Sequence record: SRR22947725_1575
Reading direction: 5' to 3' (one strand)
Length of the DNA stretch: 59,895 nucleotides
Positions 1-59,895 of this stretch are shown here, in pieces (the first letter of the stretch is position 1; every line of letters begins with the position of its first letter). Position numbers and translations under genes: made by a program. The notes under the pieces are model-generated. The model was not told the origin of the DNA. It did no database searches and saw only the letters and a program-made list of their open reading frames with translations.

Positions 1-29
1 AGCCACCGCTTTAAAGCGGTGGCTTTTTT
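1..29 (+). terminator. Rho-independent terminator-like hairpin (possibly bidirectional, also serving rpsR)
   Basis: Perfect palindrome agccaccgcttt/aaagcggtggct (1-24) followed by a T-run, 30 nt beyond the rpsR stop; left flank is cut by the window edge. Confidence 0.7.
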
Positions 30-59
30 GTGAAAGAATTAAAATCGAGACGTTCCCGA

Positions 60-317
60 TTATTTCATCAGCAGCAGCTGACGCGCTTGCTTGATAGAGC
101 GGCTTAGGCGCCGCTGAAATGGAGCAGGTAAACCGGTGTATTTGCGAGGCAGGATCTTGCCTTGTTCGGTCACGTATCGTCGAAGCAAATCGACATTGTA
201 CGGTGCCAAAGCGTCAATGGTAAAGTCGACCACAGGCTTGGGCCTCGGTGTGCGCGTTGTATAACGTCCGGTGGTCTCACCGCGGCGTCCCTTTTCCTTG
301 TTATTCTTGCGTGGCAT
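60..317 (-). CDS. rpsR: 30S ribosomal protein S18 (no zinc-binding Cys)
   Basis: S18 core [23 protein letters not shown]...[13 protein letters not shown]; follows rpmG. Confidence 0.95.
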
Positions 318-355
318 ATCTTATGTTCAATTGAAATTAATTTTTAACACTCAAT

Positions 356-523
356 CTACTTGATCTCACGATGGAGGGTGTGGCGCCGAAGGAATGGGTT
401 GTATTTCTTTTTTTCAACCTTTTCAGTCTGCAATTTTTTATTGCGTGAGGTCATGTAGCGTGAGGGCGGCTTGCCTTCCTTACGTGCTTCTGTACATTCA
501 ATAGTGACTATTTCTCGTGGCAT
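356..523 (-). CDS. rpmG: 50S ribosomal protein L33 (55 aa; not in the ORF track)
   Basis: Manual translation of ATG(523) to TAG(356): [55 protein letters not shown], with L33 motifs RYxTxRNKK and [15 protein letters not shown]; sits directly upstream of rpsR. Confidence 0.95.
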
Positions 524-528
524 GATTT

Positions 529-1155
529 TTAATCCTTGTCTCGATTCGGTTTACGATCGGAATCATCATCATCCGATTCTACAACGGGCGTAGCTCCTGG
601 CGAATCAACAGAGCCAAGTGTCCCAAGTCGTCGCTGGCGAGCAACGCCATCTTTTTCTAGCTGCATTTGTGATTCCACCGTGAAACGAGTCCAGGGAATA
701 GCTTCCAAACGCGCTTTGGGAATTGGCTTTCCAGTCAATTCACAAACGCCATAAGTTTCTTTTTCAATTCGGCGCAAGGCTTCTTCGATTTCATAAACCG
801 CATCCTGATCGGATGACAGAAGACTCAACGCAAAGTCTCGGTCAAAGTTATCTGTCCCGGAATCGGCCATGTGGAGACTATAACTTTGCATCTCTTCAGC
901 TGACTCTTTGGCCAACCCATCCATCTGTGCCATCAGACGCTCGTGTAATTCCAAGAGAGTTTTGTAATATTTCGACCATTGCGGCTTCACTTTGGTCGAA
1001 CTCCAGTTCTTGGATTTTGCTGACTTGGAGCTAGTTTTTGTTTCCTGAACAGGAATCCCCAGAATGGCTGCTGTTGTCGCTGTGGCAACAGTTGACCCAC
1101 CCTTTTTAGCTTTGGCTCCAGTCACCTTTTTTGCTGTTTTTTTCTTCGTTGTCAC
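529..1155 (-). CDS. dksA: DksA/TraR family transcription factor with degenerate zinc finger
   Basis: Lys-rich N-terminus, coiled coil with HMADSGTD tip, [42 protein letters not shown] start; symbol assigned at family level. Confidence 0.85.
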
Positions 1156-1376
1156 GGGTTCTAATCCATGTAGTTCAGCCAGTTCCGATCAGGTCTGGCA
1201 GTTCAACAGAACGCCAGAAATTTTGTTAAGAGCGGTGGAATTTAGCAAAGCCTTTTCAAATTACCACCTTTTTTTGAGGGATAAGTAAATTTTGTATTCA
1301 GAAAAGGCGAGCGATCCCCCCATCCACTGCCGAAACTTGGTGTTTTACCTTGAACGGACGATGGTTACGTAATGAT

Positions 1377-1751
1377 TTACTGGCGAGCCTTGCGGCGACG
1401 CATGTCTTTCTCTTTAACAAGCATCGCAGCTTTGCCAATACGACCACGCAGATAAGTCAACTTAGCACGTCGAACAGAGCCATAGCGATCAACGTCGACT
1501 TTGGCAACACGAGGTGAGTGCACTGGGAATACACGCTCAACTCCTTCACCGTAGCTGATGCGTCGGACAGTGAATGATTCATTCACACCTGATCCCCCTC
1601 GAGCGATGACAATACCGGCAAACACCTGAATACGCTCTTTATCGCCTTCAACCACACGGACATGCACCTTCACGGTGTCGCCAACCGAAAAATTCAGAGG
1701 CTCCTTACGAAGGCTGTCGGCCTCAATTTTTTTTAACAATTCCTGATTCAT
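1377..1751 (-). CDS. rplS: 50S ribosomal protein L19
   Basis: [23 protein letters not shown]...[18 protein letters not shown]...[10 protein letters not shown]. Confidence 0.97.
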
Positions 1752-1787
1752 ACAACGTTGTGATTTCTAAATGAGGGGAAAGCCCCT

Positions 1788-2465
1788 CTATTTTAAATAT
1801 TTTACCAAATCCGGGCGCATCGCCTCGGTTCGCTTGATCGCCTGTTCGTGCCGCCACTTGGCTATAGCCGCATGATTGCCCGACATCAAAATTTCCGGAA
1901 CCTTCATGTCCCTGAAAACTTGAGGACGTGTGTAGTGCGGGTATTCCAGCAATCCATGGCTGAACGATTCGTCCACAGAGCTTTCAGCATCTCCCAACAC
2001 CCCAGGCACCAACCTGGTCACGCAATCGACAATTACCATTGCGGGAAGCGCGCCATTTGTCAGAACGTAATCTCCAATTGAAAACGTTTCATCGATCAGC
2101 GCTTCCCTGATCCTTTCGTCGAATCCTTCATAACTCCCACACAACAGTACCAGATGTGGGCACTTGGAAAGCCTGACGCCATCCGCCTGTTGAAACTGCT
2201 TCCCTGAGGGTGCCATCATTATGACAGCAGTCCCTTCGGTTCTCATGCTTTCCACAGCATCGAAAACAGGCTCGGGTTTGAGAACCATTCCTGGTCCTCC
2301 ACCAAAAGGTCGATCATCGACTACGCGATGCTTGTCCTTCGTAAAATCTCTAAGGTTGTGGATACTTAAATCCAGTAAACCTCTGTCCTGGGCTCGCTTT
2401 AGAATACTTTCATTGAGCGGTCCCAAAAACATTTCAGGAAACAACGAAATGATGTCTACCTTCAT
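1788..2465 (-). CDS. trmD: tRNA (guanine-N1)-methyltransferase TrmD
   Basis: VDDRPFGGGPGMV, CGSYEGFDER, SIGDYVLTNG, LLEYPHYTRP, SGNH motifs. Confidence 0.97.
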   Translation of the reverse strand: MKVDIISLFPEMFLGPLNESILKRAQDRGLLDLSIHNLRDFTKDKHRVVDDRPFGGGPGMVLKPEPVFDAVESMRTEGTAVIMMAPSGKQFQQADGVRLSKCPHLVLLCGSYEGFDERIREALIDETFSIGDYVLTNGALPAMVIVDCVTRLVPGVLGDAESSVDESFSHGLLEYPHYTRPQVFRDMKVPEILMSGNHAAIAKWRHEQAIKRTEAMRPDLVKYLK

Positions 2466-2539
2466 ATAAGTTTTAAGGTAACGGACACCATAATGCGATC
2501 CCTGGTTACAGAGCCAGACCTACCCTCAACTGAACGAAC

Positions 2540-2779
2540 TTAAACTTCCAATTCGGAAACCTCGAGAACACACCGGGCATCCGCCTTCGCGCTGCCTGCT
2601 TGCATCAAACCGCGAATGGCGTTGATGGTGTTACCCTGTTTTCCAATCACCTTCCCCATGTCATCAGGATGAAGTTTGACTTTGAAAACTGTAAGACCAT
2701 CTTTGTCTTCAGCTTCAATTTCCATTGAATCAGGGTTCTCAATGAGCCCCTTGATTACGTATTCTACATAAGTCTGCAT
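2540..2779 (-). CDS. khpA: KH-domain RNA-binding protein KhpA (YlqC family)
   Basis: DMGKVIGKQGNTINAIR (GxxG loop); position between rpsP and trmD; ATG at 2779 preferred over the track's 2800 start. Confidence 0.9.
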   Translation of the reverse strand: MQTYVEYVIKGLIENPDSMEIEAEDKDGLTVFKVKLHPDDMGKVIGKQGNTINAIRGLMQAGSAKADARCVLEVSELEV

Positions 2780-2818
2780 GGTCTTATCAGCAAAAATCAA
2801 TAACCGCTCAGCTCAAAA

Positions 2819-3106
2819 TCAGGCAGTCGCAGCATCTGCTTCCACCTCTTCTGCAACAACTTCAGCAGAAGCCTTGCGTGCCTTACGGATGAAACTCATG
2901 ACCGTGTCAGACGGCTGAGCACCGCAAGAGATCCAGTAATCGATTCTCTCCAGATTTAGCTCGAATTTTTGACCAGAACGGGAAGGATGATAGGTTCCCA
3001 ATTCTTCTATGCACTTGCCGTCACGCGGGCTGCGGCAGTCTGCAGCAACAACGCGGTAAACGGGATGATTTCTCGCGCCCATGCGCTTTAAACGGATTTT
3101 TACCAT
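2819..3106 (-). CDS. rpsP: 30S ribosomal protein S16
   Basis: MVKIRLKRMG...YRVVAAD.RSPRDGK.IEELGTY...GAQPSDTV. Confidence 0.97.
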   Translation of the reverse strand: MVKIRLKRMGARNHPVYRVVAADCRSPRDGKCIEELGTYHPSRSGQKFELNLERIDYWISCGAQPSDTVMSFIRKARKASAEVVAEEVEADAATA

Positions 3107-3251
3107 ATTCAGTTACAACTCAAATGATTTTTCACCTAGTCAAGGTGATCAGGTCTTGTTTAAGTTTGCCCCGCAAAAGGGGAACGAGGAAATTATGCAT
3201 GGCACCTGGGAATGGCAAGCTCTCTTTTTAAAAAAAACCTTTATCAAGGCA

Positions 3252-3288
3252 TTGACAAAATCTTCAAACTTTAGTTAATTAAGAAAGG
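3252..3288 (+). promoter_or_regulatory. Candidate sigma70 promoter and RBS for the cys operon
   Basis: TTGACA (3252-3257), 17-nt spacer, weak -10 TTAATT (3275-3280), then AGAAAGG before the ATG at 3299. Confidence 0.4.
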
Positions 3289-3298
3289 TAATTTACTT

Positions 3299-4981
3299 AT
3301 GATTAAACCAGCATCGGAAAAAAAGCTATCGCATAACGAAATCCTCAAGGAAAACGATCCCCTTTTGGCAGGCAATCTTGCAGCCACTCTCAACGACCCT
3401 GAAGTAGATCGCTTTTCCAAAGATGACGGGCAATTTCTGAAATTTCACGGTATCTACCAGCAGGATGACCGCGATAAACGCAAAACAGGCAAACATTACA
3501 TGTTCATGATCCGTGGACGGATCGCTAGCGGGATCATGGCGCCAGACCAGTATAGGGTTTACGATGATCTGGCCACCAACTACGCCAATAACACCTTGAG
3601 ACTGACATCGCGGCAAAGCATTCAATTCCATGGTGTCGTCAAGACGGGACTGGGCCCACTGATGAAAACCATCAACGAAGCGTTGATGACCACCCTTGCG
3701 GCATGCGGTGATGTGAATCGCAACGTAATGGCATCCCCTACACCCGCCACTGACGCGTGGATCAACAAAGTGCATGAAGATTCAGAACTATTGTCAAATG
3801 CGTTACAACCTACCACTCAGGCCTACCATTCCATTTGGGTTGAGGGCGTTCAACTGGATCTGGAGGAGCACAAGGATCACGACGATCCTCTCTATGGAAA
3901 AACGTATCTCCCACGTAAATTCAAGACGGCATTCGCAATCCCTCCTCTGAACGATGTCGATCTCTTCACCAATTGTCTCGGATTTGTTGCGATCGCCGAG
4001 AATGACAAACTGGTTGGTTACAACCTCACGGCCGGCGGCGGCCTGGGTATGAGCCATAACAACCCGAACACATTTCCGCGGAAAGCAGATGTGATTGGCT
4101 ACATCGCCCGTGATCAGATAGAGAACGTTGCAAAGGGAGTCCTGACGATCCACCGTGATTTCGGAGACCGAACCGACCGCAAACACGCGCGCTTGAAATA
4201 TGTGCTGGAAGAAAAAGGCGTTGAATGGTTCAGAAATGAACTGGAAAAGCGCATAGGATTCAAACTGGAAGATGCAAAACCATTTGAATTCACCCGTCAA
4301 GGAGACCGATTCGGATGGCACAAACAAGCCGATGGGAACCATTTTCTGGGACTTTTCGTTGAGGCTGGAAGGATCAAGGACACTGATTCGATTCAACTAA
4401 AAACAGCGATACGCAAGGTAGTGGATAGCTACAACACCGAAATCCGCCTCACGCCGACACAAAACATACTCATAGTGAATGTGACGCCCGAATCGGTAGA
4501 AGGGATCAACAAGATCCTTGCAGACCACGGGGTCCAAACGACACATGAAAAGTCACCGGTGCGCAGTGCCACCATGGCATGCCCTGCGCTTCCGACATGT
4601 GGATTGGCTTTGGCTGAATCAGAAAGATATCTTCCTGGATTGATTGACCGTGTTGAAGGCTTACTCGGAAACGCAGGTATTCCCCAAGAGGAAATCATTA
4701 TTCGCATGACCGGCTGCCCGAATGGATGCGCGCGTCCTTACATGGCAGAACTGGCTTTCGTAGGCCGCGCCCCAAAAAAATACAATGTTTATGTGGGCGG
4801 CAACGAATCCGGAACTCGATTGAACCGACTCTACAAAGTGAGTGTCAAAGACGACGAAATGGATGAGTTACTCGGCTCATTGCTGCACCGCTTCAAGGGC
4901 GAGCGTCAAACGGACGAACGCTTCGGTGACTGGAGCGCCAGAGCCCTCTGGAAAGAGCTCGATGAACAGGAAGAGGTATGA
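3299..4981 (+). CDS. cysI: Assimilatory sulfite reductase hemoprotein (siroheme/4Fe-4S) subunit
   Basis: LKFHGIYQQDDRD, ACGDVNRN, YLPRKFK, ACPALPTCGLA and TGCPNGCARP ligand motifs. Confidence 0.93.
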   Translation: MIKPASEKKLSHNEILKENDPLLAGNLAATLNDPEVDRFSKDDGQFLKFHGIYQQDDRDKRKTGKHYMFMIRGRIASGIMAPDQYRVYDDLATNYANNTLRLTSRQSIQFHGVVKTGLGPLMKTINEALMTTLAACGDVNRNVMASPTPATDAWINKVHEDSELLSNALQPTTQAYHSIWVEGVQLDLEEHKDHDDPLYGKTYLPRKFKTAFAIPPLNDVDLFTNCLGFVAIAENDKLVGYNLTAGGGLGMSHNNPNTFPRKADVIGYIARDQIENVAKGVLTIHRDFGDRTDRKHARLKYVLEEKGVEWFRNELEKRIGFKLEDAKPFEFTRQGDRFGWHKQADGNHFLGLFVEAGRIKDTDSIQLKTAIRKVVDSYNTEIRLTPTQNILIVNVTPESVEGINKILADHGVQTTHEKSPVRSATMACPALPTCGLALAESERYLPGLIDRVEGLLGNAGIPQEEIIIRMTGCPNGCARPYMAELAFVGRAPKKYNVYVGGNESGTRLNRLYKVSVKDDEMDELLGSLLHRFKGERQTDERFGDWSARALWKELDEQEEV

Positions 4982-5030
4982 TCCAAGCAGATTCTGGTTA
5001 CACATGGCAGTGATCCGTTGAAATAACGAT

Positions 5031-5801
5031 ATGCCCGATCAAACGGTAATGACAACTAAAGTGATGCCTTCGAAACCAAAGTTGACTTCACTTCATGGAA
5101 TTAACCTGCAAGAGGAGAACTCCAAGCTGGAGAATCTTGATGCCGAAAATCGTGTTGCATGGGCAGCGGAGCATTACAGCAAGAGCATTGTGATGTCCTC
5201 CAGCTTTGGCGCACAAGCTGCTGTGTGTCTACACATGGTGACACGCCAAGTTCCTGATGTCCCTGTAATCCTCATCGATACTGGTTACCTTTTTGCAGAA
5301 ACTTACCTATTCATTGATGAGCTAACCAAACGACTCAACCTTAACTTGAAAGTTTACCACGCCGCAACATCGCCGGCTTGGCAGGAGGTGCGTTATGGGA
5401 AGCTTTGGGAAAACGGAGTTGAAGGTATAACTCAATACAATAAAATCAATAAAGTGGAACCTATGCGCCGTGCGCTGAACGAATTGAAACCAAAAGTCTG
5501 GATAGCAGGCTTAAGACGTGAACAAAGTTCAAGTCGCCAAAAACTGAACGTTCTGGCGGTTGATGACTCACACATTAAAATCCATCCTATCGTTGATTGG
5601 ACGAGCAAAAATGTTTTCGAATACCTCAAGGAACACAACCTTCCCTATCATCCTTTGTGGCATCAAGGATATATGAGCATTGGAGACGTTCACACCACCA
5701 AGCGTGTGGATGAAGGAATGACGGAAGAAGAATCTCGTTTTTTCGGATTGAAACGCGAATGCGGTTTGCACGAAACGGCGTCGAGCGACTTCAGCATTTA
5801 A
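5031..5801 (+). CDS. cysH: Phosphoadenosine phosphosulfate (PAPS) reductase
   Basis: SSSFG, IDTGYLF, NKVEPM, YHPLW.QGY.SIGD, C-terminal ECGLH; lacks the CC...CxxC Fe-S ligands of APS reductases; start may be a downstream ATG. Confidence 0.92.
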
Positions 5802-5833
5802 AAAACTCATTTCAGACGGTATTTGGAATCATC

Positions 5834-6460
5834 ATGTCGCAGGAAAACATTCACCCCATCTTTCACCAAAGCCTTGATCGATTCAGCAAAGAAAAGCTAT
5901 TGAATCAAAGAGGTTATGTTATCTGGCTGTACGGGCTTTCAGGTGCAGGTAAAAGCACTTTGGCCATTGCGCTTGAGAAAGCGTTGCATCAAAAGGGTAT
6001 CATGACTCAGCTTCTAGATGGGGATAACATCCGATCAGGGCTCAACAAGAACCTTGGATTTTCTGACGAGGACCGTATCGAAAACATTCGCCGCATTGCT
6101 GAAGTAGCGAAGCTTTTTGCTCATGCAGGTATTGTTACCATCGCTTCGTTTATTACCCCCAAAAAAGAACTGCGAACTCTGGCTAGAGAAGTGGTCGGGG
6201 AATCTGATTTTCGGGCAGTTTTTGTCACTTGCTCGTTCGAAACTTGCGAACAAAGAGACGTGAAAGGACTTTACGCAAAAGCGAGGGTAGGAAAAATCAA
6301 AGACTTCACAGGAAAAGATTCTTCTTTCGAAGCTCCCGATGATTCTCACCCTCCAGACCTCACATTGGACACAGATAAAACGAGCAAGGCTACTTGTCTA
6401 CAAGAACTTCAAAAGTTCATAAAGGATACATTCTCGGTAAAACGTCCCTTATCAAACTAA
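5834..6460 (+). CDS. cysC: Adenylyl-sulfate kinase
   Basis: P-loop GLSGAGKST, LDGDNIR.GL, ENIRRIAEVAKL, RDVKGLY, FTG; ATG at 5834 preferred because the track start overlaps cysH. Confidence 0.95.
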   Translation: MSQENIHPIFHQSLDRFSKEKLLNQRGYVIWLYGLSGAGKSTLAIALEKALHQKGIMTQLLDGDNIRSGLNKNLGFSDEDRIENIRRIAEVAKLFAHAGIVTIASFITPKKELRTLAREVVGESDFRAVFVTCSFETCEQRDVKGLYAKARVGKIKDFTGKDSSFEAPDDSHPPDLTLDTDKTSKATCLQELQKFIKDTFSVKRPLSN

Positions 6461-6492
6461 TTTAACGCAATTTAAGAAGATTTTCTAATTTC

Positions 6493-7398
6493 ATGCATAC
6501 TTATAGATTAACACATTTGAAGTCACTTGAAGCAGAGGCCATTTTCATCATGAGAGAAGTGGCAGCGCAGTTTGAAAAGCCTGTTTTATTATTTTCGGGA
6601 GGCAAAGATTCAATTGTTATGCTGCGATTGGCTCAAAAAGCATTTCATCCAGCAAAAATCCCTTATCCTTTGATGCACGTCGATACTGGACATAATTTTC
6701 CGGAAACTATCGAATTTCGAGATAGGCTTGTTGAAGAGGTAGGCGCCAATCTGATTGTGCGTACTGTTCAGGAATCAATTGACAAGGGTCGAGCCACCGA
6801 AGAAACAGGTCCACATGCCAGCCGCAATATGCTCCAAACGGTAACACTCCTAGACGCGCTCGAAGAGTTTCAATTCAGCGCTGCCATTGGCGGTGCAAGG
6901 CGTGATGAGGAAAAAGCACGTGCCAAGGAACGATTCTTCTCTCACCGAAATGAATTTGGTCAATGGGACCCGAAAAACCAACGCCCAGAGCTGTGGAATT
7001 TGTTTAATGGAAAAATGCATATGGCCGAACATTTCCGAGTCTTCCCATTAAGTAACTGGACAGAGATGGATGTCTGGCAATACATCAAGTTAGAGGAACT
7101 TTCTTTACCCTCCATCTATTTCAGCCACGAAAGGGAAGTCATCCATCGAAATGGCATTTACCTCGCAAACTCGGAATATCTTACCATTGGAAAAGATGAA
7201 ATTGTGAAAAACATGCTTGTTCGTTGCCGAACAGTCGGAGATATGACCTGCACAGGTGTCGTGGCTTCACCCGCTCGCAATGTCGATGATATCATTTCCG
7301 AAGTCGCAGCGGCTCGGGTTACAGAACGAGGTGGCAGAGCCGATGACAAGCGCACTGAAACAGCCATGGAGGACCGTAAAAAAGACGGTTACTTTTGA
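6493..7398 (+). CDS. cysD: Sulfate adenylyltransferase subunit 2
   Basis: LEAEAIFIMREV, FSGGKDS, GGARRDEEKARAKER, QRPELW, RVFPLSNWTE, RKKDGYF. Confidence 0.97.
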   Translation: MHTYRLTHLKSLEAEAIFIMREVAAQFEKPVLLFSGGKDSIVMLRLAQKAFHPAKIPYPLMHVDTGHNFPETIEFRDRLVEEVGANLIVRTVQESIDKGRATEETGPHASRNMLQTVTLLDALEEFQFSAAIGGARRDEEKARAKERFFSHRNEFGQWDPKNQRPELWNLFNGKMHMAEHFRVFPLSNWTEMDVWQYIKLEELSLPSIYFSHEREVIHRNGIYLANSEYLTIGKDEIVKNMLVRCRTVGDMTCTGVVASPARNVDDIISEVAAARVTERGGRADDKRTETAMEDRKKDGYF

Positions 7399-7443
7399 TC
7401 AATCGTTTAACGCCTCTTCAAATAAATATAAAATTTCTATAAA

Positions 7444-8715
7444 ATGACCACTGAAAAAGGATACTTAGACATGGACCTCCTGCGCTTCACAACAGCTGGA
7501 AGCGTGGATGATGGCAAAAGCACTTTGATTGGACGGCTCCTCTATGACTGTAAATCTATTTTTGAAGACCAGTTGGAAGCCGTCGAGGAATCCAGCAAGA
7601 AGCGAGGTGACGCAATCGTCAATCTGGCTTTGTTGACCGATGGATTGAAAGCCGAGCGTGAGCAGGGAATCACCATCGATGTCGCCTATAGATACTTCGC
7701 GACACCCAAGCGGAAGTTCATCATCTCCGACACGCCGGGACACATCCAATACACACGCAACATGGTGACAGGGGCGTCCACTGCAAGTCTTGCCATTATT
7801 CTGGTGGACGCGCGCAAAGGGGTCATCGAGCAAACATGTCGCCACTCCTTTATTGCTTCTCTTCTCCAGATCCAGCACGTGATTGTAGCGGTCAATAAGA
7901 TGGATCTTGTTGACCACAAAGAAGAGGTTTTCGATCAAATTGTCAAAGATTACGAAGGCTTCTCCTCACGTCTGGAAATTCCTCATATTGATTTCATCCC
8001 GATCAGCGCCCTTCATGGAGACAACGTGGTGGAAAAATCGGCTTCCATGCCATGGTACAAGGGGGGCACGCTTCTTTATACGCTGGAAAATGTTTTCATC
8101 GGAAATGAGCACAATCACGTAGACGCCCGTTTTCCTGTCCAATGGGTGATACGGCCTCAAAGCAAGGAACACCATGATTTCCGAGGTTTCGGCGGACGGG
8201 TCGCGGGCGGCGTTTTCAAGAAGGGTGATGAAGTAACGGTCCAGCCTTCCGGTTTCAGATCAAAAATCAAGGGCATCCACACCTTTGAAGGAGAAGTCCC
8301 CGAAGCGTTTGCTCCCATGTCAGTAAGCATCACTCTGGAGGATGAAATCGACATCAGCCGAGGGGACATGATTGTCAAGCAGAACAATCCTCCAAGGGTA
8401 GAGCAGGATATTGACGCCATGATTTGCTGGTTTTCTGAGTCGACCCAATTACAGCTGGGACGCAAGTACACCATCCGCCACACGACTCGAGAGGCGAAAT
8501 GCATCATCAAAGAGACCAAATACAAGGTCGACGTCAACACACTGCACAAAATTGAAGATGATTTGGAAGTGGGATTGAACGACATTGCTCGTATTTCGTT
8601 CAGAACATCCACTCCCCTGCTCCATGATTCATACAAACGAAACCGCCAGACTGGCAGTTTTATCATTGTGGATGACGCTACCAACGCGACTGTTGCTGCA
8701 GGAATGATTATCTGA
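7444..8715 (+). CDS. cysN: Sulfate adenylyltransferase subunit 1 (GTPase)
   Basis: GSVDDGKST, EREQGITIDVAYRYF, DTPGH, NKMD; no fused APS kinase domain. Confidence 0.97.
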   Translation: MTTEKGYLDMDLLRFTTAGSVDDGKSTLIGRLLYDCKSIFEDQLEAVEESSKKRGDAIVNLALLTDGLKAEREQGITIDVAYRYFATPKRKFIISDTPGHIQYTRNMVTGASTASLAIILVDARKGVIEQTCRHSFIASLLQIQHVIVAVNKMDLVDHKEEVFDQIVKDYEGFSSRLEIPHIDFIPISALHGDNVVEKSASMPWYKGGTLLYTLENVFIGNEHNHVDARFPVQWVIRPQSKEHHDFRGFGGRVAGGVFKKGDEVTVQPSGFRSKIKGIHTFEGEVPEAFAPMSVSITLEDEIDISRGDMIVKQNNPPRVEQDIDAMICWFSESTQLQLGRKYTIRHTTREAKCIIKETKYKVDVNTLHKIEDDLEVGLNDIARISFRTSTPLLHDSYKRNRQTGSFIIVDDATNATVAAGMII

Positions 8716-8730
8716 TCATAACGATCATTC

Positions 8731-8766
8731 AAACGGCGGGCATGGTTTCATGCTCGCCGTTTTTTG
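8731..8766 (+). terminator. Rho-independent terminator of the cys operon
   Basis: aaacggcgggcatg-gttt-catgctcgccgttt followed by a T-run, between convergent genes. Confidence 0.8.
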
Positions 8767-8770
8767 TGAT

Positions 8771-11700
8771 TCACTTGGATTCAATCCTGAAGTAACGATG
8801 CTTGCCTTGCGTATCCAGATCAATGGACTGAGTCATTGCGGCGTCGATTGGATCCCAGTGAAACAAAACCTTCCACTCTGGAGCATTCAAATCATCCGCA
8901 CTCAACAATTCATGGAGCACTCCAGGTTGCGCATCGAATGAGAGACGCACCGTGCTTACGTTCAGCATCTTGATACTCGCAGGTTTCACAGAGGGAAGAA
9001 TCACAGTCCCGGGGCTGCCTCCTGCAGCAACACTCGCCCGCCAGGATAATTCATCAGATTCAGTAAATGCAATTCTCTCTAGTGAGGCTCCCTCTCCATC
9101 AGGTTCCTCAGGCCACCCATCTTCATCATCAAATTGAACCTGTTCGATGATGCGTCCCGCTCCGTCAAGTAGAACAATCTTTTCACCCCCGTTTGAAAGC
9201 TGCCCATCATAAGGGCCAAAGAGGCTTGCTTCCATATCAGGATTCAGGACCTTCAGTGCCTGAGGATTGGATGCAAGCACAAGGCTTGCTCCTGGCTGTA
9301 GAATATGATTACCAAACGTGAACTCGATGGCATCAGAAACGCGCACGCCTTCCATGAGCACTGGCGCCGTACCCGCATTCCACAATTCCAAAAACTCGAA
9401 ATCATCCTCATCCAATCCTGTCGGCAATAGAGGTGATAATGGATGGTACATCACTTCGGATATTTTCAAGGAGGGTATTTCACTCTCAACAAAGATGCCT
9501 TCAATCGCTCCACTCCATTCATCACCGTCCAAGGATCTCAGAATAATCCTGGTCGTACTTTCAATACGAATCTCGGGACGGGCACGTGAGAGGATTTTTG
9601 CTGATTTTGACCGAGCGCCTCCTGGAAGTCTCGGATCAGTGCCATCCGTTGTGTAAAACGTCCTTCCGGGACCTAGAGTTATCTTAACGAGCCCATCCTC
9701 AGCCAGCACGCCTGGCTGAGTGACGAAATCAGGTGGAACGACATATTGTTGATCAATCCATTCAGCCCGATTTTCGACCCAATTCTTTAAATGCTTTACT
9801 TCGCCTCTCCATGCAGTGGTGCTGCGGAGCAGAGGCCATTTACGGAAGTTGCGTACCTGAGATTCTTCCAATTCGGCGGCCATACGATCAATGATGGCAT
9901 GCATGTTTTGAACCGACATCACATTGCGCCTCAGGTAGTGCCATCGATCTGTGTAAGATTGATCAAAATTTGGATTACGGAAAATGGAACCCCACCACCC
10001 AAAACGACGCACAGTTGACCACCCTACAGGGTTAGCCGCACGACCATCATCATCAGGGCCAAGGGTTCGGTCGAAGTCCCAGACAGGCCCGAAGGTCAAT
10101 CTACCACCTCTTGGCAAATGCATGTAAGTTGAAAGTCTGAATCCATCAGGATTTTTTGTGAATTCGTTGAGTATGTGAAAATCGATCCATGAACCTTCAT
10201 CGATAAATTCCGCATAATCCGGAATCAATTTTTCATAGTCACGATCTCGAAGGGTCCGGTTCATGGCATTCAAAAAACTGACAACAAACTTCCTTTGGTT
10301 GGGTTCGATTTCATCCTCTTTGGGTTCAACAAAAGCCAACCCCTGACCGCCCCCCGAGAATCCAATGTCTCCCGGGTCAAGTCGATCTATCTTGAAAATA
10401 TAACCCCCAGTGCGCTCGGGGGATTCCGTATGCTTTCGAAGCAATCGATCAATGGGCACACGATCGGCACCTCTCTTGATCTTTTCCATCAATACATAAA
10501 CGCCGACGTAGGACCTTTGATCGATTGCCCGCCCACGGGTATTGACATACACTTCGCAAAACCGGGTCCTGACAGCATAGCGCCCCAACTGGTTGCTCAG
10601 CTCATACACAAAGGCATTGCGCATGAGCGCTCGATCAAAATTGTATGGAGCATAGAGAATCCAATCGGAATCTTCCGGCATTTTCAGGAGTGAAACATCT
10701 CGGTCATTGCCAAAAATATCCTGAATCTCCATGGAGTACGCCTTTTTCGGGCGGCCCTCGGTACTGGATCCACGTACCTTGAGAGACGCTAGGCCTTGGA
10801 AATCAGATTCCGATGAAATCCTGGCCCTCCCATCTTCGCCTCTGTCAAACACATGCATCAATGCCTGAGTCCGGCTTGTCGCCGAAATGCGTGCTCCTTC
10901 GGTATCCAGCAGAATGACGGGAACATCCGAGTTGAATTCCATAAGATCCGCATCTGTGATCAGGAAAATCTCTGTTTGCACCGGGCTCGGCGCCATATCT
11001 GGGTGGAATGCCCGCACATTCAGTTGAGCTGAATCTTCAATTGAAAAACTTCCCTCAAAACGGGTGGATCTCTCGGAAGGGATACTGCCATCAAGTGTAT
11101 AACGCAGCACCGCATCGGAAACAGGATGCTCCAATGTCACTGCGATCGGTGCATCACTTAGTCGAGTGCTCGCGTTAATATCAGGCCTGCTCAATGTTTG
11201 GGTGAACAGCGTTGTGTTTGGCGCCCCCGGACTTGGTTTCAAGATAAATCCGGGAGTCTCAAAAACTCCCTCGAGACTTTGCCATATTTCACTTTCCATT
11301 TGGAACAGGAAATCCCGGTCCGTGGACCGCGTATTGAGGCCTTGGATAGCCAGCACGTTGTCTCCCGAAATCAATCCATCATTCGCGGTCAACATGAATT
11401 GCTCCACCTCCAATGCTTCTCCACCTAATCGGGAACCCGATGATCTGGAATTCCATTGCATGCGTCTGGGGGCGTTGCGCCGCACCATCTCCCGACCATT
11501 GAGAAACATGACGTATCCATCGTCATACCGTATTTGTAATTGCATGAATACATCGGGGCTTAAAACTTCAAAATGGTGGCGAAGGTAAATCGATGAGCTG
11601 GTTGTACGCATGATCGCAGTAACATCGCTGTCAATGAAGGGCGTGAGATTTTTCTCCGCACTTCCATCGAAACCTATTCCGCCCTGACCGTGCCCCCATC

Positions 11701-12340
11701 CCGTGTCATCAAAGCCGGGTTCGATCCAGGCCTGATTCAACTCGCCATCCTCTGGCACTAAAATACGAAACACAGGCTGACTCTGGGAGATCGACTGGGT
11801 CTGATGACGGAGACCAAATGAAGCCCCTTCACTCAACTTTGGATAGTTGGGACTAAATCCACTGACTAAATCCCCGTCTGGAGAAAACAAACCTAGAAAT
11901 TCACCCCGTGAAGAGAGTTTGAAATTGGTATGGAGGATTTTTCCCGCATCCCGGCAATCCTTACCGGAAGCAAATATGACCAAAAAAGATTTGGGTTTGA
12001 GAACAATTTTGGGGAACACCCATTTACGAGTTTGTTCTTCCTCATCCGAAAGGGACCAGCCCTGCAAATCATGAGGCTCCTCAGCTGCATTATAAATTTC
12101 AATCCAATCGGGTGCATCGTGATCCTCATCAAACAGAACGCTCACGCCCTGCTGAACCATGATTTCGCTGATCATCAATGAATCCGCATGCAGCAATCCG
12201 GAATGACTAAGGCTGAGCAATCCAAACAATAGAGCATTACAGACTGATACAGCTGAGGCCCATGAGGAGACTAGTATCGCAAATAATGGTTCAGTAATTT
12301 TTTTAAGAAATCTGAAAGGATTCACAGGGAAACCATGCAT
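8771..12340 (-). CDS. Secreted CotH-kinase family protein with lamin-tail and Fn3/chitobiase-like domains
   Basis: Lamin-tail motifs (ISEIM...DWIEIYN; ISEVMYHP...EFLELWN), YTLDGS.P, CotH motifs VRGSST..PKK, YVGVYVLMEK, GPVWDFD; hydrophobic N-terminus; start uncertain (track 12400). Confidence 0.85.
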   Translation of the reverse strand: MHGFPVNPFRFLKKITEPLFAILVSSWASAVSVCNALLFGLLSLSHSGLLHADSLMISEIMVQQGVSVLFDEDHDAPDWIEIYNAAEEPHDLQGWSLSDEEEQTRKWVFPKIVLKPKSFLVIFASGKDCRDAGKILHTNFKLSSRGEFLGLFSPDGDLVSGFSPNYPKLSEGASFGLRHQTQSISQSQPVFRILVPEDGELNQAWIEPGFDDTGWGHGQGGIGFDGSAEKNLTPFIDSDVTAIMRTTSSSIYLRHHFEVLSPDVFMQLQIRYDDGYVMFLNGREMVRRNAPRRMQWNSRSSGSRLGGEALEVEQFMLTANDGLISGDNVLAIQGLNTRSTDRDFLFQMESEIWQSLEGVFETPGFILKPSPGAPNTTLFTQTLSRPDINASTRLSDAPIAVTLEHPVSDAVLRYTLDGSIPSERSTRFEGSFSIEDSAQLNVRAFHPDMAPSPVQTEIFLITDADLMEFNSDVPVILLDTEGARISATSRTQALMHVFDRGEDGRARISSESDFQGLASLKVRGSSTEGRPKKAYSMEIQDIFGNDRDVSLLKMPEDSDWILYAPYNFDRALMRNAFVYELSNQLGRYAVRTRFCEVYVNTRGRAIDQRSYVGVYVLMEKIKRGADRVPIDRLLRKHTESPERTGGYIFKIDRLDPGDIGFSGGGQGLAFVEPKEDEIEPNQRKFVVSFLNAMNRTLRDRDYEKLIPDYAEFIDEGSWIDFHILNEFTKNPDGFRLSTYMHLPRGGRLTFGPVWDFDRTLGPDDDGRAANPVGWSTVRRFGWWGSIFRNPNFDQSYTDRWHYLRRNVMSVQNMHAIIDRMAAELEESQVRNFRKWPLLRSTTAWRGEVKHLKNWVENRAEWIDQQYVVPPDFVTQPGVLAEDGLVKITLGPGRTFYTTDGTDPRLPGGARSKSAKILSRARPEIRIESTTRIILRSLDGDEWSGAIEGIFVESEIPSLKISEVMYHPLSPLLPTGLDEDDFEFLELWNAGTAPVLMEGVRVSDAIEFTFGNHILQPGASLVLASNPQALKVLNPDMEASLFGPYDGQLSNGGEKIVLLDGAGRIIEQVQFDDEDGWPEEPDGEGASLERIAFTESDELSWRASVAAGGSPGTVILPSVKPASIKMLNVSTVRLSFDAQPGVLHELLSADDLNAPEWKVLFHWDPIDAAMTQSIDLDTQGKHRYFRIESK

Positions 12341-12783
12341 AAAGCCATAATCTAAATCAATCGGATTTATGATCAGTTCGGGATATCCAGCATGCAGCAA
12401 GTAGTCAGCACATCGCCAACCTGGATCGGTTGGTTGAAGGTTGGAGGTCGAAGTCTAGCAGGATAAAGCATTGTTGGCAGTAATGGCTGGTGAGTGCCGG
12501 CAATGCAGGACTCGCTGCATGTAAGCCTGTGTGCAAAGAGGGGATTTCCTTGGTGAATTCAAAGACTACAGATGTTGATATTTGGATCAACAGAAGCAAA
12601 TGAGCCTGTGAATTCCGACAAAAACGGCAGGCGTTATTTTATATTTAATTTGATTCATACAGACAAAGGGTAGATTTGCGAAGGAAATCAGAGGCGTCGT
12701 AAACGAATAGCAGCGGGAATTAGAGCTCAGAAAAACTTGTATTTTGAGGTGGATTGCATAGATATTGATGAAACTTCCAAACC

Positions 12784-13776
12784 ATGTATTTCATGAAATT
12801 AAGAACTTCTTTACTCAGAGCGTTCGCTGTCCTGATGCTACATTCCATGACTCTTTCGGGAGCGGTGACATTTGATTTTGATTATACCGCTGCCAACCAT
12901 TTTGACGATACCAGCAAGGCTTCCCTTGCAAGTGCCGCCTCCATGGTCTCAGGTTTCTTCAATCACACAGCAATCATCTCGATAGCCATTACAGACAGCA
13001 ATGCCAACAATAACACCTTGGCAAGCGCAAGCTCGAGTTACGCCAACGCGTTCGCGGCTGGTGAATTCACGGACAGAGGTGTAGTAGGAGCCAAGATCCT
13101 CAGCAATGGAGCGAGCGATCCAAACGGCGGAGCAGCAGACGGATCGATAAATGTAAACTTTTTCCATAACTGGGATTACGATGACTCGATTGCTGCTGAT
13201 GCCTATGATTTCAAACAAACCATGATCCATGAATTGCTGCACGCCGTAGGGTTTGGTTCTGCAATCCAGCAAAACGGCAATGACCCCTATGGAACGACGC
13301 CCGGAAACGCAGCCTTCTGGGAACCTTTTGACGCATTTGTCGGAGATAAGGATGGAGCTATCATTGATGGTAACGGCATTCTTGATGCGACAAAATGGAA
13401 CGCGGCGAGCGTTGGAGGTACGGGAAGTGTGCCGGCTTCAGATGGACTCTATTTTCATGGCACCAATGCAAAAAACGCCAACGGCGGCAACCCGGTCCCT
13501 GTCTATTCCCCAACTACGTGGCAAAGTGGCAGTAGTGGATCACATTTGGATGGTGACTATTACAGCGGAGCCAACACTATGTTGATGAATGCATCAACCG
13601 GGACCGGACCCGGAAAAAGAACTTTGAGTCAGGTTGAGACTGGCGTTTTTCGAGATATTGGTTTCACGGTAGTTCCTGAGGCAAGCCATTATGCCGTCGT
13701 TTCAGGGCTGGCGTTGATGCTTTTTGCGTTGAAAAGAAAAGGAAGATCGCGGAAACACGCGACAGTGAACGTTTAG
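12784..13776 (+). CDS. PEP-CTERM-type surface protein with HExxH zinc-metalloprotease motif
   Basis: Signal peptide; HELLHAVGF; SGSHLD...LM; C-terminal VPEASHYAVVSGLALMLFALKRKGR (PEP-like motif, TM helix, basic tail). Confidence 0.8.
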   Translation: MYFMKLRTSLLRAFAVLMLHSMTLSGAVTFDFDYTAANHFDDTSKASLASAASMVSGFFNHTAIISIAITDSNANNNTLASASSSYANAFAAGEFTDRGVVGAKILSNGASDPNGGAADGSINVNFFHNWDYDDSIAADAYDFKQTMIHELLHAVGFGSAIQQNGNDPYGTTPGNAAFWEPFDAFVGDKDGAIIDGNGILDATKWNAASVGGTGSVPASDGLYFHGTNAKNANGGNPVPVYSPTTWQSGSSGSHLDGDYYSGANTMLMNASTGTGPGKRTLSQVETGVFRDIGFTVVPEASHYAVVSGLALMLFALKRKGRSRKHATVNV

Positions 13777-13777
13777 C

Positions 13778-15142
13778 GTGAGAACCCTTCTGGTCATTAC
13801 CTGTTTCGCCATTTGTGGATGGTCCGTGACGGTTGAAGCGAGGTTTGTGAAGCCATCACTCGCTCCTCTGGATAGACTTGAAAAAACAACCACCCTTTAT
13901 CTGGAGCAGCACCCGAATGATGCCCGGGCATGGTATGTTCTCGGACGTATCCACTACCTTTCCTTCTTCAACACTAGCCTGAAAATACCCTATTTAGGGA
14001 AAATAATTGAGCCCCCAAAAATACCACCATTTTGGCGGGATACTCAATCAATCAAAGACGCAGAATATCAATCCGAAGCCGTCCGCCAGGTTTTACTAAA
14101 CCATGGCCATGACGCATTATCCCAAGTTCCGGACGCTGATGCCCGTCTTTTTTGGATCGATGTCGATTTACAAATCCGGTCGCTTAAAAAGCATCGTTGG
14201 AAGGCTCCGGCGCCAACGCCCGAACAACTCGTTCAATCATTGGTGAGTGCTGAAATAGCATTCCTGAAAGCAGCCAGGTTGGATTCGGAAAAGGGATTAT
14301 ACACGCTGGGATTGGCTTCTCTCTTGGAACAGGCAGAGTCACGCAAAGATCTCGTTCTGTTGAATCACGGTGTCGATTTATCCTTGCGCCGCATCATGGA
14401 GTTGTATTTTCAATCGTTCGAAGCCTCCAGAGATAGCATTGAAAGCATCCTCAAAAAGCCCATTTCCGGCATCAAATCTCTAGTTCCATTTGAGGCGGGA
14501 AATGGTTTTCTCCGCATGTGTAAAATGTTGGGGGAGGTCGAAAATGATCGCGTCAAACTTGTGAGCCAGACAATCAAAAAGCTGGAGAGATTACCACCCT
14601 CCAGAGAGGTGACACCCATCATATTCGGACGCAGACCTGGCATGCTTGTGGACGAGCTGATCGACACATCAAACAATGTAGACTTCGACTTGGATGGAAA
14701 TGGTACAGTGGAGGCATGGAGCTGGGTACGGCCGCATACAGCCATTCTAACTTGGGATCCGCTGGGTAGTGGCAAAATCACAAATGGCACTCAATTATTT
14801 GGATCCTACACATTTCAAATACCATTCGACAATGGATACGCTGCTTTAGCCTCGCTGGACAATGATCAGAACCAAATGCTGGCACTTGAAGAAATGAATG
14901 GAATCAGAGTGTGGATTGAACGGATCCCCAACGGCAAGGTTGACGAGCATGAAATGCATGAACTCCGCGACCTGGGAGTCGATTCCATATCCACCGTTTT
15001 TCAATTAGATGAGAAAGGTGTTCCTTTCTCATCACATGGGCTGCGGTTTAATGATGGCACATTTCTACCTACTTGGGATGTCTCCTTCTCTACTTCAGAA
15101 CTTGGAATACACGTGAACTCACCAACTAGTAAAAACCCATAA
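13778..15142 (+). CDS. Secreted hypothetical protein: TPR-like N-terminal part and a C-terminal Ca-binding-type domain
   Basis: Signal peptide; PNDARAWYVLGRIHY (TPR-like); TPIIF...FDLDGNG...W...G.ITNGTQLFG...NGYAALASLDND...VW...GVDSI, a pattern seen in hemolysin-type Ca-binding proteins; GTG start 1 nt after the upstream stop. Confidence 0.65.
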   Translation: MRTLLVITCFAICGWSVTVEARFVKPSLAPLDRLEKTTTLYLEQHPNDARAWYVLGRIHYLSFFNTSLKIPYLGKIIEPPKIPPFWRDTQSIKDAEYQSEAVRQVLLNHGHDALSQVPDADARLFWIDVDLQIRSLKKHRWKAPAPTPEQLVQSLVSAEIAFLKAARLDSEKGLYTLGLASLLEQAESRKDLVLLNHGVDLSLRRIMELYFQSFEASRDSIESILKKPISGIKSLVPFEAGNGFLRMCKMLGEVENDRVKLVSQTIKKLERLPPSREVTPIIFGRRPGMLVDELIDTSNNVDFDLDGNGTVEAWSWVRPHTAILTWDPLGSGKITNGTQLFGSYTFQIPFDNGYAALASLDNDQNQMLALEEMNGIRVWIERIPNGKVDEHEMHELRDLGVDSISTVFQLDEKGVPFSSHGLRFNDGTFLPTWDVSFSTSELGIHVNSPTSKNP

Positions 15143-15823
15143 ATTACGACCTACCCAGATCTGAAAGCTTGCCTGCTCAAAAGCTGGCTGAAATCAGTTG
15201 ATTCAGTTCCATTATAGCAAACCACACTCGGAAATTTCAGAAATTGCCTCGTCAAAAAGCAGGGAAGAATCAGCAAAGGATCGAGAGCACCAAAATACCA
15301 GCCAACGCGTGTGTCCAAAACGTAATTACCATATCTGGACCGAGGGTTCTCAATAATTATAAAGATTTCATATTGCCGTCTCCAATTCCCCACAAGAGCA
15401 TTTCTAGTTTGAAGGAACGAATCATTGATAGCCTTGCCCAACAACATGGACAACAGAACATGGGGATCAGGCAAAATCCACCACACAATTCCTGATTTCC
15501 AATGAAAACCCTGATCGCGATATGAATTGAGCTGCAAAAAGGTCAATCAATGAGGGAAACCGCTATTTGCGCCAACAAACAAGGAGCTGTTACTAGCTTA
15601 AAGAAACTACATTCATGAATACCCGGCAGCACAACTTTTTACCATAAGTGACCAAAGAGCGGCGATTCGTGAGAAAAATTGCATCGTAACACTGGCAATT
15701 AGATAACTCTAGGGGCAGGAATTCCCTTTGGAATGAACATCAGGTGACCCCAAAACGGCCCAGTTCAATAGATTAACGGATAGGTCGTGAAATGAGTTAC
15801 CAGTATAAGCTGTTAGTAAAAGG

Positions 15824-15910
15824 TGGTGCCCACGAGAGGAGTCGAACCTCCACCCCATTGCTGGGACTAGAACCTGAATCTAGCGCGTCTGCCAATTCCG
15901 CCACGTGGGC
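15824..15910 (-). tRNA. tRNA-Leu (anticodon CAG)
   Basis: Reverse complement gcccacgtggcggaattggcagacgcgctagattCAGgttctag...ggttcgactcctctcgtgggcacca; 87 nt, long variable arm, encoded CCA. Confidence 0.97.
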
Positions 15911-16270
15911 AACGCCACATTGCTAAAGGAAAACCAACAGGGTCGGCAAGGTTTAAATTACTGGATTCGTCCAGAACGCTTGAAATTACTGCCAGATCCG
16001 GGGCTCTTTGGATATTTTAATTGCAAATTTCACCATGCCCCCTGAAATGAGGCGAGGATGTTAAGCAAATATTGGTTTTTGAAACAGGGGCGTGCAGCTT
16101 ATTCCATGGATGAATTCGTATCGGATGAAATTACGGAGTGGAGCAGCTCGCCCAATGAAGAGGGAGGTGTCGTCGCTTTCCCCACCGAAAAAAGGACTTG
16201 CTTCATGCCTTTCATTTACTCCGGACTCTAACAGATTATTTCATTTTAAAACTCAAAAAAACCCTGCCAC

Positions 16271-16975
16271 ATGACGCAAGATACCAGTATGTCTTCAATT
16301 GATCCAACGCATCCCCATCCTTCACTCAGACATATTGAAGGTATTATTTTCGATATGGACGGTGTTATCGTGGATAGCGAACCGCGCCATCAGCAAGCTT
16401 TCATGGATATATTCCATGAAATTGGTTATGCCGATAATCACGGGATCCAATTTGAGGATTATTTGGGCAAATCCGATCGCGCGGTGTGGGATGATTTCAT
16501 CTCGATGCATCAGCCACCGTATTCCATTGAGGATTTGACAAGCCGCAAGCAAAACCGCCTGATTGATCTCATCCAGAAAGAAAAACCTATTTTCGAAACA
16601 TTGCCTGCACTGGTTGAGAAACTAGCCCGGAAGTTCAAGCTTTCAGTAGCGTCAGGCTCGCTGCATCCGGTCATCGATGTCGTTTTGAAGCTGGAAAATC
16701 TCAGAAACTTTTTTCCGAATGTGGTCAGCTCGCAGGATGTTCCCAAAGGTAAACCCGCGCCGGATATATTTCTGAAGGCTGCAGATTCAATGCAGGTCTC
16801 TCCAGACAAAATCTGTGTCATCGAGGACGCAGCTGCAGGCATTCAGGCTGGTAAATCAGCCGGAATGACAGTGATCGCCATCACCAACAGCCTCCCCTCG
16901 TCTGCATTGAGTCAGGCAGACATCGTGGTCAGCGATTACGAGTCCATCGAATCGCTGCTGCTGGGAAGACCTTGA
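16271..16975 (+). CDS. HAD-superfamily phosphatase (beta-PGM/CbbY-like)
   Basis: FDMDGVIVDSE, ASGS, GKPAPDIF, VIEDAAAG. Confidence 0.9.
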   Translation: MTQDTSMSSIDPTHPHPSLRHIEGIIFDMDGVIVDSEPRHQQAFMDIFHEIGYADNHGIQFEDYLGKSDRAVWDDFISMHQPPYSIEDLTSRKQNRLIDLIQKEKPIFETLPALVEKLARKFKLSVASGSLHPVIDVVLKLENLRNFFPNVVSSQDVPKGKPAPDIFLKAADSMQVSPDKICVIEDAAAGIQAGKSAGMTVIAITNSLPSSALSQADIVVSDYESIESLLLGRP

Positions 16976-17088
16976 ATGGAATAATATCCACTATGTTCCT
17001 CGAAAATCTGGTATTTCATTGATCTATGATAAAAAAAGAGCAAAACTGTTTGACCTACGCCAGAGTGGGATAGTAGTTATTTCGCGCT

Positions 17089-18414
17089 ATGGAACATGGC
17101 CACGCCATAATACCGAATCCTTGGATGATGCTGCCCTTTGGGTTGCTGCTCGCAACCATTGCCCTGGGGCCGCTGTTCTTTCTGCATTGGTGGGAGAAAC
17201 ATTACCCCAAGGTTGCCTACGTGCTTGGTGCCATTACGTTGACTTATTACCTCGGAGGCTTGCATGCCTACGAGACAGTAATGCATACGGCTATTGAATA
17301 CGTAAGCTTCATCGCTCTAGTGGGATCGCTGTATGTGGTCTCAGGGGGAATCCATATTAAAGTCAAGGGAGAGGCTACTCCATTCAATAATGTCCTGTTC
17401 CTTCTTTTCGGTGCGGTGATTGCCAATGTTCTGGGAACGACTGGAGCTTCCATGCTCCTGATACGCCCGTGGATACGCATGAATAAATACCGTATCACGG
17501 CGCACCATATCGTTTTTTTCATTTTCATTGTTTCCAATGTAGGTGGCTGCCTGACTCCCATTGGAGATCCTCCGCTGTTCCTTGGTTTTCTGAAAGGGAT
17601 TCCTTTCTGGTGGGTCCTTGAACATTGCTGGCCCATGTGGCTGGTAGGGATAGGTGTTTTACTTACCATGTTTTACGTGGTGGACTCTATCAACTATCGC
17701 AAGGCGCCCAAGGAAGTGCGTGAAGAGCTTGCCGAGCCTCCCGATGAATGGCATTTCGAAGGCCTGATCAATTTGATCTTCCTGGGAGTTATTCTGATTG
17801 CGGTATTTATCTCAAAACCCCTCTTTCTGAGGGAGGCATTGATGATTGGAGCGGCATGCGGCTCCTATTTTCTGACGCAGAAATCGATTCATGAATCCAA
17901 TCATTTCAATTTCCACCCGATTCAGGAGGTAGCCATTCTTTTCATCGGTATTTTTTCAACGATGATGCCTGCTTTGGACTGGTTGAAAGCCAATGCAGGT
18001 GCCATGGAGAAAACAACTCCGGGGATTTTCTACTGGGGAACAGGACTGCTTTCTGGCGTTTTGGATAATGCCCCAACCTATCTCAGTTTTCTAAGCGCCA
18101 TCGTCGGTAAATTTGCAAAACCGGAAATGCTGGCCGAGGCTTCGGGAGTAGAGGCAGGAGCCGTGACGGAGATTGACCAGATACAATACCTGCTGGCAAC
18201 ACCTGCACTCATGGAATATGTGGTGGCTATCAGCGTGGCAGCCGTCTTTTTTGGAGCAAATACTTATATCGGAAATGGCCCTAACTTCATGGTTAAATCG
18301 ATTGCAGACCAACAAAAGGTCAATGCGCCTTCATTCCTGGGTTATTTCTTCAAGTTTACCATCCCCTACATGATCCCAACAGTATTGATCATATGGTTTA
18401 TCTTCTTCCGTTAG
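17089..18414 (+). CDS. Ion-transporter (IT) superfamily membrane protein (putative Na+/H+ antiporter or citrate transporter)
   Basis: Multiple TM helices; GTTGASMLLIRP, SNVGGCLTPIGDPPLFLGF, LSGVLDNAPTY, YIGNGPNFMVK. Confidence 0.85.
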   Translation: MEHGHAIIPNPWMMLPFGLLLATIALGPLFFLHWWEKHYPKVAYVLGAITLTYYLGGLHAYETVMHTAIEYVSFIALVGSLYVVSGGIHIKVKGEATPFNNVLFLLFGAVIANVLGTTGASMLLIRPWIRMNKYRITAHHIVFFIFIVSNVGGCLTPIGDPPLFLGFLKGIPFWWVLEHCWPMWLVGIGVLLTMFYVVDSINYRKAPKEVREELAEPPDEWHFEGLINLIFLGVILIAVFISKPLFLREALMIGAACGSYFLTQKSIHESNHFNFHPIQEVAILFIGIFSTMMPALDWLKANAGAMEKTTPGIFYWGTGLLSGVLDNAPTYLSFLSAIVGKFAKPEMLAEASGVEAGAVTEIDQIQYLLATPALMEYVVAISVAAVFFGANTYIGNGPNFMVKSIADQQKVNAPSFLGYFFKFTIPYMIPTVLIIWFIFFR

Positions 18415-18523
18415 ACGGAATGCAATGGTGATCACGGATCACGCCTAATTCGATGAACATCGCATGCCTGAAAAGAAACGAGACGATCGAAAAGCTGATG
18501 GAGATCGAAGAAATGATCCCACA

Positions 18524-19876
18524 ATGAGCCAGATATTGGTGGAGTGGTTTTACCGCATCCTTCTCAACCTTGGGCTTGTCATATCTGCCCCGTATTACTT
18601 TCGGCGCATGAAACGCCGTGGCGGATGGAGGGACCGCGTAGGTCAGCGTTTCGGAAAGTATGATGCGGATTTCATCAAGCATTGTTCGAAGGGAAAGAGA
18701 ATCTGGATACACGCCGTCAGTGTAGGAGAAGTACATCTGAGCCTGGAATTAGTGAAACGCCTCAAGGCAAGGCTGGGAGACTGCAAAATCATTGTGTCAG
18801 CAACCACTACTACCGGCATGGCAGAGTGGCAGAAGAAGTTACCCCCCGATATTAAAACCTGCTTTTACCCTATCGATCGTCGCCCCTGGGTTAGAAGCGC
18901 CATGGATGTGATTCGTCCGGAGGTCATCATCCTTGCCGAGGCAGAGATATGGCCTAATTTTTTCTGGGAAGCAAGGCAACGCAACATTCCCACCTTTCTG
19001 ATCAATGCCCGCATCTCTGAAAAATCTTTTGGACGGTATCAACGATTAGCTTTCCTCTTCCGTCCATTATTTCAGTCCCTCGCCCAAGTGGGCACTCAAA
19101 ACAAGTCGGATGCGGATCGATTAGCGTCTTTAGGGTGCAGGCAGGATCGAGTGCAAGTAACGGGCAATATGAAATTTGATGCTGCACTTTCAGGAACCAG
19201 AAAGCCCACTTTGGATGTACCTCAACTATTCCATGAGTCAGGTATCGCTGATAATGCTTTGATTTTAATGGGCAGCAGCACGCATCCGGGAGAAGAGGCT
19301 ATCCTGGGGAAGATATACTCCGAACTCAAACCATTACACCCCCGACTGAAACTAGTCCTGGTACCTCGTCATTTCGAGAAGGCACGCGCCGCAGGCGACA
19401 CGCTCAAGGCGGCAAGCCTGAAAGTTTGTTACAGGTCGGAATGGAAACCAGGCACCGATCTCTCAGACAATGATGATGATGCTTGTTTGATAGTCGATTC
19501 TACAGGCGAACTGTCATCATTTTATGCCCACGTGGATTTGGTATTCATCGGCAAAAGCCTGACTGCAAAAGGGGGGCAAAGCCCCATAGAAGCGGCAGCG
19601 GCAGGCACGGCGATGATCATGGGACCGAACATGCAGAATTTCCGTGCGATTACTCGAACGCTTCTCTCGAACAAGGCTGCCTTTCAAGTGCCTGATGCAA
19701 ACGAACTCAAGGCTGCTGTTTCCAAACTATTGAAAGATAGCGATGCTCGCAGCTCTATTGGCAGTCATGCGAAACAGGTGGTCCAACAGAATCTGGGCGC
19801 CGTTGACCGGTCACTCGAGATGCTGGTATCGCATTCGTCGTTGAGTCGATTATGTGAGGCTCCCAAAAGCAAGTGA
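18524..19876 (+). CDS. waaA: 3-deoxy-D-manno-octulosonic acid (Kdo) transferase
   Basis: IWIHAVSVGE, EAEIWPN, NARISEKS, GNMKFD, GSSTHPGEE, LVPRH, GGQSPIEAA, GPNMQNF; ATG at 18524 preferred (track 18464). Confidence 0.93.
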   Translation: MSQILVEWFYRILLNLGLVISAPYYFRRMKRRGGWRDRVGQRFGKYDADFIKHCSKGKRIWIHAVSVGEVHLSLELVKRLKARLGDCKIIVSATTTTGMAEWQKKLPPDIKTCFYPIDRRPWVRSAMDVIRPEVIILAEAEIWPNFFWEARQRNIPTFLINARISEKSFGRYQRLAFLFRPLFQSLAQVGTQNKSDADRLASLGCRQDRVQVTGNMKFDAALSGTRKPTLDVPQLFHESGIADNALILMGSSTHPGEEAILGKIYSELKPLHPRLKLVLVPRHFEKARAAGDTLKAASLKVCYRSEWKPGTDLSDNDDDACLIVDSTGELSSFYAHVDLVFIGKSLTAKGGQSPIEAAAAGTAMIMGPNMQNFRAITRTLLSNKAAFQVPDANELKAAVSKLLKDSDARSSIGSHAKQVVQQNLGAVDRSLEMLVSHSSLSRLCEAPKSK

Positions 19877-20241
19877 CCAGCTCCTGTCATGGTTGAAATG
19901 GAACGATTTCCAGGTGCTTGCGCCACAATGGTTCGTGTAATGCATGCCGTTCCTTCTTGATAGATGATAAATAGAATTATTCTTTTTTTTCTGCCATATA
20001 CATCCTGGAGATTTCTTCGATGATCCAGAATGACTTCATCAATAAAGCTCTCAGATCTCTGTGAAACTATCATCATTTCACCACAAGATGCGTGTGAACC
20101 AGGAACATTCGGCTTGATTGAATGGCAGAGATTCTGAGAGGGAGCCGAGAACTATGAAATCGAGGTAGAGGGAAGAAACGGAGTTTCATAAAGCACATTA
20201 AACAAATCCCACCAACCGAAAGCGAGTGATTCCGCATCACG

Positions 20242-20269
20242 AAAAAGGGCGGTCAAAATGACCGCCCTT
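20242..20269 (-). terminator. Rho-independent terminator
   Basis: aagggcggtca-aaa-tgaccgccctt preceded by an A-run on + (U-tail on -), 10 nt after the stop of the 20280-21158 gene. Confidence 0.75.
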
Positions 20270-20279
20270 GAGGGTTTGA

Positions 20280-21158
20280 TTAAAGCTGATCCTGATAGAG
20301 TTTGAATAGCGCCTGAGTGCCATCATCCTCGCAACCACGGTCAGCAAGTTTTTCATAAAGCTGTTTTGCAAGCTGTAAGCCAGGGAGATCCAGCCCCATA
20401 TTCTCAGCCGAGCCGATGGCGATCTTCATGTCCTTGATAAAATGTTTAACGAAGAAGCCTGGGGCAAAATCTTCTTTGAGCACACGAGGCGCCAGATTGG
20501 TCAGCGACCAGCTTCCTGCAGCTCCACTTTCGATACTTTTGAGGACAGTCTCCGGTTTTAATCCAGATTTCCTGGCATAAGCCATGGCTTCGCTGATGGC
20601 CATCATACCCGAAGCAATCGCGATTTGGTTGCACATCTTGGTGTGCTGACCTGATCCAGCGGGACCTTGAAGCACAATATTTTTACCCATGATCTCGAAA
20701 AGCGGTTTGATTTTTTCAAACACTTCGACATCGCCACCTACCATGATGGAGAGGCGAGCCTCACGTGCTCCGATGTCGCCTCCAGAAACTGGGGCATCAA
20801 ATGAGCTGATGCCTTTGATTTTGGCCTGCTCGGCTATCTTTTGGGCAAGATCCGGGCAAGAAGTCGTCATGTCGATGACGGTACTACCCGGTCTGGCATT
20901 GGTTAAGATACCGTCGTCTCCGAGGTAAACTGCTTCCACATCATTTGGAAATCCGACGATGGTGATGATCACATCTGAAACAGCTGCTACTTTACCCGGT
21001 GAATCCTGCCATTGAGCACCCTTGTCCAGAAGATCCTGCGCTTTGGCTTGCGTACGATTGTGCACGTGCAGGGGGTATCCTGCATTTAATAAATGGCCGG
21101 CCATGCTTCGTCCCATGACCCCGATTCCAATAAAACCAATGACTGGCTTGTTATCCAT
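20280..21158 (-). CDS. NAD(P)-dependent beta-hydroxyacid dehydrogenase (3-hydroxyisobutyrate/tartronate semialdehyde reductase family)
   Basis: GFIGIGVMG Rossmann motif, DAPVSGGD.GA, GSGQHTKMCNQ, GFFVKHFIKD. Confidence 0.9.
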   Translation of the reverse strand: MDNKPVIGFIGIGVMGRSMAGHLLNAGYPLHVHNRTQAKAQDLLDKGAQWQDSPGKVAAVSDVIITIVGFPNDVEAVYLGDDGILTNARPGSTVIDMTTSCPDLAQKIAEQAKIKGISSFDAPVSGGDIGAREARLSIMVGGDVEVFEKIKPLFEIMGKNIVLQGPAGSGQHTKMCNQIAIASGMMAISEAMAYARKSGLKPETVLKSIESGAAGSWSLTNLAPRVLKEDFAPGFFVKHFIKDMKIAIGSAENMGLDLPGLQLAKQLYEKLADRGCEDDGTQALFKLYQDQL

Positions 21159-21212
21159 AATTGTAAGCGTGTGGTTAAGTTGAAATTGATTGACTCCAAC
21201 TGATGTGATTGA

Positions 21213-21977
21213 TCAGTCAGCAGCGCTCAAGCATTTGATGGCGTCTCGAACTTCAGCGGCGCGCTCATAATCCTCTTTTTGAACCGCTTCATTCAGCTCT
21301 TTTTCAAGTTTTTCCCGTTTACTCATCGGACGTGATTCGGATACCTCTTCGAGCCAATGTTTTAACGCGATTAATTCACCATTTTGATCCGCAGCCTCCT
21401 GGGGCATGTGGTCCTTGAGAAAGGTTTGCAGAGCTTCGATACCATCCTGAACATCTGTGATGGCCTGATCGTAATTTTCGCCGTTCAAGGAGATAGCCGA
21501 TACAGCACGCGTGCGCATCAAAAGCAACTGCGGGCTGAGTTGCCGAAGTGTCCAGGACATCTGATCTGAAGGACCGTATTGCTCTACCATTTCGATGGCA
21601 TCAAGATTGCGGTCAGCATCCTGAATCACATCCTCATAAGCCTCCAGCTGAAAGAAACAAATGTAACGATGATGATATTGAATGGCTTCCTGCTGGAGTG
21701 CCACACACTCCTCCTCACTTAATTTGTATTTGGAGTCGTCTCCATCGAATTCGTTTATATGCGATTCAAGCTTTTCAATGTGAAAATCCAATAAAGACTC
21801 CATATCGTGAGGCCTCTGTCCATCGGGCCGCCCCACGGCATGCATTTGGAGGACTCCCAGATCGATACGCATCTGAATCAATTCTCTATCATGCTTGCCA
21901 ATGATCTTGCGAACCATCGCTTTCCCAGGTTCATACACCCAGTCATCAAGCACATGCGATATGTCCAAATCTGTCAT
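21213..21977 (-). CDS. UvrB/UvrC motif-containing protein
   Basis: C-terminal LEKELNEAVQKEDYERAAEVRDAIK UVR motif; N-terminal IQMRIDLGVLQM...GRPDG. Confidence 0.75.
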   Translation of the reverse strand: MTDLDISHVLDDWVYEPGKAMVRKIIGKHDRELIQMRIDLGVLQMHAVGRPDGQRPHDMESLLDFHIEKLESHINEFDGDDSKYKLSEEECVALQQEAIQYHHRYICFFQLEAYEDVIQDADRNLDAIEMVEQYGPSDQMSWTLRQLSPQLLLMRTRAVSAISLNGENYDQAITDVQDGIEALQTFLKDHMPQEAADQNGELIALKHWLEEVSESRPMSKREKLEKELNEAVQKEDYERAAEVRDAIKCLSAAD

Positions 21978-22134
21978 GGGTGAATTCTGACACGATCCAT
22001 TCCCTCAAGTCAATGAACGCTTGATCTTGAATAGATATGCCCCAGGAACATTGCAGATCAAGCTGTTGAGGAGAAAACAGCGCCATTTGGTGTCGACCGC
22101 ATGAAGAAGCAAAGTAAGGGACGAGAAACAGCTT

Positions 22135-23046
22135 TCACATCCACAAGCTGGCTGCCCCCAAAACACCAGCCTGATTTCCCAATGCTGCCTTAAAAACCGA
22201 AATGGATTGTTTCCTGATCAGATTCGCTTGATCCAAATGCGAGCGTATTGACGACGCATAAGCTTCAAAATGGTAATCCATTAAACCGCCACCCAAAAGA
22301 ATGCACTCGGGAACAAAGGTATGGGCCACAGTCCATCCGGCAATCCCCGCTGCTCGGACCGCATTCTGAACAATCCTGACCGCATCTGGTTGCTGCAAGT
22401 TGTTTGCCTCAAAAATGGAGGCTGCATCTTTAAAACCGAATGTTTTGCCTTGAACTGCAATACCTGAGCCCGACGCCAGCGATTCGAGCGAACCATTCAC
22501 CCCTGAATAATCTGCTGGCATATCTGGAAAAATAGGCATCAACCCAATCTCGGGATGTTCACCGTCAAACCCTCGATAAATCTTACTGCCATTCATGACA
22601 GCCCCTCCAACACCGGTACCAAAAGTCAGCATCACGACTGGATCTCTTCCTTTACCTGCTCCAACCCAGCACTCGCCTAACAATGCCGCATCCGCATCGT
22701 TTTCCAGCCGAACGGGCAATTCGATCACCGACTCAAGCGAGGCCACCAGAGATTCATTTTCCCAACCTGGCAGTGTGTAGGGGTTCAGCACGACGCCTGA
22801 ATTCAGATCCAAAGGCCCCGGGCACCCCACACCAAGACCGCGAATGTCGGATATGTCAACGTGATTGGATGCGAGCAGTTCTTTGATGCATTGACGAATG
22901 CGAAGGGCTGCATTTTCCTGCCCCTTGACAGATTCGGTGGGGAGGTTTACTGCCTCGATCAAGCGACCATCATTCCGCACCAAGCCGATTGCCATCTTGG
23001 TGCCACCGACATCGATTCCAATTGCGTAATTCCCAGTGCTTTCCAT
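22135..23046 (-). CDS. ROK-family sugar kinase lacking the Cys zinc motif
   Basis: GIDVGGTK, GVGCPG, LENDADAALLGE, GTGVGGA, LGNQAGVLGAA; no N-terminal HTH. Confidence 0.9.
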   Translation of the reverse strand: MESTGNYAIGIDVGGTKMAIGLVRNDGRLIEAVNLPTESVKGQENAALRIRQCIKELLASNHVDISDIRGLGVGCPGPLDLNSGVVLNPYTLPGWENESLVASLESVIELPVRLENDADAALLGECWVGAGKGRDPVVMLTFGTGVGGAVMNGSKIYRGFDGEHPEIGLMPIFPDMPADYSGVNGSLESLASGSGIAVQGKTFGFKDAASIFEANNLQQPDAVRIVQNAVRAAGIAGWTVAHTFVPECILLGGGLMDYHFEAYASSIRSHLDQANLIRKQSISVFKAALGNQAGVLGAASLWM

Positions 23047-23064
23047 CCGTTTTTCCTGTGGAAA

Positions 23065-25470
23065 CTAATACAACAAAAAAGCGGATCGTCGCTCTATGAA
23101 CAAGTTCAGGTTTTCATTCCAACCACTCTCAATAACATCCAGCTCGGAGCCCGATAAAATATGTCTCTGAGTTGGCTCATCACGCAAAAGTCTGTTGAGG
23201 TTTTTTGTATCCCAAGATTCGGGATAGAGGGCATGAAGGGTTCTGGCGATTTGGACTCCTATTTCGACAGGACGAACCAAGGAACGATCCGTCACGGAAA
23301 TATAAACCCCCTGACAGATCTCATTTTTAAACACGCTTGCACTGGGCGTAAATTGAATGGGAGTAAAAGACACACCCTCGATGCCCAGAGCATTCAATGC
23401 TTCGGCAAATTCCATGTCACGAATGAAAGGCGCCCCCACAACTTCAAATGGCGTGTCCGTTCCTCTACCGACGGAAAGGGATGTGAATTCCAGAATGCCT
23501 ATTCCAGGGTAAAGGATGGCTTCTTTGAGGTTCCTCATATTCGGAGAAGGAGAGGTCCAGGGCTGCCCGGTGGAATCAAAATAAGCCTGCCTTTTCCAAT
23601 CACTTACCGGAATGATCTCGAGATCCAAATCCAATCGCTTTTCATGCATGAACATCAACGCCAACTCACCCACCGTCATTCCGTGCCGAACTGGAATGGA
23701 ATGAAACCCTACAAAATCAGTTTCCCCCTGTAGAACGGGACCTTCCACATCGATACCATTGATGGGGTTTGCACGGTCTAAAACAATAAACTTCAGTCCG
23801 GCCCTGGAAGCGGCCTCCATTGCCAATCCCATCGTAGAAATATAAGTGTAGAAACGGCAACCAATGTCCTGGATATCAAAAACAAGAGCATCCAATCCAT
23901 CAAGATCGCTGGCTTGTGGCTGGCGGTGTTCTCCGTAGAGACTCAAAATCTTCAAGCCAGTTTGGGTATCCACCCCATCCTCGATCTTACCATCCAGTTG
24001 ACCTCGAATACCATGCTCGGGGCTGAAGAGTTTCTCAAGTTGAACATTTTTTGACGTGTGTAATAAATCTATGGTGCTGGTCCTGAAACGATCATGCCCC
24101 GTGTGGTTGGTGATCAGGCCTGTCTTCAATCCCCTGAGCCTTCGAAAACCTTGCTCTTTCAACACATCAATGCCATTCAGGACAGGTTGCCCCACATCAG
24201 AGAATGATTCCGAAACGGAATTGGCGGCAATGGTTGCCAATGTTCGACGCAAGGCAACGACACTACCGTCTTCAGTCGGATGATTCCGGTTGGAAAGAAA
24301 GATCAAAAAGATGTCCGTCTGCGGCACGATCCAGATAGAAGTCCCAGTCCATCCGGTGTGTCCGTATGATCCGATTGGAAAATGGTATCCTCTAGGACTG
24401 GAATAAGGAGAATCAATATCCCAGCCTAAGCCACGTTTTTCAGAGAGGCCTATCGGACTTTGTATACGGGTCATGAGTGAAACTGTATCTGGCTCGAACA
24501 GACGAACCCCTTCAAGCATTCCTTGACCTAGCATCATTTGCGCAAATCGCGCCAGATCAGCGGCGCATGTAAACAATCCCGCATGCCCGGCAACACCACC
24601 CATTCGCTGTGACGTTGGATCATGTACGACTCCCCTCAGGTAGGAATCGTTGAGTTTTGTCGTTGGTGCAATTTTTTCAAGCCACTCAACAGGAGGTAAA
24701 AAGCGTGTGTGCGCCATTTTCAAAGGTTGAAAAATTTCCTCACTCGCAAATTGATGCAATGGTTTGCCACTGACTCGACTCACGATCTCGCCTAACAGGA
24801 TGAAATTGATGTCGCTGTATTTAAACTGGGTTCCGGGAGGTGAGATCAGCGACTCATCACAGGCTCGTCGAATCGCTTCTGGAATTCCTTTCCAGGGTTC
24901 GCGCAGCGAAAGCCCGGGACGCAGGCCAGACGTATGCGTCATTAAATGACGGATTGTGACACTCTCCTTTTGTTTCGCAGCAAAAGCAGGAAGATATTTG
25001 ACAACGGGTGCATCAAGATCGATCTGATTTTTCTCAACCAGTTTCATGATACTGGGCGTGGTAGCAATGACCTTGGTAAGTGAGGCAGCGTCGAAGATCG
25101 TATCCTCTGTCATGACCTCCTCTTTTGGTGCAACGGATCTCTGACCGTAGGCGCGATGATAGCGTTTACCCTGATGCTGGAACCATATCACACCGCCCGG
25201 GAGCTTGCCTTTTTGTATGGCTTGCTCAACAGCTTGATCCAGAAGCAAGAGGTGCCCTGATAGAAAAGTGGAGGATGGACCCTCAGAGGAGCGATCCTGG
25301 ACGCCCATTGTCTCAGTGACTTCAATGGAAGGTATGGAGGTCGTTGCCTTCGACGGCTGGCCAGAGGAAAGAGCTGAAGTAGCCGCTTGGGAGTGAGAAG
25401 CAGTCTGGCACCCTGCCCCGACAAACAATCCCACGATGACCGTGAACCCGTAATGAAAAAATATCTTCAT
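23065..25470 (-). CDS. Lipoprotein: beta-lactamase-like serine hydrolase fused to a NamZ/DUF1343 exo-beta-N-acetylmuramidase domain
   Basis: Lipobox-like VGAGC; SxxK (ASLTK), YSD, GHTG; then GLITNHTG, LFSPEHG, DIQDIGCRFYTY, DRANPI, RHGMTVGELA, PSPN, GRGT (DUF1343); start uncertain (track 25515). Confidence 0.88.
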   Translation of the reverse strand: MKIFFHYGFTVIVGLFVGAGCQTASHSQAATSALSSGQPSKATTSIPSIEVTETMGVQDRSSEGPSSTFLSGHLLLLDQAVEQAIQKGKLPGGVIWFQHQGKRYHRAYGQRSVAPKEEVMTEDTIFDAASLTKVIATTPSIMKLVEKNQIDLDAPVVKYLPAFAAKQKESVTIRHLMTHTSGLRPGLSLREPWKGIPEAIRRACDESLISPPGTQFKYSDINFILLGEIVSRVSGKPLHQFASEEIFQPLKMAHTRFLPPVEWLEKIAPTTKLNDSYLRGVVHDPTSQRMGGVAGHAGLFTCAADLARFAQMMLGQGMLEGVRLFEPDTVSLMTRIQSPIGLSEKRGLGWDIDSPYSSPRGYHFPIGSYGHTGWTGTSIWIVPQTDIFLIFLSNRNHPTEDGSVVALRRTLATIAANSVSESFSDVGQPVLNGIDVLKEQGFRRLRGLKTGLITNHTGHDRFRTSTIDLLHTSKNVQLEKLFSPEHGIRGQLDGKIEDGVDTQTGLKILSLYGEHRQPQASDLDGLDALVFDIQDIGCRFYTYISTMGLAMEAASRAGLKFIVLDRANPINGIDVEGPVLQGETDFVGFHSIPVRHGMTVGELALMFMHEKRLDLDLEIIPVSDWKRQAYFDSTGQPWTSPSPNMRNLKEAILYPGIGILEFTSLSVGRGTDTPFEVVGAPFIRDMEFAEALNALGIEGVSFTPIQFTPSASVFKNEICQGVYISVTDRSLVRPVEIGVQIARTLHALYPESWDTKNLNRLLRDEPTQRHILSGSELDVIESGWNENLNLFIERRSAFLLY

Positions 25471-25525
25471 GATGTTAACAAACAAGCGCATACCATGAAT
25501 CCACCTCAAGTCCAAATGAAATCAA

Positions 25526-25584
25526 ACACCTTAAAAGCAAAACACCCGGCTGCTTGGCAGCCGGGTGTTTTGCTTTTAAGGTGT
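25526..25584. terminator. Long perfect inverted repeat, probable terminator for the EF-hand gene
   Basis: 28-bp perfect arms acaccttaaaagcaaaacacccggctgc / gcagccgggtgttttgcttttaaggtgt with a 3-nt loop. Confidence 0.75.
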
Positions 25585-25600
25585 GAACGATCGATCTTGT

Positions 25601-26476
25601 TTATCGACGTCCTCGTGACCCTCGTCCACTATTCTGTTGATTATTTCGGCCTTGACCAGGGCCGCGACGTTTTTCGTCTTGATCAACTCCGCTGCGTTCA
25701 CCTCGCTCACCGCGTTCGACTTTTTCACCGCGCTCGCCCTTCTCACCCCGTTCACGTCGCTGGCCATCTCGTTCCTTGCGAGGTTTTCCGCTTCGTTGAG
25801 GTCTTCCCTCCTCGAGTTCATCGCTTCCCAGAACACCATCATTATTGGTATCGATTTTTTCAAGCAAGGTAGCCCAATGCTCAGTTGCCTTGACATCATG
25901 TTTGTCAGTGACTTCCTGAAGGGTGATATTGCCATCCTTATCGGTATCATGATGTTCAATGACGCCGTCGACACGTTGATTCAACATTCCGGCGCCGGCA
26001 TCCAAAAGTTCATCCGATGTAATAGTGCCATCTTCATTTCCGTCGAATTGTCCCAGGACATAGCGATGACCACGACGACCGCGGCCTACAGCTTCAAGCT
26101 CTTCCACTGACAGGTTTCCGTCCTGGTCCGCATCCCATCGAGCTAAAATCCCCATCAAACGTTCTTCAATGGCCGCAGCATGCACATCGCTGATTTCAGC
26201 TGCCGTGATGGCACCATCGTCATTGATGTCATATTGAGTGAATAATTTGTCGGAACGTTCAGCTGCATTCGCAGCTACGGCGTCCAGGTATTCCTGCTCG
26301 GTGATCAATCCGTCTTCATTGACGTCCATCTTGGCAAGTTGAAGACCATGCCCCTTCACTTTGTGATCGGGTCGTTTTGGGCCTTGATTCTCATCCTGCT
26401 GCGCCTTGACATGATGAACATTGATCATGCAGGTCATGGCTATCACTGCGATTCTGGCATTCCATTTGTGATTCAT
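25601..26476 (-). CDS. Secreted multi-EF-hand calcium-binding protein
   Basis: Signal peptide (VKA|QQ); six loops DVNEDGLITEQE, DINDDGAITAAE, DADQDGNLSVEE, DGNEDGTITSDE, DTDKDGNITLQE, DTNNDGVLGSDE; GER/RG-rich tail. Confidence 0.85.
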   Translation of the reverse strand: MNHKWNARIAVIAMTCMINVHHVKAQQDENQGPKRPDHKVKGHGLQLAKMDVNEDGLITEQEYLDAVAANAAERSDKLFTQYDINDDGAITAAEISDVHAAAIEERLMGILARWDADQDGNLSVEELEAVGRGRRGHRYVLGQFDGNEDGTITSDELLDAGAGMLNQRVDGVIEHHDTDKDGNITLQEVTDKHDVKATEHWATLLEKIDTNNDGVLGSDELEEGRPQRSGKPRKERDGQRRERGEKGERGEKVERGERGERSGVDQDEKRRGPGQGRNNQQNSGRGSRGRR

Positions 26477-26633
26477 AATATTTTATTTGGTTCTTGTTTT
26501 TGTTTTGGCGCCGGCTCTCTTTCGGACTCCCGAAGGATTCGACGCCTTTGTTTTGATCTTTGTAAGCAAGTTGACTTTCTCGTTCTTGTTACAAAACAAA
26601 TACAAGCAGGGTTGGCACCGTGATACCCCGTCA

Positions 26634-26656
26634 GTTGTCGTATTGAGTACGACAAC
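26634..26656. promoter_or_regulatory. Inverted repeat, candidate response-regulator binding site
   Basis: gttgtcgta-N5-tacgacaac (9-bp perfect arms) in the divergent intergenic region. Confidence 0.4.
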
Positions 26657-26800
26657 CCCTCGACTGATTGAGGATTGTGGGATAGTCAATGGATGGATAA
26701 GATGTTGTTGGGTTACCTCCCCAGGGTGATTTTTTTCACATAAACAACTCATTTCCATATTGTTAAAAAATAAACAGGAAGTCATCTCCCCAAAGGAACC

Positions 26801-28675
26801 ATGAAGCATCAGCGTGCAGAAAGTAAAAACCAACAAAGGGTAGCAAATCGCCTTTGGTGGATTCCGGCATTGGGTTTTGGTATTGCACTACTACTTCTGG
26901 TGGCCAATGGCTGGGTCGCCATGGAGATGACTTCTCAATTCCGAGAATACGGGAGCGAATTCTTAAAAGAGCAAACGACGGAACAATTGAAAAGTCTGGC
27001 TGAGGAGGAATCTCAGCTCATCGAGCTGGCTTTACAGTCATTGATGCGCGATCGATCCCCGAACGATCTGCTTACTGAAGAATTCTCAATTTTATTCACT
27101 TATGATTTGGTTGCAGTCATCAATCGAGATGAATCCATCATTGAGGCTTATCTTTTCAATGAGAACGGCAGAAGAAAAATAGAGGAGGGATCTCCCTGGC
27201 ACATTGAATTGTCAAACTCATCCGATCGCCTTGATTTTCGGCCGGTCAATTTTCGGTTCGTCTCAGCAACATCGGGACTGTATTTAATCTATTCCATTCG
27301 AGATCCACGTGACTTTAGTCAAGTATCACTGGTTTTAGGTAGAAAGATGCCGGATACATTTGAAGCATTTTCTGGGAATTCGAAACATTCTTTCAGGGTA
27401 ATCGCCGGTCCCGTTGAATCAAACGATATGGGAATTCAGGAAATCTGGGATCTGTCAAAAACCCCCATGAGGGAGATCCGGAATGGGTTTGATCGTCGTA
27501 GAAATGCCCCCCCCGGAGTCGAAAGTCGGCGTAGATTTGGACGAGGAGGCCCCCCTGGAAGGGGAGGGCCCGGTGGAGGGCAAGACAATGCTTACCCTGC
27601 CCCATTGACAGACAGGATTATTCAACAGGATCTGATCCTGGGTGACAAAAATATTCAGACAGACAATGGTGATTCACGTGCAATGGTGTTTTCCACCATC
27701 GATGGATCTGCCAATTCTGAAACTGTTCGAATTGAATTTCTTATCTCGAGGGATTTCCCTGAAACACTGGAATCCACCATCAATGCTATCCGACGAAATT
27801 CGATCGGTGTCAGCTTTCTGGTCTGCCTTTTCACATTGGTTGTCGTCACCGAAATGCGAAGACGTAAATGGGCACAGAACAAGTTACGAAACCAAAACGC
27901 TGCACTGAATGAAGCAAATCAGCGCAAGGACCGCTTGTTGGCCATCATATCCCATGACCTTCGAGCCCCGCTTACCGGCGTCAGTAATCTGAGTGGATTG
28001 TTGATGAAACAACCGGAATCGTTCACTGCGGATGAAATTCGAAAATTTGCAGGAGAAATTCAGGGAACCAGCAAGCACCTGACTGAACTACTGGATAACC
28101 TTCTTAACTGGGCACGATTGCAAACGGGACAATTACCCTATTTCCCTGGAAGCATTGACTTGGAAAGAGTCGCCCATCAATTAATTACCTTGTTTACCTC
28201 CACCGCAAAGGACAATGGCGTTCAATTAAAAGCGGAAGTAAAACAGAGCACGCAACTGGTCAATGACGTTGAGATGCTTCGCACTATTTTACGAAATCTA
28301 ATCTCCAACGCCATCCGACATACTCCGAAAGGTGGGAGTGTCCTTATTCACTGTGAACCTAATGAAGATGACATGCGCATAGAGGTGAGGGACACCGGAA
28401 GCGGAATGACAAGCGAAGAACAATCTCAACTCTTTCAATTGCCAGATAAACCTCGTGATCCGACAGAGGTAGGAAAAAAGGGAGCTGGTTTTGGTCTCGT
28501 CCTATCTCACATGTTGGCGAAGCGAATGGGAGGTCAATTAAATGTGCTCACATCAAGTGATGAAGGAACCATCTTTCGATTGGAAATTCCTCTGCAATGG
28601 CTACCCGAAGAAAATTCGGATCCGCTCGAACCAACTCAAGGATTTCAACATTCTAAGATATCAAACCCATCATGA
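26801..28675 (+). CDS. Membrane sensor histidine kinase (HisKA + HATPase)
   Basis: Two TM helices; IISHDLRAPL (H box), LRNLISNAIRHT (N), DTGSGM (G1), GAGFGL (G2). Confidence 0.92.
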   Translation: MKHQRAESKNQQRVANRLWWIPALGFGIALLLLVANGWVAMEMTSQFREYGSEFLKEQTTEQLKSLAEEESQLIELALQSLMRDRSPNDLLTEEFSILFTYDLVAVINRDESIIEAYLFNENGRRKIEEGSPWHIELSNSSDRLDFRPVNFRFVSATSGLYLIYSIRDPRDFSQVSLVLGRKMPDTFEAFSGNSKHSFRVIAGPVESNDMGIQEIWDLSKTPMREIRNGFDRRRNAPPGVESRRRFGRGGPPGRGGPGGGQDNAYPAPLTDRIIQQDLILGDKNIQTDNGDSRAMVFSTIDGSANSETVRIEFLISRDFPETLESTINAIRRNSIGVSFLVCLFTLVVVTEMRRRKWAQNKLRNQNAALNEANQRKDRLLAIISHDLRAPLTGVSNLSGLLMKQPESFTADEIRKFAGEIQGTSKHLTELLDNLLNWARLQTGQLPYFPGSIDLERVAHQLITLFTSTAKDNGVQLKAEVKQSTQLVNDVEMLRTILRNLISNAIRHTPKGGSVLIHCEPNEDDMRIEVRDTGSGMTSEEQSQLFQLPDKPRDPTEVGKKGAGFGLVLSHMLAKRMGGQLNVLTSSDEGTIFRLEIPLQWLPEENSDPLEPTQGFQHSKISNPS

Positions 28676-29340
28676 GCGAAGTCGTTAACTTGCCGGAAAC
28701 ACCATGGAGCACCTTACTGGTCGAAGATCAGGCATTACTTCGAAATGTCCTTTCCAAAACCATTCAACTGGATGAGCGTTTTGATTGGAAAGGAGATGCA
28801 GAGGATGGTCTGGAAGGCCGCGCTTTATGCGAGAAACATCAACCCCATTTGCTGGTGACCGATCTGCATCTGCCGGGAATGGATGGTATTGAATTATCAA
28901 AGCAGGTTCTCGAGGCATGGCCTCAAACACGCATCCTGGTCCTGACCAATTTGAAAGATCCCTACACCTTACATCAGCTCCAGGAAATAGGCGTCCATGG
29001 TTACGTCGAAAAAGATCAACCCCTGGAAATTTTTGAGGAAGCCATGGTTGAAGTGGCCACAGGCCACACCTATTTCACGGCCCTGCTCCACCGCAATCTT
29101 TCCGAACTGGAACGAGACGAAAGATCTTTTATTAAATTCCTGAGCCCAAAAGAACAACGCATCGTGGCTCTGGTTGGGGACGGACTGACCAGCAGGCAAA
29201 TAGCCGAAAAACTCGAACTCAGTCCTCGCTCCGTTGAAACCTATCGCTACCGCATCATGCACCGACTCGCATTCCAGAAAACCTCTGAGCTGGTGGACTA
29301 CGCACGCCAACAAGGACTCACCGGGGAACGTTTCAAATAA
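28672..29340 (+). CDS. NarL/FixJ-family response regulator (REC + LuxR HTH)
   Basis: LLVEDQ, VTDLHLPGMDG, LSPKEQRIV...G.TSRQIAEKLELSPRSVETYR; ATGA overlap with the kinase. Confidence 0.93.
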   Translation: MSEVVNLPETPWSTLLVEDQALLRNVLSKTIQLDERFDWKGDAEDGLEGRALCEKHQPHLLVTDLHLPGMDGIELSKQVLEAWPQTRILVLTNLKDPYTLHQLQEIGVHGYVEKDQPLEIFEEAMVEVATGHTYFTALLHRNLSELERDERSFIKFLSPKEQRIVALVGDGLTSRQIAEKLELSPRSVETYRYRIMHRLAFQKTSELVDYARQQGLTGERFK

Positions 29341-29663
29341 TGCTGTTTACCTGACTACACTTACCTCTAGACGTGTCAGCGTTAGCAATATGGAAAGGTC
29401 TCCTATAAACCAAACTCACAAACCAATGACTCAGTATCATTTTCATAAAATGTATCGAAGGTGTTAATGAGGTTTCCCAGATATATACCCCATGCCAATT
29501 TATCTTTGAGGTATAAAGCACTACATTCGAGACAGCTTGCAATTAGAAAGTAAAAGCCCCACAACCGGCCCCATGCCTATTTCGCACTTGTCAATATGCA
29601 GACATATCAGATATTGCACTTATGCACAGGCGCTCATCTCTATATCAGCCATACTGGGTCAAG

Positions 29664-30926
29664 ATGCCATTCATCCTGCTCGCAGCACTGCTTTTTGTCG
29701 TGTCGCATCCAGTCAAAGGCGCATCTTTGGAAATCCCTGCTGAAACTGCTTATCTGGAACCGGACCATGGTGATGCCCGGGTTTCAAGAAGAGGTGGTAT
29801 CGTGGACTGGGCCAGTAGCTCGACGTCGATCCAATGGTTTGGAAAAGCCAAGGAGGCAGGGACAGTCGATGTAAGCTTACGCATCAAGGGCAACGATGAT
29901 GGAGAAGCAACTCTTCTGTTTCAGATCGGTCGGAAAACAACGCAGAGGGAAATTAAGATTAAGCAAGGTGAGGAGACCATGGTTTCCTTTGACTCATTCC
30001 CCATTCCTTCACCAGGCTACCACGCCTTCAAATTAAGTCGGGTCAATCAGCAAAAAAGCAATCCACCCTCTATTGACATACTGAAGCTGGAACTATCTGG
30101 CGACCTCGCTCATCAGATTCATTTCAATTTGAAATCAAGACGCAATGCGGCTTCTGTCCATCTGGCCTACCCTGTCCAGAGCGATATGGAAGTAGCCGCT
30201 TTCTACTGTGAAATGACCGCGCTTGAAGATCCTGTTCACTCCTACTACATGGCTTGCGGCTGGCACCGGGGTTACTTTGGAATGCAGGTCAACAGTCCAT
30301 CGGAACGTCGCATTATCTTCAGCGTATGGGATCGAGGCAATGAACCGACTGATCCCAGCAAGGTTGAAAACGAAGACAGAGTCAAGCTGATCAAAAAAGG
30401 GGATGGCGTCTTTACCGGACGTTTTGGAAATGAAGGCACCGGCGGTCACAGTCATTTGAAATATCCATGGAAAACAAACAGCCTTCAAAAATTTCTGGTG
30501 ACAGCCAAACCCAAGGATGAGACGCACACGGTTTTCAGTGGTTATTATTTACACCCTGACAGCCAGCAATGGATGCTGATCTCAAGCTGGAGTACTCCGG
30601 GTGAGGGTGGTTACATGCGCGGCCTCTACAGCTTCAGTGAAAACTTTGTGGGACGCAACGGTCATTTAATACGCAAGGCTCTCTACGGAAACCAGTGGAT
30701 CCTCGACAGCAAAGGAACGTGGCACGAACAAACCACCGCCAAATTCAGTCACGACCCTACCGGTAGAGAAGATCGCCTGGACCGTTACATGGGGCTCGAA
30801 CAAGGACAGTTTTTTCTGTCTCACGGTGGGTTTCTCGATGGGTTTACGGCATACGGCACGCTTTTCCAACGTCCAGCTTCCGGCTCCAGACCCAAGGAAT
30901 TGATGAATCTCAGCTTGGATCAATAA
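29664..30926 (+). CDS. Secreted DUF3472/DUF5077-type protein
   Basis: Signal peptide; RRNAASVHLAY, SYYMACGWHRGYFGMQVNS..ERRIIFSVWD, FGNEGTGG, YSFSENF; ATG at 29664 preferred (track 29622). Confidence 0.8.
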   Translation: MPFILLAALLFVVSHPVKGASLEIPAETAYLEPDHGDARVSRRGGIVDWASSSTSIQWFGKAKEAGTVDVSLRIKGNDDGEATLLFQIGRKTTQREIKIKQGEETMVSFDSFPIPSPGYHAFKLSRVNQQKSNPPSIDILKLELSGDLAHQIHFNLKSRRNAASVHLAYPVQSDMEVAAFYCEMTALEDPVHSYYMACGWHRGYFGMQVNSPSERRIIFSVWDRGNEPTDPSKVENEDRVKLIKKGDGVFTGRFGNEGTGGHSHLKYPWKTNSLQKFLVTAKPKDETHTVFSGYYLHPDSQQWMLISSWSTPGEGGYMRGLYSFSENFVGRNGHLIRKALYGNQWILDSKGTWHEQTTAKFSHDPTGREDRLDRYMGLEQGQFFLSHGGFLDGFTAYGTLFQRPASGSRPKELMNLSLDQ

Positions 30927-30971
30927 ATCGGGGCGCACTTCAATCCGAATCAAAAAGGTAATATGGAGGCG

Positions 30972-31397
30972 CTATTCTGCCCTGAACCAGAGAATATCCA
31001 GCAAACGCATCCCGAGAGCGCCTGCCACATAAGCAACCAGATCGGATACAAGAAAGCCCTGCCCCAACACCAAATTGAAGGGAACCGTTGTTCTAAATTG
31101 CTGGGCCCAATCCGCTTGATATAATTGAGAAAACTCAATGACCGTGGCTCCAGCAATGGTCAGGCCAAATACAAACCATCCTGAACGAGATCTCAATCCC
31201 AACAGCAAAACCCCGTAGAGAGCCGCTGCCCATAAGACATCCCCGCCATAGAGCAGCATCCAGTCCGGAGACCAGGCTCTCGCAAACGTTCTGGAAGCCA
31301 GTCCTGTTCCAATGATTACAACAAGTGTCCACAAACAGCGCCATGGTCGAAGTGGCCTGATTTGAGAGGATCCTTCATCGGTTGTTGCGTTGGACAT
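30972..31397 (-). CDS. DUF2809-type small membrane protein
   Basis: GLASR, YGGDVLWA, IEFSQLY, LVLGQGF..SDLVAY..G; ATG at 31397 avoids overlap with the divergent gene. Confidence 0.8.
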   Translation of the reverse strand: MSNATTDEGSSQIRPLRPWRCLWTLVVIIGTGLASRTFARAWSPDWMLLYGGDVLWAAALYGVLLLGLRSRSGWFVFGLTIAGATVIEFSQLYQADWAQQFRTTVPFNLVLGQGFLVSDLVAYVAGALGMRLLDILWFRAE

Positions 31398-31422
31398 ACG
31401 GGTTGCCTTATAAAGATACCTT

Positions 31423-31914
31423 ATGCCGACGGTGGGTGAACAACTTGCTTCCGCCAGGGAAGCCAAAAAATGGGTTCTGGAGGATGTGGCTCGTCTCACC
31501 AAGTTGCGGAGCGATCAGGTTCTTGCGCTTGAGGAGGGGCGGTATCATGTCTTCTCTGCACCCGTGTACGTTCGCGGTTTTGTTAAATCTTACGCCAAAC
31601 TTGTCAACATTGATCCTGCACCACTTCTTGAAGAGCTCAACGGCGAACTCAACAAAGATAAAAAATTTCAACAAGCCGAGTCACTGACGGGCCCTCAGCG
31701 CGGTTTGATTGAATGGTGCGCCTATGCCCTTTCAAGGGTTCCTTGGAAAATTGTCGTGCCTCTGGTTGCAGTATTGGTGCTGGTTGCCGTTTTTGTCTGG
31801 GGCATGCAGTGGTGGGAATCCTACAAGAACCGAGACCCACTGGAAAACCTGCCTCCGGGTTATTACCAATCTTCAAACCCTCTCCCAGCGGAATACATCC
31901 CTCTGGAAGAGTAG
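31423..31914 (+). CDS. RodZ-like HTH membrane protein
   Basis: VGEQLASARE...LEDVARLTKLR...ALEEG...VYVRGFVKSYAKLV plus one TM helix; short periplasmic part. Confidence 0.82.
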   Translation: MPTVGEQLASAREAKKWVLEDVARLTKLRSDQVLALEEGRYHVFSAPVYVRGFVKSYAKLVNIDPAPLLEELNGELNKDKKFQQAESLTGPQRGLIEWCAYALSRVPWKIVVPLVAVLVLVAVFVWGMQWWESYKNRDPLENLPPGYYQSSNPLPAEYIPLEE

Positions 31915-31943
31915 GTTCGAAAAGCCTTTCCCAGAAAAGCCAA

Positions 31944-33074
31944 TCACACTTTGACCGTGTGACCGGAGCGAATGGATCGGTAAATGGCTTCGATCACCTT
32001 CAAATCACGCATGCCTTCCTCACCGGAAACCTGTGATTCTCGGCCCTCGAGAATGCACTTTGAGAAATTGTCCATTTCATTGGCAAACTGATCGATAACC
32101 GGCTTTTCAATCACGTCTCCCTTGCTGGTTCGTCCCTTGATGCCCCCATAACTGTAGGCTGGATCCAGACTGAACCAGCCCTTGTCGCAATGGGCGGAAA
32201 AACGATTGATACCACTGAAATTGTAAGTCGTGCTGCAATAGGCCAGCACACCGCTTGGAAACTTCATGGTCCATACGATGGATTCATCCACCTCGGCAAA
32301 TTTCACCGGATCGGTCTTGGTTTCCTGTGCAGAAATTTCGACGGGTTCCTCACCGGCTAAAAACCGACAAGCCTGCAGCGCATAGATCCCAACGTCCATC
32401 AATGCACCGCCACCGGCAAGATCCGCTTTCAAACGCCATTGATCAGGGTTACCAATCCGAAACCCAAAACCAGCATCGATCATTTTCAAATCCCCAAACA
32501 CCTTTTCCCGCGCAAGACGCATGCATTCGACGTTGTTGGGTTCAAATTGACATCGATACCCGATGGCCAGCTTCTTGCCTGCGTCCTTGCAGGCATTGAT
32601 CATCGCCTGACAATCCGAGGCGGAATTGGCCATGGGTTTTTCACAAAGCACATGTTTGCCCGCCTTGGCGCCACGAATGGTGTACTCGGGATGCATCCCG
32701 TTGGGTAATACAACGTAGACGACATCGATATCCGGATTGGTGGCGATTTGATCATAATTATCGTAATTGTAGCAGTTCCTGGCGGGGAGATTGTATTTGG
32801 CTTTCCATTTTTCAATCTTGGAAGGGGTACCGCTGACAATACCAGCCAGCCGGGAATGCTCTGTTTTCTCAAGCCCCGGAGCAATTTGATTCGTGCTCAA
32901 TCCCCCCAGTCCAACCAGGGCATAACCCAGTTTCTTCTTTTCCTGAGACTGGACCCTCGGGGCCCAGAGACCGGTTTCACCCGCGACGACCGCACCCGCA
33001 GCAAGTGTTCCTGCTTTTTGGATGAAACCACGGCGATCGGTTGATTTTTTCAGAAGCGATGGATTATCTTTCAT
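31944..33074 (-). CDS. Tat-exported Gfo/Idh/MocA (glucose-fructose oxidoreductase-like) protein
   Basis: TDRRGFI Tat motif; GYALVGLG, VYVVLPNGMH, HVLCEKPMA, GGGALMDVGIY. Confidence 0.9.
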   Translation of the reverse strand: MKDNPSLLKKSTDRRGFIQKAGTLAAGAVVAGETGLWAPRVQSQEKKKLGYALVGLGGLSTNQIAPGLEKTEHSRLAGIVSGTPSKIEKWKAKYNLPARNCYNYDNYDQIATNPDIDVVYVVLPNGMHPEYTIRGAKAGKHVLCEKPMANSASDCQAMINACKDAGKKLAIGYRCQFEPNNVECMRLAREKVFGDLKMIDAGFGFRIGNPDQWRLKADLAGGGALMDVGIYALQACRFLAGEEPVEISAQETKTDPVKFAEVDESIVWTMKFPSGVLAYCSTTYNFSGINRFSAHCDKGWFSLDPAYSYGGIKGRTSKGDVIEKPVIDQFANEMDNFSKCILEGRESQVSGEEGMRDLKVIEAIYRSIRSGHTVKV

Positions 33075-33141
33075 GATTCGATTGTCTGAAACATTGGTCA
33101 CTTTGCCAAGTGCGCGTTTGTAATTATTACAGGGAGAAAGG

Positions 33142-33170
33142 TTGACGCCTTACCAAGGTTTATCTACTCT
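33142..33170 (+). promoter_or_regulatory. Candidate sigma70 promoter for the SulP gene
   Basis: TTGACG, 17-nt spacer, TACTCT. Confidence 0.45.
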
Positions 33171-33238
33171 CTGCCCTCCTTCCAATCCCGAAGGAAACAC
33201 CTTGCTCAACTTCCAACGAAGATTCGCAATCTAAACCC

Positions 33239-34789
33239 ATGTTTCAGTTGATTTACCGTAAGTACGGAAACCGTCTCCGTGCCAAGGATGATTTGTTATC
33301 CGGATTAACCGTCGCTCTGGCTCTGGTGCCGGAAGCGGTAGCCTTTGCATTCGTCGCCGGTGTGGATCCTCTGGTGGGCCTCTATGCTGCCTTCATTGTC
33401 GGACTCATCACGTCAATATTTGGCGGACGCCCCGGAATGATCTCGGGTGCCACCGGGGCACTGGCCGTTGTGTGCGTCTCTCTGGTCGCGGAACACGGCG
33501 TCGAGTATTTGTTTCCAACGGTGGTGTTGATGGGGTTGATACAGGTGGCCGTCGGACTCCTGCGGCTGGGTAAATTCATCAGGCTGGTCCCCCACCCTGT
33601 GATGCTGGGATTTGTCAATGGACTGGCCATCGTCATCTTTCTGGCGCAGATCCCCCAGTTCACCGTCGATCCTACGGTTGCAGATGCCGCCTGGAAAACA
33701 GGAAAGGATCTCTACCTGATGCTGGGCATGGTGGGCCTGACCATGGGGATCATTCATTACCTGCCTCGATTGACCACCGCCATTCCTTCGTCGCTGACGG
33801 CCATTCTATTTATTACCGGGCTTTCGATCGGCATCGAGAAAATGACAGGATTTCATACTCGAACCGTGGGAGATCTGGCTCCCATCGGTGGTGGGTTGCC
33901 TGCGTTCCAGTGGTTCACGGTTGGCATGAACAGTGAAACGCTTGGCATCATCTGGAAATACGCGGTGATCATGGCAGCCGTCGGTTTGATCGAATCCTTG
34001 ATGACCTTGTCACTGATCGATGAACTGACAGAAACCAGAGGTCGAGGAAATCGGGAGTGCATCGGTCAGGGAGCATCCAATATTGTCACTGGATTTTTTG
34101 GAGGCATGGGAGGCTGTGCCATGATCGGTCAAAGCATGATCAATATCCGATCGGGTGGACGTGGCAGATTGTCCGGTTTCTCGGCCGCGATGTTTCTCCT
34201 GATCTTCATTCTGTTCACTTCGCGCTACATTGAAATGATACCACTTGCCGCACTTACCGGTGTGATGATGATGGTTGTGCTGGGCACGTTTGAATGGGCT
34301 TCGCTGCGTTTGTTTGGGAGAGTTCCAAAGGAAGATTTGTTTGTCGTGATCCTGGTGTCCGTGGTGACGGTGTTCACGGATCTGGCCGTTGCCGTACTCA
34401 CAGGTGTGCTGGTGTCCGCTCTGGTATTTGCCTGGAAGAGCGCCAAGCATATCGAAGTCAAGGAGACCACCAATGATCATGGTACGAAGATGTATCTACT
34501 GAATGGACCGTTGTTTTTTGCTTCCACCAAAAATTTCCAGGACAAATTTGATCCTGCAAACGATCCGGAGGATGTGATCATTGATTTCAAGAATTCACGC
34601 GTCTGCGATCATTCGGCCATTGAGGCCATCAATGCGCTCACGGAACGCTACCTGACCAACGGAACCAAGCTGCACCTGCGTCATTTGAGTCAGGACTGTA
34701 TTCAGCTTCTGGACAAGGCCGCTGATATCGTGGAGATCAACATCCTAGAAGACCCCAACTACCACGTGGCAGACAATAAGATGGCTTGA
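33239..34789 (+). CDS. SulP-family inorganic anion transporter with STAS domain
   Basis: [47 protein letters not shown]...[11 protein letters not shown]. Confidence 0.93.
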
Positions 34790-35245
34790 AAAAGAGATTA
34801 CAGGACAAGCTGCGGATGGACCTTTTTCGCCTTTTTTTTGGGAACTGTTCAGAACTTCGGCTTTAAAACAACCGCACCACACAAGCAGATGTAGCCCATT
34901 AATTCGTTCAACTCGTCTGCCTGTAAATCCCCCCTTCGCCTGGACAGTTGAGGAGGACTGATAGCACAGGGGAAAAACGTGTTTTGGCAAGCTCCCTCCA
35001 AAGATTTTGGAATATTGGATATTAGCCACACCTATCCCGTCATTTTCTTGAGTCGGCCCCTTCTGAAAAATCTTTCAGGCTTAGGATTTGCCAGGGTGAG
35101 GCTATCGGGAAGTCCATACTTCCCTCAAACGGATGACGGTAAGGTGCACGAATCATGGGAAAGTGAAAGAAGACGAAGGTCGGGAATGAAAGATCACAAG
35201 ACTTGACGCGCATCAAATTCATATCTATGGAATGGTATACCTCCC

Positions 35246-35653
35246 ATGAAATGTATCAGAAACTCCCTTGCAGGTATGATATGCGGCACCTTGGTAGGGC
35301 TTGTTTTTTCCGTCGCCACCCAGATACCGCTGGGTGAGGATCCTGTTACGGATTATGTCATGTATAGCCTGTGGTCTGCCTTACTGACCCTCACGGGTGT
35401 TCCCATCGTCGTTGCGCTCTTGATGCTATTAGGAGCGAGGTTATTGAAATACCCTGATCTACATCCTCTGCGTCTGATCGCTGTTGCCTTCGCAACACTG
35501 TTCTGTCCCTTACTCGGAGGGGTCTTTGGAGCAACAATCATCACCGTGGTCAAATTCATTACCATGGTCACATTAATGGGCGCCACAGGTGGGGCTCTCT
35601 GGGGCCTTGTGTTGAAACCAAACAGGCTCCCACGCAGCGGCAGCAAAAATTAA
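35246..35653 (+). CDS. Hypothetical small multi-pass membrane protein
   Basis: 135-aa ORF with about four hydrophobic segments; no family recognised. Confidence 0.6.
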   Translation: MKCIRNSLAGMICGTLVGLVFSVATQIPLGEDPVTDYVMYSLWSALLTLTGVPIVVALLMLLGARLLKYPDLHPLRLIAVAFATLFCPLLGGVFGATIITVVKFITMVTLMGATGGALWGLVLKPNRLPRSGSKN

Positions 35654-35995
35654 GAACAGGAATTCCGAGGGTGATCGCAGCCAGATCTCAGAGGGCCGAT
35701 CGTGCTGACATACAAGCTAACTCGATACCATCCCTTCCACCCACGATGGCTCCCTGCACGAAATGCAATGGTAAAAAGAAACCAGACCAAAACCGATTTC
35801 AGGCAAACCTGCTCCATTCACGGATTCTAAAAATCCCTCTCCTTGATTGGCGCCTGGCCTGGTTGAAAAACACCTTCAGATCCAGCCCCTGAACTCAAGA
35901 GTGTGCATTGTCTCCGTCACATTACAGCTTGATCAAAATCTCCATTCCCTGTTCCATGACAGGGTTATTCACCTTAAACCTCTGAAAAAAATCCG

Positions 35996-37216
35996 ATGTT
36001 GAAATTTATCCACCTGCTCACACTCACAGGGGCTTTCTTCCTGATCCCCATGACAGGCCTGCTTGCGCAGGGCGCCACTCAACACAAGGCCGAACTTATT
36101 TTCCCTCTGGAAACATGGCACAATCATGGTTCCTGCATCGTGGAGGCTTCCAATGGAGACCTGATTGTCTGCTGGTTCCATGGATCAGGGGAAAGGAAAT
36201 CGGATGACGTAAAGATCCTGGGCGCCCGCAAACCCAAGGGGGCCAAAACCTGGAGCAAACCTTTCTTGATGGCTGATACCCCTGAATTCCCCGACACCAA
36301 TTGCTGCATGATCATCGACCCTCAGGATCGCCTCTGGTTGCTCTGGCCAACGATTCAGGCCAATCTCTGGGAATCGGCGCTCATGAAATACAAGATCTCC
36401 TCGAGTTACACTCAAAAAGAAGGACCTCCTGAGTGGGATACCGAAAAAGTGTTGCACGTCAAACCGGGTGATGCATTTGCGGATGTGGTGAAAAAGAAAA
36501 CGGCCAACTACTTGAACAGTCAGCAATTGACACCCGGCATGATTGAATGGGCGCATGACAATTTCCGGCAGGCAGAGGACAAGCTCACGCGCCGCCTGGG
36601 ATGGTTCACGCGCGCACATCCTTACATCCTGGATGATGAACGCATGCTGGTGGGGCTTTACTCCGATGGATTTTCATTCTCGATGGTGGCCATCACCGAT
36701 GACTGGGGACAGTCGTGGCAGTTCAGCGAACCCATTGTTGGAGGCGGAAGCATTCAACCCAGTTTTGCCCGCCGCAAGGACGGTACACTGGTCACCTACA
36801 TGCGGGACAACGGCCCTCCCCCCAACCGTGTGCTGGTATCGGAATCCAAGGATGAAGGTGTCAGCTGGTCGATGGTGTACGATCACCCGCAACTCGCCAA
36901 TCCAGGGGCCGGGCTGGAATTGATGCAACTCAATGATGGACGATTCCTTGCGATTTACAATGATACCGAGGATGGGCGTCATCAGTTGGCTGTCTCCATT
37001 TCTGAGGATGAGGGGAAAACCTACACTCACACACGCCATCTGGAAAAACGCGCGCCGGGCGAGGGCTCATTCCATTACCCATCCATCATTCAGGCAAAGG
37101 ATGGAACTCTTCATTGCACCTACAGTTATTTCACACCCAACGGTCTTGACGGACGCGAAGGGAAGTCGATCAAGTATGCGACGTTCAACATCGATTGGGT
37201 CATGAATGGTGATTGA
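35996..37216 (+). CDS. Secreted sialidase-like (BNR/Asp-box) protein
   Basis: Signal peptide; HNHGSCIVE..NGDLIVCWF.GSGE; Asp-boxes TDDWGQSW, SKDEGVSW, SEDEGKTY; FHYPSIIQ. Confidence 0.85.
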   Translation: MLKFIHLLTLTGAFFLIPMTGLLAQGATQHKAELIFPLETWHNHGSCIVEASNGDLIVCWFHGSGERKSDDVKILGARKPKGAKTWSKPFLMADTPEFPDTNCCMIIDPQDRLWLLWPTIQANLWESALMKYKISSSYTQKEGPPEWDTEKVLHVKPGDAFADVVKKKTANYLNSQQLTPGMIEWAHDNFRQAEDKLTRRLGWFTRAHPYILDDERMLVGLYSDGFSFSMVAITDDWGQSWQFSEPIVGGGSIQPSFARRKDGTLVTYMRDNGPPPNRVLVSESKDEGVSWSMVYDHPQLANPGAGLELMQLNDGRFLAIYNDTEDGRHQLAVSISEDEGKTYTHTRHLEKRAPGEGSFHYPSIIQAKDGTLHCTYSYFTPNGLDGREGKSIKYATFNIDWVMNGD

Positions 37217-37293
37217 ATCGCCCCCCTGAGCCAGGAGAAAACCTGACTCATTTGGCATTGGTTTTGCTAACCAATGGTTCAAAAACAAATGTC

Positions 37294-40200
37294 ATGACTT
37301 CATTCCCGCATTTCAAAACGGCACTTCTCGCACTGTGCTGCATCCATTTCGGCTGGCACCCCTGCAAGCTCGAAGGCCAGACATTGCGTATCAATGAATG
37401 CATGGCAGCCAATTCGAATGGACTGCTTGATGAAGATGGAGATACGTCGGATTGGATTGAGATCTGGAATTATGGATCATCACCCGTGTCACTTGCTGGC
37501 CTGTACTTGAGCGACGACCCTCAATTGCCTGACCTGTGGCCGCTCCCTTCCATCCGTTTGGATGGCAATGAGCATCTCATTGTCTTTGCTTCCGGCAAGG
37601 ATCGCCGGTCGCCCGAGCATTCACTGCACTGCAATTTTGAATTGGATCGAAAAGGTGAATTCCTTTCACTGAATCAATTCATTGAAGGCGAATGGATGGA
37701 GCTCAGCGCATTCAATCCCTTCCCGCCCCAAAAACAGAATGTATCCTATGGGTATGTGGGAAATGCGGGTTCCATGAAGACAGCGTATTTTTTAATCCCC
37801 AGCCCCGGCACAAGGAACCGGGGTGAATCGGTATCTGGATTCGTCAAGGATACTCGTTTCAGCATGGACCGGGGTTATTATGATGCTCCATTCGACCTTA
37901 TCATCTCGACCGGCACCCCCGGAGCAACGCTCGCCTACACGACCGATGGCACTCTCCCCTCTCCGACCAATGGAACACAGGTCCTCCCCGAAAACACGAC
38001 AGAACCAAGCATTGCTCAGTTGAAGATCACCGATTCCACATTGCTGCGAGCCATGGCATACAAGGACACATATTCTCCCACCAATGTGGACACCCACTCC
38101 TATTTCTTTCATGGCTCCTTGTTGAAACAAGGAGACGAAGGCGAACCATTCGATCAATCGGTGCGCTGGGGGCACGCGGGGCCGGATTGGGAGATGGATC
38201 CGGAAATCGTCACCCATGCAAACCCTGAAATCAAACCTGCCAAAGAAGATTTCCTGAGACTGCCCACCCTTTCCATCGCAATGCATTTCAATGAAATGTT
38301 TGGTCGAGGGGGTATCTATATTGCTGGGCAAAGTGTTGAAAAGCAGGTATCCGCCGAGTGGCTCAATCCTACATCGGATCCGCAGGCTCCCAATAAAGTT
38401 CAGGGTTTTCAAAAAGACGCCACCCTGCAGATTGTCGGCGGGAGCAGTCCGTCGCGCTGGAAATCAGACAAGCTATCCATGCGCCTGAAATTTGATCAGG
38501 ACCTGAATTACCCTGTGTTTGGAGGGGATGCAACAGACCGCTTTGACACGTTGGTGATTGATGCTCGATTGAACAATGTGTGGCATTATGGAGGGGGTGT
38601 GGAACCTGTGGGCCAGCGAGAACGTGCACAATACGTACGCGATCAATACGCCGCCAATCTCCACAATGCCATGGGGGGAACCTCACCGCACGGCAGGCAT
38701 GCACATGTCATGATCAACGGAATTTACTGGGGCATCCACACGATCCACGAACGCCCGGACGATAATTTCACAGCCAGTTACCTGGGTGGTTCGAATGAGG
38801 ATTATGACTCAATCAAGCACCGTCCCAATGACGTACTTCAGGGAAGTTCGGATAATTACAATCAATTGCATGCTCTCGCTGGAAGGGATTTGTCGATCGA
38901 GGAAAACTACGCTGCGGTGAGTGCACTTTTGGATATCGATGATTTCATTGATTACATGCTCATGAATTATTACATCGGTAATGGTGACTGGGCACACCAC
39001 AACTGGTACGCCTCATTCAACCGCATCGATCCCGATGGAAGATGGCGTTTCCACAGTTGGGATGCGGAAAAAGGACTGCATGGCGTCAGCAACAATGTCA
39101 CCGGCAGAAACGATCGCGGTGGCCCCACCTTTCTTCAGCATCAGCTCATTCGCAATGAAGGCTACCGTTTTAGATTTGCAGACCGTGCCTATGATCAGTT
39201 GCGTCACGGGGTCTTGACCCCGCAGAGGACAGCCCAGATGTATCGTGAAATCACAGACCCCATCGACCTTCCGATTCGTCTGGAATCGGCACGCTGGGGA
39301 GACAATCAAAAGAGCCGACCCTACACTCGCCTGGATTGGATTGAGAATCGTGACTCACTTTTTGGACTTGCTGCCAACCGACAACTACCTACCCACGATT
39401 TCTTCAAACGCAGAAGCGAAATCGTTTTAAGTCAATTCAAGCAGCGCAACTGGTTACCCTTCATGGAACCTCCCGTCTTCAATCAACACGGCGGACACAT
39501 CCCGGGAGATTTCAAAATCGAAATTCAGCTGGCAAATCAGGGTTCCATCCTCTACACCCTGGATGGTTCGGACCCCATGCCTGCAGTTCAAAACACCCGT
39601 CAGACAACGTTCCATCTTGTCTCCGATTCACATGAAAAACATGCGATAATGCCAGAAGACAGCCGTATTGAAGACAATTGGATGCAGGTGAACTTTGATG
39701 ACTCAGACTGGCCCAGAGGAAACAAAGGTGCAGGATACGAAAACAGATCGGGTTATGAAGATTTCATTTCAAGCACCTTGGATTTCCATGATTCAGTCAA
39801 CCAAAGCGATACCGAAACGATCTACATGCGGGTTGAGTTCGAGGTGGAGGAGCAGACTCCATTTGACCGAATGGAATTAGGTCTGCGTTTTGACGACGGT
39901 TTCATCGCCTACCTGAATGGATTCGAAATCGCTCGGTCCAATGCCCGCGGCACCCCGGATACTCCTGCCGCATGGAATGCATCCGCGTCATCGAGCCACT
40001 CCGACGCCGAAGCCGTCGTTTTCCAATCTTTTGATGTCACTTCTTCTCTGAAACACCTCAAGCAAGGAACCAATGTACTGGCGATCCACGGATTGAATGT
40101 ATCGGCAACCAGCAGTGATTTCCTGATTTGGCCCGTGCTCAAGGCCAGTGTCATCGAGGAAGACCCACAGGCACCGACGAATGATCAGGTGATGACTTAC

Positions 40201-41226
40201 GCATCCCCCTTCACATTGACGCAATCCTCGACCATCAAGGCCAGGGTGAATCGAGCCGGTAGATGGTCCGCACTGCTGTCCGCGGATTTCATTGTTGATG
40301 CCATGCCGGTGACGGCAGAAAACATATCACTGTCCGCTATTCACTATCACCCAACAGCGCCTGTCACCTCTGAAATGGAAGCCGGTTTCCAGAATCGAAG
40401 AGACTTTGAATTCCTGGAACTTCATAACCCCTCTGCGCAGTCCGTTGACCTGAGAGGGCTGCGTTTTATCTCAGGTATCGATTTTGAATTCGATGCATCC
40501 GCGTTCATCCTTGAATTAAACCCCGGGAAATCCTTGATCATTGCATCCAATCAAGAAGCCTTTGAATCTCGTTTTGGAACGACCTGGAACATTGCCGGGA
40601 CTTTTCGCAAGGACACAAATCTGAACAATGGCGGTGAACGCATTGCGGCAATCAACAGCGCAGGTCAAATCGTTCTGGATGTGACCTACTCAGATCAGCC
40701 ACCCTGGCCCACAGCCCCGGACGGTCAAGGTTCATTCCTCACGCTTTCAAACCCTGATAAACCTGGCCTGGCCAGCGCATGGAATGCAGCGTCAGAGTCA
40801 GTAACCAGGGCACCTGCGGCGGCTCTCCAACCCTATCTCAAATGGCTGGAAAACCATTTCACGGCAGATGCATTGGACAGGCCCCTGATCACCGGATGGA
40901 CCGCTGACCCGGATCTCGATGGAATGAACAACCTGCTGGAATACTTCCACGGATCAGATCCCTCAAGGGCGATGCAATCTCCTCACGTTTTGAAGATCCA
41001 CAGGGATACAGCAGAAGGCGAAGCAAAGTGGCAGATTGAATTTTCAAAAGTTACCGAGTTGCCGGGTATTGAATGGAGCGTCGAACATTCAACGGACCTT
41101 CAGTCATGGACGGCACTTGGCGTACCTGCTGAAATGGTCACCGATCGTTTTCATCATTATTCATGGAATCAGCCGGCATCTGGTGCATCCAGGTTCTTTC
41201 GATTGAAACTCACCCTGCAGGAATAG
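37294..41226 (+). CDS. Secreted CotH-kinase / lamin-tail domain protein
   Basis: INECMAAN..DEDGDTSDWIEIWN; YTTDGT.P; YWGIHTIHER, NGDWAHHNWY, HSWDAE; second lamin-tail domain; DPDLDGMNNLLEY; ATG at 37294 preferred over TTG at 37213. Confidence 0.85.
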   Translation: MTSFPHFKTALLALCCIHFGWHPCKLEGQTLRINECMAANSNGLLDEDGDTSDWIEIWNYGSSPVSLAGLYLSDDPQLPDLWPLPSIRLDGNEHLIVFASGKDRRSPEHSLHCNFELDRKGEFLSLNQFIEGEWMELSAFNPFPPQKQNVSYGYVGNAGSMKTAYFLIPSPGTRNRGESVSGFVKDTRFSMDRGYYDAPFDLIISTGTPGATLAYTTDGTLPSPTNGTQVLPENTTEPSIAQLKITDSTLLRAMAYKDTYSPTNVDTHSYFFHGSLLKQGDEGEPFDQSVRWGHAGPDWEMDPEIVTHANPEIKPAKEDFLRLPTLSIAMHFNEMFGRGGIYIAGQSVEKQVSAEWLNPTSDPQAPNKVQGFQKDATLQIVGGSSPSRWKSDKLSMRLKFDQDLNYPVFGGDATDRFDTLVIDARLNNVWHYGGGVEPVGQRERAQYVRDQYAANLHNAMGGTSPHGRHAHVMINGIYWGIHTIHERPDDNFTASYLGGSNEDYDSIKHRPNDVLQGSSDNYNQLHALAGRDLSIEENYAAVSALLDIDDFIDYMLMNYYIGNGDWAHHNWYASFNRIDPDGRWRFHSWDAEKGLHGVSNNVTGRNDRGGPTFLQHQLIRNEGYRFRFADRAYDQLRHGVLTPQRTAQMYREITDPIDLPIRLESARWGDNQKSRPYTRLDWIENRDSLFGLAANRQLPTHDFFKRRSEIVLSQFKQRNWLPFMEPPVFNQHGGHIPGDFKIEIQLANQGSILYTLDGSDPMPAVQNTRQTTFHLVSDSHEKHAIMPEDSRIEDNWMQVNFDDSDWPRGNKGAGYENRSGYEDFISSTLDFHDSVNQSDTETIYMRVEFEVEEQTPFDRMELGLRFDDGFIAYLNGFEIARSNARGTPDTPAAWNASASSSHSDAEAVVFQSFDVTSSLKHLKQGTNVLAIHGLNVSATSSDFLIWPVLKASVIEEDPQAPTNDQVMTYASPFTLTQSSTIKARVNRAGRWSALLSADFIVDAMPVTAENISLSAIHYHPTAPVTSEMEAGFQNRRDFEFLELHNPSAQSVDLRGLRFISGIDFEFDASAFILELNPGKSLIIASNQEAFESRFGTTWNIAGTFRKDTNLNNGGERIAAINSAGQIVLDVTYSDQPPWPTAPDGQGSFLTLSNPDKPGLASAWNAASESVTRAPAAALQPYLKWLENHFTADALDRPLITGWTADPDLDGMNNLLEYFHGSDPSRAMQSPHVLKIHRDTAEGEAKWQIEFSKVTELPGIEWSVEHSTDLQSWTALGVPAEMVTDRFHHYSWNQPASGASRFFRLKLTLQE

Positions 41227-41347
41227 TTCCTTGAAGGTGATGGCCGCCCTCTCGAATCGTTGCAACTGGCATGTCTGATTCGCATCCGTTGGCGTCGGTT
41301 GCCGTTCCAAAACCCAATTCCATCCGCTGAATAGAATGCCCAACACT

Positions 41348-42733
41348 TCAACGGGCGAGTAGTTTCCGCATGGCGGGAAGAAGCACATCCTCGACTTCAG
41401 GAGCCACCTTGGAGGCACGGGGACTGTCTTCGTAACCGCCCTGACCATACTGGGATTTTGCACAGATATAACCTGTCGAATAGTCGCCGTAGGCAGCCAT
41501 AGCAACAAATGTTTCAGGGCGCATGGATTGCGCAGCAAGTTGATATGGAATGGTCAGTTCTCCGGGCATGAACAGGACGCGCGCTTCCCCCAGGCGCAGG
41601 CAATGCAGATCAATGGCTTCGCCGTTTTGACAGCGACGCAGCCACGTCAAATCCTTGGCGACATAAGTCAAATCCATCGGATCCTCCTCTACATCAGCCA
41701 GACGAGCCAACAATCGTGTTTCATCCAAGTGCGAAGCGACGGGAAGTACGACCGGCAAGGTCTTCCAGCCAAAAGCATCATCAGATGCCGGGTGTTTGAC
41801 CGTCGCCTTGAGCGCGGAAGCCATTGCCTCGGCCAATCGTGTGGCCAGAGCCTGACGATTCTCCGGTGCACCGTCGTTATACTTGCCAGCGCCAATGTCG
41901 CCGCCAGCACCATTGAAATGGATATGGGGGATGCCATTCAATGTGGCCTCTCGCAACTGGCGCGCCATGCCCGGAAAATCCGGATGCGCTTTACCTGTCA
42001 GATAATAACTTTGCGGATGCGTTGCGTAATAGGTCAACACCGCCAGCAAGGAGTCCCCATTCCAGAAGCTGATGGATTTCAGGAAGGGATCGATTTGGCC
42101 TTCCGGTTCGGCGCGCAAAGCAGGATCTTTGCAAGCGGTATAACGCGTCGCGCGGACCTTGCCATTCGGCCCGAGAATACGCCGATTGGACGCGATCCGG
42201 TCGACCATCGCCTGCCCCAGACCAAAATGGGAAACCGCCATGGCGTCTCGCTTGGCCTGCGCCGCCGCCTGGGAGACACGCGCGACGGCGCGGCGTGCAA
42301 ATTCTGGATCGAACATCAGGCCGTCCAACCCCAAAGGTTCCATCAGGCGCTCCACACTGAAATCACATCGAGGGGCGTCGTGCTGGTGCAGGGTGTGCAC
42401 GGTCACTCTCGATTTCGAGGTTCCAATCGCATCGGCGAGCGACTGACGCCAGAAGTCATGTCCTTCATTGCTGATTCCGATCCAGTCCACCGCGCACAAA
42501 ACAATCGGATCCCCCGCTCCGGTCAGGACAATACCACGCGCTGACAGCGGCATGCCAATGGCCTGGCATCGATTGTAAGCAAGTGGGCTTCCAATCGGCG
42601 GCGAGACATCAGCCTTGAACACGCCAACACGCACATCAGCGACACAGATCACAGGCAAACAGAGAAGAGCTATTGCTACAACCGTATGATCTAATCGGTA
42701 GACTCGGTCAATAAACTTTAAAATTCGTTGCAT
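41348..42733 (-). CDS. Secreted hypothetical protein, neutral/alkaline ceramidase-like (PVC type)
   Basis: DVSPPIG, PLSARGIVL, HTLHQHDAP, NRR, IDP, YATHP, GAGGDI, PGE, YGDY..GYI pattern. Confidence 0.65.
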   Translation of the reverse strand: MQRILKFIDRVYRLDHTVVAIALLCLPVICVADVRVGVFKADVSPPIGSPLAYNRCQAIGMPLSARGIVLTGAGDPIVLCAVDWIGISNEGHDFWRQSLADAIGTSKSRVTVHTLHQHDAPRCDFSVERLMEPLGLDGLMFDPEFARRAVARVSQAAAQAKRDAMAVSHFGLGQAMVDRIASNRRILGPNGKVRATRYTACKDPALRAEPEGQIDPFLKSISFWNGDSLLAVLTYYATHPQSYYLTGKAHPDFPGMARQLREATLNGIPHIHFNGAGGDIGAGKYNDGAPENRQALATRLAEAMASALKATVKHPASDDAFGWKTLPVVLPVASHLDETRLLARLADVEEDPMDLTYVAKDLTWLRRCQNGEAIDLHCLRLGEARVLFMPGELTIPYQLAAQSMRPETFVAMAAYGDYSTGYICAKSQYGQGGYEDSPRASKVAPEVEDVLLPAMRKLLAR

Positions 42734-43053
42734 GGCTTTTTTATATCAGGGAATGGTGAGATCCTACTGCATGCATCATCCTGTTACCATCGGAATCATC
42801 GTCGTCGTTCACCAACCAGCGCGGGTAAATCAAGGGGTTCAACCTGATGTTGATCCTTTGGACTTTCCTGCAGCAACCCGCACACCAATGGCCATGTTTG
42901 GAGCGGACACTTTCACCGCCACCGGATGAGAGTCAGAAATCTTGCACGCTTGGAATGCCAGCAAGAAAGGAAGTAGGAGTCATTCCCCTGCGTGACAAGC
43001 CTGTCAAAGAGAGTGAGGAAAAATCCTTACCTTAACTGTCGTTTCAGACTGAT

Positions 43054-43863
43054 TCACGGAAGAACGACCCTGAATAAAAGTTGTTTGAAATCATTTTGAA
43101 TGGGTTCCATGAAAGTGACGGGCATCTCACCCATGGTCACTTCTCTGAGGGCATTCCATTGCAAACCACTACTTGAAGTTTGCACGATGACCTTCTGGCC
43201 AGCTACCCCGTCAATTTCAAAAGCGAACTGGCCCTCGATCAATCTGGGGTTGGAAAGCGTCGGCTGCAGCGCGGGCAATGAAGCAGGTTCAATGGAATCG
43301 ATCTTTTCTCGAAGGGACTTGAGATTGACACGGTGTGATTGTGCGTAGAGCACTTCCCATGCATCATGGGAGGTGGATCCTTCAACTCCATTCAGCAAAA
43401 CGAAATCGGAATCATTCGCACTTTCACCCCGGCTGGGTGAAAAAAACTGGTGCAAAGCCACATGATTTGAATCATCAAGCACCACCTCGAGCCCGGTCGT
43501 TTCAGCAAAGAAGAGCGACCCTCCACTGGACACACCGCGATCATCCTTTTCGAGACCTATGATGTGAACAGGAATGCCGTGTGGATTGCCACCGCGTTCA
43601 TCGTAATACTCCTGAATCTCTCGCTCAGCGACCGCTGAGTTATTTCGGCAAATGCCTCACCAATAAAAAAAGAAATCAAGCAGTACGATCGAGCCACGAT
43701 AATCATGAAGCCGAATGGAATCTCCGGAAATCACATCCGTTAATTCAAAGTCCTCGGCAATATCACCCACTTTTTTGAGGGTTGATTGAGTATGGGCTTC
43801 GACCATGCTCCACAAAAGGAAGGCTGAAAACAACGACATGCTAAAGGTAATGGTCTTTTTCAT
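43054..43863 (-). CDS. Secreted thioredoxin-fold (TlpA/redoxin) selenoprotein, U69-x-x-C72, with C-terminal secretion-type module; 269 aa with UGA read as Sec
   Basis: Track ORFs 43657-43869 and 43054-43533 are one frame broken only by TGA at 43657-43659: KVGDIAEDFELTD...IVLLDFFFYW-U-GICRNNSAVAEREIQEYYDERGGNPHGIPVHIIG; aligns with LDFFAHWCAPC...IAEYYLEQNGNKHGIPVDVVAV of the upstream gene; SECIS-like hairpin follows. Confidence 0.85.
43624..43659 (-). promoter_or_regulatory. Putative bacterial SECIS element
   Basis: mRNA UGA-ggcauuugccgaaauaa-CUCAGC-GGUC-GCUGAG: 6-bp perfect stem, 4-nt G-led loop starting 23 nt after the UGA. Confidence 0.7.
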
Positions 43864-43903
43864 GATCAATAATGGAGAATCAACTGTTTTTGCTTGGTGT
43901 TGT

Positions 43904-45529
43904 TTAAAACGTCATATCAAACGCTGCCTGAAACAAGCCCCAATTTCGGCTTTGATACAGGTCTTCAAAGAAAGGGGCTTCGACCTCCGCATCCTGATAT
44001 CGTGTCCAATAGGGACCTGCACTCAATCGCAGACTTGACCGCTCGCCCAACCAGCGAACCCCGAACCCTGCGTGATAGGTGTCCAGACCAGGAGGCGCAT
44101 TGGAAGAGGTCAGTGAATTTTGTATTTCTCCAGTATCGTGGTAGTAACGGGCAAACAAACTGATGATCCAAGATGCCCCAAGGTCTTGCTCCAGGGTAAG
44201 CCCGGCAAACCAGGCGTCAAAGGAGGGGTTTTCCTTCGTCCAACCCGCTTGAGCCCGGAGCACCGTTTGCTCTCTGACGGCGATGTTCAGGAACTCTTGA
44301 GCGCTCCAGCGAAATTGGCGTTCACTGGTATCGGTCAGGCGAAGTTCCATCAAGGACCGCATGCAAGAATTAATGACATTTTCGGACGCCAAACGAAGCA
44401 TGTGAGAATCAATCCGGTCCAGTCCAAGAATCGTAGTGCGTCCGAATTCGGCACTGGGTGCGATGCGGTCTCGAAAGAACCCATATCCTGCCTCCAGATA
44501 TCCAGACGCAGGCAGATATTCCCAACGCACCTGAGCGGCCAACTGAATTCCACGAGGGTCGATATGTGGATAATCTTCAAAAAAGGGCAAGTCTCCGATC
44601 TGCTGATAGTATTCATGCAGCCAGAAGGCTCGATGGCTTTGAAAACCTTCATAATAACCGAACTGCCCCTTCAAAGTGATCACCTCATTCAATTCCCGTG
44701 AGAAGCGAAATTGTGTCAGCACACGTTCGGCATGAGTTTGCACGGGCGTGAAAAACGGATCAGGCGAACGCATTTCAAGTGCGAATGTCTGCAGGCCCAA
44801 TCCGAAATCCCATTTCGTCTTACCGTATGTGTGACCGTAGCTTAAATCCCATTGAGTCAATTGATAGTCATCACTGATCAAAGCCTCTCCACTGGCTTCT
44901 GATTTCCTTTCCACAGACCTGGCACTCGTTTTGATCCCTGATTCGGATTGACCTTCCGATAGGACCGGAATGTTTGTGACAGTCTCACTGGAACCCGTGA
45001 TTGAGTCAATGACTGCACGCAGTTGAGAAACACCCTCGAAGCCAGCTTTCTGGTAAACAACTTTCAGGTCGCCACCGGAATGTGTGCCATCCAGCACCAC
45101 GAGCAATGGGATGCTTTCGGCTTTGAATTCAGAGAGAAGTGTGCCATTAAAATCGTCTATGACTTTTTTCAGACCTGTTCGCCTGATAAAAAGATCAGTA
45201 CGCTTTGGACTTGAGGCTTCGACATTGACGGCCACCACATCCACTGGAATACCATGCTTGTTCCCATTTTGTTCGAGGTAGTATTCTGCGATGTCTTTTT
45301 CAATCAACGGAGACACTCGAAGGCATGGCGCACACCAGTGTGCAAAAAAATCCAGCACAAGGATGCGACCTTGAAATGATTCGGAAGAAAACGTTTCCTC
45401 GGAATCAGCCGTTCGATATTCCCGTTGAAAACCAGAGAAAGCGGATGCGTTCAAGTTCATTGAGAAAAAGAGACACACCAAGGGTTTTGCCAACCACCTC
45501 AAGCTTGCGTTCAAACAATTCATTCGCAT
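43904..45529 (-). CDS. TlpA-like thioredoxin (WCAPC) fused to an outer-membrane beta-barrel (DUF3570-like by context)
   Basis: Signal peptide; LVLDFFAHWCAPC, VVAVNVE, SIP (cis-Pro); C-terminal region of alternating aromatic beta-strands ending WGLFQAAFDMTF (terminal Phe). Confidence 0.8.
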   Translation of the reverse strand: MRMNCLNASLRWLAKPLVCLFFSMNLNASAFSGFQREYRTADSEETFSSESFQGRILVLDFFAHWCAPCLRVSPLIEKDIAEYYLEQNGNKHGIPVDVVAVNVEASSPKRTDLFIRRTGLKKVIDDFNGTLLSEFKAESIPLLVVLDGTHSGGDLKVVYQKAGFEGVSQLRAVIDSITGSSETVTNIPVLSEGQSESGIKTSARSVERKSEASGEALISDDYQLTQWDLSYGHTYGKTKWDFGLGLQTFALEMRSPDPFFTPVQTHAERVLTQFRFSRELNEVITLKGQFGYYEGFQSHRAFWLHEYYQQIGDLPFFEDYPHIDPRGIQLAAQVRWEYLPASGYLEAGYGFFRDRIAPSAEFGRTTILGLDRIDSHMLRLASENVINSCMRSLMELRLTDTSERQFRWSAQEFLNIAVREQTVLRAQAGWTKENPSFDAWFAGLTLEQDLGASWIISLFARYYHDTGEIQNSLTSSNAPPGLDTYHAGFGVRWLGERSSLRLSAGPYWTRYQDAEVEAPFFEDLYQSRNWGLFQAAFDMTF

Positions 45530-45538
45530 GCGGTTTGA

Positions 45539-45781
45539 TTACTGGCAGGCGGTGCAACCTGCGGCCGGAGCTCCACCCGAACCCGCAGTCCCGGGCTCTA
45601 TCTGAGTCAGCACATTCGATTGATAAGCAAAGACCGGCGAATCTGAGAACGTCATGTTGGGCTTCGACACCAGGCCCTGATCATTCAATGGAATCGCCTT
45701 GCAACCCACCAAGGAGCAACAGGTCCATGCCATCGCCACAGACCAAGCTATTTTTCTATGTATGCGGTTATGCATGCGCAC
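45539..45781 (-). CDS. DUF4266-like small lipoprotein with C-terminal CxxC
   Basis: Lipobox LVGC; L.KPNMTF; Gly-rich tail EPGTAGSGGAPAAGCTACQ; start GTG 45781 or ATG 45775. Confidence 0.8.
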   Translation of the reverse strand: MRMHNRIHRKIAWSVAMAWTCCSLVGCKAIPLNDQGLVSKPNMTFSDSPVFAYQSNVLTQIEPGTAGSGGAPAAGCTACQ

Positions 45782-45973
45782 TGAATTGCTAGATATTCAA
45801 ATTCAATCCAGTGCAACTCATTTGCAAGGGATATTTCCCAGATTATTCACCGACATACTCAAAGGCAATACTCGAGGGTAGATCGGGTGGGCATGATCAT
45901 GAGAATGCTGACATGCATATCAACCACACATTTCATCTCAAACAATTGATTTCCATTCACAAATCTGTTTAGG

Positions 45974-48472
45974 ATGCCCGCCATGACACCCTGCCTCAAA
46001 CCATTGCTTATCCTCTTGGTCTGCCTGACTGGGTGTGGCGTGTTTAAAAGCCTTCATGGAGGCGAGCCGAATCCACACTGGGCCTTCCAACCCATACAAA
46101 AACCCAAACCGCCTTCAAACGATTCGCCAGCGATCGATTCCTTCGTGCAAGCCAGACTTGCCGGATCGGATCTCGCGATACAGGAGGAGGCATCTCCTCG
46201 GACCTTGTTGCGAAGGCTTTACTTCGACATGACGGGCTTGCCCCCTTCTTTCGAAGAAACTCAGGCCTTTTCGAAAGCACCTGACCGAGAGATTCCCTAC
46301 CAGAAAGCAGTCGAATCGATTCTGGCAAGCCCGAGGTACGGAGAACGATGGGCGCAGCATTGGCTGGATCTTGTTCGGTATGCCGATACGCATGGATACG
46401 AGGTCAACACGGAGCGAAAGAACGCCTGGCCGTACCGAGACTACGTCATTCATGCCTTAAACGCAGATAAACCTTACGATCAATTTGTATTCGAACAATT
46501 GGCAGGTGATTCCACGGGCCAGGATGCCGCCACCGGCTTTCTCGTCGCCGCACCGGCCCTGTTGCCCGGCCAAATAGGAAAGGATGAAGCTTCCAAGCGC
46601 CTTGCCCGCCAGGATGCACTGGATGAAATCATTGTCAGCACAGGAGAAACCTTTCTCGGAATCAGCATCGGATGCGCACGCTGTCATGATCACAAGTTCG
46701 ACCCTGTTTCCGCAGAGAATTATTATGCCTTTCAGGCTTTCTTTGCCGGCGTTGAATACGGGGATCGCCCTATCAAAAACCAAGCTGTTGAAGACCAGAA
46801 ATCAAAAGATCTGGCCAAGGTGGAACAACACTTGAAAGCGATCGAGCATCAACTGATTCTTTTGGAACCGCTCGCCAGTATGGATGCGTCTGATCATTCA
46901 CCGCGACGAGCCCCCATCGATCATCTTGGAAATGTGGAGCGCTTTGAATCGATCGATGCACGCTTCATTCGTTTTACGGTTTTGGGAACAGAGGGCAACA
47001 ACCGCCACGAACCATGCTTGGATGAATTGGAGATTTTTCGAGCGGGTGCCCGAAGTATCAATGTGGCACATTCATCGCTGGGGGTTAAGACATCTTCTTC
47101 CGGTAATTATTCAGAATCGGGCATCCACCAGCTCAAGCACATCAACGAAGGACTTTACGGGAACAGTCATAGCTGGATTTCGAATGAAAAAGGCGGTGGT
47201 TGGGTTCAATTTGAGTTACCTCGCATCGAGAGGATTGACCGCATCATCTGGTCACGAGATCGTACAGGACAATTCAAGGACAGGCTTCCGATCGAGTATC
47301 GCATTGAAATCGCCGACGAATCAGGCCAATGGCAAACCATCGCCGGTTCATGGGATCGCATTCCGATTGAGCATTCAGAGGTTGTCAATATTGCCACCAC
47401 CACTCCTGACAGACTGCAGGCCCGCAAGGCGCTTCTCGACAAACAGAAACAGTTGATTTCCAGACGAAACGCACTGGAACAAGCGCCGATGATTTACGGA
47501 GGGATTTTCCGCAAACCCGAGATCACCCATGTCCTTCATCGAGGTGATCCAGAACAACCCGGACAGCAGGTCACCCCTGGTCTTTCACCTCCTCTGGGCG
47601 ATCTTGAGTTGAGCCCGCAACACAGTGGAACGGAACGTCGAGTCGCATTGGCCCGTTGGATCTCCAGCCCAGCCAACCCCCTGACGGCACGGGTGATGGT
47701 CAACCGTATCTGGCAGTTTCATTTCGGGCGAGGCCTGGTAGACACCCCGAGCGATTTCGGGTTGAACGGAGCTCCCCCCTCCCATCCGGCACTTCTGAAT
47801 TGGTTGGCCGCGGAGTTCATGGAAAGCGGTTGGTCCATCAAACACATGCATCGACTCATCCTTCATTCCCGAACCTACCGGCAGTCAAGCCGCGTTCATC
47901 AGGCAGGTTTGGCAAAAGATGCAGACATGCGTCTGCTTTGGCGATTTCCGGGGAGACGGCTGGAAGGCGAAGCTATTCGTGACTCCCTGTTGCAAGTCAG
48001 CGGGAAGCTCAATCTCGAAATGGCGGGGCCGGGCTTTGATTTTTTCAAGAAGCGAGGGGGGCTGGATGGTTACCCTCCTGTCAGTCAATTCGGGGCTCAA
48101 GGAATGAAGCGAATGATTTATGCGCACAAGGTTCGCATGGAGCGCGTGCCCGTGTTCGGGGCCTTTGACTGCCCGGATGCTGGCCAGCCCATGTCCCGCA
48201 GAAACCAATCCACCACTGCCATTCAGGCGTTGAACTTATTCAACAGCCCGTTTGTTCAGGAGCAATCGAAGCATCTGGAAAAGCGAGTCGTGTCTCATTG
48301 CCCGCCGGATGCTTCGACCGCAGATCAAATCGTGATGTCATTCCAAATCACACTGGGCCGCCAGCCGACCCAAAGCGAACTCAAGGGAGCCCGCGAACTG
48401 ATGGATCAAGAAAGTTTGGCAACTCTTTGTCGAGTGCTCATTAACAGCAGCGAATTTGTTTATCTGCCATGA
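45974..48472 (+). CDS. DUF1549/DUF1553 (PSCyt2/PSD1) protein with inserted F5/8C-like domain
   Basis: [86 protein letters not shown]. Confidence 0.9.
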
Positions 48473-49929
48473 AGTATTCCTTTCATAACAGCAACCCACT
48501 GATGAATAGACGGCATTTCCTGGGGTCCACTGCGACCGGGCTGGGTGCGGTGGCGCTCACTCAGCTTCTTTCCAATGACGGACTGCTGGCGGATCATCGG
48601 GTTCCCATAGATCCTGCTCGCCCGCACAAGGCACGCAAGCCCCATTTCCCAGCCAAGGCGAAGAATGTCCTCGTATTGTTCTGTGCAGGTGCATGCAGTC
48701 AGTTGGAAACATGGGATTACAAACCCGATTTAATCCGACTGGATGGAACCCCGATGCCAGGTGGACCTTCGGTGACTTTCCAAGGGCCTTCGGGCAATCT
48801 GGCACGTCCCCAATACAAGTTCAGACCTCGAGGCCAGACGGGAAAGATGGTCTCTGACATGTTCCCCCATCTTGCCGCGCGGACCGACGAGCTTGCATTT
48901 GTCCATAGCCTGACCAGCAAAAGCAACACACATGGTCCTGCTGAGAATTTCCTGTCAACGGGTTTTGCTCTGGACGGGTTTCCCAGCATCGGTGCCTGGG
49001 TGACTTACGCGCTTGGAACAGAAAATGAAAACCTGCCCGCATTTGTCGCCATCCCGGATCCACGGGGAATCCCTCAGGCCAGCATCAACAATTGGGGCCC
49101 CGGATTCCTGCCCGCAGAATTCCAGGGTACCTCGTTCAACGCACGCAATCCGATTCAGAACCTGAACACGCCAGGCAATAGAGCCCCGGAAAGCGACGAG
49201 GCCGCACGTCGCTTCTTGAGACAACTCCAGGAAGAACACCTCGCAACAAATCCTGGTGACAGCCAGTTGTCCGCACGCATTGCCAGCTATGAATTAGCGG
49301 CTCGCATGCAGTTGAGTGTGCCGGAAATCATGGACCTCTCTTCCGAACCAGCTCATTTACTCAAATCCTATGGCGCGGATGACACGGGTAACCAGGTCAA
49401 GGCAGACTTTGCCAAAAACTGCATCCTGGCCAGACGGCTGATTGAAAAAGGAGTGCGCTTTGTTCAATTGTTCAATGGCGCCTACGCATCGGGAGGAGCT
49501 TTGAATTGGGACGGGCACAATCAGCTCAAAGCACAATACGACGTCCATGCAGAAATCTTCGACCAACCAGCCGCCGCCTTGCTGGAAGATCTCAAGCAGC
49601 GCGGACTTCTGCAGGATACGCTGGTAGTGTGGTGCACTGAGTTCGGTCGAATGCCGATGTTTCAGAAAGGAGCACAAGGAAGGGATCACAATCCCAACGG
49701 ATTCACCGCCTGGATGACTGGAGCAGGCGTTCAACCCGGTGTCAGTTACGGGGCCACCGACGCACTTGGTTATGAAGCCGTCGAAAACATCAGTTCCATC
49801 CACGACCTCAATGCCACGATCCTCCACCTGCTTGGCCTCGATCACGAAACCCTCACCTACCGACACAACGGGCTGGAAAGAAGACTGACCGATGTCCACG
49901 GCTATGTGCTCGAAAAAATGCTGTCTTGA
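48469..49929 (+). CDS. DUF1501 domain protein (Tat-exported)
   Basis: [66 protein letters not shown]. Confidence 0.92.
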
Positions 49930-50023
49930 TCAAAAAAACACTTGAAGAGCATCCAGTAAATTGGGTGATTAAATCCTGATTCGAGTACGAAGAATACTTG
50001 CGAAGAAACGTATTAGGCATAGA

Positions 50024-52741
50024 ATGGCTTCCAATTACCTCATGAAAACCTGCACCCTTATTTTGAATCGATCCAAGCTGTGGTTCGCGGGTAGCGTTGT
50101 TCTCGCCATTGCATTGTCCAAGATAAGTGCGTCTGAAACTTTGTGGTCATTGAAACCATTGGTCCGCCCTGCTCTTCCACAACCATCGATCACCAACGAA
50201 TCAAATAACCCCATCGATTGGTTCGTCGATCACATGCAAGTGCAACAAGGATTGAAGCCCTCACCCCGAGCAAGCCATCGCCAACTCCTGAGAAGGGTCT
50301 TCAATGATGTCTGGGGATTACCTCCCCTGTATGAAGATCTGGAATGGTTGAACGAAACGGGCATGGAGAAAGGTTGGGCACAGTTGGTGGACAGGTTACT
50401 TGGAAGCCCTCATTACGGGGAACGCTGGGCGCGACACTGGATGGACGTCATCCATTTTGCTGAGACGCACGGGCATGACGAGGATGCACCGAGAGAGCAT
50501 GCCTGGCCTTATCGTGACTATTTGATCCGCTCCCTCAACAACGACAAACCCTATGCCCAATTTGCTCAGGAACAGATTGCAGGGGATGCGATGCACCCGG
50601 GCAATGCAGAATCATTGATTGGTACCGGTTTTCTCGCAGCGGGGCCCTGGGATGAAAGCTCACAAATGGGCATTCAGGATGGAACACTTGATAAAAAAGT
50701 CGCTCAATACCTCGACCGTGACGACATGATCACAACCACGATGTCCACATTTCTCGGGCTCACGGTCCATTGTGCCAGATGCCATGATCACAAGTTTGAT
50801 CCGATATCCATTGAAGACTACTACTCTTTACAAGCGGTATTTGCAGGAGTGGATCGCAACAATCGACCGTTTGACCGCGACAATGACATCCACCAAAAAC
50901 GACAGACCTTATTGTCTCAAAAGACCGACTTGCTTGCGGACAGATACCCTGAAAGTGAATTATTGAATCAGCATGCGAAGACCCGTGTCGATCGTTGGAC
51001 TGAATCACGTCAGAGCGTGTTGGATCGGTGGACCTTCAGCGTTCCAGACTTCACAGAGGAAACCGCCTCAAAAGCCTCCTTCCAACCCAAGGACCACTCA
51101 CTCTTTTTCCCAAAACCCGCGAGTGATCAAGGCCTGCTTGCCTGGACATTCACCTCCCCTTACACAAAACCTACAGGCATTCAACTGGAGGTGCTCCCGG
51201 ACGACCGTCTACCCAATCAAGGACCCGGCTGGGCATCCAACGGCAATTTCAGATTGAGTGAATTCAAGGTGTTCTCTCGCCCCGCCCCCACGGCCCCCTG
51301 GGTTCAAGTCCAATTACAGCAGCCTCAAAACGATTTCAGTGAGCATACCACTTCGGTTCGATATTTGATCGATAACGACGACAAGACCACCTGGGGCATC
51401 CTCCCTCAAACCGGTACGGCTCATCGCTGCTTTTTCGAAATAAGCCCGGAGACGCTTATTCAGGAAGGAGGCCAGATCAAAATTGAACTGCAGCACCATC
51501 ACAAGGAGGCCCTCTGGATCGGTCGCTGTCGAGTTTCATTGACCGATGCAGCAAGGCAGGACATCCAACCATTCCTTGCGGCTGAACTCGACAAGGCATT
51601 TTCAACGCCAGAGGATCAGCGCACAAGAGTCCAACAACTCACACTTTCACGTCACGCCACTCTGGAACATTGGAACCAAAAGTTGAATGAGCTTCCTCCT
51701 TCATCGCAGGTTTATGCAGCAACCAGTTTCTTTAATTCGGCAGGTAATTTCAAACCTTCACTGGGTCCCCGCGAAGTTCGCAAACTAGTACGTGGAGACA
51801 TCCAGTCCCCAAGAGAAATCATGCTTCCTGGTGCCTTGTCACAGCTGAAGGACATCCCATGGAATCCAGGTGAGAGAGAACTGAGTCAGGAGAGCGAACG
51901 TCGACTCACTCTGGCAGAATGGATCAGTCACCCTCGCAACGGATTATTCTGGCGAACCATGGCAAACCGGATCTGGCAACATCATTTCGGTTCTCCCCTG
52001 GCGGGCACTCCCAATGACCTGGGGCATAGCGGGCAAGCCCCGACCCATCCTGAGCTTCTGGACTGGTTGGCCTGCGAGCTTCGTGACTCGAATGGTTCGC
52101 TGAAGCACCTTCATCGACTTATTCTCAACAGCAGCACCTATCAGCAAAGTGCCACATTCAGAGACGCAGCAGCCAAGATCGATGCGAGTAATCAGTACTA
52201 CTGGCGCATGTCACCAAGACGCCTGGATGCTGAATCATTTCGAGACACACTCCTGGCTTTATCGCAGGATCTGGCAACCGAGATGGGAGGCCCCTCTGTC
52301 AAACAATTCAACATGCGTCCAGGCATTCATGTGACGCCCATTGTCGACTACAAAGGCTTTGCCCCTGGCGAGTCCGCGATGACACGGCGCAGTATCTATC
52401 GCTTTTTGTTCCGCACCCTTCCAGATCCATTCATGCAAGCAATGGATTGTCCGGATGCATCCAGCTGGACCCCAAAACGGACCGTATCCATGGGACCATT
52501 GCAGGCACTGGCACTCATGAACGATGAATTCGTGATTCATATGGGGCAACGACTGTCCGAGACACTGAACAAAGATCACGGGAAGGTTCCCTCAAGTATC
52601 ACCGCTCTTTTCCGCAAGGCTTTGTTGAGGGATCCCACCCCTGAGGAAATATTACTTTTTTCTGATTACACAAGCCAGCACAGCCTGGCAAATGCGTGTC
52701 GTTTTTTATTCAACAGCAATGCGTTCATGTTTATCGAATGA
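50024..52741 (+). CDS. DUF1549/DUF1553 (PSCyt2/PSD1) protein
   Basis: [69 protein letters not shown]. Confidence 0.9.
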   Translation: MASNYLMKTCTLILNRSKLWFAGSVVLAIALSKISASETLWSLKPLVRPALPQPSITNESNNPIDWFVDHMQVQQGLKPSPRASHRQLLRRVFNDVWGLPPLYEDLEWLNETGMEKGWAQLVDRLLGSPHYGERWARHWMDVIHFAETHGHDEDAPREHAWPYRDYLIRSLNNDKPYAQFAQEQIAGDAMHPGNAESLIGTGFLAAGPWDESSQMGIQDGTLDKKVAQYLDRDDMITTTMSTFLGLTVHCARCHDHKFDPISIEDYYSLQAVFAGVDRNNRPFDRDNDIHQKRQTLLSQKTDLLADRYPESELLNQHAKTRVDRWTESRQSVLDRWTFSVPDFTEETASKASFQPKDHSLFFPKPASDQGLLAWTFTSPYTKPTGIQLEVLPDDRLPNQGPGWASNGNFRLSEFKVFSRPAPTAPWVQVQLQQPQNDFSEHTTSVRYLIDNDDKTTWGILPQTGTAHRCFFEISPETLIQEGGQIKIELQHHHKEALWIGRCRVSLTDAARQDIQPFLAAELDKAFSTPEDQRTRVQQLTLSRHATLEHWNQKLNELPPSSQVYAATSFFNSAGNFKPSLGPREVRKLVRGDIQSPREIMLPGALSQLKDIPWNPGERELSQESERRLTLAEWISHPRNGLFWRTMANRIWQHHFGSPLAGTPNDLGHSGQAPTHPELLDWLACELRDSNGSLKHLHRLILNSSTYQQSATFRDAAAKIDASNQYYWRMSPRRLDAESFRDTLLALSQDLATEMGGPSVKQFNMRPGIHVTPIVDYKGFAPGESAMTRRSIYRFLFRTLPDPFMQAMDCPDASSWTPKRTVSMGPLQALALMNDEFVIHMGQRLSETLNKDHGKVPSSITALFRKALLRDPTPEEILLFSDYTSQHSLANACRFLFNSNAFMFIE

Positions 52742-54156
52742 GTATTCCAAAAGCCATGCAGCGACGTGATTTCCTCAATACCCTGGGGGGAGGTTTTGGT
52801 GGCTTGGCCCTGAACAGCCTGTTGGCTGAGGAAGCCACTCAACCCCATATTGGTGATTACGTTCACCACAGACCCCGCATCAAGCGGGTAGTTCAATTAT
52901 TCATGAATGGTGGTGTAAGCCCCATGGATACCTTTGACTACAAACCTGCGTTGAAACCTCTGCACGGTCAGCGATTCAATCCAGGCGAGGGACAATTGGT
53001 GGAGTCTGTGACCAATTCACCCGGATTCAAGGTCATGGACAGTCCCTTTGAATTCAAGCAGCATGGGCAATGCGGGCAATGGGTAAGTGATGTCTTTCCA
53101 CACATGAGCGGTATTGTGGATGACTTGTCGTTCCTCATGTCCATGCAATCCACCAGCAACGTGCACGGCGTTGCGAGTTTCATGCAAAACACCGGTTTCT
53201 CGCTGCCGGGATTTCCATGTGCAGGTTCGTGGGTCAGTTATGCACTGGGTAAACTGAACCGCAATCTGCCGGAATTCGTAGTCATGCCTGACCCCAGGGG
53301 TCTGCCTTACAATAATCAGGGCAATTTCTCCTCAGGCTTTTTACCAGCAAAACACACGGGAACCGTCATTCAACCTTCAAGCGAGACTCCGGTTCCCTTT
53401 TTGAGCCCCCCTCCAACGATCAAGGAAATCACCGATCAAAGCGAATCGGATGGTTTGAGTTTATTGAAAAAGTTGAATGACTCACATCTCGCTGCATCCG
53501 GTGGAGATCTTCGAATGGAGTCGAGGATGCAATCCTACGAGGACGCTGCAAGATTGCAGTTACTGGCTCCTGAACTTTTTGATTTGAACCGTGAGAGCGC
53601 CTCCGTGAAATCCCTCTACGGTTTGGAGGCAGATGAAACACGTGACTTCGGCACACGCTGTCTGATTGCGAGACGCATGCTCGAGCGCGATGTACGCTTC
53701 ATACAAATATGGAGCGGAGCTGGAGGTCCAAAGAACAATTGGGACAACCACTCCAACATTCATACGGAGCTACCATGGATTGCAAGACAGGTTGACCAAC
53801 CCATCACAGGTTTCATCAAGGATTTAAAATCAACGGGGCTACTTGACGACACCCTGGTCATCTGGACCACGGAATTTGGGCGCATGCCTTTTACTCAAGG
53901 CACTTCAGGTCGTGACCACAACGGTGGCACCTTTGTTTCCTGGTTGGCAGGAGGAGGCATTCGTTCTGGAACCCGTATCGGGCAAAGTGATCCATGGGGT
54001 TGGAAAACAGAATCCCCGATCTGGTGTTACGATCTGCATGCTACTATGTTGCACTTGCTTGGCATTGACCACGAACGTTTGACTTATCGTCATAATGGAC
54101 TGGACAGACGCCTCACCGACGTGCACGGGCAAGTATTGAAAAGCATCCTGGCATAG
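52738..54156 (+). CDS. DUF1501 domain protein (Tat-exported)
   Basis: [54 protein letters not shown] overlap start at 52738. Confidence 0.92.
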   Translation: MSIPKAMQRRDFLNTLGGGFGGLALNSLLAEEATQPHIGDYVHHRPRIKRVVQLFMNGGVSPMDTFDYKPALKPLHGQRFNPGEGQLVESVTNSPGFKVMDSPFEFKQHGQCGQWVSDVFPHMSGIVDDLSFLMSMQSTSNVHGVASFMQNTGFSLPGFPCAGSWVSYALGKLNRNLPEFVVMPDPRGLPYNNQGNFSSGFLPAKHTGTVIQPSSETPVPFLSPPPTIKEITDQSESDGLSLLKKLNDSHLAASGGDLRMESRMQSYEDAARLQLLAPELFDLNRESASVKSLYGLEADETRDFGTRCLIARRMLERDVRFIQIWSGAGGPKNNWDNHSNIHTELPWIARQVDQPITGFIKDLKSTGLLDDTLVIWTTEFGRMPFTQGTSGRDHNGGTFVSWLAGGGIRSGTRIGQSDPWGWKTESPIWCYDLHATMLHLLGIDHERLTYRHNGLDRRLTDVHGQVLKSILA

Positions 54157-54295
54157 TTGATTGATCAGAGGTCACTCCATTCCTCTATCCATATTGGGGC
54201 TGAAACCTCATTCGACACACTTCATTCCATCAGCTGTCACAAAAATTGCTGATCCTTCAATTGCTTCTCCGGCCATCTTCCATCAACATGTAACC

Positions 54296-55678
54296 ATGTC
54301 TCTGATCACTCGTTTCAAGCATGCTTTTTATTGCGCCACCCTCCTTTGGTGCTCGGTTTCAGGTTTCACTGATGATCGTCCCAACATTGTATTGATCATG
54401 GCCGATGATTTGGGATGGATGGATCTTCATTGCCAGGGAAATGGTTTATTGGATACGCCCCATTTGGATCAATTGGCGTCGGAAGGCATTCGTTTCACCG
54501 ATGGCTACGCAGCCGCCCCTGTCTGCACCCCAACTCGAGCTGCCATCATGACCGGCATTTCACCTGCCCGATTGCACATCACCAATCACGCGCCGGGTAA
54601 TCCCGAACACATTCCTGAAAACTCCAACCTGAAAGGAGCCGAATGGACGACACATCTTGGACTTCAGTACAAAACATTGGCCGAGTATTTACAGGAGGCA
54701 GGATATGCGACTGGATTCATTGGAAAATGGCACCTTTCTCACACCAGAGACAAAGACTCGGAAGGTCCACTTGAGCCTAGATTACGTCCCGAGTTTCAAG
54801 GGTTTGACCTGAATGTCGGCGGCTGCAGTTACGGGGGACCTCCCAGTTACTTTGAACCTTACCGCATTCCAAACATTTCCCCACGCAAGGAGGGTGATTA
54901 CCTCCCTGAAAGATTGGCGGACGAATGCATTTCATTCATGAATCAAAAACGGGATAAACCGTTCTTTCTCTGCTGGTGGAACTACTCCGTGCATTACCCT
55001 ATTCAAGCCCCAGAACACCTGATCGAAAAATATAAAAAACGGGCAGGCGTGAAACGCCCCGATTACATGGCCATGATAGAAGGCATGGACACGGCTATTG
55101 GAAGAGTGCTTGAACACCTGGACGCCATGGGAGAGCGATCCAATACGCTGGTTGTTTTTACATCAGACAACGGATCACTCTTCGAAAATACACCTCTCCG
55201 TTCCAATAAGGGTTATCTCTATGAAGGTGGCATCCGAGTTCCGTGGATGATTCGATGGCCTGGCCACATCAAGCCCAACGCAGTATCCAACACGCCTGTC
55301 ATCAGCACGGACTTGTTCCCCACCTTACTGGAGGCAGCGGATGTAAGAATACCCGAAGGAGGAGTCAGTGATGGTGTGAGTCTCATTTCCATGCTGACAG
55401 GAAAAGAACAGCTTAATCGCAGGAGCGTGTTCTTTCACTATCCAAATTATGCTTTCCACAAAAACAACCGATTGGGAAGCGCCGTTCGGAGTGGCGATTT
55501 CAAACTCATTCAATTCTACGATGATGATTCAATAGAACTCTACAATCTGAAAGAGGATCTGGAAGAAAAGAACAATCTGGCCCCGATCCGCAGGTCAAAG
55601 GCTGCTGCGCTTCAACAGTCGCTTCAGACATGGTTGAATGAGAACAGTGCACGGATGCCGATGAGACTGATGCAGTGA
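54296..55678 (+). CDS. Formylglycine-dependent sulfatase
   Basis: RPNIVLIMADDLG, CTPTRAAIMTG (CxPxR), GKWHL, SDNG, KGYLYEGGIRVP, ELYNL..D..E..NLA. Confidence 0.95.
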   Translation: MSLITRFKHAFYCATLLWCSVSGFTDDRPNIVLIMADDLGWMDLHCQGNGLLDTPHLDQLASEGIRFTDGYAAAPVCTPTRAAIMTGISPARLHITNHAPGNPEHIPENSNLKGAEWTTHLGLQYKTLAEYLQEAGYATGFIGKWHLSHTRDKDSEGPLEPRLRPEFQGFDLNVGGCSYGGPPSYFEPYRIPNISPRKEGDYLPERLADECISFMNQKRDKPFFLCWWNYSVHYPIQAPEHLIEKYKKRAGVKRPDYMAMIEGMDTAIGRVLEHLDAMGERSNTLVVFTSDNGSLFENTPLRSNKGYLYEGGIRVPWMIRWPGHIKPNAVSNTPVISTDLFPTLLEAADVRIPEGGVSDGVSLISMLTGKEQLNRRSVFFHYPNYAFHKNNRLGSAVRSGDFKLIQFYDDDSIELYNLKEDLEEKNNLAPIRRSKAAALQQSLQTWLNENSARMPMRLMQ

Positions 55679-55841
55679 CTTCCCAGGTTGGAACTTTTCA
55701 AGCAGTCGCCAAACCCTCTCACTGCAAAGCATGGGAAACATATTTGTAACTTTTAAGCGCAAGTGTGGGTAATGAAATTTGAACTATAAAAAGCGTATCC
55801 TTTGACGCGATGTGAATATCGAACAAAAGAAGTTATTTATT

Positions 55842-58073
55842 ATGAATCGAATATTATCCATTTGTGCTGCACTGGTGTTGAGTGTGAGTGCCCAATCCCA
55901 GGGATACTTTATCTGGACTGCAGATGAAGGAGATTTTTATCAGTCCTCCAACTGGGATTTGAACCGCATCCCCGGGCTGAATGATATTGTTATCATCAAC
56001 AACGACGGCACAGCGATCATCGGAGAAAATGAGGGAGAACGTCAATTAAGTGGATTCGAATTAGGCGAAACCGAAGACACCTCCGAATCAGGTCATATCA
56101 TCATGAATGGGGGCACGTTCCGAATTGGAGAATTTGACGGGGACTCGAAAATTCATATCGGTGAGGGCACCGAGCTATCCTCATTCATCATGAATGGAGG
56201 CACCATTTTCTATGATGGCCCGGATGACCCAGCAGTGGCCGGATCCCGCAGTAGCGCTGGCGTCAATGAAAATGATTGGGAAGTGGGCGAACACGGCAAG
56301 GGACGTTTTGAAATGCATGACGATGCTGTTTTCCGGGCAGGTGATGATTTGAAAATTTCTGAAAACTCAGCTGGAAACAGTTCCGTGTTGGTTGACGGAA
56401 ATGCGAGACTTTCGGTTGGAAGTGGTATCGGGATGTCCAATGGCGGATCAGAATTCCAGGAACTCTTCATCGGAGGCAATGCTATCGTGGATTCGGGAAA
56501 CAGCATGGGTGCGGGTCATCCCGACGGTCATACGGATGAGGGCTACTTGACCATGGCCATTGGCGGGGGTAATGCGCGTGTCGTGGTACAAGACAACGGA
56601 ACGTTTAATTTCAGGGTACTTTCTTCGCGTCAAGGTGTCTCTCAGTTTACCATCAAGGACAACGGTCAAGTGCATATCTTTGATGTGTTTGCAGGCCGCG
56701 GAAATGTCGAAGGAGAAGAGGAGCCCGATCGCCCGGTAGAGAGCGGTGGGTTTCGCAGTTCACTTTCATCGGGAGCTGCAACTGAAAGCACACTGCTGCT
56801 TCAGGATAATGCCATCATGACGGTGAATGCTGAGAATGGAATCGGTATCAGCGGACCTCGCGGAGACGCGGACGCGGGTGGCAGTGCCATTTTAATTGTT
56901 CGTGACTCTGCCACTTTCCGAGTGGAGCAATACCTTGCTCTGGGCACAGGCACCCAATCTGAAACAACGAACGGCACACTTGAAATCCGAGGGTCCAATG
57001 CCTCGGTCTTTGTAGGCGAAAACTTGAATATGGCCGTCGATACCGATGGAGAAATTCCCACGACCGACGCAACGAATGAGGATGGCAGCCCTGTTCCCGG
57101 AAAATCTACCCTCAAAGCAGTCATTACCAGTGATTCTCATGGCACGCTAGAAGTGGGAGGTACCGCACGCATCGCTCAAGGCATTCTTAAAATCAACCTC
57201 GATGGATATACCCCCAAAGGCGGGGAGTCTTTTACTCTGATACAAGGTGGCACGATTGAAGGTGAATTCCATGAAACCGATTTTTCAGAGGCACCCTTGG
57301 CTGAGGGTCTTTCCTGGGAAATCGACTATTCAGAAGATGCCGTCAAACTAAACATCCTCGGTGAAACCACAGGTGGACCGACTGAGTTGGCTATTTCGGG
57401 TTCACGGAATGAAATCACCATCACCTGGGAAGGTGAGGGAAGTTTAATGAGCGCTGAAGATGTGACCGGACCATGGATGGTCATTGAGGACGCATCCAGC
57501 CCCTTTACAACTGCAACCTCGGATTCAAGCCGGTTCTATCAGGTGGGCTTCACACCGAAACCCCCAGTGATAGCAGTGTGGGAATACAAGACATCATCCG
57601 TAACAATTTCTATCGGGTGGGAACCCTTCACGTATGACAGCAACAATGAAGTGGACCCCATCCTTCTGCGGCGCAGTAATTCCGCTGATTGGGACAAGAA
57701 TCAGAAGTGGGAAGTCGGCACATCATCCGAAACAATTACCAAAGGTTGGGAACCTTTTGCTTACGACAGCAATGATAAATTTGATCCATTCTGGTTACGC
57801 CGTTTGACTTCTGACGATTGGGACAAAAATCAAGAGTGGGAAATCGATAGATCATCTCAGGAAATCCCTGCGGGCTGGAAGCCCTTTGCATATGATAGCA
57901 GAGATAAAGTTACGCCATTCCTCTTGTGCCGTCGCTTTTCCGACAATTGGGACGGTAATCAGAAATGGGTAATCAAGACATCATCTGAGGAAATTCCTGA
58001 AGGCTGGGAACCCTTTGCATATGACAGTGAAAATGGGGATAACCCCGTCTTTTTGCGGCGTCAGATACGATAA
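55842..58073 (+). CDS. Secreted Gly/Asp-rich beta-solenoid-like protein with C-terminal 43-aa tandem repeats
   Basis: Signal peptide; W...SNW...PG..D opener; G-rich passenger-like repeats; YTP.GGESFTLI; FYQV module; then about four repeats. Confidence 0.75.
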   Translation: MNRILSICAALVLSVSAQSQGYFIWTADEGDFYQSSNWDLNRIPGLNDIVIINNDGTAIIGENEGERQLSGFELGETEDTSESGHIIMNGGTFRIGEFDGDSKIHIGEGTELSSFIMNGGTIFYDGPDDPAVAGSRSSAGVNENDWEVGEHGKGRFEMHDDAVFRAGDDLKISENSAGNSSVLVDGNARLSVGSGIGMSNGGSEFQELFIGGNAIVDSGNSMGAGHPDGHTDEGYLTMAIGGGNARVVVQDNGTFNFRVLSSRQGVSQFTIKDNGQVHIFDVFAGRGNVEGEEEPDRPVESGGFRSSLSSGAATESTLLLQDNAIMTVNAENGIGISGPRGDADAGGSAILIVRDSATFRVEQYLALGTGTQSETTNGTLEIRGSNASVFVGENLNMAVDTDGEIPTTDATNEDGSPVPGKSTLKAVITSDSHGTLEVGGTARIAQGILKINLDGYTPKGGESFTLIQGGTIEGEFHETDFSEAPLAEGLSWEIDYSEDAVKLNILGETTGGPTELAISGSRNEITITWEGEGSLMSAEDVTGPWMVIEDASSPFTTATSDSSRFYQVGFTPKPPVIAVWEYKTSSVTISIGWEPFTYDSNNEVDPILLRRSNSADWDKNQKWEVGTSSETITKGWEPFAYDSNDKFDPFWLRRLTSDDWDKNQEWEIDRSSQEIPAGWKPFAYDSRDKVTPFLLCRRFSDNWDGNQKWVIKTSSEEIPEGWEPFAYDSENGDNPVFLRRQIR
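57579..58070 (+). repeat. Coding tandem repeat, 129-nt (43-aa) period, about 3.8 copies
   Basis: Units start at Trp codons 57579, 57708, 57837, 57966: W.xxTSS..I..GWEPFAYDS.....P..LRR..SD.WD.NQ. Confidence 0.9.
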
Positions 58074-58231
58074 AAAGGTAAAAGGAATAAGCGGAGTCGT
58101 TCGTATTCGTATGCATTTTTTACAATTGTATTGTTAAATAAGCTGAAGAATCCTTCTCCCCTTATCAGACAAAAGTTTTATCGAGCAAGGATGGGGTCAA
58201 CGCAATAATTCATTAGAATAGACGTTTTAAG

Positions 58232-58265
58232 ACAAACGCCTCTTCCCTTTCGAGGAGGCGTTTGT
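58232..58265. terminator. Stem-loop, probable terminator
   Basis: acaaacgcctcttc...gaggaggcgtttgt (one G-U pair) downstream of the 55842 gene. Confidence 0.55.
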
Positions 58266-58321
58266 TATGTACCTCGCCCGTTAACCTCCTGCATTGCACA
58301 GAAGTCGCTGGTTAAAAACAA

Positions 58322-58873
58322 ATGAAGGGCTTTCATTACCACGTAGATCTCAAAAGTCATGATCCAACTCGTCAGCTGCCGAATCAAATTGAAATGGTTC
58401 GGCATGGATGGGAAGAGGTCGTTCATTTGACGCTCCGACTTTTATCCTACGCGGTGCTCTTTGAAGAAAACCTCCAGATCAATGGGCAGCCCTTGAACGA
58501 AGACACACCCTACCAACCTTCATTTGGAAAATGGAACCTGCACGGCGAATACGAATTATGGGGTGAATGTCAGCCAGACGATTTCAAAAGGATTAAAAAA
58601 GTCGCCACCAAAACACCTTTGAGTAAATGGGTCATCACTGTTTCATCTGAATCTCTGGCTGAAGAGGCTGTTGCAGCATTGAAGCGAAACAAACTGAGAC
58701 CAGGCAGATTCAGCATACTCCATTTTGATCAGGAATTAGTGGACGAAATCAGCGAACACCTGAATCGTAAAAACACGCTCACCTGGATTCACGGAGAAGC
58801 CAGTCCTCCAGTCATGCAGTTTGATTTCAACGGACTGTGGTTCGATTCTACCTATGGCGTTCTGGATTACTGA
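58322..58873 (+). CDS. YaeQ-family protein
   Basis: LTLRLLSY..LFEE.L......P......L.G...LWGEC......RIKK pattern; YaeQ-like size. Confidence 0.65.
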   Translation: MKGFHYHVDLKSHDPTRQLPNQIEMVRHGWEEVVHLTLRLLSYAVLFEENLQINGQPLNEDTPYQPSFGKWNLHGEYELWGECQPDDFKRIKKVATKTPLSKWVITVSSESLAEEAVAALKRNKLRPGRFSILHFDQELVDEISEHLNRKNTLTWIHGEASPPVMQFDFNGLWFDSTYGVLDY

Positions 58874-58985
58874 AACCACCCCGCCAGCGAGACGCCCGAT
58901 CCGCATCAGCTGAGAATACTATCATTGGAAGCAGCCATACCAATGATGAGAGACCCCAGCGCTGATCATACCGGTTGATTATGAC

Positions 58986-59019
58986 AAAAAAAGGCGGCCC
59001 GAAATGGACCGCCTTTTTT
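58986..59019. terminator. Bidirectional Rho-independent terminator
   Basis: aaaaaaaggcggcc-cgaaat-ggaccgcctttttt between convergent yaeQ-like and fbaA genes. Confidence 0.8.
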
Positions 59020-59038
59020 GAATGAAAATGAGATTAGC

Positions 59039-59895
59039 TCAGACGTCTCCAAAGATAGATTTCCCATCAGAGCGAAGATCCGAACACGCTTCAGCAATGC
59101 GATCTGCCATTCCTTTTTCACCAGCTTTCAGGTAACTGCGAGGATCATAGACCTTCTTGTTACCGATTTCGCCGTCGACCTTGAGAATGCCATCATAATT
59201 CTTGTAAAAGTGATCAGCGATCGGACGAGTGAAAGAATATTGTGTGTCGGTATCGACATTCATTTTAACCACACCGTAGTCAAGTGTTTCGCGGATCTCT
59301 TCAAGCAAACTACCGCTTCCACCATGGAAGACCAGGTCCATCTCTGCCTCGGCGCCATATTTGGCGACCACAGCTGCCTGACCATCCTTGAGGATGTCAG
59401 GGCGAAGCTTCACAGCGCCGGGTTTGTAGTGCCCGTGCACGTTACCGAAGGTGGCAGCAAAGGTGAAGCGACCAATGGACTGCAGGGCTTCGTAGACCGC
59501 CAGCATGTCTTCAGGAGTCGTATATAGGTGTTCTTCAGGAGTGTCTTCAGTGCCTGCAGAGCCGTCTTCTTCACCACCCACTACACCGGCTTCGACTTCC
59601 AGCACAATCTCGTTTTCAGCAGCAAGTTTCAGATATTCCTTTGAAATGGCGATATTTTCTTCCAAAGGAAGAATGGATGCATCAAGCATGTGGTTCTGGA
59701 AGAGGTTATTTTCCCCTTTGGCGCGACGCGCAGCCGTAGCTTCAATGAGAGGTTTGAGGAAAGTGGCAGCTGCCTTGGGCTGACAGTGATCCGTGTTGAG
59801 TGCCACGAGCACGTCATATTGTTCCGCGAGACGATGGGCGGCTTCAGCGAGAATGATGGTGCCTTTGGTGGCATCCTTGTTGTTCAGACCTGAAG
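59039..59895 (-). CDS. fbaA: Class II fructose-bisphosphate aldolase (5' end outside the window)
   Basis: TDHC, HMLDAS, EVEAGVVGGEEDG, LYTTPED, FGNVHGHYKPG.VKL.P, VFHGGSGS, GVVKMNVDTDTQY, KKVYDPR. Confidence 0.95.
   Translation of the reverse strand, partial: SGLNNKDATKGTIILAEAAHRLAEQYDVLVALNTDHCQPKAAATFLKPLIEATAARRAKGENNLFQNHMLDASILPLEENIAISKEYLKLAAENEIVLEVEAGVVGGEEDGSAGTEDTPEEHLYTTPEDMLAVYEALQSIGRFTFAATFGNVHGHYKPGAVKLRPDILKDGQAAVVAKYGAEAEMDLVFHGGSGSLLEEIRETLDYGVVKMNVDTDTQYSFTRPIADHFYKNYDGILKVDGEIGNKKVYDPRSYLKAGEKGMADRIAEACSDLRSDGKSIFGDV

Follow-up and report, generated by a model that had tools for sequence, protein, structure and literature searches.

UxxC selenoproteins of the TlpA-like and Prx-like kinds have been catalogued in bacteria since 2005 (PMC13188914, PMC9312934, PMC1088965). 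The family descriptions in catalogues including these three list UxxC DsbA-like, DsbG-like, thiol:disulfide interchange and TlpA-family proteins, together with predicted secreted proteases. As outlined there, the TlpA/redoxin UxxC families combine a thioredoxin fold with Sec as the first residue of the motif, widespread Cys homologues and a SECIS hairpin within the coding sequence; they are of marine origin and are split by gene callers. We found a locus with these features in a 59,895-nucleotide stretch of DNA (sequence record SRR22947725_1575; hereafter the window). Positions 43863-43054 on the minus strand very probably encode, as one gene, an exported selenoprotein of 269 residues from a marine Verrucomicrobiota bacterium, with UGA read as Sec by way of a hairpin and the product serving as an envelope thiol-disulfide oxidoreductase. 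This is a solid new member of an already catalogued kind of bacterial selenoprotein. It departs from the catalogued families, as they are described, in its added beta-sandwich, a Ser at the cis-Pro position and a fixed three-gene envelope module. The preliminary description had called the exported location unusual for a selenoprotein. Because the catalogues already hold UxxC members of protein families whose usual place of work is outside the cytoplasm, the location is not unusual, and we withdraw that claim.

The protein also resembles the extracytoplasmic thiol-disulfide reductases ResA of Bacillus subtilis, TlpA and CcmG-DsbE, which are its best structural matches and share with it an N-terminal export or anchor signal (predicted here) and the W-C/U-x-x-C motif. 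Unlike ResA, TlpA and CcmG, it has Sec in place of the nucleophilic Cys, no Pro at the cis-Pro position, an extra C-terminal domain and NCBIfam scores far under the cut-offs. It is further set apart from the ResA, TlpA and CcmG of cytochrome maturation by its surroundings, as no cytochrome-maturation genes were found among the 19 window proteins scanned.

Minus-strand positions 43863-43057 make up one frame of 269 codons (ATG at 43863, terminal TGA at 43056-43054). Its sole interruption is a TGA at 43657-43659, codon 69, which gives W-U-G-I-C when TGA is translated as U. The table-11 ORF list cut this gene into a 70-aa ORF ending in DFFFYW (43657..43869) and a 159-aa ORF with a GTG start (43054..43533). 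Translation bore out the claim of the preliminary description that the two ORFs are one frame parted only by the TGA, the 41 codons between them (43656-43534) being free of stops. It was also right that standard gene callers split the gene, since the ORF list and the protein-collection entries are both fragmented. Its coordinates, 43054..43863, were correct, and the strand has to be given as minus. The 269-aa read-through product carries U69 and C72 (TGC, 43648..43650, minus strand), the resolving residue of the U-G-I-C motif and the only Cys of the protein. Residues 1-23 (43795..43863, minus strand), with MKK, a hydrophobic core and a VEA/HT boundary, were read by eye as a predicted Sec-type signal peptide, and this N-terminus suggests export. 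The AF2 model places a helix of lower pLDDT at residues 3-21, and an equivalent N-terminal hydrophobic stretch was present in every full-length homologue. A crude scan for other UGA-split redox genes returned only this one as credible; a same-frame pair at 20283-22004 proved to be two unrelated genes.

We observed that U69 lies opposite an invariant Cys. In all 46 homologues that were aligned to the read-through product, columns 69 and 72 held Cys. An orthologue with Cys (P0014, 52% identical) reads FFFYWCSIC at the site. Among the 150 best family representatives, 134 carried [WFYTS]CxxC; the other 16 comprised 9 split fragments and at least 4 that escaped the pattern because a different residue precedes their CxxC. 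The upstream gene (45529..43904) contains ...LVLDFFAHWCAPC..., as quoted earlier, and aligned with the read-through product at 35% identity over 159 residues (E 5e-21); its C66 lines up with U69. The claim that the UGA falls at the nucleophilic Cys of a WCxxC motif, with homology to the upstream gene spanning both sides, was thereby confirmed. The Sec/Cys pairing that marks a bacterial selenoprotein gene was thus found with the 46 homologues, with P0014 and with the paralogous neighbour.

The larger part of the protein (residues ~30-192; 43288..43776, minus strand) is a ResA/TlpA-like thioredoxin-fold domain according to AF2, Foldseek and Pfam. The AF2 model had a pLDDT of 92.2, and its top Foldseek match was ResA (1su9_B), with an E-value of 3.8e-9 and a TM-score on target of 0.81; the best PDB matches also included DsbE (3gl3), CcmG (2b1k) and other thiol-disulfide oxidoreductases. 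The thioredoxin fold was found with the central insert and N-terminal extension, and in the model W-U-G-I-C appears just before helix 70-89. The only Pfam match was AhpC-TSA (PF00578), which covers residues 32-86 and at 28.8 bits exceeds its cut-off of 26. PF00578 together with UxxC is what the description of the "Prx-like thiol:disulfide oxidoreductase" family specifies, and both were found here, a likeness to that description and not to a representative sequence. With the "Thiol-disulfide isomerase-like protein" family, described by cd02966/PF13905 and UxxC, the protein shares UxxC; PF13905 (Thioredoxin_8) gave no match to the selenoprotein at E<=0.01 and does match the paralogous neighbour. 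NCBIfam scores were 34.3 for ResA (cut-off 170), 17.5 for StoA (210) and 15.8 for TlpA (230), and the cut-off of no named model, DsbE included, was reached. Because these cut-offs were missed, we treat the protein as a superfamily relative and not as a named ResA, TlpA, StoA or DsbE.

Residues ~200-269 (43057..43266, minus strand) form a C-terminal beta-sandwich of six strands in the AF2 model, ending in LLFRVVLP. Its strands span 202-267, its blocks have pLDDT values of 86-96, and it is conserved in the Sec clade. The C-terminal 68 residues had no Pfam (E<=1) or NCBIfam match. The preliminary description had called this part a surface-type module, for which we substitute a confidently predicted small beta-sandwich that matches no family. 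In the C-terminal portion of DipZ from Mycobacterium tuberculosis (2hyx, 5cyy; ranks 28 and 48 among the Foldseek matches, with long alignments), a TlpA-like domain likewise adjoins a second domain, probably a beta-sandwich. Unlike our protein, DipZ has no Sec, and the two superpose poorly (rmsd 21, TM-score 0.3).

The selenoprotein gene stands third and last in a conserved module of three genes. Its upstream neighbour (43904..45529, minus strand), 40 nt away, encodes a signal peptide, a Cys-type ResA-like thioredoxin domain (WCAPC) that is a paralogue of the selenoprotein redox domain, a disordered linker and an outer-membrane-type beta-barrel. In tblastn this gene was directly 5' of the Sec gene at 11 of the 12 loci; the twelfth (L028) is too short, and the frame upstream there ends with the same C-terminus. 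The first gene (45539..45781, minus strand) encodes, by sequence, a small lipoprotein with the lipobox LVG-C27 and the end G-C76-T-A-C79-Q, and was seen at all nine loci long enough. Neither Pfam (E<=1) nor NCBIfam matched the lipoprotein, the neighbour's barrel part or the downstream gene of 461 aa. For the barrel part, ESM Atlas returned generic outer-membrane-barrel leads only, below recognition level. In a scan for promoters and terminators, matches were no more numerous than expected from shuffled sequence. A promoter-like match at 45923-45896 and a weak terminator-like match at 42989-42975 happen to fit a three-gene operon and carry no evidential weight.

The module recalls the DsbD-associated clusters of DUF4266, DUF3570, thioredoxin-like and ApbE genes in the account of Meheust et al. 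2021 (PMC8238504). DUF3570 clusters were among the ESM Atlas look-alikes of the barrel part (rank 18 with a score of 0.93), which is no more than a lead. Unlike those clusters, the module had no Pfam match to DUF4266 or DUF3570 at E<=1. The flavinylation motif [S/T]GA[S/T] was absent from the neighbour and the lipoprotein and occurred in 1 of 33 barrel-family rows, and the ApbE genes of the genomes are located away from the module. As those clusters are described, the small protein differs in ending with CxxC and not CxC, and the thioredoxin domains differ in that one is joined to the barrel in a single protein and the other belongs to a selenoprotein.

We next weigh whether the protein, while a real selenoprotein, does something other than disulfide reduction. 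It could be neofunctionalised, as a reductase of peroxide, sulfenate or another small substrate or as a metal or metalloid handler, using U69/C72 and the Arg and His residues of the clade. In a quick tree, the Sec clade and its Cys orthologue formed a long branch inside the Cys family (1.32 changes per column, SH-aLRT 100). In a column where 96% of 45 Cys homologues have Pro, all 12 Sec-clade sequences and P0014 have Ser (Ser152), and in the AF2 model this residue directly precedes strand 153-158. We assume that this is the cis-Pro position, going by the motif spacing of ResA/TlpA and not by structural superposition; the PDB sequence alignments of the Cys orthologue end before the region. On this assumption, the conserved cis-Pro of TlpA-like and ResA-like families, whose loop faces the active site, was not found. 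The Sec clade keeps H134, H138, F141, R145, E147 and R178 without exception, and the family does not conserve them. These differences, and AhpC-TSA as the sole Pfam match, favour a changed function. However, UxxC on a ResA-like fold is typical of thiol-disulfide exchangers, the peroxiredoxin motif PxxxTxxC is absent from the sequence, and the neighbours are thiol-redox proteins. We consider a neofunctionalised protein unlikely.

It is very unlikely that the locus makes two products, an exported peptide of 68 residues ended by the UGA and a second protein begun at an internal start in the downstream ORF. Termination always competes with Sec insertion in bacteria, and a promoter-like match does lie inside the gene (43568-43540), although such matches are no commoner than in shuffled sequence. 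Against this, the 41 stop-free codons from the TGA to the GTG show strong conservation at the protein level across all homologues. The start codons that gene callers set for the downstream piece vary among homologues, fragments opening at different Met or Val positions; because the called starts differ, the piece is not an independent conserved gene. Neither half would be a complete thioredoxin fold in the model, and the downstream half has neither a signal peptide nor an active site.

We consider it still less credible that the TGA arose through faulty sequencing or assembly, or through a nonsense mutation of recent date, and that the locus is a broken Cys-type thioredoxin pseudogene. Homologous full-length frames were found at 12 loci. 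Together with the window they give 13 independently assembled contigs that read through in frame (~8 distinct lineages), and TGA stands at the same codon in 13/13, down to 48% protein identity (range 48-97%). The sequence is conserved on both sides, with the common context DFFFYW-TGA-(G/S)(I/V/T)-C, and this conservation is far beyond chance. The count leaves out L029 and L036, which end before the site, and L037. The gene callers' split of the locus would suit a broken gene, as would L037, a low-coverage contig (~3x according to its name) that is frameshifted beside the site. It does have the TGA; its frame is shifted because the run just upstream is T6 instead of T7.

Selection downstream of the TGA points the same way. 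Over codons 70-269, dN/dS against four close relatives was 0.14, 0.15, 0.19 and 0.22, and against L040 pN was 0.176 downstream of the TGA and 0.269 upstream. Synonymous sites in the hairpin described below are also conserved. A conserved UGA with coding constraint behind it, as expected of a bacterial selenoprotein gene, was thus observed. Four other public runs were examined, and contigs of all four span the site; no difference at 43657-43659 stands among the differences listed, a further 56 lying beyond the list. In run X15, parts of the stretch are without cover. Two of these four runs are metatranscriptome libraries, and one RNA-library contig (43003-44104) crosses the TGA and reaches the upstream gene. 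Because such libraries can contain DNA, these contigs are no proof of transcription. The preliminary description had allowed that its reading could fail through a sequencing error, or through close relatives all having Cys with relaxed selection downstream. Instead, the further runs list no difference at the three bases, the relatives keep TGA (13/13) with a Cys orthologue alongside (P0014), and selection downstream is not relaxed.

We observed a SECIS-like hairpin, CUCAGC-GGUC-GCUGAG, at 43624..43639 on the minus strand, starting 17 nt after the UGA. The consensus bSECIS model in PMC13188914, as described there, sets four constraints, and the hairpin agrees with all four (stem of 6 bp, loop of 4 nt starting with GG, 23 nt from UGA to apical loop, MFE <= -7.5). 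It lay within the MFE fold of four of four orthologues (-10.4 to -13.8 kcal/mol per 48 nt) and was recovered by RNAalifold. Across 8 distinct sequences 48 of 48 cells paired (100%), against 29-52% in slid controls. In L031, two synonymous changes turn an A-U pair into G-C in a compensatory way, and G-C/G-U alternation is also seen in the stem. The statistics of the hairpin are weak. The 76-nt region was no more stable than shuffles (z +0.86), and 48-nt pieces reached z values of -0.8 to -1.4 only. The covariation level was matched in 55 of 500 shuffles, and a double change occurred in one pair only. Four of the six stem pairs are invariant, and the stem also codes for the conserved residues S-A-V-A/V-E. 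A search of 43500-43720 against Rfam (E<=10) gave chance snoRNA and miRNA matches only and no SECIS family.

Sec machinery was sought in G001, an 83%-complete MAG of the same species as the window (96-97% DNA identity), and in two more distant genomes, G002 and G003. G001 carries a tRNA-Sec (65.4 bits; ARAGORN call SeC(tca)) and a SelD over the cut-off (398.6 bits), whose own sequence reads HCAGUAAK. Its SelA is partial, at a contig end (131 bits, below the family cut-off), and its SelB is in pieces at contig ends (155.5 and 41 bits, below the family cut-off). Window positions 39851-45748 fall in a gap between G001 contigs, and a protein search of G001 for an orthologue returned distant thioredoxins only. 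G002, a complete chromosome (L038), and G003 (L040) both carry homologues of the gene; the search there covered tRNA-Sec and SelB and found in each a tRNA-Sec scoring 61.9 bits (SeC(tca)) and a full SelB, which scored 302 bits in G002 and 299 bits in G003 (cut-off 242). The machinery that the preliminary description had told its readers to look for was present as tRNA-Sec and SelD in G001 and as tRNA-Sec and full SelB in G002 and G003, while SelA and SelB of G001 were seen only as fragments below cut-off.

That UGA is an ordinary amino acid codon here, reassigned from stop to Trp or Gly and making residue 69 Trp and not Sec, has next to no probability: the database protein P0002 was indeed called with TGA=W and reads YWWGIC, and the account in PMC13462651 does name Verrucomicrobiota among phyla with UGA-to-Trp lineages, but in the window TGA serves as a normal stop more often than any other codon (it ends 20 of the 37 stop-to-stop frames with >=200 codons, counted on all six frames), TGA closes the gene at its conserved C-terminus in 13/13 contigs, TGA=W gives P0002 68 extra residues of unconserved tail, the site lies opposite an invariant catalytic Cys and not a Trp, and relatives have a dedicated tRNA-Sec(tca), with a normal tRNA-Trp(cca) also on L005 of G001.

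Our preferred reading remains a single selenoprotein gene. Its codon-69 UGA would be decoded as Sec by SelB and Sec-tRNA(Sec), recruited by the in-gene hairpin (6-bp stem, GGUC loop) 17 nt downstream, and the gene-terminal TGA, which has no such hairpin, would terminate translation. The nascent protein, with its Sec-type signal peptide, would reach the periplasm or cell envelope. There it would adopt a ResA/TlpA-like fold followed by a C-terminal beta-sandwich of ~65 residues, and its U69-G-I-C72 centre would cycle between selenolate/thiol and selenenyl-sulfide as a thiol-disulfide oxidoreductase. We infer the actual insertion of Se, the export, the redox reaction and any partner, and the thiol-disulfide function is suggested by analogy. 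The core of the preliminary description is upheld here: one gene, UGA as Sec at the nucleophilic position of WCxxC, a predicted signal peptide and an additional module at the C-terminus.

The likeliest job of the protein would be a step in an envelope thiol-redox relay with the CxxC lipoprotein and the barrel-tethered thioredoxin paralogue. A more far-reaching scenario is that, along the one long branch of the Sec lineage, Sec was gained, the cis-Pro became Ser, invariant Arg and His residues putatively near the active site arose and the three-gene module was fixed. Marine Verrucomicrobiota would then have an undescribed Se-dependent redox relay reaching the outer membrane, with a reaction beyond plain disulfide exchange and with the beta-sandwich docking to the barrel or the cell surface. 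We regard this scenario as speculative and rather improbable.

The annotation of the gene is corrected here, as it was split or mistranslated in all protein collections searched. Twelve of 13 database protein matches belong to the Sec clade, and none of the twelve is a correct full-length protein, all being fragments or TGA=W mistranslations. NCBIfam holds no model that would rescue the annotation. No paper on Verrucomicrobiota selenoproteins was found among the best-ranked matching literature. Selenoprotein biology as known is unchanged in kind. A well-supported clade of predicted exported selenoproteins from marine Verrucomicrobiota is added to the catalogue of thioredoxin-fold selenoproteins. 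Because this clade offers a clean pair of Sec and Cys orthologues in a fixed neighbourhood, the benefit of Sec to an envelope thiol oxidoreductase becomes experimentally approachable.

We observed that the selenoprotein gene occupies a single frame on the minus strand, from an ATG at 43863 to a TGA at 43056-43054, with a TGA at 43659-43657 (codon 69) as its sole interruption. Under translation table 11 it appears as two ORFs: a 70-aa piece with an upstream TTG start (43657..43869, minus strand) that ends in ...LLDFFFYW, and a 159-aa piece with a GTG start in the same frame (43054..43533, minus strand). The preliminary description had reported this split, and every detail of it stood on re-examination, as did the 41 stop-free codons between the TGA and the GTG, which join the two pieces upon translation. 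The read-through product has 269 residues, beginning MKKTITFSMSLFSAFLLWSMVEA-HTQS..., continuing through ...DFFFYW-U69-G-I-C72-RNN... and ending in ...LLFRVVLP; C72 is its sole cysteine. The upstream gene (45529..43904, minus strand) had been said to carry a WCxxC cysteine at the UGA position with homology on both sides. BLASTP confirmed this: the two products align over 159 residues (35% identity, E = 5e-21) to either side of the TGA, with Cys66 of the upstream motif ...DFFAHW-C-A-P-C... opposite U69.

TGA conservation in relatives had been proposed as a check. Searching 5.8 billion proteins yielded 13 matches, 12 of them from the Sec clade (the gene and its TGA-bearing homologues). One of these, a 337-residue protein 92% identical to ours, was translated with TGA as Trp, reads YWWGIC and overruns the true end by 68 residues; ten are partial, with 159-185 residues (52-99% identity) and starts at varying Met or Val codons beyond the TGA. 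In none of the 12 is the full-length protein called correctly. Among metagenome and genome contigs we located 16 loci, of which 12 read through the UGA site in frame. Together with the window, TGA was found at the same codon in 13/13 sequences, in the context DFFFYW-TGA-(G/S)(I/V/T)-C and at 48-97% protein identity; these sequences are partly non-independent and represent about eight distinct lineages. Two loci (L029 and L036) were left out of this count because their contigs end before the site, and L041 was rejected as an unrelated Dehalococcoidia thioredoxin with WCDPC. At locus L037 (~2165-2175; the name implies ~3x coverage) the TGA is present, and the run just before TGG-TGA is T6 rather than T7, so that the frame is shifted. 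We attribute this to a homopolymer error, but a genuinely broken allele may be the cause instead.

Over codons 70-269, dN/dS was 0.14-0.22 against four close relatives (Nei-Gojobori). Against the 65% identical homologue L040, the non-synonymous distance by the same method was 0.176 downstream of the TGA and 0.269 upstream. By these values, the region after the TGA is translated and under selection. Positions 43657-43659 are also covered by contigs from four other public marine runs, and no difference falls there among the differences listed (56 lesser ones lie outside that listing). Two of the four are metatranscriptome libraries, and in one RNA library a 3,241-nt contig covers 43003-44104 and with it the TGA and part of the upstream gene; such contigs are not proof of transcription.

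The proposed search for Sec machinery detected tRNA-Sec with SelB and/or SelD in each of three relevant genomes. The conspecific MAG G001 (96-97% DNA identity) is a fragmented assembly, and the selenoprotein locus falls between its contigs. It contains a tRNA-Sec (65.4 bits; SeC(tca) by ARAGORN), SelD (398.6 bits; L024 1441-2484, contig C371), a SelA fragment at a contig end and SelB in two pieces. This SelD is a selenoprotein too: an in-frame TGA gives ...HCAGUAAK.... The homologue-bearing genomes G002 (a complete chromosome, with locus L038) and G003 (with L040) each encode tRNA-Sec(tca) and a full SelB above cut-off. General reassignment of UGA is ruled out, since TGA terminates 20 of the 37 window frames of at least 200 codons and is the terminal stop of the selenoprotein gene in 13/13 sequences.

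We also identified a candidate SECIS (Sec-insertion) hairpin, CUCAGC-GGUC-GCUGAG (43639-43624, minus strand), starting 17 nt after the UGA. It agrees with all four constraints of the consensus bSECIS model as quoted from PMC13188914. The hairpin was present in the minimum-energy fold of 4/4 orthologues tested (-10.4 to -13.8 kcal/mol per 48 nt) and in the RNAalifold consensus. Stem pairing held in 48/48 cells across eight distinct sequences, compared to only 29-52% in slid controls. Four of the six pairs are constant, one alternates between G-C and G-U, and one changes from A-U to G-C in locus L031 via two synonymous changes. Stability z-scores were unimpressive against shuffles, the covariation was reached in 55/500 shuffles, and the stem doubles as code for conserved residues. 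Rfam gave no match for the hairpin region.

The expected Cys counterpart was also found. An exhaustive HMMER search recovered 1,787 relatives at E <= 0.001 (285 at E <= 1e-10). P0014, the closest full-length relative (281 aa, 52% identity, FFFYW-C-SIC), is the Cys orthologue of the selenoprotein. Positions 69 and 72 are invariant Cys in an alignment with 46 homologues, and [WFYTS]CxxC occurs in 134 of the 150 best representatives; the other 16 include nine split N- or C-terminal Sec-type fragments and at least four proteins with CxxC after another residue, outside the search pattern. A quick maximum-likelihood tree of 68 rows grouped P0014 with the eight Sec sequences in one clade (SH-aLRT 100, long branch of 1.32) nested among Cys proteins, so Sec was gained inside a Cys family. 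The placement of P0014 within this clade was not resolved; its line either kept Cys or gained Sec and then lost it.

The AlphaFold2 model of the selenoprotein (pLDDT 92.2, 47 sequences) predicts an N-terminal signal-peptide helix (residues 3-21, lower confidence), a thioredoxin fold (residues ~30-192) with U69 just ahead of helix 70-89, and a six-strand beta-sandwich (residues 202-267). In the PDB it best matched thiol-disulfide oxidoreductases that work outside the cytoplasm, among them ResA (E = 3.8e-9, TM-score on target 0.81), DsbE and CcmG. Pfam reported AhpC-TSA alone (28.8 bits, cut-off 26). Scores against the NCBIfam models for ResA, TlpA and StoA were far under their cut-offs, and no NCBIfam selenoprotein model matched. 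The protein would likely follow the mechanism customary for this fold: the U69 selenolate would attack a substrate disulfide or other oxidised sulfur, C72 would resolve the intermediate to a selenenyl-sulfide, and an upstream reductant would recycle it.

The evidence leaves room for a real selenoprotein that catalyses a reaction other than disulfide reduction. The column right before strand 153-158, by motif spacing the probable thioredoxin-fold cis-Pro, is occupied by Pro in 96% of the 45 Cys homologues but by Ser152 in P0014 and 12/12 Sec-clade sequences. Within residues 134-178 (~43330-43464, minus strand), the Sec clade shows no variation at H134, H138, F141, R145, E147 and R178, positions that are not invariant in the family. 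Together these features may represent a remodelled active site.

The selenoprotein gene is the last of three same-strand genes. The first (45781..45539, minus strand) encodes a small lipoprotein with lipobox LVG-C27 and the C-terminus G-C-T-A-C-Q, a CxxC. The second, 40 nt before the selenoprotein gene, is the upstream paralogue, a 541-residue protein modelled by AlphaFold2 (pLDDT 84, 33 sequences) with a signal peptide, a periplasmic ResA-like thioredoxin domain (WCAPC), a disordered linker (181-203) and, at 207-540, long antiparallel strands that form a barrel. The barrel is of the outer-membrane type, ends in ...AAFDMTF and has FadL and OmpG as best PDB matches; its family (51 matches, either fused to a thioredoxin domain or standing alone) has no Pfam domain. 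In 11/12 loci, tblastn placed the thioredoxin-barrel gene immediately upstream of the Sec gene; the twelfth is too short and shows the same C-terminus. The lipoprotein was present in 9/9 loci of sufficient length. The fusion was likewise noted at L040 4093-5961 and L038 4032-5896. The layout resembles the DUF4266/DUF3570/thioredoxin/ApbE clusters described in passages of PMC8238504, but we did not assign the module to them because it has no Pfam match, flavinylation motif or adjacent ApbE.

Downstream, a 461-aa gene without a family match (41348-42733, minus strand) is confined to the closest relatives (L026, L027, L030) and absent from more distant syntenic loci. Three secreted window proteins share the same kind of ~70-residue C-terminal tail (8771-12454, minus; 37213-41226, plus; 43057-43266, minus), with a W and then (F/Y)(F/Y)R(I/L/V) near the C-terminus; two are CotH + lamin-tail-domain paralogues, and a similar end is found in many of the selenoprotein's Cys homologues. 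The tail matched no Pfam or NCBIfam model; it could be a Verrucomicrobiota domain for sorting or anchoring. The region 45974-55678 (plus strand) contains two consecutive PSCyt2/PSD1 (DUF1549/DUF1553) + DUF1501 gene pairs, then a sulfatase; further upstream of the pairs are a DUF3472/DUF5077 protein, a BNR sialidase-like protein and a sulfate permease. Such gene content is common among polysaccharide degraders of the marine Planctomycetota-Verrucomicrobiota. Same-frame ORFs split by a TGA at 20283-22004 (minus strand) were rejected as a second recoding case, being two unrelated genes, for a UVR-motif protein and a 3-hydroxyisobutyrate-dehydrogenase-like protein.

Among the matches listed for selenoproteins with Verrucomicrobia or Verrucomicrobiota, no paper was on the subject, and the phylum Verrucomicrobiota is absent from the passages searched in PMC13188914 and PMC9312934. 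Catalogue tables excerpted from PMC13188914, PMC9312934 and PMC1088965 include a 'Prx-like thiol:disulfide oxidoreductase' (PF00578, UxxC) family, a 'Thiol:disulfide interchange protein', DsbA-like and DsbG-like proteins, and a 'UGC-containing TlpA family'; excerpts of the GOS paper include predicted secreted selenoproteins. An exported UxxC thioredoxin-fold selenoprotein is thus of a known kind as these excerpts describe it, the comparison being by family description, and the "unusual location" first claimed for it did not hold. Overall, our data give good support to a real selenoprotein gene. Its split annotation is an error and worth correcting, and only the possible remodelling of the active site and the conserved envelope module might exceed the ordinary.
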